Shown here in pieces: positions 1 to 38,905 of a stretch of DNA of 38,905 bases. The translations under genes and the position numbers were made by a program. The notes below the pieces were generated by a model, which was given only the letters and a program-made list of their open reading frames with translations, was not told the origin of the DNA and ran no database searches. The stretch is taken from positions 1 through 38,905 of the forward strand of contig JAPVWS010000481.1 in the NCBI GenBank assembly GCA_027493295.1, written 5' to 3'. Position 1 is the stretch's first letter; each line of letters begins with the position of its first letter. This DNA comes from Candidatus Versatilivorator vitaminiformans (GTDB lineage Bacteria > Acidobacteriota > Terriglobia > Versatilivoradales > Versatilivoraceae).

Positions 1-2343
1 ATGCCCGAAGACCTGGCCTCTCAGCTCCCGGTGATTCGGGAGTTCTGTCAGGCCATGCGGATCCCCATCCTGCAGTTGGACCGCTTCGAAGCCGACGATA
101 TCATCGGAACTCTGGCCAGGCAGGCCGGCGAAAACCGCTGGGAAACCACCATTGTCTCCAACGACAAGGATATGTTCCAACTGGTGAACGACAGGACTCG
201 AGTGCTTCATCAGTCCAAGACCGACACGCTCTTCGACGCCCCCAAGGTGGAGGAGTTCTTTGGAGTCGCCCCTGAACAGGTGGTAGACGTGCTGGGGCTC
301 ATGGGAGACAGCGTAGACAATGTCCCCGGAGCCCCGGGCATCGGCAGCAAGGGAGCCCGCGACCTGGTGCTCCGCTTCGGCAGCCTGGAAGCCCTGCTGG
401 ACCAGAGCGAACAGGTCTCGCGCAAGACCTACCGCGAGTCCTTGAAGAATCACCGTGAGCAGATCCTTCAGAGCAAAGAACTGGTCACCATCGACACCGC
501 AGTGCCCATCGAATTCAGTTGGGAAACCCTGCAGGCTCGGGAACCCGACCCGGACCGGCTCCGGCCCCTGCTGGCGGAACTCGGCTTTCAGTCCATGCTG
601 AAGGAGATGGAAGGGGGCGTGGCTCCGGCCCAGGCAAAGCAGCCCGAATTCCAGCCGCTGGCCTCCCCGCGGCAGATTCGGACTCTGCTGGAGCAGGCGC
701 GTTCGGCCTCCTACTGCACCTGCTGGATGGAAATCGACCCGGAGGATACGCGATGCCGAAATCCCCGCCACCTGGCGGTGATGGCAGGGGAATCGGGTTG
801 GACCCTTGACCTGGAAGACGGGGCCACCCCGGGGCTGAGTGACCTCAGGGAATTCTGGGAAGATCCGGGAATCGGCAAGGTCTTTTACGATGCCAAACCG
901 GCCCACCTCGCTTTGAGGCATCCCGGCCTGGAGCTGAAGGGACTGCAGGGAGACGCCATGCTTGTCTCCTATCTGCTGCAGCCCAATCGCAGCAACCATG
1001 GCTTGAGCGAAATCGCCTTCGGCCTGCTGGGGGAAGAGGCGCCGCCGGAGGCCGGAGGCCGCTGCGCCACCGTTCAACGGCTGTTCGGGAAGTTGCGGCC
1101 CCAACTGGAAACCTCGGGGCTGGAACAGGCTTACCGGGAGATCGACCTGCCATTGGTCGAGGTGCTGGCGGAGTTGGAGTGGAACGGGATTCGGGTCGAT
1201 TCCGCCGTGCTTCGGAAGATGTCGGAGGATTTCGAGCGGACCGCCAAGTCCCTTACGGAAAGGATCTACGAGGTGGCCGGTACCGAGTTCAACCTGAACT
1301 CGCCCAAGCAACTCGGAGAGATTCTCTTTGACAGACTCAACCTGCCCACGCCCCGAAGACTCAAGAAGTCCGGTCAGTATTCCACTTCGGTGGAGGTGCT
1401 GGAGCACCTGGCCAAGGATTACGAGGTGCCCCGCCTGATGCTGGAGTACCGCCGGATCGCCAAGCTCAAGTCCGGTTACGTGGACGCTCTTCCCCGCCTG
1501 GTGGATGCTCGGACCCGGCGGGTTCATCCCTCCTTCCACCAGACGGTGGCCGCCACCGGCCGGCTGTCCTGCAGCAACCCCAACCTGCAGAACATCCCCG
1601 TCCGCTCCGAGCTCGGCGCCCAGATTCGATCGGCTTTCGTGGCCGGCCAGGGATGCCGCTTGCTGTCGGCGGACTACTCGCAAATCGAGTTGAGGATCCT
1701 GGCCCATCTTTCCCAGGACGCGGTGCTGCTCGATGCCTTCCAGAGAAATGAGGACATCCACACCCGGACCGCCAGCGAAGTGTTCGGTATCGACCCCCTG
1801 CTGCAAATCGGCGAGATGCGCCGGCGCGCCAAGGCCATCAACTTCGGCATCATCTACGGCCAGACGGCCTTTGGCCTGGCCAGGGAGCTGCAGATCTCCC
1901 ACCGCGACGCCCAGGAATTCATCCAGCGCTACTTCGAGCGGTACAGCGGCGTCAAGCGCTATATCGACAAGGTGAAGGAGGAAACCCGGGAAAGCCGGGT
2001 GACGCATACCCTCTTTGGACGACACCGGCAGATCCCGGACATCAACAGCCGCAATCCCGGCCTGCGGCAGTTTGCCGAAAGGACGGCCGTAAATTCACCC
2101 ATTCAGGGCACTGCAGCCGACCTGATCAAGCTGGCCATGATCCGCATCCACCGGGAGCTGCGGGAGCGCAAGCTCCAATCCAGGATGTTGCTGCAGGTAC
2201 ACGACGAGCTGGTGTTCGAGGTGCCTGGGTCGGAGATGGAAACCATGCAGGCCCTGGTCAAGCAGGAAATGGAGTCCGTGTATTCGCTATCGGTGCCACT
2301 GGTGGTGGACGTGGGCACCGGCCGGAACTGGATGGAAACCTGA
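1..2343 (+). CDS. polA: DNA polymerase I (family A), N-terminus upstream of window
   Basis: The frame is open from the window edge. It shows the 5'-nuclease tail (FEADDIIGTLA) and family-A motifs A (LLSADYSQIELRILAH), B (RRRAKAINFGIIYG) and C (LLQVHDELVFE). The overall layout resembles Taq/E. coli Pol I. Confidence 0.95.
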   Translation: MPEDLASQLPVIREFCQAMRIPILQLDRFEADDIIGTLARQAGENRWETTIVSNDKDMFQLVNDRTRVLHQSKTDTLFDAPKVEEFFGVAPEQVVDVLGLMGDSVDNVPGAPGIGSKGARDLVLRFGSLEALLDQSEQVSRKTYRESLKNHREQILQSKELVTIDTAVPIEFSWETLQAREPDPDRLRPLLAELGFQSMLKEMEGGVAPAQAKQPEFQPLASPRQIRTLLEQARSASYCTCWMEIDPEDTRCRNPRHLAVMAGESGWTLDLEDGATPGLSDLREFWEDPGIGKVFYDAKPAHLALRHPGLELKGLQGDAMLVSYLLQPNRSNHGLSEIAFGLLGEEAPPEAGGRCATVQRLFGKLRPQLETSGLEQAYREIDLPLVEVLAELEWNGIRVDSAVLRKMSEDFERTAKSLTERIYEVAGTEFNLNSPKQLGEILFDRLNLPTPRRLKKSGQYSTSVEVLEHLAKDYEVPRLMLEYRRIAKLKSGYVDALPRLVDARTRRVHPSFHQTVAATGRLSCSNPNLQNIPVRSELGAQIRSAFVAGQGCRLLSADYSQIELRILAHLSQDAVLLDAFQRNEDIHTRTASEVFGIDPLLQIGEMRRRAKAINFGIIYGQTAFGLARELQISHRDAQEFIQRYFERYSGVKRYIDKVKEETRESRVTHTLFGRHRQIPDINSRNPGLRQFAERTAVNSPIQGTAADLIKLAMIRIHRELRERKLQSRMLLQVHDELVFEVPGSEMETMQALVKQEMESVYSLSVPLVVDVGTGRNWMET

Positions 2344-2421
2344 ACGCCCGGTCATGGCCCGATAGGCGGCAGCCCGAGACCCTGTCCTGTTTCGCCGGGT
2401 TCTTTTTGAAGGAGAGGACTC

Positions 2422-2976
2422 ATGTTGGACCGGCAATCCGCCTTCGAGCTGCTGACCGAGTACACCAGCAATCCCAGCCTTCTCAAGCACGCCCTGGCGG
2501 TGGAAGCCTGCATGCGGGCCTACGCCGGCAAGTATGGCGAGGACGCGGAGAAATGGGGAATCGTGGGCCTGCTGCACGACTTCGACTACCAGAGATTCCC
2601 CAATCCCCCCGACCACCCCGAAAAGGGCGCCCAAATCCTGGAGCAGCGGGGTTATCCGGAGGACGTGATCTACGCCATCAAGTCCCACGCTCACTGGACC
2701 GGCTGCCCCAGGAACCATTTGGTGGACAAGGTGCTGTTTGCCTGCGACGAGCTCTCCGGCTTCATCACGGCAGTGACCCTGGTGCGCCCCGACCGCAAGA
2801 TCGAGGGACTCCAGCCCAAGTCGGTCAGAAAGAAATTGAAGGACAAGGCCTTTGCCCGATCGGTGAGCCGGGAGGATATCCTCACCGGCGCCACCGACCT
2901 GGGGGTGGAGCTGAACGAGCACATCGCCTTCTGCATTCAGGCCATGACCGGCATTTCAACCCGGCTGGGACTGTAG
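2422..2976 (+). CDS. HD/HDIG-domain metal-dependent phosphohydrolase
   Basis: 184-aa ORF with SD-like GAAGGAGAGG just upstream of the ATG. HD signature GLLHDFDY plus downstream His/Asp residues (KSHAHW, ACDELSG). Confidence 0.8.
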   Translation: MLDRQSAFELLTEYTSNPSLLKHALAVEACMRAYAGKYGEDAEKWGIVGLLHDFDYQRFPNPPDHPEKGAQILEQRGYPEDVIYAIKSHAHWTGCPRNHLVDKVLFACDELSGFITAVTLVRPDRKIEGLQPKSVRKKLKDKAFARSVSREDILTGATDLGVELNEHIAFCIQAMTGISTRLGL

Positions 2977-3047
2977 CGGGGGTATGGTTGTACTCTTGAG
3001 AAAGCTACGGGGGGCTGACGCCGGAGCGCTGACGGCGCCCTCGACGA

Positions 3048-3962
3048 TCAATCCGGCATGCTGTCCTTCACGGCCCATCCCGGATCAGGGTCGCCGGCCA
3101 TTGCCTTTCGGACCTCGGGGCTGGGCGGTCCGGCCGTGCCCCAAACATCCGTCTGTTCCGGCACCCGTCTCCACACCGCGGGTTCGTGGGTTGCTTCGTC
3201 TTCGATGTGCTCCATGTCGCTGGAGAATTCGGACACGTAACCGGCCGGATCCTTGTAATAGCAGAAGATGTTGTTGCCCGGGCCGTGACGTCCCGGCCCC
3301 CAGTCGGGTTTCTGCCCTTGGGCAAGAAGGTTGGAGAGACCTCTCATGACCCCGTCCACGCTCTCCATCACGTAGGCGACATGATTGACCGATGCGTGAC
3401 CTGCGCGATTGAAGGCAAGAACGTGGTGTTTCGGGTTGCATCTCAGGAACGCCATCTGGTTCTCATTCCAATCCGAGACCCGGAACCCGAGAGTATCGGT
3501 GTAGAACTCCACCACCTGATCGAAGCGCGCACTGTTGAGGACCACGTGGCAGAGCCGGAGGGGCTCGACTTTCCCTGAGGAACCGCCGTCCGAGCGCTCG
3601 GCCACGCCGGCCGATAGCTCGATGCAGCGGTTTTCCGGGTCCAGAAAGCGCAGCCCGTATCCGCCGCCGGGTTCGTCCAGGTCGTCCGGCCGGGCCAGGA
3701 GGGGAGTTCCCTTCCGTTCGAGTTCGGTTGCCGCCGCATCGACCGCCTCGCGTCCGTCAACGCTGAAGGCCAGGTGGTGGAGCCCGCACCGGTCAGCCGG
3801 ATGGAGGCTGAGAATGTGGTGCTCGGCCGACGACCCGCGGAAATATCGCGCGTGCCGGTCTTCCCCGGCCGATTGGAGACCCCAGCCCTCGAGGTAGAAC
3901 CTGCCGTGGGGGGCGATCGCCGGCGACAGCAACCCCACGTGGCGGATGTCCTGAATCTTCAT
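3048..3962 (-). CDS. Two-domain VOC (glyoxalase/extradiol dioxygenase) family protein, catechol 2,3-dioxygenase-like
   Basis: 304-aa ORF with two tandem VOC modules (IRHVGLL... and LCHVVLNS...VNHVAY). The length and repeat organisation are typical of type I extradiol dioxygenases. Confidence 0.7.
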   Translation of the reverse strand: MKIQDIRHVGLLSPAIAPHGRFYLEGWGLQSAGEDRHARYFRGSSAEHHILSLHPADRCGLHHLAFSVDGREAVDAAATELERKGTPLLARPDDLDEPGGGYGLRFLDPENRCIELSAGVAERSDGGSSGKVEPLRLCHVVLNSARFDQVVEFYTDTLGFRVSDWNENQMAFLRCNPKHHVLAFNRAGHASVNHVAYVMESVDGVMRGLSNLLAQGQKPDWGPGRHGPGNNIFCYYKDPAGYVSEFSSDMEHIEDEATHEPAVWRRVPEQTDVWGTAGPPSPEVRKAMAGDPDPGWAVKDSMPD

Positions 3963-4137
3963 CTGATCAGCTCTCCGGACGGTTTCTTGGCGGGTGGTCC
4001 CCCCGGCTTCGACACCGGAACCTTGTTCATACTTAGCGAGCGGGATTCTGGGATAGCTTCGCCCCCAATGCTACCACACTACCCTTGTTGGCCAGACCGG
4101 ATGGGGCCACACGACCCGGTGGCCTGTCTCACAAGAG

Positions 4138-4187
4138 CCCCGCCCGCGCTGCCGTGCCGTGCGGATCATACAAGGTGAAACAAAGTG
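4138..4187 (+). repeat. Family-2 short repeat, copy a (CCCGCCC..CTGCCGTGCGGATCATAC..AACAA)
   Basis: Read directly. Shares the core CTGCCGTGCGGATCATA and a following GTG(G/A)AACAA(G/A)G with copies at 4947-4990 and 10495-10540, all in the same orientation. This copy has an internal GCCGT duplication. Confidence 0.6.
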
Positions 4188-4310
4188 TTTTAGATAAGAC
4201 GCTTAACGTGTCGATCAAATAACTCTCCACTAGCCACTATTCACTTTTCGCCAAACCGCGCCGCCGTCCCATACGTCGAGGCGGCTCATTAGGAGCGAAA
4301 CTGTGGTGTT

Positions 4311-4934
4311 TCAGACAAGGTCCCTCCGGGTCAAACCGATCTTCAAGTCTCGTCGAATGTAGATTTCAACGAACTCACGCAGCCACACCTCCTTCGCCAG
4401 CGTGAACCGCTCGATCAGTTTCTGCTCGGGTCTGTCCGTGAGGTAGGCGATGCGCCACTGGTTAAGGGGTCGGAATTCGCCCCCGTCAACCGAGTGCTCA
4501 ACGTGAAAGAGAGGCTGTCCCTGGCCGGCTCGAAGCAGGCTCCCGTCCCTATCGAGGAGTTCGGCTGCTCCGATGAAAGTGGCGCTCTGCCGCGCCGGGT
4601 TGAGCAATACCTGTTCCAGGACCAACCCGCGCTCTGACGGCTCAAGCCGGAGGCGCTGGCGCGAGCATCGCAGGAAGGATTCGGTTCCGTCGGCCGACGC
4701 CTGCCGGCCCCAATAGCGGGAGCTGCCCTCCGATACCACCGAAGGAATATAGAGGTCGGGCCGGAATGCCTTTTTCACCTCCATGTCCCACAGCATGCTT
4801 CGTGTGAACCGGAGCGGTTCGCTGGTGCGGTAGTACCGGGCCAACACCAGGTTGATGTCAGCCGGGGCCAGCTCGATTCGGGTGTTGCGCGGGTCGGTCC
4901 ATGCCCGCTCGAACTCTTCTTCGTGATTCAACAT
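4311..4934 (-). CDS. Hypothetical protein (207 aa), no recognisable motif
   Basis: It is the only long ORF in a visibly lower-GC, repeat-flanked gap. I recognise no signal peptide, TM segment or catalytic motif. Confidence 0.5.
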   Translation of the reverse strand: MLNHEEEFERAWTDPRNTRIELAPADINLVLARYYRTSEPLRFTRSMLWDMEVKKAFRPDLYIPSVVSEGSSRYWGRQASADGTESFLRCSRQRLRLEPSERGLVLEQVLLNPARQSATFIGAAELLDRDGSLLRAGQGQPLFHVEHSVDGGEFRPLNQWRIAYLTDRPEQKLIERFTLAKEVWLREFVEIYIRRDLKIGLTRRDLV

Positions 4935-4946
4935 TCAGCTCAGCCA

Positions 4947-4990
4947 CCCCCCGCCCTGCCGTGCGGATCATAGGAGAGTGGAACAAGGAG
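4947..4990 (+). repeat. Family-2 short repeat, copy b
   Basis: CCCCCCGCCCTGCCGTGCGGATCATAGGAGAGTGGAACAAGGAG. It begins 13 nt beyond the start codon of the 207-aa gene. Confidence 0.6.
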
Positions 4991-5063
4991 CCTTCCTGAC
5001 CCTTCGGAAACAAGGACCCTGTTCCCTTTGCACGGTTTTCTACCCATTGAACATCGATGCACA

Positions 5064-5226
5064 GGATTGAGCCTCTTGAAAAATCCAGCAGCGGGACGGT
5101 TACTGAGAATGGCCACAAAAGGCACAAAAACACAAATTACGACTCTTGTGCTTTTTGTGACTTTTGTGCTTTTTGTGGTTAGACAGCATTTTTCGCCAAG
5201 TCGCACCCGATATTGAAAAAAGGCAG
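5064..5226 (+). repeat. Family-1 hairpin repeat, copy 1 (GGCCACAAAAGGCACAAAAA ... TGTGCTTTTTGTGG ... GTCGCACCCGATATTGAAAA)
   Basis: About 150 bp is alignable by eye to 13320-13469. Imperfect inverted arms lie at 5113-5126 and 5165-5178 (one mismatch). This copy carries an extra tandem TGTGCTTTTTGTG unit. Confidence 0.75.
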
Positions 5227-5339
5227 AACCTCACGTCCGCCGGAAAGATGACCTGCCCCGTTGCGAATTTTGCAAAAAGCTCTGTTGTTTCTAATGAGCA
5301 CCAAACCCTGCATACGGCTTCCCGTCCCGCCGCTGTCCG

Positions 5340-6764
5340 TCACCCCACGGTAAACGCTTCCATCGCCGGCACCAGGATCATGCTCAGCACGATCACGACG
5401 ATCGAGGTCAGGACGGTGGCGATGAGTCCGACCTTGAACATGGTCCCGAATCCAACAGCTCCGAACGAGAATGTCGTGGCCGAGGCCGGGCTGGACCAGG
5501 GAAAAACCACCGCCTGGGCCGTGCCTGCGATAATCCGGGCGAGAATGGTGGAGTTGTAGCCGAGAGCCTCCGCAATTGGGAAGAGAATCGTGGAAACCAC
5601 GATCGAGGCTGCCGCTCCGCTGCCCAGTTGCGTCAACAGCACCGTAGCCAGGCCCGCAACCCAGGGCAACGCCCCGGCGGTGAGGTTGCCCGTCAGCGTG
5701 CCGGCGAGCCAATCGATCGAGCCCAGAGTGGTCAATACGTCCGCCAGCGCCATCCCGCCGAGTACCAGGAACAGCACATTCCATCCGACGCCTTTCTGAA
5801 AGTCCCTGGCCTCCAGGGTCATCTCAGCGCGCTTCGCGTCCGCCGGCAGCGCGAACAGCAGCACCATGGCCACGGGAGGGACATACCAGATCTCGAGAAA
5901 CGCGATCTCGGCGACCGTGGGCAGGGTCCACAGCACCAGCATCAGAACCAGCACCAGCAGAACGTTCCTTTCGCCCCGGCTCACGGGACCCAGTTGCTCG
6001 CGTTCCTTGAGGAAGCGGGCGCGGGCATTGGGGATGGCATCCACTTCGGGCGGCAGCATGAACTTCAGGATCAGATAGCAGACCGGGAAGTGGGCCGCCG
6101 TCAGGATGACGCCGGTCGACACCCACTGTGCGAAGCTGACGCTGTAGCCGGTAAACCGGTCCAGCAGCGAGAGGGTCAGCGCATTGAAGACGATGCCCGC
6201 CGGCGTTGCCAGCCCTCCGGCCGCGGCACCGTACAGAACGGCCAGGCTCGCCGCCGCCGACATTCGCCGTGCTCCGGGCGCCACCGAATGCATGACCGAC
6301 AATGCGATCGGCGTCATCATCACGATGACCGCCAGGTCGCTGACCACGGCCGACATCACCGCAGATACGACCAGGATTGCGAGTATCAAGCCGCTGCCGG
6401 AACGGGCCACTCCCGGAACGCACAGCGCGGCCAGGGCGATCCTGCGAGCCAGACCGTGCTTCTGAAAGGCGTGGCCGAAAAGCATGACGCCTACCAGGTA
6501 GGGCAGGATTACATGCCCGTAAGTGGCAGCCACATCGGACAAGCCCATCTCCGCAAAGATTGGCAGGAGCACGAATGGCAGGAAGCTGGTGACTGCCCAC
6601 GGCACCGGCCTGGTCACCCACCAGGCCACGATCCAGGCATACACCCCGAGGGCGAGGTGCGCCTCGGGCGCGAGTCCGGCGAGCGGCGTAGCCCGGACGA
6701 TGGCGAACGCGGCCGGCCCAGCCAGCAAGCGCAGCACGAACGCCCGCCGTTTAGCGGTCCCCAT
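5340..6764 (-). CDS. DASS/SLC13-family anion (di/tricarboxylate or sulfate) permease
   Basis: 474-aa polytopic membrane protein. The N-terminal pattern AWWVTRPVPWAVTSFLPFVLLP...HGLARRIALAAL is typical of the SLC13/CitT-type anion permease fold. Its start overlaps the stop of the upstream permease by 14 nt. Confidence 0.75.
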   Translation of the reverse strand: MGTAKRRAFVLRLLAGPAAFAIVRATPLAGLAPEAHLALGVYAWIVAWWVTRPVPWAVTSFLPFVLLPIFAEMGLSDVAATYGHVILPYLVGVMLFGHAFQKHGLARRIALAALCVPGVARSGSGLILAILVVSAVMSAVVSDLAVIVMMTPIALSVMHSVAPGARRMSAAASLAVLYGAAAGGLATPAGIVFNALTLSLLDRFTGYSVSFAQWVSTGVILTAAHFPVCYLILKFMLPPEVDAIPNARARFLKEREQLGPVSRGERNVLLVLVLMLVLWTLPTVAEIAFLEIWYVPPVAMVLLFALPADAKRAEMTLEARDFQKGVGWNVLFLVLGGMALADVLTTLGSIDWLAGTLTGNLTAGALPWVAGLATVLLTQLGSGAAASIVVSTILFPIAEALGYNSTILARIIAGTAQAVVFPWSSPASATTFSFGAVGFGTMFKVGLIATVLTSIVVIVLSMILVPAMEAFTVG

Positions 6765-8511
6765 GGCCGGTCTCCGGGACTTTCACGTGGACGGTCACGA
6801 TATCCGTGTCGTGGAACTGTTGATGGCGAACGGAGGAGGCAATGTGCCGCAGCAGCCGTAGCGAGACCTCCCGCTCCATCAACAGGTCGTCGGGAGTCTC
6901 GGTGAGCAGTGCGATCCTGTTCTGAAGGTTCTCCTCGCCGGAGGCTGCAACGAACTCGAGCACGGCGCCGTCGGCTTCCTTTTGCGCCTGCAGCAGCAGG
7001 CGCCGCCGTTCGCGCTTCATGTCGTCCTGATCCTCGCCGATCAGGGTCAGAATCGTTTCCTCGGTGGCGGCATCGAGGCGGTCTACCATGTTCGCCCCCC
7101 AGCCGCTACGGGACGCGAACGTCCTGAGAAACTCTCTGATCTTCGGCAGCACGGAAAGGTCGAGCTCCCCCTCGATCCGGCTGCGGCGCGGCGCGGTGGC
7201 TTCCAGAAACAGGGTCATGAGAATCGCCACGATACCCCCGGCGGTAATGCCGTTTCCCAGCAGGCCTCCCGCCAGCTCCGAAAGAAGCTCGGGGAACAGC
7301 AGGTCGTTCTGGCACCCGACTCCGACCCAGAAAGCGACACCGGAGATCATTCCCTTGCGGTGATCGATCCCGCCCCGCACGACTTCCGTCATGCCGCGCA
7401 CGAAGGTCATCGCCAGCACCACCGTCAAGTAGGCGACAACAACCGGGCTGGGTATCGCCAGGATCATGGCAAGGGCCTTGGGCAGAAACGCCAGCGCCAT
7501 CAGCACGCCACCGGCTGCGATTCCCACGTGGCGTGCCGCCACTCCGGTCAGCTCAATCGTCGGAGCGCTGACCGCGATGGTCTGGGTCGGCACGATCCCC
7601 GTGAGGCCGGACAGCAGCTTGCCGATGCCGTCCGCGGACACCGCACCCTCCACCGCACGGTAGTCCACGGCGCGCGGCCGGCGCCAGGATACGCGCTGGA
7701 TGGCGACCGCACCCGTGATCGTCTGAATGGCGCCAATGAGAGACACGAACACGAAGGCGGGAAGAAGCTCCACGAACGCCCGACCGAGGTCCAGCCCGAT
7801 ACCCGGCCAGCTACCCTGTGGCAGGCCGATCCACGGAGCCCGGGCAACCAGGTCGAAGTCATAGAGACCCAACGACCCGCCAATTACCGAACCTGCAATG
7901 ACCCCGGCAAGCGGAGCCCACAAACGCAGCGTCGGTCCCGCCTTCAGGGAGATGCCGCTGATGACCAGAACCGTCGCCACTGCAGTGAGCGGCGGACCCA
8001 GCGCCGTATCGTGCGGCGAGTCGGCCAGGCGACTGAATACGACCGGCAGCACGGTCGCCGGCACCAACATGTTCACGGTGCCGACGATGGTAGGCGTCAG
8101 AAGGCGCCTGAACAGGGCGAGCCGCAGCGAAATCACGATTGGAACGAGCGATGAAGCCACGACCAGAGTAGCGAGCAGCGCCGGACCGCCCTCGGTGAGG
8201 GCACTGACGCAGACCCCGATAAAGGCTCCGGCAGGGCCCATAAAGAGCAGGTATCCCGCTCCGACCCGGCCCAGACGAACGGCCTGCAGAGCCGTGCAGA
8301 TACCACTGACGGCGACCGCGCCGAAAACGGCCCAGGAGAGGTAGGCGTCGGTGCCGCCGCCGGCCCGGATGACGATTGTGGGGATGAAGATGATGCTGGT
8401 TATGCCGAGAACTACCAGCTGCAGGCCGCAACCCAGAGACAAGACCGCCGGAGGATTCTCGTCGGGCTGGTAGCGTACGCTTGCAGCGCGTTGCTGGTGA
8501 CCGTCACTCAT
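6751..8511 (-). CDS. NCS2/xanthine-uracil-permease-superfamily transporter (divergent) with ~145-aa cytoplasmic C-terminal extension
   Basis: 586-aa ORF. The N-terminal ~440 aa are polytopic, with an NCS2-like GLQxxxxG..IxPxIV opening and glycine-rich TM segments. The C-terminal tail (LSVLPKIREFLRTFASRSGWG...DTDIVTVHVKV) is soluble. Confidence 0.6.
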   Translation of the reverse strand: MSDGHQQRAASVRYQPDENPPAVLSLGCGLQLVVLGITSIIFIPTIVIRAGGGTDAYLSWAVFGAVAVSGICTALQAVRLGRVGAGYLLFMGPAGAFIGVCVSALTEGGPALLATLVVASSLVPIVISLRLALFRRLLTPTIVGTVNMLVPATVLPVVFSRLADSPHDTALGPPLTAVATVLVISGISLKAGPTLRLWAPLAGVIAGSVIGGSLGLYDFDLVARAPWIGLPQGSWPGIGLDLGRAFVELLPAFVFVSLIGAIQTITGAVAIQRVSWRRPRAVDYRAVEGAVSADGIGKLLSGLTGIVPTQTIAVSAPTIELTGVAARHVGIAAGGVLMALAFLPKALAMILAIPSPVVVAYLTVVLAMTFVRGMTEVVRGGIDHRKGMISGVAFWVGVGCQNDLLFPELLSELAGGLLGNGITAGGIVAILMTLFLEATAPRRSRIEGELDLSVLPKIREFLRTFASRSGWGANMVDRLDAATEETILTLIGEDQDDMKRERRRLLLQAQKEADGAVLEFVAASGEENLQNRIALLTETPDDLLMEREVSLRLLRHIASSVRHQQFHDTDIVTVHVKVPETGHGDR

Positions 8512-8772
8512 GAGGCTCCCTCGGCCGGCTCACGCACGCCTTGTCGATCCTCATGACCGGAGATAGTACGAATCCCCGGTGGAGTGTTTCGTGTCCGGAG
8601 GAAGACCTGCCCGCTGCTTGCACAGGGCCGGGGGTGACTTCCTGCGGGGTTTCGCCACCAGGCAAAGCAGGCGCGCTCGCTCCGTGTCGGCTTGAGTTCG
8701 GCATCGTCCGCCGGAACCATCCCTCGGGGAGTCCCCCGAGGACCCGACGGACCGAACGGAGCTGCAACGTGG

Positions 8773-9072
8773 TTAACCGGGGCGTCCCGTCAACCAGTTC
8801 CATGGGCGGATGTGAGACTCGGCGAAGGTGCCCGCCCGGGCATAGGGGCTGTCGCCGACGAATGCCTGCGCCGCCTCGAGCGAGGGAGCTTCCAGCACCA
8901 GGACCAGGCCGGTGACGGTCTCGCCGCTCTCGCCGAGCGTCTGCCCGCCATGATGAACGGTCACGTCCGGATGATGGGAGGAATCGTGAAGGTAGGCGGC
9001 GAATGCATCTGCCAAACGGAGCCGTTCCTGACCCATGTCCCCCTTGTGTGTCGCAAATACTACGAAATGCAT
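8773..9072 (-). CDS. YciI-family protein
   Basis: 99 aa counted from the ATG at 9072, which has the SD AAAGGAGAG 7 nt upstream. The MHFVVF...GPL/GES...G..V.EA.S...A..F...DPY pattern is typical of YciI-like proteins. The longer track ORF start at 9105 lacks an SD. Confidence 0.7.
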   Translation of the reverse strand: MHFVVFATHKGDMGQERLRLADAFAAYLHDSSHHPDVTVHHGGQTLGESGETVTGLVLVLEAPSLEAAQAFVGDSPYARAGTFAESHIRPWNWLTGRPG

Positions 9073-9161
9073 AGTGCACTCTCCTTTGGCCCGGATTACC
9101 CGCAAGACCGAACCAGCACGAGCGGGCAGCCGGCACGGCCTTTTTTTTGCGAATTATACAC

Positions 9162-9192
9162 TTGACGCCACCAAATCTCCGCTTCCTATAAT
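9162..9192 (+). promoter_or_regulatory. Candidate sigma70-type promoter for the FAH-family gene
   Basis: TTGACG (9162-9167) and a perfect TATAAT (9187-9192) lie in the divergent yciI/FAH intergenic region. The spacer is 19 nt, slightly long. Confidence 0.3.
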
Positions 9193-9274
9193 TCCGCCAG
9201 ACCAAACCGGGACAGGCCAGTGGCGTGAACAGGATGCGTGGCTGCAAATTCAGACAAAAGCAACCCCGGCGCTC

Positions 9275-10261
9275 ATGAAACTCGTCAGCTACCTCCTGTC
9301 GGAAGAGACCCGGCTCGGCGCGCTCGGCAAATCGGGCGATCTGATCATTGATCTGAGCCGCGCCCATCGGGAACTGATGGGGGGCAGCCGAGGCCCGGTC
9401 AGGGGGCGCCACAGCTCGCGGCTTCTGCCGACGCGGATGATCGAGTTCCTCGAAGGCGGCGCGGAAGCATTGCGGACAGCGAGGGAAGCGCTCGCATACG
9501 TCGAGGAACAACTGCCTGGCGCGAAGGAGGAGTATCTACGGCGGCGCATGCTGCTACCGCTCGCACCCACGCAGCTTCTGGCGCCGGTTCCCCGCCCTCC
9601 CAAGCTGATTGCGGCGTGGGTCAACTACGAAGAACACGGCAAGGAGGCCACCGTAAAGGCGCCGCGGAACGCGCCGCTGTTCTTCACCAAGTGGTCGACC
9701 GCAGTCATCGGCCCCGGCCAGCCCATTGTCCTGCCGCGCATCAGTCGGAAGGTGGACTACGAGGCAGAACTGGCGCTGGTGATCGGCGTCCGAGGAAAGA
9801 ACATTCCGGCGGAAAATGCCTACGATCACATCGCCGGCTATACGATTCTGAACGACGTGAGCGCACGGGATTATTCGCTGCGCGTTCTGTTTGGGAATCC
9901 GGGGCCCTACGACATCCAGAAATCGTTCGACTCCTTCTCGCCAATGGGGCCGTGCCTGGTGACGCCCGATGAAATCCCCGACCCCCACGCGCTGGGCATT
10001 CGGCTCCGTATCGGGGACGAGGTCTTGCAGAACGACACCACCGGGTCGATGATCCACCGCATTCCGGCGATCATCGCCTATCTGTCCTCCATCGCCACCC
10101 TCGAACCGGGCGACGTGATCGCCACCGGCACTCCCTCGGGCGTAGGTTTCACACGCACGCCGCCGCGCTGGCTGCAACCGGGGGAAACCGTCCGCATCGA
10201 GATCGATGCCATTGGAGTGTTGGAGAACCCCGTGGTTGCGGAATCCGGGACACAATCGTAA
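9275..10261 (+). CDS. Fumarylacetoacetate hydrolase (FAH) family protein
   Basis: The C-terminal FAH fold signature is clear (FTKWSTAVIGPGQPIVLP...VDYEAELALVIG...ILNDVSARD...GTPSGVG). The start is set at MKLVSY (ATG 9275), because the upstream part of the track ORF overlaps yciI and the promoter region. Confidence 0.85.
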   Translation: MKLVSYLLSEETRLGALGKSGDLIIDLSRAHRELMGGSRGPVRGRHSSRLLPTRMIEFLEGGAEALRTAREALAYVEEQLPGAKEEYLRRRMLLPLAPTQLLAPVPRPPKLIAAWVNYEEHGKEATVKAPRNAPLFFTKWSTAVIGPGQPIVLPRISRKVDYEAELALVIGVRGKNIPAENAYDHIAGYTILNDVSARDYSLRVLFGNPGPYDIQKSFDSFSPMGPCLVTPDEIPDPHALGIRLRIGDEVLQNDTTGSMIHRIPAIIAYLSSIATLEPGDVIATGTPSGVGFTRTPPRWLQPGETVRIEIDAIGVLENPVVAESGTQS

Positions 10262-10494
10262 ACGACCGCCCTCAAACCTGGTGTCCCATCTCTTCGCGGT
10301 CTGGCCCGGATCAAGGGCCGAGGTTACCTGCCATTGGCGATTAGCTCCTCCCCCATGGCCTGTCGGGAGTATGACCAAGTCCGGTCGAACCGGTTTTCCA
10401 GATCAATGAACATCGATGTGAATCAAAAATCTGCCCATGCTCGGCTTTGAATCGGTTTCCAGCCACTAGGCGCCGGCATTTGTTTCAGATGAGT

Positions 10495-10540
10495 GCCGCC
10501 CCCGCCCTGCCGGGCAGATCATACATAGTAAAACAAGGAC
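10495..10540 (+). repeat. Family-2 short repeat, copy c
   Basis: GCCGCCCCCGCCCTGCCGGGCAGATCATACATAGTAAAACAAGGAC. It lies 40 nt upstream of family-3 element A. Confidence 0.55.
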
Positions 10541-10579
10541 CTGTTACGAACCTCGGAGACTGGGGCCCCATCGGGACGC

Positions 10580-10769
10580 CGCGATTGCCCCCCACCGGTT
10601 CGACTGCGGGCGGAGCCCTTGTCTCACCGACTCCCCCTCAAGGGGGGAGTGATTGAGGCCAGCACAAGGCTTCCAGTAGAACTCCATCACTCCCCCCTTG
10701 AGGGGGAGTCGCAGAAGCCGAGCCGCAAGCGAAGGCTGATGCGGAGGGGGGCATACGCGACGCCGCAAA
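10580..10769 (+). repeat. Family-3 MITE/REP-like element, copy A, with nested palindromes
   Basis: About 182 bp matches the reverse complement of 18890-19072 with few mismatches. The core arms GACTCCCCCTCAAGGGGGGAGTGAT (10629-10653) and ATCACTCCCCCCTTGAGGGGGAGTC (10686-10710) are mutual inverted repeats, and each arm is itself a hairpin. Terminal CGCGATTGCCCCCC / GGGGGGCATACGCG inverted ends are present. Confidence 0.8.
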
Positions 10770-10992
10770 CCCGCGGCTTCCTGAGTTACGGCGTTTGTTT
10801 CAAGTAAGCAGCTCGCTTTTTCCACTCGGCTCCTGTTGAGGTACGAGACCAACCGGGGTAGAATAGCTGGCCGATCGACTTTCCTCCCTCGATTCTTCTT
10901 CCCGCCGTCAAGTCTCCCATTGGATCCGGAGCGACCGCGCTCGTGCGCGTCGCCCGGTCCCGCTCCGAATCCGGTGGAACCCGACCTCAACC

Positions 10993-11694
10993 ATGGCTTC
11001 CAAGGGACGCGTTTCCGAAAAATGGGTCAGCGGCTGGCCGAAGTCGGAGCAGCCCCGGCAACGTCTCCTGACCCGTGGCGCCGATGCCCTCAGCGACGCG
11101 GAACTGCTGGCCATCTTCCTGCGGGTCGGGATCAAGGGGACCAGCGTGCTCGACCTTTCCCGCCAACTTCTCCAAGGCTTCGGCGGGTTTCGCGGCCTGC
11201 TGAAGGCCAGCCAGCAGGAGCTGGGCGGCATCAAGGGCCTGGGCGAGGCCAAGGTGGCCACCCTGAAAGCGCTGGCGGCCGTGACCGTGCGCTACATGGC
11301 CGAGGAAATGCAGCGGGGGCCCTTCATCGGGCACTCCCGGGATGTCCAGCGGCTGCTTTGCGGGCGCTTCCGGGATCGCGACCGGGAGACCTTCGCCGTG
11401 GTCTTTCTGGATACCAGGCACCACGTCCTGGCCGTGGAAGAGATGTTCCAGGGAACCCTCAACAGCGCCACCGTGTTTCCGAGGGAAATCGTCAGGAGGG
11501 CCCTGCAGTTGAATGCCGCCGCCATGGTGGCCGTCCACAACCATCCCTCGGGCAACCCCTCGCCCAGCCCGGACGACCGCCAGGTAACCCGAGAGCTGCA
11601 GCGGGCCTGCGGCCTGATGGACATCTCGTTGCTCGATCACATCGTCATCGGCGGCAACGACTGCTTCAGCTTTGCCGAGCACCGCCTGCTGTGA
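10993..11694 (+). CDS. radC: RadC-family JAB/MPN-domain protein
   Basis: N-terminal PRQRLLTRGADALSDAELLAIFLRVG and HhH-like GIKGLGEAK, with a C-terminal JAMM motif HNHPSGNPSPSPDD. Confidence 0.9.
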   Translation: MASKGRVSEKWVSGWPKSEQPRQRLLTRGADALSDAELLAIFLRVGIKGTSVLDLSRQLLQGFGGFRGLLKASQQELGGIKGLGEAKVATLKALAAVTVRYMAEEMQRGPFIGHSRDVQRLLCGRFRDRDRETFAVVFLDTRHHVLAVEEMFQGTLNSATVFPREIVRRALQLNAAAMVAVHNHPSGNPSPSPDDRQVTRELQRACGLMDISLLDHIVIGGNDCFSFAEHRLL

Positions 11695-11773
11695 GGGGGT
11701 GGGGAGCCACCTCTTTCTCCCGCCTCCGGACCAAGCTATAATCCAGGGGATTTCGGGACCGGACCGCAAAAAC

Positions 11774-13213
11774 ATGAAACCATTTCAACCCCACCGCAAG
11801 CCGGCTATTCCCAAGCGCTTTCCGCCACTGATCCTATGGGCCTTGCCGCTGGGAGCCTTCCTCCTCTGGTGCCTGATCTCTCTCTGGCTGGGCCGCTGGG
11901 AGGGACAGCCGCCCGAGGTGAGCCTGGACCGCGACTTTACCGCCCTGGGAAAGAACCCCTCTCTGGTGCTCGAAGTCGAGGACGCCCAGTCCGGATTGAA
12001 GCAGCTCTCGGCAGTGCTGGAGGTGGAGGACCAGTCCTTTACGCTGGTCGACCGGAGCTACCCGGGGCCGCGGCTGCTCTTCTTCCAGCGGAGCGGCGCT
12101 CAATCCTCGGCTCGCTTCGACCTGGGCGAGATGATCGCCGCCAGTTACGAGATTCGGGAAGGGCCCGCCCGGCTGTCGGTTACCGCCCGAGACCACTCCT
12201 ACCGCCGGTTCTTCGGAGGGAACCGGGCTCGGGTGCAACGGGATTTCACCTTCGACATCCTTCCCCCCACCGTCCAGCCGCTGTCCGGGCAGCATTACAT
12301 CACTCAAGGGGGCTCGGCCTGCATTCTCTACCGGGTGGGAGAAGACACCGAGGTTTCAGGGATCCGGGTGGGTCCCGACTTCTTTCCCGGATACGCGGCC
12401 GACCCCGACGGAGACAAGCAGGTTCGATTCTGTATTTTCGGATATCGCTACGACCTGGGACCCGATCCGGAAATGAAGCTGGTGGCCGTGGACGCGGCCG
12501 GGAATCGGTCGGAGGCCCGCTTCCAGTACAAGCTCTTTCCCAAGAGGTTTCGGCAGCGCACCATACGGCTCAGCCCGGCCTTCCTGCAACAGGTGGTTCC
12601 GGCGATCCTCAATCAGAACCCGGAGCTCTCCAGCCAGGGCGACCTGGTGAAGGATTTCCTCCAGATCAACGACGGTCTCCGGCAGGCCAACCACGAGACC
12701 ATCAAGCAGCTGTCGAGCCAGTCCGGCCCGCGGTTTCTCTGGACCGAGGCCTTTGCCCAGCTCAGCCGGTCCAAGGTGGAGTCCCTGTTCGCCGATCATC
12801 GCACCTACCTCTACGAGGGCCGGGAAATCGACCGCCAGGACCATGTCGGCTTCGACCTGTCGGTGGTCAAGCACTACCCCATCGAAGCCTCCAACGACGG
12901 GGTGGTGCGCTACGCGGAGCTGCTGGGAATCTATGGGAACACCATCCTGTTGGACCACGGCTGCGGGCTGTTCTCCCTCTATGGACACCTCAGCTCCATC
13001 GCCGTACAGGCCGGCGACCGGGTCAGCAAGGGCCAGGTTCTGGGCCGCAGCGGCGCCACCGGACTGGCGGCCGGCGACCATCTCCATTTCGGTCTCTTCC
13101 TGCACGGAATCCCCGTAAACCCCACCGAGTGGTGGGACCCCAAATGGGTTCGGGAGCGGGTTCTGGACAGAATCGGGGAGCACCAGGGCGGAAGCGTGGC
13201 TGCCGGGTCCTGA
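11774..13213 (+). CDS. M23 (LytM-type) metallopeptidase with N-terminal membrane anchor
   Basis: Start set at MKPFQP (ATG 11774), followed by a TM helix (LILWALPLGAFLLWCLISLWL). The C-terminal M23 signature is HVGFDL...LLDHGCGLFSLYGHLS...GATGLAAGDHLHFGLFLHG. Confidence 0.85.
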   Translation: MKPFQPHRKPAIPKRFPPLILWALPLGAFLLWCLISLWLGRWEGQPPEVSLDRDFTALGKNPSLVLEVEDAQSGLKQLSAVLEVEDQSFTLVDRSYPGPRLLFFQRSGAQSSARFDLGEMIAASYEIREGPARLSVTARDHSYRRFFGGNRARVQRDFTFDILPPTVQPLSGQHYITQGGSACILYRVGEDTEVSGIRVGPDFFPGYAADPDGDKQVRFCIFGYRYDLGPDPEMKLVAVDAAGNRSEARFQYKLFPKRFRQRTIRLSPAFLQQVVPAILNQNPELSSQGDLVKDFLQINDGLRQANHETIKQLSSQSGPRFLWTEAFAQLSRSKVESLFADHRTYLYEGREIDRQDHVGFDLSVVKHYPIEASNDGVVRYAELLGIYGNTILLDHGCGLFSLYGHLSSIAVQAGDRVSKGQVLGRSGATGLAAGDHLHFGLFLHGIPVNPTEWWDPKWVRERVLDRIGEHQGGSVAAGS

Positions 13214-13319
13214 AGGGGCCATGCCCGAAACAACCGATTTTTCTCCACATAGGCCACATGGAGAAGTCCATGAAGGCGAACGACGAACCACGAATGGACA
13301 CGAATGAACACCAATAAGC

Positions 13320-13469
13320 GGATTGACGACTGGAGCCTTTTGCAAATTCGTCAGCGAGACGTTTTCCGGGAATGGCCACAAAAGGCACAAAAACATAATT
13401 TGTGACTGTTGTGCTTTTTGTGGTTAGACAGCCTTTTTCACCAGGTCGCACCCGATATTGAAAAGGCAG
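13320..13469 (+). repeat. Family-1 hairpin repeat, copy 2
   Basis: Aligns to 5064-5226. The hairpin arms are at 13376-13389 and 13410-13423. It sits between the M23 stop and the next gene start and is preceded by a CACGAATGGACACGAATGAACAC-type low-complexity motif. Confidence 0.75.
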
Positions 13470-13509
13470 TACCCCAGCGCTTCCCTATCCGATCGGAAAG
13501 GAACCAACC

Positions 13510-14439
13510 ATGAAGGCGACTCGCGATTTTCTGAAAAAGCTCGGTCTCCCCTCGAGCGACGGCTACTCCCTCCCAAGCACGTCCAAGCGTTTTCCCGATG
13601 GGGCTCAGTATCGCTTTGAAATACCCAGCGTCGAGGGCCCTCGCTGCCTGCAGGCGGTCATCGAGGAAGCCGAGCGCTACCGGCTCACCATCCATCGGGT
13701 CAGCCAGGGCAGCGGGATCATGCTGATGACCGACGACGAGATCAAGGACATGCTGAAGATGGCCCGGGACCGGCAGATGGAGGTGAGCCTGTTCGTGGGA
13801 CCGCGAGCCACCTTCGATATCGGAGCTCAGCCCCTGACGGCCGCGGGCAAGAACATCGGGTTGGGCTTGAGGGGGATGGACCAGGTGGTCTATGCCGTGG
13901 AGGACATCAAGCGGGGTTGCGAACTGGGACTGCGGGGCATCCTGGTCGCCGACCTGGGGCTGCTGTGGCTGGTGAATCAACTGAAACAGTCGGGAGAGTT
14001 GCCCGCCAACCTGGTGGTCAAGATCTCGGTCCAGCTCAGCGCCACCAATCCGATTTCCGTCAGGATCCTGGAAGATTTCGGAGGCAACACCTTCAACGTG
14101 TCCTCCGACCTGCCCCTGCCGCTGTTGGCCTCCATCCGGGAAGCGGTCTCCCTGCCGCTGGACCTCTACGTGGAGACTCCCGACAACTTCGGGGGGTTCG
14201 TCCGCCACTTCGAGATTCCCGAATTCATCCGGCTGCTCTCCCCCGTCTATGTCAAGCTGGGGCTGCGCAACGCCCCCGACATCTACCCCAGCGGCACCCA
14301 CATAGATCCCACCGCCATCGCCCTTACCCGGGAACGCGTCCGCCGGGCCCGCATCGCGGCCGACCTGATCGAGCGCTACTACCCGGAGGCGGCCATGTCC
14401 CAGCCGGGCGCGGCCGACCTGGCCATTCCGGAGATATGA
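13510..14439 (+). CDS. Conserved hypothetical protein (309 aa), alternating beta/alpha pattern suggestive of a TIM-barrel fold
   Basis: Clean ORF with AAGGAA SD-like sequence upstream. I recognise no catalytic motif. The fold guess comes only from the alternating hydrophobic strand/helix periodicity. Confidence 0.55.
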   Translation: MKATRDFLKKLGLPSSDGYSLPSTSKRFPDGAQYRFEIPSVEGPRCLQAVIEEAERYRLTIHRVSQGSGIMLMTDDEIKDMLKMARDRQMEVSLFVGPRATFDIGAQPLTAAGKNIGLGLRGMDQVVYAVEDIKRGCELGLRGILVADLGLLWLVNQLKQSGELPANLVVKISVQLSATNPISVRILEDFGGNTFNVSSDLPLPLLASIREAVSLPLDLYVETPDNFGGFVRHFEIPEFIRLLSPVYVKLGLRNAPDIYPSGTHIDPTAIALTRERVRRARIAADLIERYYPEAAMSQPGAADLAIPEI

Positions 14440-14517
14440 TGGCGCCATGGGTCTTCGGGTCACGGCTTCCACTCTTGCATACCGCTTGATCCGCGCGTTC
14501 CAACCCTGAGGTGCAAC

Positions 14518-15489
14518 TTGCGTTACACGAGAAACTCTACACCCGTTGAGAATCGTTGGAGTCGGTACGCGGTTTCGGCCGCAATACTGGTCCCCTGCCT
14601 GCTGGCCGCCACCGCAGCCGGCGCCCAGGACAACCACCGCGGCGCCTATGTCGGCCTCAACCTGGGTCTGACCAGCTCGGCTCGGCTGGACTCGTCCCTC
14701 TCGGCGGTGACCAACCCGACCAAGTGTGACAGGCTGCTCTATGACGATCCGGCTCTGGTGCCGAGCAGCGCCCCGGAATGCACGGATACGACGCTGCGTC
14801 AACTCTCCTCGAACGGCTTCTCGCCCGGCCTGGGATTCACGGGCGGCCTCAGCGCCGGTTATGCCTTCGGCCGGCCGCGCATCGAGTTCGAGTACCGGGC
14901 CCGGACCCAGGGCGGCGACGTGTCCCCGCTCATCGAATCCACCACCAACCAGGCCGTGGTCAGCAAAGCCCTCGAATGGAGCCCGGTGTCCCCCCCAACC
15001 GAGTCGATCTCCAACTACCGCGTCCACCAGGTCTTCGCCAACCTGTACTTCGACTTCCCCAATGACTCGCGCTGGACACCCTTCCTGGGCGCCGGCGCCG
15101 GCATGGCACGCACCGACCTGCGCTACACCCGGCGCCTGGTCCGCAAGACGCTTGACCAGGGGTATCAGGACGTGGACCCCCCACTCACCCTCGCCGACCG
15201 GCCGGCAGCGGCCGCCGGCACGGTCAGCCTGCTGCAACCGGATCTCAGCGCCACGCTCCCCGGCTTTCAGGTCCTGGGTGGCCTGGACTACGCGTTGGGC
15301 CAACGCACTTCCATCGGGCTCAACGCCCACTGGTCCCGCTTCGGGGAGCTGGCTCAGGATGTGGTGTGGTCCATCATCCGCAGCCACGAGCCGGTGCGGG
15401 CGGACGGAACCACGCCGTTCTCGGGAACGGTCAGGGTGCACAGCTTCCAGTATTGGGGGGTGACGCTGGGACTGAAGTACCGCTTCTGA
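14518..15489 (+). CDS. Outer-membrane beta-barrel protein (OmpA/OmpW-like porin family)
   Basis: Signal peptide AVSAAILVPCLLAATAAGAQD, alternating aromatic/glycine beta-strand pattern, and a C-terminal GLKYRF ending in Phe. The start codon (TTG at 14518) is uncertain. Confidence 0.7.
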   Translation: MRYTRNSTPVENRWSRYAVSAAILVPCLLAATAAGAQDNHRGAYVGLNLGLTSSARLDSSLSAVTNPTKCDRLLYDDPALVPSSAPECTDTTLRQLSSNGFSPGLGFTGGLSAGYAFGRPRIEFEYRARTQGGDVSPLIESTTNQAVVSKALEWSPVSPPTESISNYRVHQVFANLYFDFPNDSRWTPFLGAGAGMARTDLRYTRRLVRKTLDQGYQDVDPPLTLADRPAAAAGTVSLLQPDLSATLPGFQVLGGLDYALGQRTSIGLNAHWSRFGELAQDVVWSIIRSHEPVRADGTTPFSGTVRVHSFQYWGVTLGLKYRF

Positions 15490-15573
15490 GCGGCAGGGTG
15501 AATGGCTGGCGCGGGCCGAGCCGGCTTCTTGCCGGGACCCGCCTCCAGCAACCGCGCTTCCGTCCAACCGGCT

Positions 15574-16536
15574 TCAATCCAGGTAGTAGCCCGCGCCGAT
15601 GAGCACCGGAACTCCGAAGGAGGTAACCCTCTTGAGGAAGGTCACCTTGCGCTGCCACTGGCCGGTGGCAGGATTCCGGGTGGAGTAGTAGAGGAATGAC
15701 TCACCGAAAGCATCGGCAACTCCCAGAACATTCCGCCCGCCGAAGCTGTCGACATAATTGGAAGACAACTCGGACCCGATCCAGGAATCCCCCGGGGAGC
15801 CGCTGAAGAAGGTGTAGCCGTAAGTATCCAGGCCGAACAGGTAGATGGAGCCGCTGCGCCAGCGGGGATCGTTGGCCAGGCTGGTCGAGGCGAAATAACC
15901 CCTCGAATCCAGATCCATGGCGGCGCAGCGAACAAACTCCTGCAACCGCGCCTCCGACGGATCGGAGTCGAGCATGGCGGCGTTGACCTCCTCGATCCGG
16001 CAGGTGCCGGGCAGGTCACGCCGGTAAACGCCTACGCCAATGGCAGCCGAGTTACCCATCCAGTCGATGCTCTTGATGTAGGTCGCCTTGGGCTCGTCCC
16101 TGCCCGTAGCCGGATTGAGGAAGGAGTAGTAGATGAAGCCCTCGCCGAATCCGCTCGCGATGCGGTGCTGCTCCTTGTAGTAGTCGTTGCCGTAGACATC
16201 GATCAACAGCCCAAGCGAGCCCCCTTCCCTTTCCCGGGCCGGCGGAAAGACGAACAATTGTGCCTGGTCGCTCAACGGTGTGACTTCGGAGACGAAGACA
16301 TAGGTCGGGCCGCTCTTCCAGCGTTCGTCCTCGTTGAAGGCCCTGCGAGCCTCCTCGAAGCCCACCTCATGGACATACTCGTAGGCGCACTGGGTCAGAG
16401 TCTTGGCGTCCTGCAAGGTCCGAACGGCGCCGGCCACGATGGAACGGTCCGCGCAGGTATCCTCGGTAGCCAGGGCCGGAGAGACGAGGAAGAAGAACAA
16501 GGGGACAAGAAAGGAACGACAATGCGGTTTTTTCAT
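15574..16536 (-). CDS. Secreted stand-alone double Cache-like (sCache_2 x2) domain protein
   Basis: Signal peptide MKKPHCRSFLVPLFFFLVSPALA. Two internal repeats share ...RW(K/R)SG..Y(V/L)F... and ...(F/L)YYS..NPATG...K.T(Y/F)(I/L)K.... There is no TM or output domain. Confidence 0.55.
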   Translation of the reverse strand: MKKPHCRSFLVPLFFFLVSPALATEDTCADRSIVAGAVRTLQDAKTLTQCAYEYVHEVGFEEARRAFNEDERWKSGPTYVFVSEVTPLSDQAQLFVFPPAREREGGSLGLLIDVYGNDYYKEQHRIASGFGEGFIYYSFLNPATGRDEPKATYIKSIDWMGNSAAIGVGVYRRDLPGTCRIEEVNAAMLDSDPSEARLQEFVRCAAMDLDSRGYFASTSLANDPRWRSGSIYLFGLDTYGYTFFSGSPGDSWIGSELSSNYVDSFGGRNVLGVADAFGESFLYYSTRNPATGQWQRKVTFLKRVTSFGVPVLIGAGYYLD

Positions 16537-16828
16537 GCCCCTAGTTTACCGCATCATGATCGTGCCGTACACCCACTAAGGTGCATCCTGTCCCACATTT
16601 CTCAGCGGCTTCCCGGAAGCCTTCAAACTCCGGCGGTTTGGTGGTAGACTGCGTAGGCATCAGGCTGTCCTGGAGGAATCAGGTCAAACCCTTTCCCAGC
16701 AGTATTTTACAGGATTTCCGGGACCGATGCCGCCTACCCGGGGGGAGACATTCGGGTGAACCCATGTCGATCCGTGCCGGCGGACCCATGACTGAAAGCC
16801 ATTGAAACCGCACGCCAATCTCTCAAGG

Positions 16829-18037
16829 ATGCCGGGTCGCATCCTTCCGCTGCTCTTGTTGGGGCTGCTTGGCCCCCAGTCTGTTGCCGGTCAACAGACT
16901 TTCCCCTGGAAACTGCCGGCGGGCGTACCGGCGCCTCGGGTGCCGGCAGACTCGCCGATGACACAGGAGCGGGTGGAGCTGGGCCGGCACCTCTTTTACG
17001 ACACGCGGCTCTCGGGCAACGGGACCCAGTCCTGCGCCACCTGCCACCGGCAGGAGCTGGCCTTTACGGACGGACGGGCATCAGCGGTCGGTTCCACCGG
17101 AGAAACCCATCCCCGGAGCGCCATGTCGCTCATCAATGCGGCCTACCGCGACGCCCTGACCTGGGCCAACCCGTCGCTGACGACCTTCGAAGAGCAGATT
17201 CTCGTGCCCCTGCTGGGAGCAGAGCCTGTGGAGCTGGGCCTGGCCGGACAGGAGGAGCGAGTCTACGCCGAGCTGGCACGGGACCCGGTGTATCGGCAAC
17301 TCTTCGCGTCGTCGTTTCCCGAAGAGGACTCTCCCGTCAACAGGTCCAATATCGTGATGGCGCTGGCCTCGTTTCTGCGCGCGATCGTCTCGTTCCGGTC
17401 GCCCTTTGACCGGTATCGCTTCGACGGGGAGGCCTCCGCCCTGTCGGTGGCGGCCCAACGAGGGATGAATCTGTTCTTCTCCACCCGGACCCGTTGCGCC
17501 GGCTGTCACATGGGCCACAATGTGTCCATCGATTTGGGATTGAATCTGGACGGCGGGTCCAAGACCGCCTCCAGCCCGCCGGATTCCCCGCCGGTATTCA
17601 TGTTCCACAATACCGGCCTCTACAACCTTCCGGGTCCGATCGTCTACCCCGCCGATAACACGGGCCTCCACCGGCACACGGGCGAGATTGCAGACGTCGG
17701 GAAGTTTCGAATCCCCTCCCTGCGCAACATTGCCGTCACCGCTCCCTACATGCACGACGGCAGCATTCGAACGCTCGAGGAGGTGCTCGATCACTATGTA
17801 GCCGGCGGCCGCGCCCCCAATCCTCAGCAGAGCAAATCCATCGAGCCTCTGAAACTCAGCGAGGCCGATCGGCGCAATCTGATTGCTTTCCTGGAGAGCC
17901 TGACCGATCGGCAGGCTCTGCAGGACCCTCGCTGGAGCAATCCGTGGACGGAAAGAGGCCAAGGACAAAGAGCCCGATTCCCTGCCCTACCGGGGGAGTT
18001 TGGACCTACCGATGCATTGCTGAATTGGAGTAACTAA
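16829..18037 (+). CDS. Di-haem cytochrome c peroxidase / MauG family protein
   Basis: Signal peptide, two CxxCH haem motifs (CATCHRQ, CAGCHMG), FRIPSLRNIAVTAPYMHDG and a C-terminal LTD...L.AFL.SL pattern. Start taken at ATG 16829 (the track uses TTG 16802). Confidence 0.85.
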   Translation: MPGRILPLLLLGLLGPQSVAGQQTFPWKLPAGVPAPRVPADSPMTQERVELGRHLFYDTRLSGNGTQSCATCHRQELAFTDGRASAVGSTGETHPRSAMSLINAAYRDALTWANPSLTTFEEQILVPLLGAEPVELGLAGQEERVYAELARDPVYRQLFASSFPEEDSPVNRSNIVMALASFLRAIVSFRSPFDRYRFDGEASALSVAAQRGMNLFFSTRTRCAGCHMGHNVSIDLGLNLDGGSKTASSPPDSPPVFMFHNTGLYNLPGPIVYPADNTGLHRHTGEIADVGKFRIPSLRNIAVTAPYMHDGSIRTLEEVLDHYVAGGRAPNPQQSKSIEPLKLSEADRRNLIAFLESLTDRQALQDPRWSNPWTERGQGQRARFPALPGEFGPTDALLNWSN

Positions 18038-18054
18038 CAAGTAAAGGTGACGCC

Positions 18055-18747
18055 ATGACATTCAAGTTCATTTTTGCCGGAAGCTGGTTTGTGCTGTTGC
18101 TGGTTGCTTCCACGCTGGCAGCTCAGCCGGGCCCGGTCTGCGACAACTGGAACACGCGGGAATATTTCCTGGCAGCGACGGTCGAGGACGTAACCTCCTG
18201 TCTTGAAGCCGGCAGCGAGGTCGGAGCGCAGACGGAAAGTGGCCGCACGCCTCTGCACTTCGCGGCCTGGAACAGCAAGAATCCGGTGGTGGTCAAGACA
18301 CTGCTGAAGGCGGGAGCAAAACCGGACGCTCTTAGCAAGAATGGCAATACCGCTCTGATACTGGCGGCCTGGGGGAACGGTAATCCGCAAGTGTTGGAAG
18401 CGTTGCTCGAGGGCGGGGCCGATCCGAACGTCCGGAACAAATCCGGCAACACGCCGCTGCACGATGCGGCTCGGGCAAACAGGAATCCAGCAGTCACAAG
18501 GGTGCTGCTTGTGGCCGGGGCAAACCCCAATGCTCAGGACAACAAGGGCCGTACGCCCTTGCATCAGGCGGCTGCCAGCGGCAAGATTCCAGCGGTGATC
18601 GACGTCCTGCTCGATGCCGGAGCCGACCCCAATGCGCGGGATGCGGAGGGCAAGACTCCCTGGGACCTGGCCCAGGCCAACGAGGCGCTCAAGCGAACCA
18701 GGACCTATATTCGCCTTCACACGGCTCAGTTCGAGTCGTCAAACTGA
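18055..18747 (+). CDS. Secreted ankyrin-repeat protein (about 5 ANK repeats)
   Basis: Signal peptide MTFKFIFAGSWFVLLLVASTLAAQ, then repeated G.TPLH.AA......V...LL.AGA.PNA units. It starts 17 nt after the peroxidase stop. Confidence 0.85.
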   Translation: MTFKFIFAGSWFVLLLVASTLAAQPGPVCDNWNTREYFLAATVEDVTSCLEAGSEVGAQTESGRTPLHFAAWNSKNPVVVKTLLKAGAKPDALSKNGNTALILAAWGNGNPQVLEALLEGGADPNVRNKSGNTPLHDAARANRNPAVTRVLLVAGANPNAQDNKGRTPLHQAAASGKIPAVIDVLLDAGADPNARDAEGKTPWDLAQANEALKRTRTYIRLHTAQFESSN

Positions 18748-18889
18748 GGCGCTCAGGGCCGGTGACAGGCTGGACGCGCTCCTGCAGGAATTCACGGCGG
18801 CACTGAAGGAACCCGGTGTGGCCACGCGTCGCAGCCTGGCAGCCCGGCGTCGCCCTCCCACCGCATCAGCCTTCGCCTGTCGGCGCTGC

Positions 18890-19072
18890 TTTGCGGCGTC
18901 GCGATTGCCCCCCTCCCCATCAGCCTTCGCCTGCGGCTCGGCTTCTGCGACTCCCCCTCCAGGGGGGAGTGATAGAGTTCTGCTGGAAGCCTTGTGCTGG
19001 CCTCAATCACTCCCCCCTGGAGGGGGAGTCGGTGAGACAAGGGCTCCGCCCGCAGTCGAACCGGTGGGGGGG
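18890..19072 (-). repeat. Family-3 MITE/REP-like element, copy B (inverted relative to copy A)
   Basis: Its reverse complement aligns to 10588-10769. Core arms are at 18949-18973 and 19006-19030. An extra partial duplication of CATCAGCCTTCGCCTG lies just outside (18862-18877 vs 18919-18934). It overlaps the 3' end of the MFS gene. Confidence 0.8.
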
Positions 19073-20590
19073 ACGGAACCGGAGAAAAGCGTCGGCCATC
19101 TGTGCACCGTCAAGCCCTCTTTCCGCGAAGCCGGCCCTCAGCGCCTCGACCGCGGAGGAATCGACAAGCACCCGCGGATTTTGCCTGATGGCCTCGAACC
19201 GCCCCTGGCCAAGCGCGGCTCTGACGGATTCCGAGACGGTTTCTTCCAACCTGGATGAGAAGCTCGCCGTCAACACCACCCCCAACACGGCCAGACCCAG
19301 CGTGCCGCTGAACAATCTGGAGAACTGAAGCGCCGAAGTTGCGCTGCCGACCAGCCGGAACCGCACCGAGTTCTGGACGGCCAGGTTGCAGGTGGACATG
19401 GTGCCGCCCAGTCCCAGCCCCGTCAGTGAGACGTAGGCCACCGCCCGGGCAAAGCTCGTAGTTTCGTTCATGGTGGAGATGAGATAGATGCCCACCGCCA
19501 TGGCGCCCGAGGAAATCAGGGCCTGCCTGCGATAGCCCTCACCGGTTTGGGAAAGTCGCCGCCCGGACACGATGGCGCCGATAACCATTCCAAGCATCAT
19601 GGGGGTTAGCAAACCGCCGCTTCCGGTCGCGGTCGAGCCCAGCACTCCCTGGAAAAACAGCGGCGTGAAAAGCGCTGTGCTGTGCAATCCAAAACCGGTC
19701 AGGACGGTGATCATCACGGAAACCGCCACCGCCCGGTTTCTGTAAATCTCCAGGGGCATGATGGGAGAATCCGACCTCGACTCGATCACCAGGAAGATCA
19801 CAGCCATTGCCAGCCCGAAACCCAGCAGTCCGCCGACCTGAAGCGAATCCCATGGGTAGTGAACGCCTCCACGGGAAAGCGCGATCATCAGGGAGGCCAC
19901 CGCCAGTGCCAGGGTCACCATTCCGGCGTAGTCCAGCTTTCGTTCTTCGACCCTGGGCGCGACTTGGGGAAATGTCCGGGCAAGCAACCACAACACCGGA
20001 ATTCCGGCCGGCACATTCATCAGAAAGACCCAGTTCCAGGAAAAGTTGTCGGTGATGAAACCTGCCAACGGCGGTCCGATCACCGAAGACATGCCGTAGA
20101 CAAGACCGATCCAACCTATGTACCTGCCCCGTTCTCCCGGTGGAAACAGGTCGGCGGCGGCAGCGAAACTGTTGGCCATGAGGATTCCGCCACCCACGCC
20201 CATGACCGCCCGGGCAGCAATGAGCTGGTTCATGGACTGGCTCAGGCCGGCCGGAATCGAGCCGATCATGAAAATCGCCAGGCCCAGGATGAAAAAAATC
20301 CTGCGTCCGAAAATATCGGCCAATCTGCCCGCGATGGGAATCGCTATGGCGGAGGCAATCAGGTATGCGGTCGAAGCCCAGGTGTAGCGGTCGAAACCGC
20401 CCAGGTCGGCAACGATGCGCGGCATGGCAGTGGCGATGTTGATCTGGCTCACCGCAGCCAGAAACATGGCCAGCATCACCCCGGTCATCGTCAACAAGAG
20501 CTGTTTCCCGGAAAGTTGCAGGGAGCCTCCCGCCGCCGATGGATCGGGAGCGACTCTCGTTCCGTGTTTTGGATCCCGGTTCAATGGCAT
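19007..20590 (-). CDS. MFS transporter, DHA2 (EmrB/QacA-like, 14-TMS) drug:H+ antiporter family
   Basis: 527 aa with the MFS motif GRLADIFGRR after TM2 and about 14 hydrophobic segments. The last 21 codons and the stop codon are encoded by repeat copy B. Confidence 0.85.
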   Translation of the reverse strand: MPLNRDPKHGTRVAPDPSAAGGSLQLSGKQLLLTMTGVMLAMFLAAVSQINIATAMPRIVADLGGFDRYTWASTAYLIASAIAIPIAGRLADIFGRRIFFILGLAIFMIGSIPAGLSQSMNQLIAARAVMGVGGGILMANSFAAAADLFPPGERGRYIGWIGLVYGMSSVIGPPLAGFITDNFSWNWVFLMNVPAGIPVLWLLARTFPQVAPRVEERKLDYAGMVTLALAVASLMIALSRGGVHYPWDSLQVGGLLGFGLAMAVIFLVIESRSDSPIMPLEIYRNRAVAVSVMITVLTGFGLHSTALFTPLFFQGVLGSTATGSGGLLTPMMLGMVIGAIVSGRRLSQTGEGYRRQALISSGAMAVGIYLISTMNETTSFARAVAYVSLTGLGLGGTMSTCNLAVQNSVRFRLVGSATSALQFSRLFSGTLGLAVLGVVLTASFSSRLEETVSESVRAALGQGRFEAIRQNPRVLVDSSAVEALRAGFAERGLDGAQMADAFLRFRPPHRFDCGRSPCLTDSPSRGE

Positions 20591-21028
20591 CGTCCTGCCT
20601 CACGCCTGTCAATCCGGTTCATGTAGCGACACTGGCCGTTTGAGTTCCGTGAACTAAAATACACATTGTTCCGAGAAACACACTGTACGGTAACTGGAGG
20701 CCACCGCATCCGCCAGGTATCATGATATGATGAGGAGGTTTTTCCCGGATGTCTTATTCAGATGGAGGTACGTAGGTTTGACTCCGGCGACGGCCGGTGG
20801 CGACATGAACGTTCGGGATGCCGAACACCAAAACCCACCTGATCGGAGCGACCAGGGCTTTTGCAAGCTTTAGGACACTCCAGAAGGCAGGATCTCCCAC
20901 TGAGACATTCACGTCCGGAATCCTAGCTAGGAGAGGGTCGCCCGACCGGCACCTGCATCCCATTCCGTGATGGGACCAGTGATTGTGCCCTAACCTTCAA
21001 GCAATTCGAATTCGAAAGGAGCAACACC

Positions 21029-21673
21029 ATGGCAGCTCAAATCAAGTGGAGCCGTCGAGAGGGCATACTGATTGCCGCACCGATCGGTCGTATCGATGGA
21101 AACAACTACATTGAAGTCCAGAATGCCCTGGAAACCGGAATCGATCCCGACGAACGCGCCATGATCCTGGACTTTGCCCAATTGGGCTACATCAGCAGCG
21201 CCGGTCTGCGCGTTTGCCTGATCATCGCCAAGAAATTCAACCCGGCCGGCAAGGCCTTCGGGATCTGCAATCTCTCCGAATCGATCCGAGAGATTGTCAC
21301 CGTGAGCGGCTTTCACGGGATCATGTCGATTTACGATTCGCAAAGCGCGGCCATCGAAGCCATCACCGGGAAGGCCGACGTCGGCGGGGATGAGGCAGCA
21401 GCACAAGCATCCTCGACCATACCGATGCGCGACTCTGTCGATTTCGACATCATCGGCGAAAACATCCAGCACATCGCCAACTTCACCATCGAGAAATACG
21501 AGTACCAGAATGACCGCACTCTTACGCTCAAGGAGCGGGAGGCGGTGGTTGCGGGAATCACCAATGCCCTGTGGCAGTATATTGAGCGCTTGAAGACCCG
21601 GCGCAAGCAGCTTCTGACGGAAATGTTCAAATCCGCCGAAACAGTTCTCGAACGGGTCGTCGCAAAATCGTGA
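21029..21673 (+). CDS. STAS-domain protein (anti-sigma-factor-antagonist-like) with ~95-aa helical C-terminal extension
   Basis: SD AAAGGAG 7 nt upstream. The SpoIIAA-like core is LDFAQLGYISSAGLRVCLI...ICNLSESIREIVTVSGF. The C-terminal tail has no motif I recognise. Confidence 0.7.
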   Translation: MAAQIKWSRREGILIAAPIGRIDGNNYIEVQNALETGIDPDERAMILDFAQLGYISSAGLRVCLIIAKKFNPAGKAFGICNLSESIREIVTVSGFHGIMSIYDSQSAAIEAITGKADVGGDEAAAQASSTIPMRDSVDFDIIGENIQHIANFTIEKYEYQNDRTLTLKEREAVVAGITNALWQYIERLKTRRKQLLTEMFKSAETVLERVVAKS

Positions 21674-21687
21674 AAATGACGCCCATA

Positions 21688-21744
21688 GCGGCCACGGCGG
21701 GATAGTCTGCCAGGATGCAGATCTGGTTGAAATCCCGTGGCCGC
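21688..21744. terminator. Possible bidirectional stem-loop between convergent genes
   Basis: GCGGCCACGGCGGGA (21688-21702) pairs with TCCCGTGGCCGC (21733-21744), with one bulge and a 30-nt loop. There is no clear U-tract, so this is weak. Confidence 0.2.
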
Positions 21745-21907
21745 GCTCTTGCCAGGCTGTCCGGGGATCCTGTTTGCGGTTCGGACCGTATGGCCGGCAT
21801 GGACTTGCCCGGCGCAGCCTGCAGACCGCAAGACCGCACTATCGACACAAGTCAGAGGTTTCCTTCCTCGACCCGACGACCCCGTCAACCATTCCGGCTC
21901 GGCAGAA

Positions 21908-24415
21908 CTACAGGGCGGATTTCCGAATGTCCCTGTGAGTCAGAAAGTCGCGATAACGCGCAAAGGCGGCGTTGATGTCCTCGCGCGTCAGACCGTAGTC
22001 CCCCAGGTCGTAGCGATGCCGTGGCTCACTGCGGCGGCGCTCCGCTTGCCGGAACAGCCAGTCGTCCATTGTGTTGATCGTCCCTCGATCGAGCGGCCAG
22101 TTGAACCGCTCATAGATTGTGTGGACGACCGCCATGGGATCCTCCACCAGATCGACGTAGTTCACGTCAAACCAGCGGTGCTCCAGTTCGGAATGGCTTT
22201 CCCGGAATTGAACGGCCCTGTCCATCATGCCGCTCATGAAGGCCAACTGCTCGGCGCCGAACTCGTTCGCAGGCAGGGGCTCACTGGAAAGGGAACGTAC
22301 CCGCTCCACCAGGCTGTTCCAGGATCCCATGAACTGCGAGGGCTCGCGGTGGGTCTGGATGAACAGGGCATCCGGGTAGGTCTCGATGAGGGTTTCCAGT
22401 TCCATGAGGTGAAAAGGCATCTTGAGTAGCCATTGGCCCTGGCGCCCGGGCTCTCGCTGCCGCCGCTGCCAGGCGAAATGCTGCAGGGTGCGGCGATGGT
22501 AGGCGTAAGCCTCTCCGGAACCGTTGGCGTTCAGCCACCGGCCATATTCCGGCACGTGGAATCGAGAGGTCGTGACCCATGCCGAGAAGGCCATCCTGAA
22601 GATCGGGAAATCCTCTTCCGGTTCGTCGACGTTGAAATCGTGAATGCCCTCCAAGACCTTGAAGATGTCGGATGCCCGCAGCGCTTCCTCGGTTCGCGCC
22701 CGGCGAGGGTCCTCGGGTGTGCCCGCAACCGTAGCGTACTCATCTGTCGAGAGGACCGGCTCGGCGTACTCGTATAGCCGCAACGTCCAAAACCGCCTGT
22801 CGCGAGACATCAGCCGGTGCAGGTAGGTCGTGCCGGTGCGGTTGATGCCGACGATGAACACCGGCCGCGGGATCGGTTCCCCTTCGATCTCGGGGTGCTG
22901 CCGCCGTTCGCGGGCCAACCGTGCGTTGTTGCGCAAGAAACGGTTCATTTCAAAGGCGACGTCGCCAATCCTATCCTCCAACAGTCGCGCATCCGGTGAG
23001 TTCAGAGCTCCGACCAGTTGCTGCAGACCCTGACGCATCCACTCCGGACAGGCCGAGTCGAAGGGAACGCCCTCGTCAGCGGCGTAGCGCTCGGCCCGGG
23101 ACGTCAGGCAGTCGAAGTCCAAACGGGTTTGCGGAACCCGATACGGCCAGTCTTCCCGGTGGTCCCTGACCCACTGTCCAGTGCGTCTCAGCTTGGTCAA
23201 CATGCCCAGCCACCTGATCGGGCGCGAGCTGTCCTCGCGGATGGCGCGGTCGCAAATGGGCAGCCTGTCCTTCGGCTTGTTTTTGCTGAACCAGTACTTC
23301 CCCAAATGATCGAACACCGCCCAGTGGCCATGGAGCGGGGAATTCTTGCCGCGCGCCTGGCAGGCGCGCTTGAACGCCTCGTAGGGAACCTCGGGCCAAT
23401 AGAGCCCGAAATCGGCAGGTTCCAGGTCGTAGTGATCCAACTGCGGGTTGCAGCAATGGTAGATCGTGAAACGACGTTGGGGATTCAGAGAAATGGCCGT
23501 ACAGGCTTCGCTCAGCGCATCCACCGCTTCGTTGCTGGATCGAAAGGTGAATTCCTCGGGCAACGTTTCGGAATCGACCACCGCGGCAAACAGGCGCACG
23601 CTGAGATCCTGCTCCGGGGTATATCCCTCGCTGGACAAACCGGTTTGCGGCAGCCGAAAAATCGCCAGCGGCATACCGGCCTGTTGCGCGAACAGGAGTA
23701 CCTGCTCGGATGTCAGTTTGCTCCACGGGTAGCCGAGAAATCCCAGCGGGAACATTCTCTTCATGCTTTGGAGATCCGGTTGCATCTGGTGGTCGATGCG
23801 GCTGTCTTTGAATTCATTTGCGAAGCTGCAGAAATACTGGGGGAACACACCCATGGTCGAGGCGTAGAACAGGTGCTTGAAGCGTTTGCGCAAGCACAAT
23901 TCGAGCACGTTGCGGGTGCTGAACGTATTGACCTTGCGTATGGCGAGATAGGACGACACAAGATCGATGGAGGCCGCAAGATGATAGGCGGCATCAATCC
24001 GCCGGCAAAGGGCATCAAAATCCGCTTCGCTCAAGCCGAATCGCGTCTCGGCGACGTCACCGACTGCGACGCGTATGCGCGGCGCGAAGGATTCGTCCCA
24101 GATGCCGGCCCGCTCGAGGGCGGCGCGTATGCGTCCGAAACCGTGCTCGACGCTTTTGGCCCGGACAATGCAATGCACCAGCAGCTCGGGGTTCTGTCTC
24201 AAGAGGTCGCGCAGGAAGAAACGACCGATGAAGCCGGTAGCCCCGGTCAAGAATACCTCCCTGAAATCACTCGGAGAAACGGCGGCAGCCGGCGCCTCCC
24301 GGCTGACTGTCTCATGAACGAATCGACGCAGGGTATCGACGTCCTTCTGACAATGCCGCGGCAAATTGCCATCGAGCGGCGCCACCCTCGTGTCGGCGGC
24401 GGTTCTTTCAGGCAT
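21908..24415 (-). CDS. Bifunctional thioester-reductase (SDR/NAD_binding_4-type) - sulfotransferase fusion protein (SwfB-like)
   Basis: 835 aa with SD GGGAGGGAAAG upstream. The N-terminal half has the Rossmann motif FLTGATGFIGRF (aa 55-66) and the catalytic GYPWSK YxxxK (Y229/K233), typical of terminal reductase/fatty-acyl reductase domains. The C-terminal half has the PAPS 5'-PSB loop IVGINRTGTTYLHRLMS (aa 521-537) and a THREPSQFMGSWNS 3'-PB-like motif. Confidence 0.85.
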   Translation of the reverse strand: MPERTAADTRVAPLDGNLPRHCQKDVDTLRRFVHETVSREAPAAAVSPSDFREVFLTGATGFIGRFFLRDLLRQNPELLVHCIVRAKSVEHGFGRIRAALERAGIWDESFAPRIRVAVGDVAETRFGLSEADFDALCRRIDAAYHLAASIDLVSSYLAIRKVNTFSTRNVLELCLRKRFKHLFYASTMGVFPQYFCSFANEFKDSRIDHQMQPDLQSMKRMFPLGFLGYPWSKLTSEQVLLFAQQAGMPLAIFRLPQTGLSSEGYTPEQDLSVRLFAAVVDSETLPEEFTFRSSNEAVDALSEACTAISLNPQRRFTIYHCCNPQLDHYDLEPADFGLYWPEVPYEAFKRACQARGKNSPLHGHWAVFDHLGKYWFSKNKPKDRLPICDRAIREDSSRPIRWLGMLTKLRRTGQWVRDHREDWPYRVPQTRLDFDCLTSRAERYAADEGVPFDSACPEWMRQGLQQLVGALNSPDARLLEDRIGDVAFEMNRFLRNNARLARERRQHPEIEGEPIPRPVFIVGINRTGTTYLHRLMSRDRRFWTLRLYEYAEPVLSTDEYATVAGTPEDPRRARTEEALRASDIFKVLEGIHDFNVDEPEEDFPIFRMAFSAWVTTSRFHVPEYGRWLNANGSGEAYAYHRRTLQHFAWQRRQREPGRQGQWLLKMPFHLMELETLIETYPDALFIQTHREPSQFMGSWNSLVERVRSLSSEPLPANEFGAEQLAFMSGMMDRAVQFRESHSELEHRWFDVNYVDLVEDPMAVVHTIYERFNWPLDRGTINTMDDWLFRQAERRRSEPRHRYDLGDYGLTREDINAAFARYRDFLTHRDIRKSAL
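21911..22867 (-). other. Sulfotransferase domain of the fusion protein, approx. aa 517-835
   Basis: GxxRTGTTxL P-loop-like PAPS-binding motif and a downstream HRxPxxxxxS motif. Boundaries estimated by eye. Confidence 0.7.
23216..24259 (-). other. Reductase (R) domain of the fusion protein, approx. aa 53-400
   Basis: TGATGFIG and YxxxK motifs. Boundaries estimated by eye. Confidence 0.7.
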
Positions 24416-24458
24416 GTATTCTTTCCCTCCCTGAATATTGGAGACCCGGAACGGTGCC

Positions 24459-26231
24459 TTACATCGCTGCCGAGTGTGTGAACCGGTCTCCCTGGGCGCT
24501 CACGGCGGACCGGAACAACGCCAGGGCATCATCGATTCCATCGCCCAGGTAGCGGAATTCATCGGGTATCGACGCATGGCGCACACCGGTTTGTGCGATC
24601 AAGGCGTGCTTCTGTTTCTCGATTCCTTCCACATCCCGAACATCGTTCGAAACGGATTCCTTGAACCTCTCCAACTCGGTCGCCAAATACTGCTTGAAGT
24701 CGCCGATGGCAATCTGCTGACTGGTGATTCTTTCAAAGTGGTAGCCCAGCGCAGCCAGGCGGATCGCCTCCGGGAGCAAGCCGGGATGGTCCCTGGAGAC
24801 CTTGGCGATGAACTTGGTATAGGCCGGGATCTGCTCGGCGGAAAGTTGTCGGCGAACAGACATGATGGCCAAAAAAAGCGCGTTCCTGCTCATCGGTTTC
24901 AGCAGATGCGGGATGGGCCTGAGGTGTTCGAGCAACGTCAGGCAGCGCATGAAGTATTTCTCGAGAGTCGGGTCATAGATGGTGGTGATGACGCGGCGGT
25001 ATCCCTCCATCAATGTCTCGATATCCATCTCCGGCTTGAAGTTGAGGGCGACGTTGACACTGGTCAGGTTCAGGACGCCGTCGGCGCTGCTTCCGAAGGA
25101 CTCGTCCAATAGCCGGTTCTCCCTTTTGAGGCGATCATACAGATTCGTGTCTTTCAGAGCGTTCAACAATCCGACCATGGCCATGGGAATGCCGACTCCC
25201 TGTATAAAATCGATCTGGGCATCGAAGGCGCCCTCGTCATCATCATCCAGACCCAGGATGAATCCTCCATCGACCCGCATCCCTTTCCGTTGGATCTTGC
25301 GAACGCAGTTGAAAAGATAGTTCTCTTCCCGCTTGCTGACGTTCTGCGGTTTCTTCATCTTGCGCAACGCCTTGGGATTGGGCGTTTCGATACCCAGAAA
25401 CACGGAATTGAAACCCGCTTCAATCATGCCGTCCATCAATTCATCCAAACGGGCCAGGTTCACGCTGGCTTCGGTGAACAGGGAAAACGGATAGCCACGG
25501 GCTTTCTGCCACTCGGCAATGGCACACACCAACTTCATCGCTTCTCGCTTGTTGCCGATGAAATTGTCGTCAACCAGGAAAACATGGCTGCGCCAGCCCA
25601 GTCGATACAGCAGTTCGAATTCGTCCAGCACCTGATCCGGCAACTTTGTCCGGGCCACGCGACCGTAGAGCTTGGTAATATCGCAGAATTCACAGTCGAA
25701 CGGGCATCCACGGGAGAACTGTATGGACATGGAGTAGTAGGCCTTCATGTCGATGAGGTCGAAGCGCGGAACAGGTGTCCTGGTCACATCCGGTTTTCGC
25801 GGCTCGCGGTAGATGGCTCTGGCCGTGCCGTTTTCCAGGTCCCGCAGAAAATCGACAAAGGTCTCCTCGGCCTCATCCAGCACAAAATGGTCTACACCGC
25901 CGATCTCGCCATGATAGGTGGTGGGATAGGGACCTCCGGCCACCACGGGGATGCCGGCCCGGTTGCATCGCTGCGTTACGGTGTGCAGGGATTCCCGCTG
26001 GACAACCATGGTGGAAGTAAACACCAGGTCCGCCCACTCCAGATCGGCATCCTCCAAGGGAGCCACGTTCATATCCACGACGCGCAGGTTGTATTTCAGG
26101 GGAAACATGGCGGCGACGGTCAGCAGACCCAGAGGAGGAAAGGCAGCCTTGATGCGGAAGATCTCCAGCGCAAAATTGACTCCCCAGTAGGAAGGAGGAT
26201 ATTCGGGATACACCAGAAGCGCGTTCGGCAT
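24459..26231 (-). CDS. B12-binding-domain radical SAM protein, paralogue 2 (SwfC-like)
   Basis: Start set at MPNALL (ATG 26231, GAGG 6 nt upstream) by homology with the paralogue. It has an N-terminal cobalamin-binding-type domain (PPLGLLTVAAMFP...VVAGGPYP), CxxxCxxC as GCPFDCEFC (codons 25683-25706), and a long helical C-terminal domain of the kind seen in DUF4070-type class B radical SAM enzymes. Confidence 0.85.
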   Translation of the reverse strand: MPNALLVYPEYPPSYWGVNFALEIFRIKAAFPPLGLLTVAAMFPLKYNLRVVDMNVAPLEDADLEWADLVFTSTMVVQRESLHTVTQRCNRAGIPVVAGGPYPTTYHGEIGGVDHFVLDEAEETFVDFLRDLENGTARAIYREPRKPDVTRTPVPRFDLIDMKAYYSMSIQFSRGCPFDCEFCDITKLYGRVARTKLPDQVLDEFELLYRLGWRSHVFLVDDNFIGNKREAMKLVCAIAEWQKARGYPFSLFTEASVNLARLDELMDGMIEAGFNSVFLGIETPNPKALRKMKKPQNVSKREENYLFNCVRKIQRKGMRVDGGFILGLDDDDEGAFDAQIDFIQGVGIPMAMVGLLNALKDTNLYDRLKRENRLLDESFGSSADGVLNLTSVNVALNFKPEMDIETLMEGYRRVITTIYDPTLEKYFMRCLTLLEHLRPIPHLLKPMSRNALFLAIMSVRRQLSAEQIPAYTKFIAKVSRDHPGLLPEAIRLAALGYHFERITSQQIAIGDFKQYLATELERFKESVSNDVRDVEGIEKQKHALIAQTGVRHASIPDEFRYLGDGIDDALALFRSAVSAQGDRFTHSAAM

Positions 26232-26273
26232 GTCAAGCCTCATTGGCTGTCGCGCAAGATTCAGAGCTTTCTT

Positions 26274-28016
26274 CTACACCGCCGCCGAGCGGGCGAGGCG
26301 GTCCGCCTGAGCATTCACAGAGACCCGAAAGGACTGCAACGCAGACTCGATTCCATCTCCATAGTATCGAAAGTCTTCCGGAATCAATTGGTTGCGCGCC
26401 TGAGCTCGCACGAACAACTCCTGCCTCCGAGCTCGGATCTCCTCCACTTCCTGAACGGAACTTGAAGAGGTTTCCCTGAAAATTTCCGCCTCGGCTTCCA
26501 AAAATACCTTGAAGTCGTGGATTGCCATCTGCTGGCGGGTGACCTTTTCAAAATGGTAGCCCAATGAGGCCAGGCGAATCGCCTCCGGGAGCATTCGGGG
26601 ATGGTCCTTGGAAACGCTGGCGATAAACCTCATATAGGCAGGGACTTGCTTGGCGGAAAGCTGCCGGCGCAGGCCCATCATGTTCGCATAAAGCGCGATC
26701 TTGCTCTGAGGTTTGTGCAAGTGCGGAATGGGTGTGAGGTGCTCGAAGAACGTCAGGCAACGCTCGAAGTAGTTCTCCAGAGTCGGGTCGTAGACGCTGG
26801 CGGTCACGCGCCGGTATCCCTCGATCAACGCTTCGGGATCCATCTCCGGCACGAAGTTGAGGGCCGTGGAGGTCGTGCCGATGGAAACCTCCAATAGCCG
26901 ATTTTCCGACTGCAAGCGTCGATACAGGTCGGTTCCCTTCAGGGCGCCCAACAACCCGATCAAAGCCATCGGAATGCCGGCCTCCTGAATAAAATCGATT
27001 TGCAGATCGAACACGCCCTCATCATCCTCGTCCAGGCCCAGGATGAACCCTCCCATGACCTGCATCCCTTTCCGCTGGATGGTTCGGACGGAATTGAGAA
27101 GGTAATTGTTGTCCCGCTTGTCGATGTTCTGAGGTTTCTTCATCTTCAGCAAGGCCTTGGGATTGGGCGTTTCAATACCCACGAACACGGAATTGAATCC
27201 GGCTTCAACCATGACGTCCATCAATTCATCCATGCGGGCCAGGTTCATGCTCGCTTCGGTGAACAGGGAGAAGGGATATCCACGAGCCTGCTGCCATTCG
27301 GCAATGACCCGAAGCAGCTCCATTGCAGCTCGCTTGTTGCCGATGAAGTTGTCGTTAACCAGGAATAGTCGCCCACGCCAGCCCAGTCGATACAAGGCCT
27401 CAAACTCTTCCACCATCTGATCCGGCGACTTGGTCCGGGCCACGCGACCGTAGAGCTTGGTGATGTCGCAGAACTCGCAGTCGAACGGGCAGCCTCGGGA
27501 GAACTGAACGCACATCGAGTGGTAACTCTTCGTATCGATGAGGTCGAAGCGCGGGACGGGTGTCCGAGTCATATCCGGCTTTCGCGGCTCGCGATAGATG
27601 GCATCGGCCGTGCCGCTCTCCAAGTCACGCAAAAAGTCGCCAAAGGTCTCCTCCACCTCATCCAGCACGAAGTGGTCGACACCTTGGATCTCATCGTGGA
27701 AGGAAGTGGGGAAGGGGCCCCCCGCCACCACGGGAACGCCGGCCCGGTTGCACCGCCCGATGACGGACTGGAGGGAATCGCGTTGAACGATCATGGTGGA
27801 GGTAAACACCAGATCCGCCCAGTCCAGGTCCGACTCCTCCAGGGGAATCACATTCATATCCACCACGCGGAGGTCGTAGTGCGGCGGAAACATCGCGGCG
27901 ACGGTGAGCAGACCCAAGGGTGGGAATGCTGCCTTGATGCCCAGCATATCGAGTGCAAAATTCGCACCCCAATAGGAAGGGGGGTTTTCGGGATAAACCA
28001 GCAGAGCATTCGGCAC
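26274..28016 (-). CDS. B12-binding-domain radical SAM protein, paralogue 1 (SwfC-like)
   Basis: GTG start with SD GAAGGAG 5 nt upstream. It has the same architecture as paralogue 2, with GCPFDCEFC at codons 27468-27491. Confidence 0.85.
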   Translation of the reverse strand: MPNALLVYPENPPSYWGANFALDMLGIKAAFPPLGLLTVAAMFPPHYDLRVVDMNVIPLEESDLDWADLVFTSTMIVQRDSLQSVIGRCNRAGVPVVAGGPFPTSFHDEIQGVDHFVLDEVEETFGDFLRDLESGTADAIYREPRKPDMTRTPVPRFDLIDTKSYHSMCVQFSRGCPFDCEFCDITKLYGRVARTKSPDQMVEEFEALYRLGWRGRLFLVNDNFIGNKRAAMELLRVIAEWQQARGYPFSLFTEASMNLARMDELMDVMVEAGFNSVFVGIETPNPKALLKMKKPQNIDKRDNNYLLNSVRTIQRKGMQVMGGFILGLDEDDEGVFDLQIDFIQEAGIPMALIGLLGALKGTDLYRRLQSENRLLEVSIGTTSTALNFVPEMDPEALIEGYRRVTASVYDPTLENYFERCLTFFEHLTPIPHLHKPQSKIALYANMMGLRRQLSAKQVPAYMRFIASVSKDHPRMLPEAIRLASLGYHFEKVTRQQMAIHDFKVFLEAEAEIFRETSSSSVQEVEEIRARRQELFVRAQARNQLIPEDFRYYGDGIESALQSFRVSVNAQADRLARSAAV

Positions 28017-28069
28017 GGTTACTCCTTCCCCTGTTCCTCCATTGCCATGTCAGCCGCCCAAGACCGCCA

Positions 28070-31000
28070 CTAAACAGCGGATTCTCTCACGGTACCGGAT
28101 GCCACATCTCGCGGATGGAGAAAGTGGTCTTCTCTTGCGCTCGCAAAAACCGATGGTGCGCGGCGGGCGCGCTGCTGGACACTTTGGGCGGCATCCTCGG
28201 AAACGGCCGTATCCGCCTCGGCCGGATCGTCCTCGACATTTTCTTTTCCGTGGATGATCCCCCGTGCCAGCGACAGACAGGTGGCGGTAGTCATCAACTC
28301 GAGGGCGCTCACCCGGTAGTTGAACTGCGTCTGGATGAACGTGCCCAGCTCGGCCACCGAGATGGAGGTGAGTCCGAAGCTGGCCAGTGGCTCCTCCACG
28401 CCACCCTCCTCGTGGCCGCAGAGCTCGGCGACCTTGGCAGCAATCTGCGCCACCACGCTCTCGAGCGTCAACTCGCCCTCCACACCAGCCTTGAAGGCGT
28501 CCTGATTGTTCATCAAACGCCCGGTGCGCATGTAGTCCGGGTAGTCGGTCGTCCAGGCCGGGTGCTTGAACACGGCCGTAATCAAGTGGTCCCGATCGGG
28601 CATGGCGCGCAGGGCATAGTCGAGGTTGGCGATGGCGAAGTCGCTGCTGACCGGCGGAAGGCCCGCGGCCCTCATCATGCGCAACACGGGGAGACTTCGC
28701 GCGGCCATGCCGGCGTCGGCGACAGCGGCCATGCTGTAGGACAAGCCGGGAAGGCCCTGACGGCGGCGATAGGCCGCAAAACCGTCCAGAAATGCGTTGG
28801 CCGCGCTGTAGTTGATCTGTCCGGGATTGCCCAGGGCCGAGGCAGTCGAGGCGAACAGAACAAAATAATCGAGCGGGCAACCCTCGGTGGCCCGGTGGAG
28901 ATGGAGAGCTCCGTGAGCCTTGGGTGCGAAAACCGTTGCCATGGATTCGGCCGACAGATCGTCCAGCAAACGGTCGTCCAGCGCGCCGGCGAGGTGGAAC
29001 ACACCCTTGAGCGGCCTTTTGAGTTGCGACACGCAGCGTCGGACGTCATCTTCCACCGCCACGTCGCCCGATACGATGTCGAATTCCGCATCCTCATCCA
29101 TGTACACGAGAGCGCTCGAATGACGGACCCACTCAGTGTCCCGACGTCGCTCGGGGTCGCGGTCCATCAGGGTGATATGGCGCGCGCCCGCGGCCACCAG
29201 GTAAGGCAACAGTCGCAGTCCGAAGCCGCCCAGGCCGCCGGTCACCAGATAGGTCGCTTCGGGATCCAAAAACGGCCGCACATCGGAAACCGTGAAACCC
29301 GCATCGCCGGCAGCCTCGGGAGCTTTCAGCACCAGTTTCCCCTGGTGGCGACCGGACGTCATCAGGCGAAGGGCCTTGGCATAGTCCTTGAACGGAAAGA
29401 CGGTGACCGGAAGCGGCGGCAGCGCTCCTTGGTCGAGCAAATCCAGGCAGGACTGGGAGAGCTCGCGCGACAGATAGGGGTCATCGATCATCAGACGGTC
29501 CACGTCGATGGCAGCGAAACGCAGGTTCTTGCGGAAGATGCGCAGACCTAGGGCGTTGTCGGCGTAGATGTCGACCTTGCCGATTTCGCAATGCCAGCCC
29601 CCCGGGCGCAGGGCCTGCAGACAAAGTTCAACCTGGCGTCCGGCCAGTGAGTTCAGCACGACGTCGACGCCCTCGCCTGCGGTCGCCGCCATCAGGTCGT
29701 CATGCCAGGCGAGGCTGTGCGAATCGAAAGCCGCTCGCACGCCCAGCGACAGCAATTGCTCCCGCTTGTCTTCACTGCCGGCAGTGGCGTATATCTCTGC
29801 TCCCACATGCTTGGCCAGCGCGATGGCGGCCTGTCCGACGCCGCCCATGGCCGAATGGATGAGGACTCGCTGGCCCTTGCGCAGGCGGGCCAGGTGAATC
29901 AGGGAATAGTAGGCGGTAACATAGACCGACAGAACCGAGGCGGCTTCTTCCATGCTCAGGCGGTCCGGCTTCGCGAAAACGAGGGATTGGTTGACCACGA
30001 CGCGATTGGCGATGCAGCCGCCCTGTATGAACGCTACATCGTCACCGGCGCGGCAACCCCGCACCTCCGACCCGACGCGTCGGACGATCCCGCTTCCTTC
30101 CATGCCGACTTCACGCCCGAGGGCCGAGCGCTCATAGGCCGAAGCCGGCAACAGGCCCAGCGTGACCATGACGTCGCGAAAATTGAGGGCGGCTGCCGTC
30201 ACTTCGATCTCCACGTCGTCCGGACCCAACGGTGGGAGCTCGCAGGTTTTCATCTCGAGACCGGCGATCTGCCCCGGATTGTCCAGAGTGAGCCGGTAGG
30301 CAAGCTCATCACCCGCGGATACCCGGGAATACCGCTCTGTAATGTCAACCCACCTGGGCGCCCACAAGCGGTTCGCCCGCACGGCCAATTCGCGCTCGCG
30401 CAAATCGCACCGAGCCAGCCAGGCCATCGTTTCCAAATCGCCGGGATCACCCAGGTCCACCAGGCGAAAATCGATCCGGGCTTCCTCGTCGATTTCCATG
30501 GCCATGCTGCGAACCGCTCCCCACAGCGCACTCCCGCGCGGATTGTCCACATCGAGCACGGTTCCGCGCGTCACCACGGTCAATCGGCACCAGTGGTTCG
30601 CATTCTCCACCCTGTAGGAGACCAGAGCCTGGACAAAGGCAACAAAACGCGACACCGCCTTTTCCCCCGTCGGGTCTTCTGGTTCCTCGCCACAAAAGAA
30701 GTCGATGGCGCTCAGGTCGGCCGCCTGCGGCCACGTTTCGAGCAAATGGAGCGCGTTGGCGGCGAGAGCTTCATCGGGGACCGGATACGCATCCGGCGCA
30801 TCGAGCAGGGCCACCCAGTCCGAGGCCCAGCTTCCCGGCTCCCCGAGCACCCATCGCGAGCCCGAGGGCTCCGTGGAGTCGGGAATTTCCGCGCGGGACT
30901 GCGGCGCCTGCAGCAGGGTCTTGCGCTGCCCGGCTCGAACGACAGTCCAACCGGCGACGGGCCGGATGACTTCGCCCTCGCCATGAGAGACCAGGGCCAA

Positions 31001-34000
31001 GCCGCCGGCCACCGCCAATCGGCGCGCCAGTTCCCATTCCTCCGGCCGGACCGCCCCGCCATCCCCATGCATAAAAATGATTTCGGCGCTACCCGGACGC
31101 AGCAGACCCGCATCCAGTTTCGGTTGAGCAGCCGGGTCGAGGCGCTCGAAACGCAAGGCGGCATCGCGTTGACCGTAGGCGTCGTAGTGAGCCCAGGCAC
31201 TCTCTTCGGTATCGCCGACCAGCCAGAACTCGGTCTGTGAGCCGGCGTTCGAGAGATGGTCGATGCACTGATCGAGAAGGGTCTCCTCCGGCTCCCGGCA
31301 GCCCGCGAACTCGACCACGTGACAGGCGTAGGGTTCGCCCTGTTCCGGCCTTTCGAGGGCGGCAATCAGGGCAGCGGGTTCGATCTCGCCGTCAGGAAGT
31401 CTGTCGGCAAGCCGTTGGCCAGCGGAAACGAACTTGGGCTGCCAGGATATCCGGTGCTTGCTTTCGGGCAGGTCGTTCCATCGCGGATTGGAGGTGAAAT
31501 AGGTGTATTCGCCGATATGGGCAACGAGGTCTCCGGTCGCGCTGTCGTAAAGACTGACGCTGCCGCCGGACCGTTCGCCCCGGCGAACGGAATACTGGCC
31601 CCGCTCGTTGGCATCCATCCAGTCGTCGCGGGGCTTGGTCACGTGACAGGTGATCCGCGGGCCGGAGGGCGGGCGAAAGAAGGTCACCCCTTCGGCGCGC
31701 TGGGGGATGGCAAACAGGTCGGCGGCGGTCAGCAAATGGTACAGAAAGATCTGCAATGCCCCGTCGAACAAGGGAGGACACGAGACGTAGCCCTCTTCCC
31801 GACCCGTCGTCCATAGCTCCTCATCCATCTCGACGTCGAAGAGATAAGCCTTCGATACCGTATCCACCAAAACGCGTTGGATGGTCCTGAAAAAGGGACC
31901 GTACTGGAACGTCTCGCTAAGGACCGCTTCCAGGCGCTCGTAGAAATTCCGGTCGTCCGCGAGAAACGAGGGCTTGAAGTGGGTCGTATCGATGTTCGCC
32001 AGCCGGCACGGTACCTCCACCGCATGGTCGTCGCCCAGCAGGCGCACCTTCCCGCGGCAGTGCAGCTCACTCTTCGCGTCAACGTCGTAGCGCCGGGAAG
32101 AAATGGTGAAGGTCCATTCGTCCGGAGCCGTGGTCACCGGTTGCAAGTCCGTTTGCAGGCGTACCGGCGTCTTGGGAATGGGGCAGGGCTGGAGGAACTC
32201 TATCACCTCGAAGCAGGCCGGAACGCCCCCCAGGGCTTCCAGGATCAGTTCGATGTAACCGGCCCCCGGCATGATCGCCGCATGGTGGACGCGGTGGTCT
32301 GCCAGCCAGGGAAAGTCCGTCTCGGAAAGCCGCCCCTCGAAGAGCAGGTGATCGACAGGAACCTTGTGTCCGACCAACGGCCCATGGGAGTACTCGCCCT
32401 GTCGGACAAACATCTCGTTGTCGCACAGGATATCCATGGTGGCCTGCTCTTCTCTCGGATGGCCCGGCAGCAGATGGGCGACCGGCTCCGGCCGCGGATA
32501 CTGGGCGGCGAAGTCCAGATCTACGCCAGCCATGAATAGCGCACCCAGAGCCTGGTTGAAGCCGAGGCACACATCGCTGTCTCTCATCAGAGTCGGAATA
32601 CAGGCCGGCACCGGCACACTGCATTCCAGGCACTGCGCGATGGTGGTTTGCAGGGCGCTGTGCGGTGCGATTTCCAGCACCACGTCGGGTCGATATTCCC
32701 GCCGGACGGTTTCCATGGCAGCCGCGAAACGCACCGGCTGGCGAATATTCGACCACCAGTAGGCGTTGTCCAATCGCTCTGTCTGCACGCCGGTCACCGA
32801 GGAAATGAACGGCAGGTCGGCGTCGAAGGCACAGGCGTCGAGAAAGGACAGGGCGGCCAGCGCGTCGTCCTTGATCGGGTTCATGGCGGTGGAGTGGAAG
32901 GCGATATTGCCCGGCAGCAACTGGTTCTGCAGTTTGCGTCGGTCCAGCTCCGCCATGATGGGCCGCAGGGCGGCTTCCTTGCCGCAGATGACGGTGTTGG
33001 CCGGCGCGTTCTCGCAGGCGATCTCCACTCGGGTCGGTCCTTCCTCGGGCCGGAAGGGAACGTCCAGCGTTTCGAGCATTTCCTCCACGCCTGCCCGGTC
33101 GAGGCCGACCGCCAGCATGCGGCCCGAACCCGCAATGCGCTGTTGCAGGGTGGCACGGTGAAAAACCAGTCGGGTGGCGTCTGCCAACGACAGCGCCCCG
33201 CAGGCGTAGGCTGCAGCGACCTCGCCGGAGCTATGGCCGACCACGCAGTCCGCATGGACTCCCCACGTCTTGAGCAATTCCACCAGGGCGCACTGGATCA
33301 TGAAAATGACCGGCTGGGCCAACTGGACTTCATCGAGTTCCTCCTGGCCGGCCGAAAAACAGGCATGGCGGAGCGATCTGTCCGAGTGCTCTCGCCAGTG
33401 TTCCTCAATCGCATCGATTACGCGGCGGAAAACGGGGTGGGCGTCGTAAAGTGCGCGGCCGCAACCGGCCCACTGCGTGCCCTGCCCGGCGAACACCAGG
33501 GCCACCCGCCGCTCGCTCTCATCCACCGTGGCCACCGGCGCTGGGCCTTCGATGAAGAGGTCAAGCGCCTCGACCAGTTCTTGCCGGTTGCGCACCGCAA
33601 AGGAGGTACGCGCAGCGAAGTGGGTCCGGCGGCGGCTGAGATTGCCGGCCAGCGTGTACAGATCCATTTCCGACTCGCCCAAGGCTTCGCGCAACTGCTG
33701 CGCACTGCGCGTCAACAAGCCGGAGGTGCGGGCCGACAGGGGAATCATGTGGCCGGCTTCCGGCGCCAGCGCAACCGACCAGAGCCGCGGCTGCGCAGGG
33801 CGGTATTCCCGCACCACGCAGTGCCCGTTGGCGCCGCCAAAGCCGAACGAATTGATGCCGACCAGGACAGGAGGTTCGGGAAAAGGCTCACACGTCGTCT
33901 GCACCTGCATGGGGCAGTTCTCGAAATCGATCTCGGGATTCGGCACCAGGTAGTTCTTCGAAATCGGCGCGAAGGTGCGCCGCTGCATCATCAACACGAC

Positions 34001-35146
34001 CTTGAGCAGAGCGCAATGGAAGGCGGCGGCTTCCATGTGCCCTACATTGCTCTTGACACTGGAAATTCTCAGCGGCACCTCCCGGTCGAAACCACCGAAC
34101 GCCTCGTTGATGGCGGCTCCCTCAATGCGGTCGCCCACCACGGTACCGGTGGCATGGGCCTCAATGTAGTCGAATTCTCCCGGTTGGTGGCCGGAACGAG
34201 CGCACGCCAGGCGCATCAGATCCGCCTGCGCGTGGCGGGTCGGGGCGGTGATGTAACGCCCCTGAGCCAGGCCGCTGCTGCCGTCGGCAGCCCCGGCCGC
34301 ATTGACTGCCGTTGCCTCCACCACGGCGTGTATCGGGTCCCCGTCTCGCTCGGCCGCTTCCAGGGGCTTGATCGCAAAGACGAATGCCCCTTCCGAGCGC
34401 ATGTAGCCGTTGGCTTCCGCGTCGAAGGAGTGGCACTTGCCGTCCGGGCTGATGACGCCCAGGGCATTGAAGGCAGCGCTGAGCCGGGCCGTCCCCAAGT
34501 AATTTACGGAGGCGACGATGGCTTGCTCGCAATCGCCGCACTGGAGTGCGTTCACCGCGGCGTTCAATGCGGTGAGGCTGGCCGAACAAGCCGTGCAATA
34601 GGTGGTTGACGGCCCCATCAAGTTGAAGTGGTAGGAAATGCGATTGGCCAGCATGGCCAGGCTGATGCTGGTAACGTCAAACGGACCGGCACCGCGCAAT
34701 GGACGCCAGTTCGCCACCGGGGGCGTCTGCGCGCCGACAAACACTCCGGTAAGACTGTTGCGCAACGAATCCAGTTCCCAGCCGCTCCGCTCGCAGGTCT
34801 CCCAGGCGCACATCAACAGCATTCTTAGCTGCGGGTCCGTCGACAACACTTCGTGCTGTGACAGCCCGAAGAGACCGCGATCGAACAGCTTCTCCCCGTC
34901 GTCGCGGATCAGCCCCTCGAAGGGGCTGGCGAAGCGACCCGGGCCGGAGAATCCGCCAACCGGCTGATAGCCTCTTCCGCAGCGGTCGGTGACCGGCTCC
35001 TGGACGATCTCGCGTTGACTGAGCAGACGCCAGAAGTCGTCGTCGGTCTTGATCCCTCCCGGCATCCGGTAGGCATATCCGACGATGGCAACGGCGTTAT
35101 CGGAACTGGCGGAGTTCATGGCTGCGCACGGACCTCCATATTCCAT
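28070..35146 (-). CDS. Single-module, fully reducing type I polyketide/fatty-acid synthase, KS-AT-DH-(MT-like, degenerate)-ER-KR-ACP (SwfA-like)
   Basis: 2358-aa ORF. KS has TACSAS (Cys187, codon 34586-34588), HATGT and NVGHMEAA. AT has GHSSG (Ser639, codon 33230-33232) and an IAFHS malonyl-type motif. DH has LADHRVHHAAIMP and DGALQ. ER has HSAMGGVGQAAIALAK. KR has TGGLGGFG, LDD and YSAAN. ACP has FGLTSIS (Ser2261, codon 28364-28366). There is no TE, R or C domain. The start could be ATG 35146 or ATG 35119. Confidence 0.92.
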   Translation of the reverse strand: MEYGGPCAAMNSASSDNAVAIVGYAYRMPGGIKTDDDFWRLLSQREIVQEPVTDRCGRGYQPVGGFSGPGRFASPFEGLIRDDGEKLFDRGLFGLSQHEVLSTDPQLRMLLMCAWETCERSGWELDSLRNSLTGVFVGAQTPPVANWRPLRGAGPFDVTSISLAMLANRISYHFNLMGPSTTYCTACSASLTALNAAVNALQCGDCEQAIVASVNYLGTARLSAAFNALGVISPDGKCHSFDAEANGYMRSEGAFVFAIKPLEAAERDGDPIHAVVEATAVNAAGAADGSSGLAQGRYITAPTRHAQADLMRLACARSGHQPGEFDYIEAHATGTVVGDRIEGAAINEAFGGFDREVPLRISSVKSNVGHMEAAAFHCALLKVVLMMQRRTFAPISKNYLVPNPEIDFENCPMQVQTTCEPFPEPPVLVGINSFGFGGANGHCVVREYRPAQPRLWSVALAPEAGHMIPLSARTSGLLTRSAQQLREALGESEMDLYTLAGNLSRRRTHFAARTSFAVRNRQELVEALDLFIEGPAPVATVDESERRVALVFAGQGTQWAGCGRALYDAHPVFRRVIDAIEEHWREHSDRSLRHACFSAGQEELDEVQLAQPVIFMIQCALVELLKTWGVHADCVVGHSSGEVAAAYACGALSLADATRLVFHRATLQQRIAGSGRMLAVGLDRAGVEEMLETLDVPFRPEEGPTRVEIACENAPANTVICGKEAALRPIMAELDRRKLQNQLLPGNIAFHSTAMNPIKDDALAALSFLDACAFDADLPFISSVTGVQTERLDNAYWWSNIRQPVRFAAAMETVRREYRPDVVLEIAPHSALQTTIAQCLECSVPVPACIPTLMRDSDVCLGFNQALGALFMAGVDLDFAAQYPRPEPVAHLLPGHPREEQATMDILCDNEMFVRQGEYSHGPLVGHKVPVDHLLFEGRLSETDFPWLADHRVHHAAIMPGAGYIELILEALGGVPACFEVIEFLQPCPIPKTPVRLQTDLQPVTTAPDEWTFTISSRRYDVDAKSELHCRGKVRLLGDDHAVEVPCRLANIDTTHFKPSFLADDRNFYERLEAVLSETFQYGPFFRTIQRVLVDTVSKAYLFDVEMDEELWTTGREEGYVSCPPLFDGALQIFLYHLLTAADLFAIPQRAEGVTFFRPPSGPRITCHVTKPRDDWMDANERGQYSVRRGERSGGSVSLYDSATGDLVAHIGEYTYFTSNPRWNDLPESKHRISWQPKFVSAGQRLADRLPDGEIEPAALIAALERPEQGEPYACHVVEFAGCREPEETLLDQCIDHLSNAGSQTEFWLVGDTEESAWAHYDAYGQRDAALRFERLDPAAQPKLDAGLLRPGSAEIIFMHGDGGAVRPEEWELARRLAVAGGLALVSHGEGEVIRPVAGWTVVRAGQRKTLLQAPQSRAEIPDSTEPSGSRWVLGEPGSWASDWVALLDAPDAYPVPDEALAANALHLLETWPQAADLSAIDFFCGEEPEDPTGEKAVSRFVAFVQALVSYRVENANHWCRLTVVTRGTVLDVDNPRGSALWGAVRSMAMEIDEEARIDFRLVDLGDPGDLETMAWLARCDLRERELAVRANRLWAPRWVDITERYSRVSAGDELAYRLTLDNPGQIAGLEMKTCELPPLGPDDVEIEVTAAALNFRDVMVTLGLLPASAYERSALGREVGMEGSGIVRRVGSEVRGCRAGDDVAFIQGGCIANRVVVNQSLVFAKPDRLSMEEAASVLSVYVTAYYSLIHLARLRKGQRVLIHSAMGGVGQAAIALAKHVGAEIYATAGSEDKREQLLSLGVRAAFDSHSLAWHDDLMAATAGEGVDVVLNSLAGRQVELCLQALRPGGWHCEIGKVDIYADNALGLRIFRKNLRFAAIDVDRLMIDDPYLSRELSQSCLDLLDQGALPPLPVTVFPFKDYAKALRLMTSGRHQGKLVLKAPEAAGDAGFTVSDVRPFLDPEATYLVTGGLGGFGLRLLPYLVAAGARHITLMDRDPERRRDTEWVRHSSALVYMDEDAEFDIVSGDVAVEDDVRRCVSQLKRPLKGVFHLAGALDDRLLDDLSAESMATVFAPKAHGALHLHRATEGCPLDYFVLFASTASALGNPGQINYSAANAFLDGFAAYRRRQGLPGLSYSMAAVADAGMAARSLPVLRMMRAAGLPPVSSDFAIANLDYALRAMPDRDHLITAVFKHPAWTTDYPDYMRTGRLMNNQDAFKAGVEGELTLESVVAQIAAKVAELCGHEEGGVEEPLASFGLTSISVAELGTFIQTQFNYRVSALELMTTATCLSLARGIIHGKENVEDDPAEADTAVSEDAAQSVQQRARRAPSVFASAREDHFLHPRDVASGTVRESAV
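28247..28474 (-). other. PKS acyl carrier protein (ACP) domain, approx. aa 2225-2300
   Basis: LASFGLTSISVAELG contains the phosphopantetheine Ser2261. Thr replaces the usual Asp before the Ser. Confidence 0.75.
28697..29263 (-). other. PKS ketoreductase (KR) catalytic subdomain, approx. aa 1962-2150, B-type (LDD)
   Basis: YLVTGGLGGFG, HLAGALDDRLL, SxxxxxxxxxxNYSAAN. Confidence 0.8.
29321..30304 (-). other. PKS enoylreductase (ER) domain, approx. aa 1615-1942
   Basis: MDR-type fold with LNFRDVM and the NADPH motif HSAMGGVGQAA. Confidence 0.8.
30887..31429 (-). other. Methyltransferase-fold-like but apparently SAM-site-degenerate insert between DH and pseudo-KR, approx. aa 1240-1420
   Basis: The spacing of beta-strand-like segments recalls class I MT motifs I, II and III: HVVEFAGCREPE, TEFWLVGDTEE, AEIIFMHGDGG and LAVAGGLALV. 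The GxGxG loop is replaced by AGCRE. Confidence 0.4.
31502..32404 (-). other. PKS dehydratase (DH) domain, approx. aa 915-1215
   Basis: The HxxxGxxxxP variant is H951-RVH-H-AAIM-P960. GYVSCPPLFDGALQ supplies the DxxxQ motif. Confidence 0.75.
32537..33508 (-). other. PKS acyltransferase (AT) domain, approx. aa 547-870, malonyl-type
   Basis: FAGQGTQW, GHSSGE and IAFHS (xAFH rather than YASH). Confidence 0.8.
33812..35098 (-). other. PKS ketosynthase (KS) domain, approx. aa 17-445
   Basis: The Cys-His-His triad motifs are intact (C187, H331, H370). Confidence 0.85.
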
Positions 35147-35235
35147 CCCAGGTACTGCAATCCCCTCCGGTTGATCCCGACAGGTGACAGGTAGTCACCC
35201 GCGGTCGCCCTGCCCTTCCCCGTCGATACACGGTT

Positions 35236-35265
35236 ATATTACCGCACCAATGACAGACAATCCAA
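35236..35265 (-). promoter_or_regulatory. Candidate sigma70-type promoter upstream of the PKS operon
   Basis: On the minus strand, TTGGAT (35265-35260), an 18-nt spacer, then TAATAT (35241-35236), about 90 nt upstream of the PKS start. Confidence 0.3.
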
Positions 35266-35334
35266 CCTGGACGACGATCTGCTCCAGGGTTCTGTCTCAG
35301 CGTCAATCTGCGGCTCCCATGCCGGGATTCCGGC

Positions 35335-35598
35335 CTATCTCTTTTCGGTCAGCCGGCCGGACAGGTACTTGTGGATGACGCTGGACAAAAGTGTCTGATA
35401 GAAGATCCCTTCTTCCCTGGCCCTTGAGTGAGCAAGGTTGAAGTCACGCTCGGTTACGCGCAAATTCACCCGCTTGGTCTTGTTAAAGGTATTGCGAGCC
35501 GACCGGCGGGCTATCTCGATTTCGCGTTCAGCATCGGGAGTGGAGCGCAACTCTCCCCTTTCGAACCGATTCAGAATGTCACGTTCTTCCACACTCAA
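35335..35598 (-). CDS. CopG/RHH-type antitoxin (BrnA-like)
   Basis: 87 aa. ...FERGELRS....E.....A......K.KRVNLRVTERDFNLAHSRAREEGI.YQTLLSSVIHKYLSGRL is the pattern of CopG-family antitoxins paired with BrnT-like toxins. Its TTG start overlaps the upstream toxin-remnant stop (TTGA). Confidence 0.7.
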   Translation of the reverse strand: MSVEERDILNRFERGELRSTPDAEREIEIARRSARNTFNKTKRVNLRVTERDFNLAHSRAREEGIFYQTLLSSVIHKYLSGRLTEKR

Positions 35599-35768
35599 TG
35601 GGTCTTACACTTTGGTTGCCTCCTCCGATAGTCTCTCATCGCCTTCCGGCTGGGAACAATCGTCCTCAGCAAGCGAGTGCCGTCGGTCTGAATCACGAAG
35701 GGCACGAGGTAGATGTACTCGTCGATCTCCACAACGTAGATCAACTGTCCCGGGTAGCGATCCTGGTT
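35595..35768 (-). pseudogene. N-terminally truncated toxin-gene remnant (BrnT/RelE-superfamily-like C-terminal half)
   Basis: A 57-codon open frame follows a TAA and has no ATG: NQDRYPGQLIYVVEIDEYIYLVPFVIQTDGTRLLRTIVPSRKAMRDY.... The ...VV.I..Y.Y.VPFV....G...L.TI.PSRKA...Y pattern matches the C-terminal half of small toxins encoded upstream of CopG antitoxins. About 35-40 N-terminal residues are missing. Confidence 0.5.
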
Positions 35769-35786
35769 TTAATGCGGAAAGTCAAG

Positions 35787-35993
35787 CTATGACGACAACC
35801 TGCGGAATTCTTCAATCCGGACTTCGGCATCCTTCAAAGGGTCTTCCACAACGCTGAAGTATTCTCGGATCGCAGATTCAATATTTGCGAGGGCTTCCGC
35901 CTCCGTCTTTCCCTGAGACCAACAACCGGGCAAGCCGGCTGCCGACACACTGCAACCCTCGTCAGACTTGTGAAGGGCAATTTTGTACCTCAT
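35787..35993 (-). CDS. HicB-like (UPF0150) antitoxin-family protein, no adjacent hicA
   Basis: 68 aa from ATG 35993, with SD AAGGAGG upstream. MRYKIALHKSDEG.SVSAAGLPGCWSQGKTEAEALANIESAIREY is a typical HicB N-terminal domain. The longer 107-aa track ORF merely reads through the tRNA gene. Confidence 0.7.
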   Translation of the reverse strand: MRYKIALHKSDEGCSVSAAGLPGCWSQGKTEAEALANIESAIREYFSVVEDPLKDAEVRIEEFRRLSS

Positions 35994-36034
35994 GGGATCC
36001 TCCTTGAGGTTGTGGGCTGGAAGCGTCTTCAACT

Positions 36035-36124
36035 TGGCGGAGGCGGTAGGATTCGAACCCACGGTACCCGTCAAGGTACAACGGTTTTCAAGACCGCCGC
36101 AATCGACCACTCTGCCACGCCTCC
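36035..36124 (-). tRNA. tRNA-Ser (anticodon UGA), type II with long variable arm, CCA encoded
   Basis: Folded by hand. The acceptor GGAGGCG pairs with CGCCTCC. The anticodon stem is GCGGT/ACCGT around the loop CTTGAAA. The variable arm is 18 nt. The T arm is GTGGG-TTCGAAT-CCTAC, followed by discriminator G and CCA. It is closely parallel to E. coli tRNA-Ser(UGA). Confidence 0.95.
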
Positions 36125-36280
36125 GCGATCGCCCACCATTTTAGCCCGCATTCTTCGGCGGGTCGCCGGAAATATCCGGAGAGAGTATGACGTTCAGGAT
36201 CGTGGGGGAACGGACTGGAAGGCTTGCGGGGAGCGGCGGGAGAGTCCCGGGAGATGGGTCGGCCATGCCGGCGGCCGGAA

Positions 36281-37312
36281 CTACTGGCTGTCCAGCAGCT
36301 TCTCGGCAAGCACGTTTCTGATTTGGGCTTCGTTGCGGATGACTTCCAGGTAGGCTGTCTTCAGCAGGGTTTCCTTGCGGTTGAAGATGGTCTGGCGAAC
36401 ATCCGCCTGGACCTGCGGTTCGCTCAGTTCATGCTGCCCGCCGCGCTCCTTGGCCAGGAGCTTGACCAGGTGGTAGCCATAGCCGATGCGGATGGGCCGG
36501 GGGAAGACCTGCTCCACCTTGAGGGCCTGGACCGTTTTTTTGAGCTCGGGGCTGACGGTCTCCATCTGCTGCTCGGTGACGAATCCCAGGTCCCCTCCGC
36601 GAGGGGCGGACTCGGCGTCCTCGGAGTACTCCACCGCCAGGCGGGCAAAATCCTCGCCGTTCAGCAGGCGCCGCATCAGAATCTGGGCCTTTTTTTGGGC
36701 CTCGTGGGGAGTGGTGGCGTCGTCGCCGCGGGTATTGTTGATGCCGGACTCCTTGGCGTCCGTAATCAGAATATGGGCGAGACGCCAACCCTTGGGGAGA
36801 TTGTAGTTGGACTTGTTCTCTTCGAAGTGCTGCTCGATTTCGGCTTCGGTCACCGAGATCTTGGAGGTGATCTCCTTGTTGTAGAGCTTCTCGATGGTGG
36901 CGCCCTTGCGCAGGCTCTGCTTGAACTCCTCCTCGGTGACCCCCTGCTCCTTGAGGAATTCCTGAAACTTTTCCTCGGTGTAGTTCTTCTTGAAGTCGGT
37001 AAACCGGGTGCTGACCTCGGCGTCGCTGGCGGTCAGATCGTCGGCGGCAGCCCGCTGCATGAGGATCTCATCGTTGATGAGCTGGCTCAGGATGTTGAGC
37101 TTGAAGGTGGAAGACTCCTCGGGCGACGGCGCACGGGGGCTCTGCCGGAGTTGAGCGTCGAAGCGCTTGTTGACCTCGGAGATCTTGATTTCCGCTTCGT
37201 TGACGATGGCCGCGGTGTCGGAACTCACCTTGGGTCCCGAGCTGCAGCCGCCTCCAATCAGCAATAGCGCCGCCAGAGCCGATGCACCGTTTCGGTTGAA
37301 GGCAAACATCAT
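36281..37312 (-). CDS. Parvulin-type peptidyl-prolyl cis-trans isomerase, SurA/PrsA-like lipoprotein
   Basis: Start taken at MMFAFNRNG (37312). Lipobox-like LLLIGGGCSS. Parvulin core AHILI...GGDLGFV...YGYHLVKL, with a SurA-like N-terminal chaperone region. Confidence 0.8.
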   Translation of the reverse strand: MMFAFNRNGASALAALLLIGGGCSSGPKVSSDTAAIVNEAEIKISEVNKRFDAQLRQSPRAPSPEESSTFKLNILSQLINDEILMQRAAADDLTASDAEVSTRFTDFKKNYTEEKFQEFLKEQGVTEEEFKQSLRKGATIEKLYNKEITSKISVTEAEIEQHFEENKSNYNLPKGWRLAHILITDAKESGINNTRGDDATTPHEAQKKAQILMRRLLNGEDFARLAVEYSEDAESAPRGGDLGFVTEQQMETVSPELKKTVQALKVEQVFPRPIRIGYGYHLVKLLAKERGGQHELSEPQVQADVRQTIFNRKETLLKTAYLEVIRNEAQIRNVLAEKLLDSQ

Positions 37313-37539
37313 GGGATTTCGGACTGCCCGGATTGACGGGGCATCGCCGGGGCGGCTCGGCGGGAACTGCTTCATTAGGAAACCGGGCACCGACTCTTGT
37401 CCGCCCATTGCCTGCGACCAGCCGCGGAATTGGGCGGCGCTTCAACTAGCCTAGCACCCCCTCCAGCCAGTGACAACACTGTTCTTTCCGGCTGTGCTCG
37501 GCCATAATGGGTGGCTGATCCGGCAGGAAGGATCGGGCC

Positions 37540-38436
37540 TTGCATCTCCTTTTGATCATCCCCGGCGCCATCGGCGACTTCGTTCTGACGCTGCCGGCAG
37601 TGGCCTGGCTGCAGTCCCACCTGCGCCCGGACCGGATGGAACTGTGGGTGGCCCGCCGCAATCTGCCGCTTGCCCGATCGCTCGGGTACGCCGACACCGC
37701 CCAGGCCCTGCAGGACACCGGCATCGAGAGCTATCCGCCCAGGCAGGAGTGCCTGAGGCGCATGCGGACCTTTGACAGGATCATCTCCTGGTGGGGGAGC
37801 GGCAATCCGGAATTCGTGGACCGAATCCGGGCCATCCACCCGCGGGTCGACTTTCTCGGGGCGCTGCCCCGCGAGTCCGGCCTCCACATGATCGAATTCA
37901 GGCGGGCTCAACTGGAGCGGATCTTCGGCTCCACCCCGGGGTTCTCAGCCACTCCCCGGATCCATTGGACCCGGGAGGAGGATCGATTTGCCGAGCGCTT
38001 TTGGGCCGCACGTCCCGGGAACCCCGGAATCGCGGTCCATCCGGGTGCCAGCGGCCCACGCAAGCGATGGCCGGCCCGTCACTTCGCCGAGGTGGGGCGA
38101 AGCCTGTCCCGCGTTCCGAGCTGCCGCCTTCTGTTGCTGGAAGGGCCGCTGGACGGTGAGACGGTGAAGGAAGTTCGAGCCGACCTGGCCGAGGACTCGG
38201 CCCGCTGGGAAACGGTGAGCATCCAGGACCTGAGCCGCCTGGCCGCCGTGCTGAGCCGCTGCCGGCTCTTCATCGGCAACGACAGCGGGATCACCCACCT
38301 GGCAGCCGCCCTGGGGGTCCGCACCATCGCCCTCTTTCTGGATACCGACCCCCGGGTCTGGGCTCCCCGGGGCCCTCGGGTTGAGCTTCTGCGCCGGCCC
38401 GGCGTCGAGCAGGTGCTGTCGATCATCAGGCATTGA
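37540..38436 (+). CDS. Glycosyltransferase family 9 (LPS heptosyltransferase-like)
   Basis: TTG start. N-terminal LLIIPGAIGDFVLTLPA and C-terminal FIGNDSGITHLAAALGVRTIALF are GT9 hallmarks. Confidence 0.8.
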   Translation: MHLLLIIPGAIGDFVLTLPAVAWLQSHLRPDRMELWVARRNLPLARSLGYADTAQALQDTGIESYPPRQECLRRMRTFDRIISWWGSGNPEFVDRIRAIHPRVDFLGALPRESGLHMIEFRRAQLERIFGSTPGFSATPRIHWTREEDRFAERFWAARPGNPGIAVHPGASGPRKRWPARHFAEVGRSLSRVPSCRLLLLEGPLDGETVKEVRADLAEDSARWETVSIQDLSRLAAVLSRCRLFIGNDSGITHLAAALGVRTIALFLDTDPRVWAPRGPRVELLRRPGVEQVLSIIRH

Positions 38437-38452
38437 GCCCGCGAGGCCCGCC

Positions 38453-38905
38453 GTGTCCGAATCTCCCGCATCCGGCCGCCTGCCGCCCCTGGTGGTGATT
38501 GCCGACGACCTGACCGGCTCCTGCGACACCGCCGCCCAGTTCTGCCGGTACGGCATGCGGGTGGCCATGACCGGCGCCTCCGCCCCGGACCCTGGCCCGG
38601 ACCTCGATATCCTGGTGGTCAATACGGCTTCGCGAGGCCTGCCGGTCGAACGGTCCCGGCAAGTGGCCGCCCGCTCGGCCAGGTCGTTGCTGAGGCTCGG
38701 CTGCCGCCCGGTCTACAAGAAGATCGACTCGACCCTCAAGGGGCCCTGGTGCCAGGAAGTGGCCGCCGTCATGGCCGTGGTACGGCCCGCCCTGGCCCTT
38801 GTAGCTCCCGCCTTCCCGGCCTGGGGGCGGACCAGCCGGGGAGGAAGGTTGCTGATGGACGGCCGCCCTCCGCCGCCTCACCCCGCCCGCGGCGCCGGGC
38901 CTTCA
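38453..38905 (+). CDS. Four-carbon acid sugar kinase family protein (DUF1537/YgbK-like), 3'-truncated by window edge
   Basis: GTG-initiated frame (not in the ORF track) that stays open to the window end. LVVIADDLTGSCDTAAQF and YKKIDSTLKG match the N-terminal domain of DUF1537-type kinases. Confidence 0.6.
   Translation, partial: MSESPASGRLPPLVVIADDLTGSCDTAAQFCRYGMRVAMTGASAPDPGPDLDILVVNTASRGLPVERSRQVAARSARSLLRLGCRPVYKKIDSTLKGPWCQEVAAVMAVVRPALALVAPAFPAWGRTSRGGRLLMDGRPPPPHPARGAGPS

Follow-up and report, generated by a model that had tools for sequence, protein, structure and literature searches.

The swf (sponge-symbiont widespread FAS) gene clusters, one of two PKS families held to be both sponge-specific and ubiquitous, were described in 2013 from the Plakortis simplex fosmids pPS11G3 and pPSA11D7 and from the poribacterial genes POR_0547-0550 (PMC3908369). 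They comprise swfA for a PKS/FAS, swfB for a reductase fused to a sulfotransferase and swfC for a B12 radical SAM enzyme, and Della Sala et al. (2013) defined the family by the motifs HATGT, GHSSGE, IAFH, QCALVEL and DPQ(I/V)R. Biochemically, phosphopantetheinylation was demonstrated for the Swf ACP and nothing further; the metabolite was not identified, and the authors hypothesised that it is an alkyl sulfate, possibly methylated (PMC3908369). swf-like clusters in Acidobacteriota MAGs were reported in 2022 (PMC9426513), and a Tectimicrobiota swf locus has been called orthologous (PMC10227082). In the searchable open-access literature we found no product assignment for swf since 2013, and in the open-access literature no bacterial gene cluster assigned to alkyl sulfates. 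A preliminary description of the locus studied here agrees with the swf literature and had proposed heterologous expression followed by LC-MS, an experiment already reported in 2013, in which a whole swf cluster expressed in E. coli BAP1 yielded no detectable product (PMC3908369).

We analysed a window of 38,905 nucleotides, the forward strand of contig JAPVWS010000481.1 from Candidatus Versatilivorator vitaminiformans. It contains four minus-strand genes that the preliminary description had read as a swf-like operon, a reading supported by HATGT, GHSSGE, IAFH and QCALVEL, all exact in SwfA; DPQLR stands in place of DPQ(I/V)R. Pfam searches upheld its assignment of the four proteins to a KS-AT-DH-ER-KR-ACP synthase, two B12-radical-SAM paralogues and a reductase-sulfotransferase fusion. 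SwfB relatives occur in 155 species-level genomes, of which we retrieved 80 loci, all from MAGs and spanning about ten phyla; these include Tectimicrobiota, Nitrospirota, Latescibacterota and Acidobacteriota, phyla reported as swf carriers (PMC9426513, PMC10227082), and several of the MAGs bear names in the style of sponge studies (RHO, IRC, SB06xx, Langseth, Poriferihabitaceae). The A-(C)-B cassette is syntenic in at least 72 of the 80, and the SwfB of the window is 76% identical to that of a Tectimicrobiota MAG (L012). Because the exact SwfA motifs, the gene set and order and the orthologous cassettes all agree, the locus reads as a bona fide swf cassette carried by an acidobacterium of the Terriglobia, of Ca. 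Versatilivorator type, and belongs to a known, uncharacterised family rather than a new kind. It shares with the published clusters the three gene types and the SwfA domain order, and with the poribacterial operon the A-C-B order. At the second Q of DPQQR it has L, which is hydrophobic but is not the I or V of those clusters. It differs from them in its acidobacterial host, in carrying a tandem pair of swfC paralogues where they have a single swfC or lack it, and in the fused STAS-helical gene and the MFS gene downstream.

The operon has intergenic spacings of 53, 30 and 43 nt when the third gene is called as its longest ORF (24459-26243, 594 aa). With that gene started at ATG 26231, the start homologous to that of the second gene and the one chosen by outside gene callers, the middle spacing becomes 42 nt, which reproduces the 53/42/43 nt first described. 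Each downstream start is preceded, as also described, by a Shine-Dalgarno site (GAAGGAG for swfC1, GAGG for swfC2, GGGAGGG for swfB), and the start of swfA is ambiguous between M1 and M10. Feature coordinates are given in Table 1.

Table 1. The swf operon of the window, the domains of SwfA and SwfB, and neighbouring genes
Feature	Coordinates	Strand	Description
swf operon	21908..35146	-	four ORFs
swfA	28070..35146	-	iterative mono-modular type I FAS/PKS, 2358 aa; KS-AT-DH-(MT-like)-pseudoKR-ER-KR-ACP
SwfA KS	33803..35098	-	aa 17-448; Cys in TACSAS, HATGT, NVGH, DPQLR; Pfam and motifs
SwfA AT	32519..33496	-	aa 551-876; QCALVEL, GHSSGE, IAFH; Pfam and motifs
SwfA DH	31487..32380	-	aa ~923-1220; catalytic His in LADHRVHH...PGAGY, Asp/Gln in DGALQ
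SwfA MT-like Rossmann domain	30896..31459	-	aa ~1230-1417; AF2 model and Foldseek
SwfA pseudo-KR structural subdomain	30347..30862	-	aa ~1429-1600; profile and Foldseek
SwfA ER	29324..30289	-	aa 1620-1941; NADPH motif GGVGQAA
SwfA KR	28718..29257	-	aa 1964-2143; GGLGGFG, Lys in APK, Tyr in YSAAN
SwfA ACP	28262..28447	-	aa 2234-2295; Ser in FGLTSIS invariant
swfC1	26274..28016	-	cobalamin-binding radical SAM, 580 aa, GTG start; B12-binding, Radical_SAM and DUF4070 (Pfam)
swfC2	24459..26231	-	swfC1 paralogue, 590 aa from ATG 26231; upstream ATG 26243 also open
swfB	21908..24415	-	thioester reductase fused to PAPS-type sulfotransferase, 835 aa
SwfB R domain	23345..24256	-	aa 54-357
SwfB ST domain	22088..22864	-	aa 518-776
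STAS-helical gene	21029..21673	+	probable accessory; STAS (aa 1-109) fused to ~70-aa helical hairpin; convergent with swfB; Pfam
MFS transporter	19007..20590	-	14-TMS type, possible exporter; Pfam MFS_1/TRI12
Ankyrin-repeat protein gene	18055..18747	+	signal-peptide-like N-terminus

We consider it moderately probable that the cassette makes a sulfated, possibly methyl-branched long-chain alcohol, a product that restates the 2013 hypothesis and is not a new inference. In the proposed pathway, a PPTase whose gene lies elsewhere would activate SwfA, which would then extend a short acyl starter iteratively with malonyl units, each round being fully reduced to give a saturated acyl-S-ACP; here iteration and chain length are presumed, whereas the domains and catalytic residues are seen in the protein. 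With no thioesterase in SwfA, off-loading of the chain would fall in trans to the R domain of SwfB; this MxaA-like thioester reductase of the SDR type would use NAD(P)H to take the thioester first to the aldehyde and from there to the primary alcohol. The Stf-type ST domain would then move sulfate from PAPS to the C1 hydroxyl, giving a long-chain alkyl sulfate. SwfC1 and SwfC2 would most likely C-methylate unactivated chain carbons, modifying either two separate positions or one position twice. Their tailoring role would be optional, given that swfC is absent from about 20% of swf cassettes and that the arrangements A-B, A-C-B, A-B-C and A-C-C-B all occur across the loci.

SwfA gave Pfam matches to ketoacyl-synt (7.7e-53), Acyl_transf_1 (1.3e-66), PKS_DH_N/PS-DH, ADH_zinc_N, KR (4.5e-52) and PP-binding, and none to a TE or R (release) domain. 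Its NCBIfam matches were all sub-threshold, to Pks2/MAS-type PKSs, and over the whole protein its best PDB matches were mycocerosic acid synthase and animal FAS. Among 59 SwfA homologues, HATGT (not HGTGT) at aa 331, in the KS, was kept in all 59, and the second Q of DPQQR was replaced by V in 46, M in nine and L in three. The AT motifs QCALVEL (aa 618), GHSSGE (aa 637) and IAFH (aa 748) were invariant or nearly so, and the specificity of this domain is ambiguous because GHSSGE is atypical. The catalytic residues of DH, ER and KR were all intact and invariant in the 59 homologues.

The segment between DH and ER (aa 1222-1606) mostly resisted annotation from sequence and was assigned through structure prediction. 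The whole segment had no Pfam match at E<=10; for its first part, an AF2 model (pLDDT 80.7) gave Foldseek matches to PsoA, LovB, the modifying regions of insect and human FAS, class I SAM methyltransferases and the C-MT domains of CurJ and DszA. In the second part, a profile of 33 SwfA family sequences run against the PDB matched only the pseudo-KR of 8g7w, the Foldseek matches were KR structures, and PF22953 was seen on fragment homologues. As modelled, SwfA thus contains an unannotated MT-like domain together with a pseudo-KR, arranged as in animal FAS. Motif I of the MT-like domain is hhExAGxRxP and in the homologues surveyed was never GxGxG; this domain is probably a pseudo-methyltransferase, a reading for which sequence falls short of proving inactivity. 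Any methyl branches would more likely come from SwfC, because the in-line domain has no SAM glycine loop; in the same motif survey, the degenerate motif showed no correlation with whether swfC was present. Like animal type I FAS and MAS-like PKSs (2vz8/2vz9, 9d2y, 5bp4), SwfA is a single, fully reducing iterative module, but it differs from them in its distinct KS and AT signatures, in having no thioesterase and in relying on a separate R-ST protein for release.

SwfC1 and SwfC2 are 70% identical and both carry CPFDCEFC (CX3CX2C). By the tree, the second swfC is a tandem duplication limited to one acidobacterial clade, a feature new here, and both copies are under purifying selection (dN/dS 0.17-0.18 for swfC2). 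The N-terminal B12-binding domain and the CX3CX2C radical SAM core are traits of class B B12-dependent radical SAM methyltransferases. Together with DUF4070, they form an architecture typical of class B methylases and held in common with the lipid methylases HpnP and HpnR, and the 2013 phylogeny placed SwfC among methyltransferases, closest to HpnP (PMC3908369). SwfC is not an orthologue of HpnR, whose model scored only ~51-54 bits against a cutoff of 650, and its presumed substrate is an acyl or alkyl chain, compared with a hopanoid for HpnP and HpnR. In NCBIfam, SwfC fell into no curated methylase equivalog (HpnR, KedN5, PhpK, CysS-like and others), and its best scores, 50-62 bits against cutoffs of 250-775, lay below every curated radical SAM family. 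The sub-cutoff matches are spread over methylases (PhpK, HpnR, KedN5), the cyclase BchE, HpnJ, a ladderane-cluster radical SAM protein and the dehydratase AprD4, and in the PDB the weak matches are headed by an uncharacterised radical SAM protein (9ccb) and AprD4, with CysS third (1e-05). This scatter speaks for a reading in which the pair would carry out some other radical reaction (C-C coupling or cyclisation, desaturation or rearrangement) and so build an unusual carbon skeleton, a reading that the architecture and the phylogeny nevertheless lead us to think unlikely.

SwfB matched NAD_binding_4 (5.7e-47, aa 56-292) and Sulfotransfer_3 (1.6e-33, aa 518-776) in Pfam and the TIGR01746 domain (2.5e-55) in NCBIfam, and TGATGFIG, YPWSK, NRTGTT, KMPFH and THREP were invariant or nearly so in 74 SwfB homologues. 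The best PDB match of its R domain was MxaA (4u7w, 1.9e-36), ahead of CAR (4.7e-15); SwfB shares with MxaA and the TgPKS2 TR an SDR fold with TGxxGxxG and YxxxK, but unlike them is free-standing, would act in trans and has a sulfotransferase fused to it. We read R-ST as the release module of SwfA because SwfA has no TE or R domain of its own, because natural SwfA-SwfB fusions occur as single KS-AT-DH-ER-KR-ACP-R-ST chains (e.g. P0263), and because an R-ST didomain also ends apicomplexan PKSs. These terminal R-ST regions of coccidian and gregarine multimodular PKS/FAS proteins are homologous to SwfB, with 30-35% identity over ~800 aa and the motifs YPWSK, NR(S/T)GTT, KMPFH and HRDP, whereas the synthases that carry them are eukaryotic and multimodular, have the canonical KS and AT motifs DPQQR, HGTGT, GHSLGE and HAFH, and have no known radical SAM partner.

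The ST domain has PAPS-loop motifs and matched 2zq5 (2.3e-36) and 2z6v (1.1e-30), which we take to be the mycobacterial sulfotransferases Stf1 and Stf9; these were its only matches in a PDB sequence search at E<=0.001, with none to a CurM or OLS ST. By sequence it thus looks like a stand-alone sulfating enzyme rather than the CurM type. The comparison bears on whether sulfation might be a transient activation, in which the alkyl sulfate formed at C1, or else a hydroxy intermediate bearing sulfate, served as leaving group for elimination, for alkyl transfer or ether formation, or for cyclisation, so that the final metabolite would be an alkene, an ether lipid or some other lipid without sulfate. 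A precedent, cited by the swf authors, is the ST-TE off-loading of CurM and olefin synthases (PMC3908369), where a PAPS-dependent sulfotransferase likewise acts in PKS chain termination, sulfating the beta-hydroxyl before the TE decarboxylates and eliminates to the alkene; the same authors remarked that alkyl sulfates are not known to be widespread among the lipids of sponges (PMC3908369). In swf, by contrast, R precedes ST, R-ST forms the extreme C-terminus of the fused synthases, and there is no TE in SwfA, SwfB or conserved neighbours, all-versus-all ORF clustering of the 80 loci having found only A, B and optionally C conserved, with no TE or other conserved partner enzyme. We therefore regard transient sulfation as quite improbable and retain a sulfated end product.

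Whether that product carries its sulfate at C1 depends on how far the R domain reduces the chain. Its best solved relative, MxaA, is a four-electron reductase that yields a primary alcohol. Given this kinship, and because the apicomplexan TR of TgPKS2 also performs a four-electron reduction to the alcohol (bioRxiv 10.1101/2023.05.23.541938), reduction by SwfB probably reaches the alcohol. Were it to stop after two electrons at the aldehyde, ST would sulfate another hydroxyl, such as one left by a skipped DH or ER step, or an unrelated acceptor, giving a hydroxy-aldehyde that carries sulfate or a compound derived from it. Two- and four-electron reductases are indistinguishable by sequence, so that the end point of a TR is not readable from it (bioRxiv 10.1101/2023.05.23.541938), and the swf authors cautioned that iterative PKSs may skip reductions (PMC3908369). 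Nonetheless, the covalent R-ST fusion in both bacteria and apicomplexans favours consecutive action on the same carbon, and this, with the kinship to MxaA and the intact reductive domains of SwfA, makes aldehyde release a poor candidate beside the primary alkyl sulfate.

The four swf genes are not chance ORFs, since the gene set is syntenic in 72 or more other genomes, dN/dS is 0.15-0.25 for all four (against three relatives) and the catalytic motifs are invariant (59 SwfA and 74 SwfB sequences); on these grounds we judge the genes of the window functional. A decaying or silent relic, or a plain housekeeping fatty-acid synthase, is accordingly highly implausible despite the unproductive heterologous expression and the degraded copies seen elsewhere (a fragmented swfA in L017, swfB alone in L054), for the ORFs are intact and a dedicated R-ST release module is incompatible with acyl-ACP supply to phospholipid synthesis. 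Exchange of the cassette has taken place between related Acidobacteriota at one fixed locus; recent transfer had no compositional support, swf GC3 (0.72-0.77) lying inside the range of the flanking genes (0.63-0.82), and the lower total GC of the radical SAM genes stems from their amino-acid composition. Scanning 20500-36500 for promoters and terminators told us little: three promoter-like sites turned up where 3.8 were expected, and 16 terminator-like sites where 13.7 were.

More tentatively, swf could be the first biosynthetic pathway in bacteria for primary alkyl sulfates with long, methyl-branched chains, anionic surfactant-like lipids made by sponge symbionts of about ten phyla with a three-gene module exchanged among them. 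The second SwfC of this clade might then add an extra methyl or create a gem-dimethyl/tert-butyl-like terminus, and the STAS-helical protein might be an unrecognised partner through which production is coupled either to the ACP of the synthase or to the supply of PAPS/sulfate. An alkyl sulfate product would belong to a detergent-like lipid class missed by standard lipid work-ups, and would be a candidate for a factor in symbiosis or for a chemotaxonomic marker. The minimal A-B cassettes make the product easier to approach, as do the natural SwfA-SwfB fusions, which have an Sfp-type PPTase gene next to them, while for reconstitution SwfC needs a cobalamin supply and the recurrent STAS-helical accessory gives a further lead.

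The STAS-helical protein was found by tblastn at 36 of the 80 swf loci, with 42-63% identity across phyla; in other phyla its STAS and helical halves are each encoded by a small gene of their own, immediately upstream of swfA. Its AF2 model (pLDDT 82.6) gave Foldseek matches to SpoIIAA/RsbV and to the YchM-STAS:ACP complex, and the family is not exclusive to swf, since divergent homologues (41% identical) occur in other contexts. An apparently conserved 142-aa ORF, component 3 of the clustering, proved to be an antisense shadow of the small helical-domain gene. The MFS gene adjoins swf at 11 of the 80 loci, the acidobacterial and latescibacterial copies being 41-49% identical, and its association with swf is weak. 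The STAS-helical and MFS proteins may be accessories, the former for regulation or as a carrier and the latter for export. Elsewhere in the window, the ankyrin-repeat protein that the preliminary description called secreted is real and has a signal-peptide-like N-terminus (Table 1).

The four window genes almost certainly constitute a member of the swf family, described by Della Sala et al. (2013; PMC3908369) as swfA (KS-AT-DH-ER-KR-ACP), swfB (an R-ST fusion of thioester reductase and sulfotransferase) and swfC (a B12 radical SAM enzyme). SwfA of the window carries the published diagnostic motifs HATGT (aa 331), QCALVEL (aa 618), GHSSGE (aa 637) and IAFH (aa 748), and its KS motif DPQLR (aa 104) has a hydrophobic residue in place of the second Q. 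The 2013 paper gives I or V at this position (PMC3908369), and 59 SwfA homologues have V (46), M (9) or L (3) there. The preliminary description had named this gene set, together with ACP phosphopantetheinylation as the only evidence of activity, and both points agree with the 2013 paper, where phosphopantetheinylation by Svp is the sole activity demonstrated and expression of the whole cluster in E. coli BAP1, a host that makes no B12, yielded no new metabolite. The chemistry it predicted, a saturated and possibly C-methylated alkyl sulfate, and the heterologous expression it proposed are likewise already to be found there. Swf-like clusters have since been reported from MAGs of Acidobacteriota, Nitrospirota, Latescibacterota and Tectomicrobia, in papers that continue to describe the swf product as unknown (PMC9426513, PMC10227082), and our search of the later open-access full-text literature found no product assignment. 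A known, uncharacterised family had thus been correctly recognised; the system is not of a new kind, and the window adds a member in which swfC has undergone a clade-specific duplication.

An ORF listing recovered four long minus-strand ORFs, in line with the four same-strand genes first described, separated by 53, 30 and 43 nt. If gene 3 begins instead at the ATG at 26231, which is homologous to the gene 2 start and is also chosen by outside gene callers, the middle spacing is 42 nt and the 53, 42 and 43 nt originally given are reproduced. Purine-rich Shine-Dalgarno sites precede genes 2-4, again as described, and the swfA start is ambiguous between M1 and M10. Pfam HMMs bore out every domain assignment: KS, AT, DH, ER, KR and ACP with no release domain in SwfA; B12-binding, Radical_SAM and DUF4070 in both SwfC1 and SwfC2; and NAD_binding_4 (thioester reductase) followed by Sulfotransfer_3 in SwfB. 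With NCBIfam the four proteins gave sub-threshold matches only, so none belongs to a curated equivalog.

Coordinates of the swf genes and neighbouring features in the window
Feature	Position	Strand	Remarks
swfA (gene 1)	28070-35146	-	2358 aa
MT-like domain of SwfA	30896-31459	-	aa ~1230-1417, between DH and pseudo-KR
swfC1 (gene 2)	26274-28016	-	580 aa, GTG start
swfC2 (gene 3)	24459-26243	-	594 aa
swfB (gene 4)	21908-24415	-	835 aa
STAS + helical-hairpin gene	21029-21673	+	214 aa; N-terminal STAS, C-terminal helical hairpin
MFS transporter (TRI12/DHA2-like)	19007-20590	-	swf neighbour at 11/80 loci
Ankyrin-repeat protein	18055-18747	+	230 aa; hydrophobic, signal-peptide-like N-terminus
tRNA-Ser(TGA)	36035-36124	-	0.9 kb upstream of swfA
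HicB-like antitoxin ORF; weak CopG/BrnA-like ORF	35787-35993; 35335-35598	-	HicB-like: Pfam 3.1e-06; both between tRNA-Ser(TGA) and swfA
DASS (Na+/sulfate-symporter-family) and Xan_ur_permease-family genes	5340-6764; 6751-8511	-	~15 kb from swf

The SwfB R domain (motifs TGATGFIG and YPWSK) found its best solved-structure match in MxaA (4u7w, 1.9e-36), with carboxylic acid reductases at ~1e-15. The ST domain, with PAPS loops NRTGTT and THREP, matched 2zq5 (~1e-36) and 2z6v (~1e-30), which bear the PDB title "putative uncharacterized protein" and which we take to be the mycobacterial sulfotransferases Stf1 and Stf9. When 1.84 billion representatives were searched exhaustively with HMMER, the R-ST didomain was encountered elsewhere in two settings, the C-terminus of single-chain bacterial proteins and the terminus of apicomplexan PKSs. 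The former are SwfA-SwfB fusions of ~3180 aa (P0263, P0267, P0275 and P0273). P0263 (3179 aa; 8001-17540 of contig L087) has the Pfam order KS-AT-DH-ER-KR-ACP-R-ST and the motifs HATGT, QCALVET and IAFH; an ACPS/Sfp-type PPTase gene (17585-18334 of L087) adjoins it, no swfC was found near it on L087, and the contig has a Bacteroidota-like look, with a Por_Secre_tail (T9SS-type) gene. This suggests that the family reaches into a fused form, possibly beyond sponge symbionts. In the second setting, R-ST ends giant PKSs of Rhytidocystis and Gregarina, whose KS and AT motifs are canonical, in contrast to SwfA's own variants.

R-ST would thus be a two-step off-loading unit for the ACP-bound chain of SwfA, the fusions being the strongest sequence-level evidence for it. 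In the pathway we propose, SwfA would build a saturated chain iteratively, the R domain would release it by four-electron reduction, the ST domain would O-sulfate it at C1 using PAPS, and SwfC1 and SwfC2 would add C-methyl groups. We regard such an alkyl-sulfate pathway, taken as a whole, as on balance somewhat probable. What the sequences show directly is which domains are present, that the catalytic residues are intact, that the genes are under selection and syntenic, and that fusions occur. Sulfate might instead serve as a leaving group; the CurM-type ST gave no match to the SwfB ST domain in the solved-structure search. Alternatively, release might halt at the aldehyde, with sulfation taking place elsewhere. 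For an apicomplexan TR, reduction of acyl thioesters as far as the primary alcohol is reported, and the same work states that two- and four-electron reductases are not distinguishable from sequence (bioRxiv 10.1101/2023.05.23.541938).

As to C-methylation by SwfC, curated rSAM families in NCBIfam gave no match (best scores 50-62 bits against cutoffs of 250-775), and relatives of solved structure were weak only (9ccb, AprD4 and CysS). A radical reaction other than methylation is therefore a rival reading, while architecture and the 2013 phylogeny (PMC3908369) point to methylation as the most likely chemistry. SwfC1 and SwfC2 are 70% identical, and when 55 SwfC sequences are placed in a neighbour-joining tree their clades are sister groups composed only of these Acidobacteriota. 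The pair is therefore the outcome of a lineage-specific tandem duplication, with retention of both copies.

SwfA itself contains an unannotated methyltransferase-like segment. Pfam at E<=10 gave nothing in the ~300 residues between DH and pseudo-KR, and a family profile matched only a pseudo-KR in the PDB. Foldseek with an AlphaFold model of aa 1195-1624 (pLDDT 80.7) retrieved the modifying regions of PsoA, LovB, insect FAS and human FAS, as well as free-standing class I SAM methyltransferases and the C-methyltransferases of CurJ and DszA, so that the layout is DH-(MT-like)-pseudoKR-ER-KR, of the animal-FAS/HR-PKS type. None of the 59 homologues has GxGxG as motif I; all show hhExAGxRxP there, irrespective of whether swfC is present. 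Judging from this degenerate glycine loop, the domain is probably a pseudo-methyltransferase.

At >=65% identity, SwfB has upwards of 120 cluster representatives. Its relatives occur in 155 species genomes of GTDB, and the 80 best of these are MAGs without exception. Those 80 include Acidobacteriota 90-94% identical to the window (Terriglobia, Ca. Versatilivorator) along with Latescibacterota, Nitrospirota, Tectimicrobiota, Binatia, Gemmatimonadota, Opitutales, Rhodothermales, Alpha- and Gammaproteobacteria and Ca. Poriferihabitaceae. When the four window proteins were compared by tblastn with these 80 loci, the arrangement was A-C-B at 44 (letters denoting swfA, swfB and swfC), A-B with no swfC within reach at 16 (L028 and L058 are of this type), A-B-C or A-B with inverted C at eight, and C-A-B at one. 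A-C-C-B occurred at four (L002, L003, L004 and L021), as well as in the window's own species (L081-L084) and probably at the partial locus L001. Given this variable presence, the cassette has A plus B as its core, and swfC is a tailoring gene that can be dispensed with. Degraded loci were also seen, with swfA fragments beside an intact swfB in a Nitrospira MAG (L017, 6692-9940) and a lone swfB in a Bryobacterales MAG (L054). Across 59 SwfA and 74 SwfB sequences, catalytic residues of KS, AT, DH, ER, KR, ACP, R and ST show little or no variation, and dN/dS values of 0.15-0.25 for the window genes relative to L002-L004 reveal purifying selection on all four. These selection data speak against the cluster being a relic or a housekeeping synthase, a view we consider nearly excluded.

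GC3 of the swf genes gave no foreign signature. Relative to window DNA (15000-35400), L021 and L026 have flanks 87-90% identical and swf genes only 74-80%, both L021 swfC genes nonetheless encoding proteins 90-92% identical to the window's, and the pattern is reversed in L002 and L004 (swf genes 92%, flanks 84-89%). Moreover, the first swfC of L004 is 78% identical to window C1 and its other three genes 93-94%, that copy having been swapped for one of another SwfC lineage. Together, these mismatches indicate mosaic exchange of cassettes or their parts between related Acidobacteriota, the locus itself staying fixed.

Clustering of every ORF identified no gene conserved in all 80 loci, and differing flanks had already been noted in 2013 (PMC3908369). 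A recurrent partner gene encodes a STAS-helical protein that the 2013 description does not mention. In many phyla its halves are two small adjacent genes directly 5' of swfA (at ~300-1000 in L005, L008, L012, L015, L019, L025, L027 and others), and tblastn detected one or both at 36/80 loci (42-63% identity across phyla), several of those loci being truncated at that edge. Its model (pLDDT 82.6) resembles SpoIIAA/RsbV anti-sigma antagonists and, at lower rank, SLC26 STAS domains and a YchM STAS:ACP complex. More distant homologues, at 41% identity, occur away from swf, and the neighbours of one are a sulfotransferase, a P450 and a fragment of an APS kinase; the association with swf is thus real, yet not exclusive. 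This partner, the probable pseudo-MT domain and a likely cobalamin requirement, together with A-B minimal cassettes and single-chain fusions with an adjoining PPTase gene, may make the swf product question more tractable.

The MFS transporter, whose copies beside swf occur in Acidobacteriota and Latescibacterota (41-49% identity), is a candidate exporter. Among the window ORFs scanned with Pfam no PAPS-synthesis genes were seen; the DASS and Xan_ur_permease-family genes lie at a distance. Upstream of swfA, no cognate toxin genes were seen for the HicB-like and CopG/BrnA-like ORFs, and this region with tRNA-Ser(TGA) may be the remnant of an integration hotspot. Finally, the ankyrin protein, which had been put forward as secreted and fitting a host-associated lifestyle, does have ankyrin repeats and a signal-peptide-like N-terminus, in keeping with such a lifestyle; on the near-identical contig L081 the corresponding gene is called at 314 aa, and strains may therefore vary at its 3' end.

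Follow-up and report, generated by a model that had tools for sequence, protein, structure and literature searches.

The swf cluster ("sponge symbiont widespread fatty acid synthase"), made up of swfA, swfB and swfC, was described by Della Sala et al. in 2013 (Environ Microbiol Rep 5:809; PMC3908369), and the fusion of a reductase (R) with a sulfotransferase (ST) was reported there as well. In that description SwfB is 832 or 839 aa long and SwfA 2349 or 2361 aa, and the published clusters carry one swfC after swfB, or between swfA and swfB in a poribacterial genome, or none (PMC3908369). An alkyl sulphate, possibly methylated, was proposed as the product, and the R-ST termini of coccidian fatty acid synthases (FAS) were already remarked on (PMC3908369). 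Widespread alkyl sulfates have not been reported from sponges (PMC3908369), and aliphatic sulfates are described as rare in a review. The literature found on the function of SwfB or of R-ST proteins consists of the 2013-2014 descriptions and later surveys, and the function was still described as unknown in papers of 2022 and 2023. The initial annotation of the DNA studied here arrived at the same idea; both the architecture and the alkyl-sulfate hypothesis, with R acting before ST, have been in print since 2013 (PMC3908369).

Other described systems resemble one half of SwfB or the other. The R domain of MxaA (4u7w), together with 4dqv, 5mso and 8v1x, has in common with SwfB the TGxTGFxG motif, the S/T-Y-K triad, the extended-SDR fold, the N-terminal helix and the C-terminal subdomain. 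However, the R domains of MxaA and of other NRPS and PKS proteins belong to the synthase chain itself (in cis), with no tailoring domain behind them. MxaA carries out a four-electron reduction and releases a primary alcohol; whether an R domain performs a two- or a four-electron reduction is not predictable from its sequence. Stf1 of M. tuberculosis (2zq5) and Stf9 of M. avium (2z6v) share with the ST half of SwfB the fold from end to end, including the N-terminal helical extension, and the PAPS motifs, but they are stand-alone proteins of ~384-414 aa without a fused reductase. No assignment of a substrate to Stf1 or Stf9 was found in the literature. CurM and OLS (4gbm, 4gox) also have a PAPS-dependent ST at the off-loading end of a PKS. 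Unlike in SwfB, that ST has a thioesterase (TE) and not an R domain as its partner; it acts on a beta-hydroxyacyl-ACP, whose sulfate is lost in decarboxylative olefin formation.

The window analysed here is a stretch of 38,905 nucleotides from Candidatus Versatilivorator vitaminiformans (contig JAPVWS010000481.1). The ORF list and translation place an ORF of 835 aa at 21908-24415 on the minus strand, with an ATG start and a Shine-Dalgarno sequence GGAGGG ~9 nt 5' of it. In the product, Pfam recognizes NAD_binding_4 (aa 56-292, E 5.7e-47) and, towards the C-terminus, Sulfotransfer_3 (aa 518-776, E 1.6e-33). The coordinates of the ORF and the fusion of R with a PAPS-type ST are as first annotated. 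As judged by architecture, size, signature motifs and synteny against the published description of SwfB (PMC3908369), and in line with NCBIfam and the homologues, the gene is clearly a swfB orthologue. It is the last of four minus-strand genes, an operon in the order swfA, swfC, swfC', swfB, which are tightly packed with intergenic gaps of 53, 30 and 43 nt. The locus agrees with the published clusters in its gene content, in the AT signatures of SwfA and in the product proposed, but it differs in having two tandem swfC paralogues.

Both swfC genes code, by Pfam and NCBIfam, for proteins with a B12-binding radical-SAM domain and DUF4070: copy 1 (580 aa) lies at 26274..28016 and copy 2 (594 aa) at 24459..26243, both on the minus strand. 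The two copies are 70% identical to each other, and the single-copy swfC of most other loci is ~65-75% identical to both. Tandem swfC genes between swfA and swfB were found in 4 of 80 reference loci, all of them from close Acidobacteriota relatives. Convergent with swfB is a gene for a STAS-domain protein (Pfam STAS; anti-anti-sigma-like) at 21029..21673 on the plus strand. Such a gene lies within 10 kb of the swf cluster in 43 of the 80 loci, and an equivalent ORF adjoins swfA in the published clusters (PMC3908369). The ORF at 35787-36110 of the window does not resemble the small hypothetical ORF that other loci have between the STAS gene and swfA. No thioesterase was detected among the window ORFs scanned with Pfam or in the other contexts examined, and no linked genes for PAPS supply, thioesterase or sulfatase recur in the window and three divergent contexts.

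The synthase gene swfA (28070..35146, minus strand) codes for a monomodular, fully reducing type I PKS/FAS of 2358 aa with the order KS-AT-DH-ER-KR-ACP by Pfam and motifs. By Pfam it ends in ACP and has no TE, R or C domain, which bears out the first reading of this protein. The AT signature QCALVEL is present exactly at aa 618, and FAGQGTQW at aa 552 has one mismatch to the published FSGQGTQW. Strict textbook patterns for the KS, DH, KR and ACP motifs missed the SwfA sites; the catalytic residues were recovered by direct inspection, in slightly variant contexts, and inactive domains were thereby ruled out. The ACP (aa 2234-2295, 28262..28447, minus strand; Pfam PP-binding) carries its serine in GLTSIS and is the presumed carrier of the SwfB substrate. 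Behind it, at the C-terminus of SwfA, stands the motif RRAPSVFASAREDHF (28121..28165, minus strand), with conservation of at least 80% among 72 orthologues of SwfA. The same motif was found between ACP and R in a fused synthase, P0122.

The R domain of SwfB is an extended SDR of the thioester-reductase type at aa ~20-412 (23180..24358, minus strand), delimited by profile matches and by R-only homologues, whose alignment runs to aa 403-412. The best solved match in the profile search was the R domain of MxaA (4u7w, E 1e-46), and 8v1x, the CAR 5mso and the Mtb NRP R domain 4dqv were also matched. Carrier-protein-dependent R domains gave E values of 1e-46 to 1e-21 as against 4e-07 for the acyl-CoA reductase 7eoz. 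NAD_binding_4 scored above its cutoff (160.5 bits against 20.1), whereas TIGR01746 (thioester reductase) on aa 54-357 stayed below (188.2 bits against 213.35). All four motifs quoted in the initial annotation were found at its numbering, two of them in this domain. The NAD(P)H-binding motif TGATGFIG (aa 57-64; 24224..24247, minus strand) has G58 and G61 in 99/99 homologues, T57 and G64 in 98/99 and T60 in 97/99. The catalytic Y229-x-x-x-K233 (YPWSK, aa 229-233; 23717..23731, minus strand), aligned to GYAQSK in MxaA, has its Y and K identical in 99/99 R-ST homologues; in alignment A1 the Tyr is replaced by Cys in one extra homologue, P0063. Ser186-Thr187 of the S/T-Y-K triad (23855..23860, minus strand) align with "VST" in MxaA; position 186 is S in 97 of the 99 homologues, and position 187 is T in 92 and S in 7.

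The ST domain, with its N-terminal helices, takes up aa ~428-835 (21911..23134, minus strand). A full-length AlphaFold2 model of SwfB from a 22-sequence alignment was poor (mean pLDDT 52, pTM 0.32), could not be used for the C-terminal subdomain of R or the R/ST interface, and was dropped. The modelling suggested at the outset succeeded for aa 396-835 alone, where the model is good (pLDDT 88.8, pTM 0.88). In Foldseek this model matched Stf1 (2zq5) with a TM-score of 0.85 on the target over 403 columns and Stf9 (2z6v) with 0.80 over 423 columns; identity to the two is 26-27%, and the profile matches have E values of 2.7e-50 and 1e-37, respectively. CurM and OLS (4gbm, 4gox) gave TM-scores of 0.30-0.31 on the query and 0.45 on the target, at 14% identity and E ~1e-4. 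Model and sequence together place the SwfB ST in the Stf1/Stf9 branch; it is not a CurM/OLS-type ST with a change of partner. Membership in the CurM/OLS type was ruled out, the match being one of remote fold only, with no TE found in SwfB, SwfA or the scanned window ORFs.

The two remaining motifs belong to the PAPS site. The 5'-phosphosulfate-binding loop GINRTGTT (aa 523-530; 22826..22849, minus strand) aligns with GLVRTGTT in Stf1 and GMPRTGTT in Stf9, and its R526, G528 and T530 do not vary in any of the 99 homologues. The 3'-phosphate-binding motif HREPSQFMGS (aa 689-698; 22322..22351, minus strand) aligns with THRPVETIMAS and HRDPYKATGS, respectively, and its H689, R690 and S698 are likewise identical in 99/99. 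Alignment to MxaA, Stf1 and Stf9 finds the SDR catalytic and the PAPS-binding residues in place. Three candidate bases of the ST, E601, H669 and H689, are invariant in the 99 homologues. Glu601 (22613..22615, minus strand) could be the catalytic base, since it is the sole acidic residue of DEPEED that the profile alignments show to be kept in both Stf1 and Stf9.

The ~115 residues between the two halves (aa 400-515) had been described as a linker free of motifs that might serve in docking or carrier recognition. The segment is highly conserved among homologues, and stand-alone STs of ~400 aa begin to align with SwfB at aa 428-460. Conservation, the limits of the homologue alignments, the ST model and Foldseek ruled out that role, and by sequence and model the segment consists of the last part of R together with the N-terminal helices that belong to a Stf1-type fold. 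The conserved motif at the C-terminus of SwfA would be a better candidate for docking or recognition by SwfB.

More than 120 clusters of SwfB homologues of ~835 aa were found at 65-90% identity, and the catalytic residues of both halves are conserved in 99 homologues with identities down to ~30%. In nearly all of the 80 reference-genome loci, which come from ~10 phyla, swfB adjoins swfA; only one locus (L056) carries swfB without swfA within 10 kb. Where the flanks are adequate, the orders are A-C-B in ~50 loci, A-C-C-B in 4, A-B in ~11 and A-B-C in ~8. R-ST also occurs within the synthase itself. The bacterial protein P0122 (3179 aa) has KS-AT-DH-ER-KR-ACP-R-ST in one polypeptide, with an R-ST part 47% identical to SwfB and no radical-SAM gene nearby; P0138, P0144 and P0152 are ACP-R-ST proteins; and multimodular PKS/FAS of apicomplexans and chromerids (Rhytidocystis, Gregarina, Chromera) terminate in R-ST. 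In the fused synthases the R-ST part aligns with SwfB as a single stretch at 30-47% identity and keeps the catalytic residues. There are thus two natural forms of R-ST, a separate polypeptide and a part of the synthase, and the term "stand-alone" first given to the fusion fits the window protein but not the family as a whole. The didomain of the fused synthases is in cis to the ACP, whereas SwfB is separate and has to find the ACP of SwfA in trans. The ACP-R-ST fusions support SwfB as a release module, and the loci with swfA and swfB only, together with P0122 and its lack of a nearby radical-SAM gene, show that a PKS and R-ST suffice as a unit.

It is moderately probable that SwfB is the release module of SwfA, acting in trans and turning acyl-ACP into an alcohol and then into a primary alkyl sulfate. 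SwfA would build a saturated acyl chain iteratively on its C-terminal ACP, and SwfB would be the terminal module that the synthase lacks. Its R domain would reduce the acyl-S-ACP thioester with NAD(P)H to the aldehyde and further to the primary alcohol, which would make the reduction a four-electron one. The ST domain would then sulfate the primary hydroxyl so created, with PAPS as the donor, and the product would be a long-chain primary alkyl sulfate. An accessory role, probably the introduction of methyl branches, would fall to the B12-binding radical-SAM paralogues. A carrier-bound thioester as the substrate of R, with release as aldehyde or alcohol, is indirectly supported by synteny and by the ACP-R-ST fusions. 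With intact R and ST sites, coupling to a reducing synthase that ends in ACP, and the covalent fusions, this route is the most economical reading. PMC3908369 had arrived at this hypothesis independently. The score of TIGR01746 below its cutoff, the lack of linked PAPS-supply genes and the fact that long-chain alkyl sulfates are not known to be widespread in sponges and symbionts speak against the mechanism, as does the ability of iterative PKSs to skip reductions and leave hydroxyls in the chain.

Such skipping, which is frequent in highly reducing iterative synthases (PMC3908369), raises the question of which hydroxyl is sulfated. If DH or ER were passed over, the ST could act on a secondary hydroxyl, in the chain or at the beta position and possibly while ACP-bound, or else on an unrelated acceptor, and R would still release an aldehyde or alcohol. 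The unpredictable outcome of the R reaction (two or four electrons) leaves room for this, and beta-hydroxyacyl-ACP is the substrate of CurM-type STs. It is nevertheless unlikely, as the R-then-ST unit is continuous from bacteria to apicomplexans at 30-90% identity, and the conserved order and fusion mean, most simply, that ST takes as its substrate what R produces. In addition SwfA has intact DH, ER and KR motifs, and a chain reduced in full would have no hydroxyl beyond the one made by R. It can also be asked whether SwfB off-loads SwfA at all. NAD_binding_4 also spans fatty acyl-CoA reductases such as 7eoz, isolated thioester reductase domains take acyl-CoA in vitro, and L056 has swfB with no swfA within 10 kb; SwfB might then act on acyl-CoA or free fatty acid derivatives while SwfA is freed by an unlinked thioesterase or acyltransferase. 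The best matches of R are carrier-protein-dependent (MxaA, type I PKS, CAR and NRPS R domains), adjacency to swfA is near-universal, covalent ACP-R-ST fusions exist, and the post-ACP motif is common to split and fused forms, all of which makes a role apart from SwfA most improbable.

The fate of the sulfate is a further point on which the evidence divides. By the logic of CurM and OLS it would be a transient leaving group, whose displacement or elimination by an unlinked enzyme or the radical-SAM protein yields an alkylated product, an ether lipid or an alkene. In these two, the sole well-studied PKS-embedded STs, sulfation is established as a means of activation; most loci contain a radical-SAM gene, and the absence of reports of widespread alkyl sulfates from sponges (PMC3908369) would fit a transient product. 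However, the ST of SwfB is only remotely related to theirs (14% identity), no TE or other partner is conserved beside swfB, and neither the loci with swfA and swfB only nor P0122 have a further linked enzyme. On chemical grounds, an unactivated primary alkyl sulfate would also lack the beta-carboxylate that drives elimination in CurM, and a leaving-group role is distinctly unlikely. It is very doubtful that the long-chain alkyl sulfate made by R-ST is not an end product but an activated donor of its alkyl chain, which enzymes outside the core operon or the radical-SAM protein would then transfer or rearrange, to give, for instance, ether-linked or branched lipids or hydrocarbons.

The locus of the window brings no new concept, but it is a clean instance with all four genes present, the radical-SAM gene being duplicated. 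The fusion forms, the residues that never vary, the affiliation of the ST to Stf1 and Stf9, and the tail motif of SwfA, all brought out by the survey, strengthen the case for a release module. The swf cluster is among the most widely shared biosynthetic loci of sponge-associated and other uncultured bacteria, and the same R-ST off-loading unit ends large PKSs of apicomplexans and chromerids. Should the alkyl sulfate serve as an alkyl donor, a sulfate-activation logic for fatty alkyl transfer would be present in symbionts of ~10 phyla and in apicomplexan PKSs. If the chemistry proposed for SwfB as the release module of SwfA holds, primary alkyl sulfates, natural anionic lipids that resemble surfactants, would have a defined biosynthetic route for the first time, and it would become clear why the product has escaped standard lipid work-ups.

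swfB is a single ORF of 835 codons on the minus strand (21908-24415), with an ATG start and GGAGGG about 9 nt upstream. The initial annotation had placed correctly both the ORF and its four motifs, TGATGFIG at aa 57-64, YPWSK at 229-233, GINRTGTT at 523-530 and HREPSQFMGS at 689-698. Pfam assigned aa 56-292 to NAD_binding_4 (E 5.7e-47) and aa 518-776 to Sulfotransfer_3 (E 1.6e-33). Judged from its sequence, SwfB has the hallmarks of a thioester reductase, except that the NCBIfam thioester-reductase model TIGR01746 gave 188 bits over aa 54-357, below its 213-bit cutoff; it also has those of an Stf1/Stf9-type PAPS sulfotransferase. Upstream on the same strand, with successive gaps of 43, 30 and 53 nt, lie two B12-binding radical-SAM/DUF4070 genes (swfC; 24459-26243 and 26274-28016) and swfA (28070-35146), which encodes a 2358-aa synthase. 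Pfam reads this synthase as KS-AT-DH-ER-KR-ACP, in agreement with the earlier observation that it ends in ACP without a TE, R or C domain, and the motifs of all six domains are intact. Of the window ORFs run against Pfam, none matched a thioesterase, and no PPTase was seen among those scanned.

The locus is the 'swf' cluster, and it agreed with the description of SwfB and swf in every feature that could be tested. Della Sala et al. 2013 (PMC3908369) described swfA, swfB and swfC from sponge metagenomes, with SwfA as KS-AT-DH-ER-KR-ACP of 2349-2361 aa, SwfB as 'R + ST domains' of 832-839 aa and SwfC as a B12 radical SAM protein; according to the same study, contiguous reductase (R) and sulfotransferase (ST) domains otherwise occur only in coccidian type I FASs. 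In the window's SwfA the AT signature QCALVEL is exact and FAGQGTQW carries one change relative to the published form. Surveys of 2022 and 2023 still give the function of swf as unknown, and literature searches found no biochemical follow-up on swf or SwfB. The central idea of the initial annotation is reasonable, yet already published; neither this type of system nor its proposed function is new to the literature.

Among solved structures the R half was matched best by MxaA R (4u7w, E 1e-46), followed by a type I PKS R (8v1x), carboxylic acid reductases and an NRP R domain of M. tuberculosis; in these profile alignments its Ser-Thr and YxxxK positions align with the solved R structures. For the ST half the matches were M. 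tuberculosis Stf1 (2zq5, E 2.7e-50) and M. avium Stf9 (2z6v, E 1e-37), and in each case the two PAPS-binding motifs line up. Conservation was read from 99 R-ST sequences: those of 80 loci, the window's own and 18 from distant representatives. It was found that Y229, K233, R526, G528, T530, E601, K665, H669, H689, R690 and S698 are identical in 99/99, so the absence of catalytic or PAPS-binding residues, which the initial annotation had named as fatal to its proposal, was not seen. P0063, a homologue in alignment A1 outside the 99, has Cys at the Tyr229 position. In 92/99 homologues position 85, which follows the second beta-strand, is Arg; on our assumption it would fit NADPH. The ST domains of CurM and OLS are only remotely similar to the SwfB ST model in Foldseek (TM ~0.3 on query and 0.45 on target, 14% identity). 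The CurM/OLS ST-TE type was also tried for SwfB and rejected, as neither of the two features tested agreed.

A linker of ~115 aa with no assignment had been proposed between the two domains, but the region is in fact the end of the R domain together with an N-terminal helical extension of the Stf1/Stf9 type. This follows from several observations. Many Trp, Asp, His and Pro positions within aa ~357-517 are invariant. In HMMER, the alignment of R-only homologues runs to query aa 403-412, and stand-alone sulfotransferases of ~400 aa align from query aa 428-460 with 27-60 residues of their own remaining N-terminal. A confident AlphaFold2 model of aa 396-835 (pLDDT 88.8, pTM 0.88) places well-defined helices at 434-447, 458-472 and 480-506, before the P-loop strand, and Foldseek superposed Stf1 (403 columns, TM 0.85 on target) and Stf9 (423 columns, TM 0.80) on it nearly end to end. 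The end of R and this extension are joined by at most ~15-30 less confident residues.

Relatives numbered 191 in a scan with one genome per species, and more than 120 protein clusters of ~835 aa show 65-90% identity to the query. The best 80 loci, all from MAGs, cover Acidobacteriota, Latescibacterota, Nitrospirales, Alpha- and Gammaproteobacteria, Tectimicrobiota, Binatia, Gemmatimonadota, Opitutales, Rhodothermales and Caldilineaceae; the closest relatives (90-94%) belong to Terriglobia and 'Candidatus Versatilivorator' (Acidobacteriota). Gene order in these 80 was read by tblastn with the window proteins as probes. The order swfA-swfC-swfB was found in ~50 loci, swfA-swfB without a radical SAM gene in ~11 and swfA-swfB-swfC in ~8; most of the remaining loci are broken off on the upstream side. 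Among the loci whose flanks are complete, L056 alone is without swfA. SwfB is thus genetically locked to SwfA, and the radical SAM gene is accessory. In-frame stops inside the tblastn-defined swfB match of six loci (L015, L017, L036, L061, L068, L077) may reflect assembly or frameshift errors of the long-read MAGs, or may mark pseudogenes. The window's order, swfA-swfC-swfC-swfB, is shared by 4/80 loci (L002, L003, L004, L022), all close Acidobacteriota relatives, and this tandem duplication is the sole local peculiarity. The two SwfC paralogues, 70% identical, are most like B12-dependent C-methylases and would probably add methyl branches; the presence of a pair may point to two sites of methylation or to methylation in successive rounds.

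When 1.8 billion representatives were searched exhaustively with HMMER, the entire R-ST didomain (query aa ~3-831, one alignment stretch) was met at the C-terminus of far larger proteins, so that standing alone, as the initial annotation had it, is not a defining trait of R-ST. P0122 (3179 aa, 47% identity) is a single chain of KS-AT-DH-ER-KR-ACP-R-ST. Its gene is on a bacterial contig with no radical SAM gene adjacent, and is directly followed by a convergent 4'-phosphopantetheinyl transferase gene (L081:17585-18334). P0138, P0144 and P0152 are ACP-R-ST proteins and P0139 is a multimodular PKS with an R-ST end; the named carriers of such fusions are apicomplexan or chromerid (Rhytidocystis, Gregarina, Chromera). 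As they set R-ST right after a carrier protein, the fusions are the strongest available support for reading split SwfB as a trans-acting release module. A conserved motif, RRAPSVFASAREDHF (28121-28165, minus strand), follows the ACP at the extreme C-terminus of SwfA (aa 2328-2342); across 72 orthologues its pattern RR(A/T)-PS(V/A)FA-x-A-x-EDHFP shows conservation of at least 80%. We infer that this tail motif may serve in docking or recognition, as a more credible candidate than the linker. P0122 keeps it between ACP and R, followed by a variable spacer and then the conserved SwfB N-terminus, which makes the split form look like the outcome of a fission inside this spacer.

What is established is a fully reducing iterative synthase, its obligatory R-ST partner, whose active sites are intact, and the natural occurrence of the same arrangement in cis; that SwfB does not act on SwfA is very improbable. 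With NAD(P)H, the R domain would take acyl-S-ACP all the way to the primary alcohol, whose new hydroxyl the ST domain would sulfate with PAPS. The order of the fused domains favours this, and a fully reduced chain would have no other hydroxyl to offer; the full alkyl-sulfate mechanism is, on balance, the probable one. Against this mechanism it can be held that a two- or four-electron outcome is not readable from sequence, as noted in a thioester-reductase study, and that iterative synthases are able to skip reductions (PMC3908369). The ST could then sulfate another hydroxyl, which we regard as unlikely. A role of the sulfate as a leaving group is unlikely too.

Beyond the swf core, flanks were not conserved among the neighbourhoods compared, except for a STAS-domain (anti-anti-sigma-like) gene (21029-21673, plus strand), convergent with swfB. 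Such a gene lies within 10 kb of swf in 43/80 loci, usually directly upstream of swfA, and could be a fourth part of swf with a regulatory role; an equivalent ORF is in the 2013 fosmid table (PMC3908369). Other examples are at L082:1-70 and L083:12571-13218. The GC content of the swfC-swfB segment (0.555-0.62) is below that of swfA and most flanks (~0.62-0.65), which together with the patchy distribution over phyla suggests horizontal spread of swf. A tRNA-Ser(TGA) (36035-36124, minus) lies ~0.9 kb upstream of swfA, and between the two are small antitoxin-like ORFs on the minus strand (35335-35598 and 35787-36110; RHH/BrnA-like and HicB-like by eye). The 5' part of the second is probably not real, because it overlaps the tRNA. 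Together with the GC shift, these features make an island-like setting consistent with horizontal acquisition.

A DHA2-family MFS efflux transporter gene downstream of the cluster (19007-20590, minus) is a possible exporter of the swf product. It is syntenic, at 81-88%, in the close Acidobacteriota relatives; in several loci from Latescibacterota and other groups (L029, L030, L033, L034, L041) a less similar MFS gene (41-49%) adjoins swfB on the opposite strand. A Na+/sulfate-symporter-family (DASS/CitMHS) transporter gene ~15 kb from swfB (5340-6764, minus) could be tied to sulfate supply, in a family that also carries di- and tricarboxylates. A gene for an ankyrin-repeat protein with four repeats (18055-18747, plus) is kept in place in the Acidobacteriota loci nearest to the window (L001-L004, L022, L028; 75-91% identity); ankyrin-repeat genes are enriched in sponge symbionts. 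In one divergent locus only (L082, 16643-17491), a TauD-family dioxygenase and an 871-aa alpha/beta-hydrolase are encoded a few kb downstream of swfB; the TauD family includes AtsK-type alkylsulfatases.

The swf cluster is an orphan but long-recognised system, of which the window is no more testable an example than those published. P0122, as a fused form, and the tail motif of SwfA are useful handles on it.
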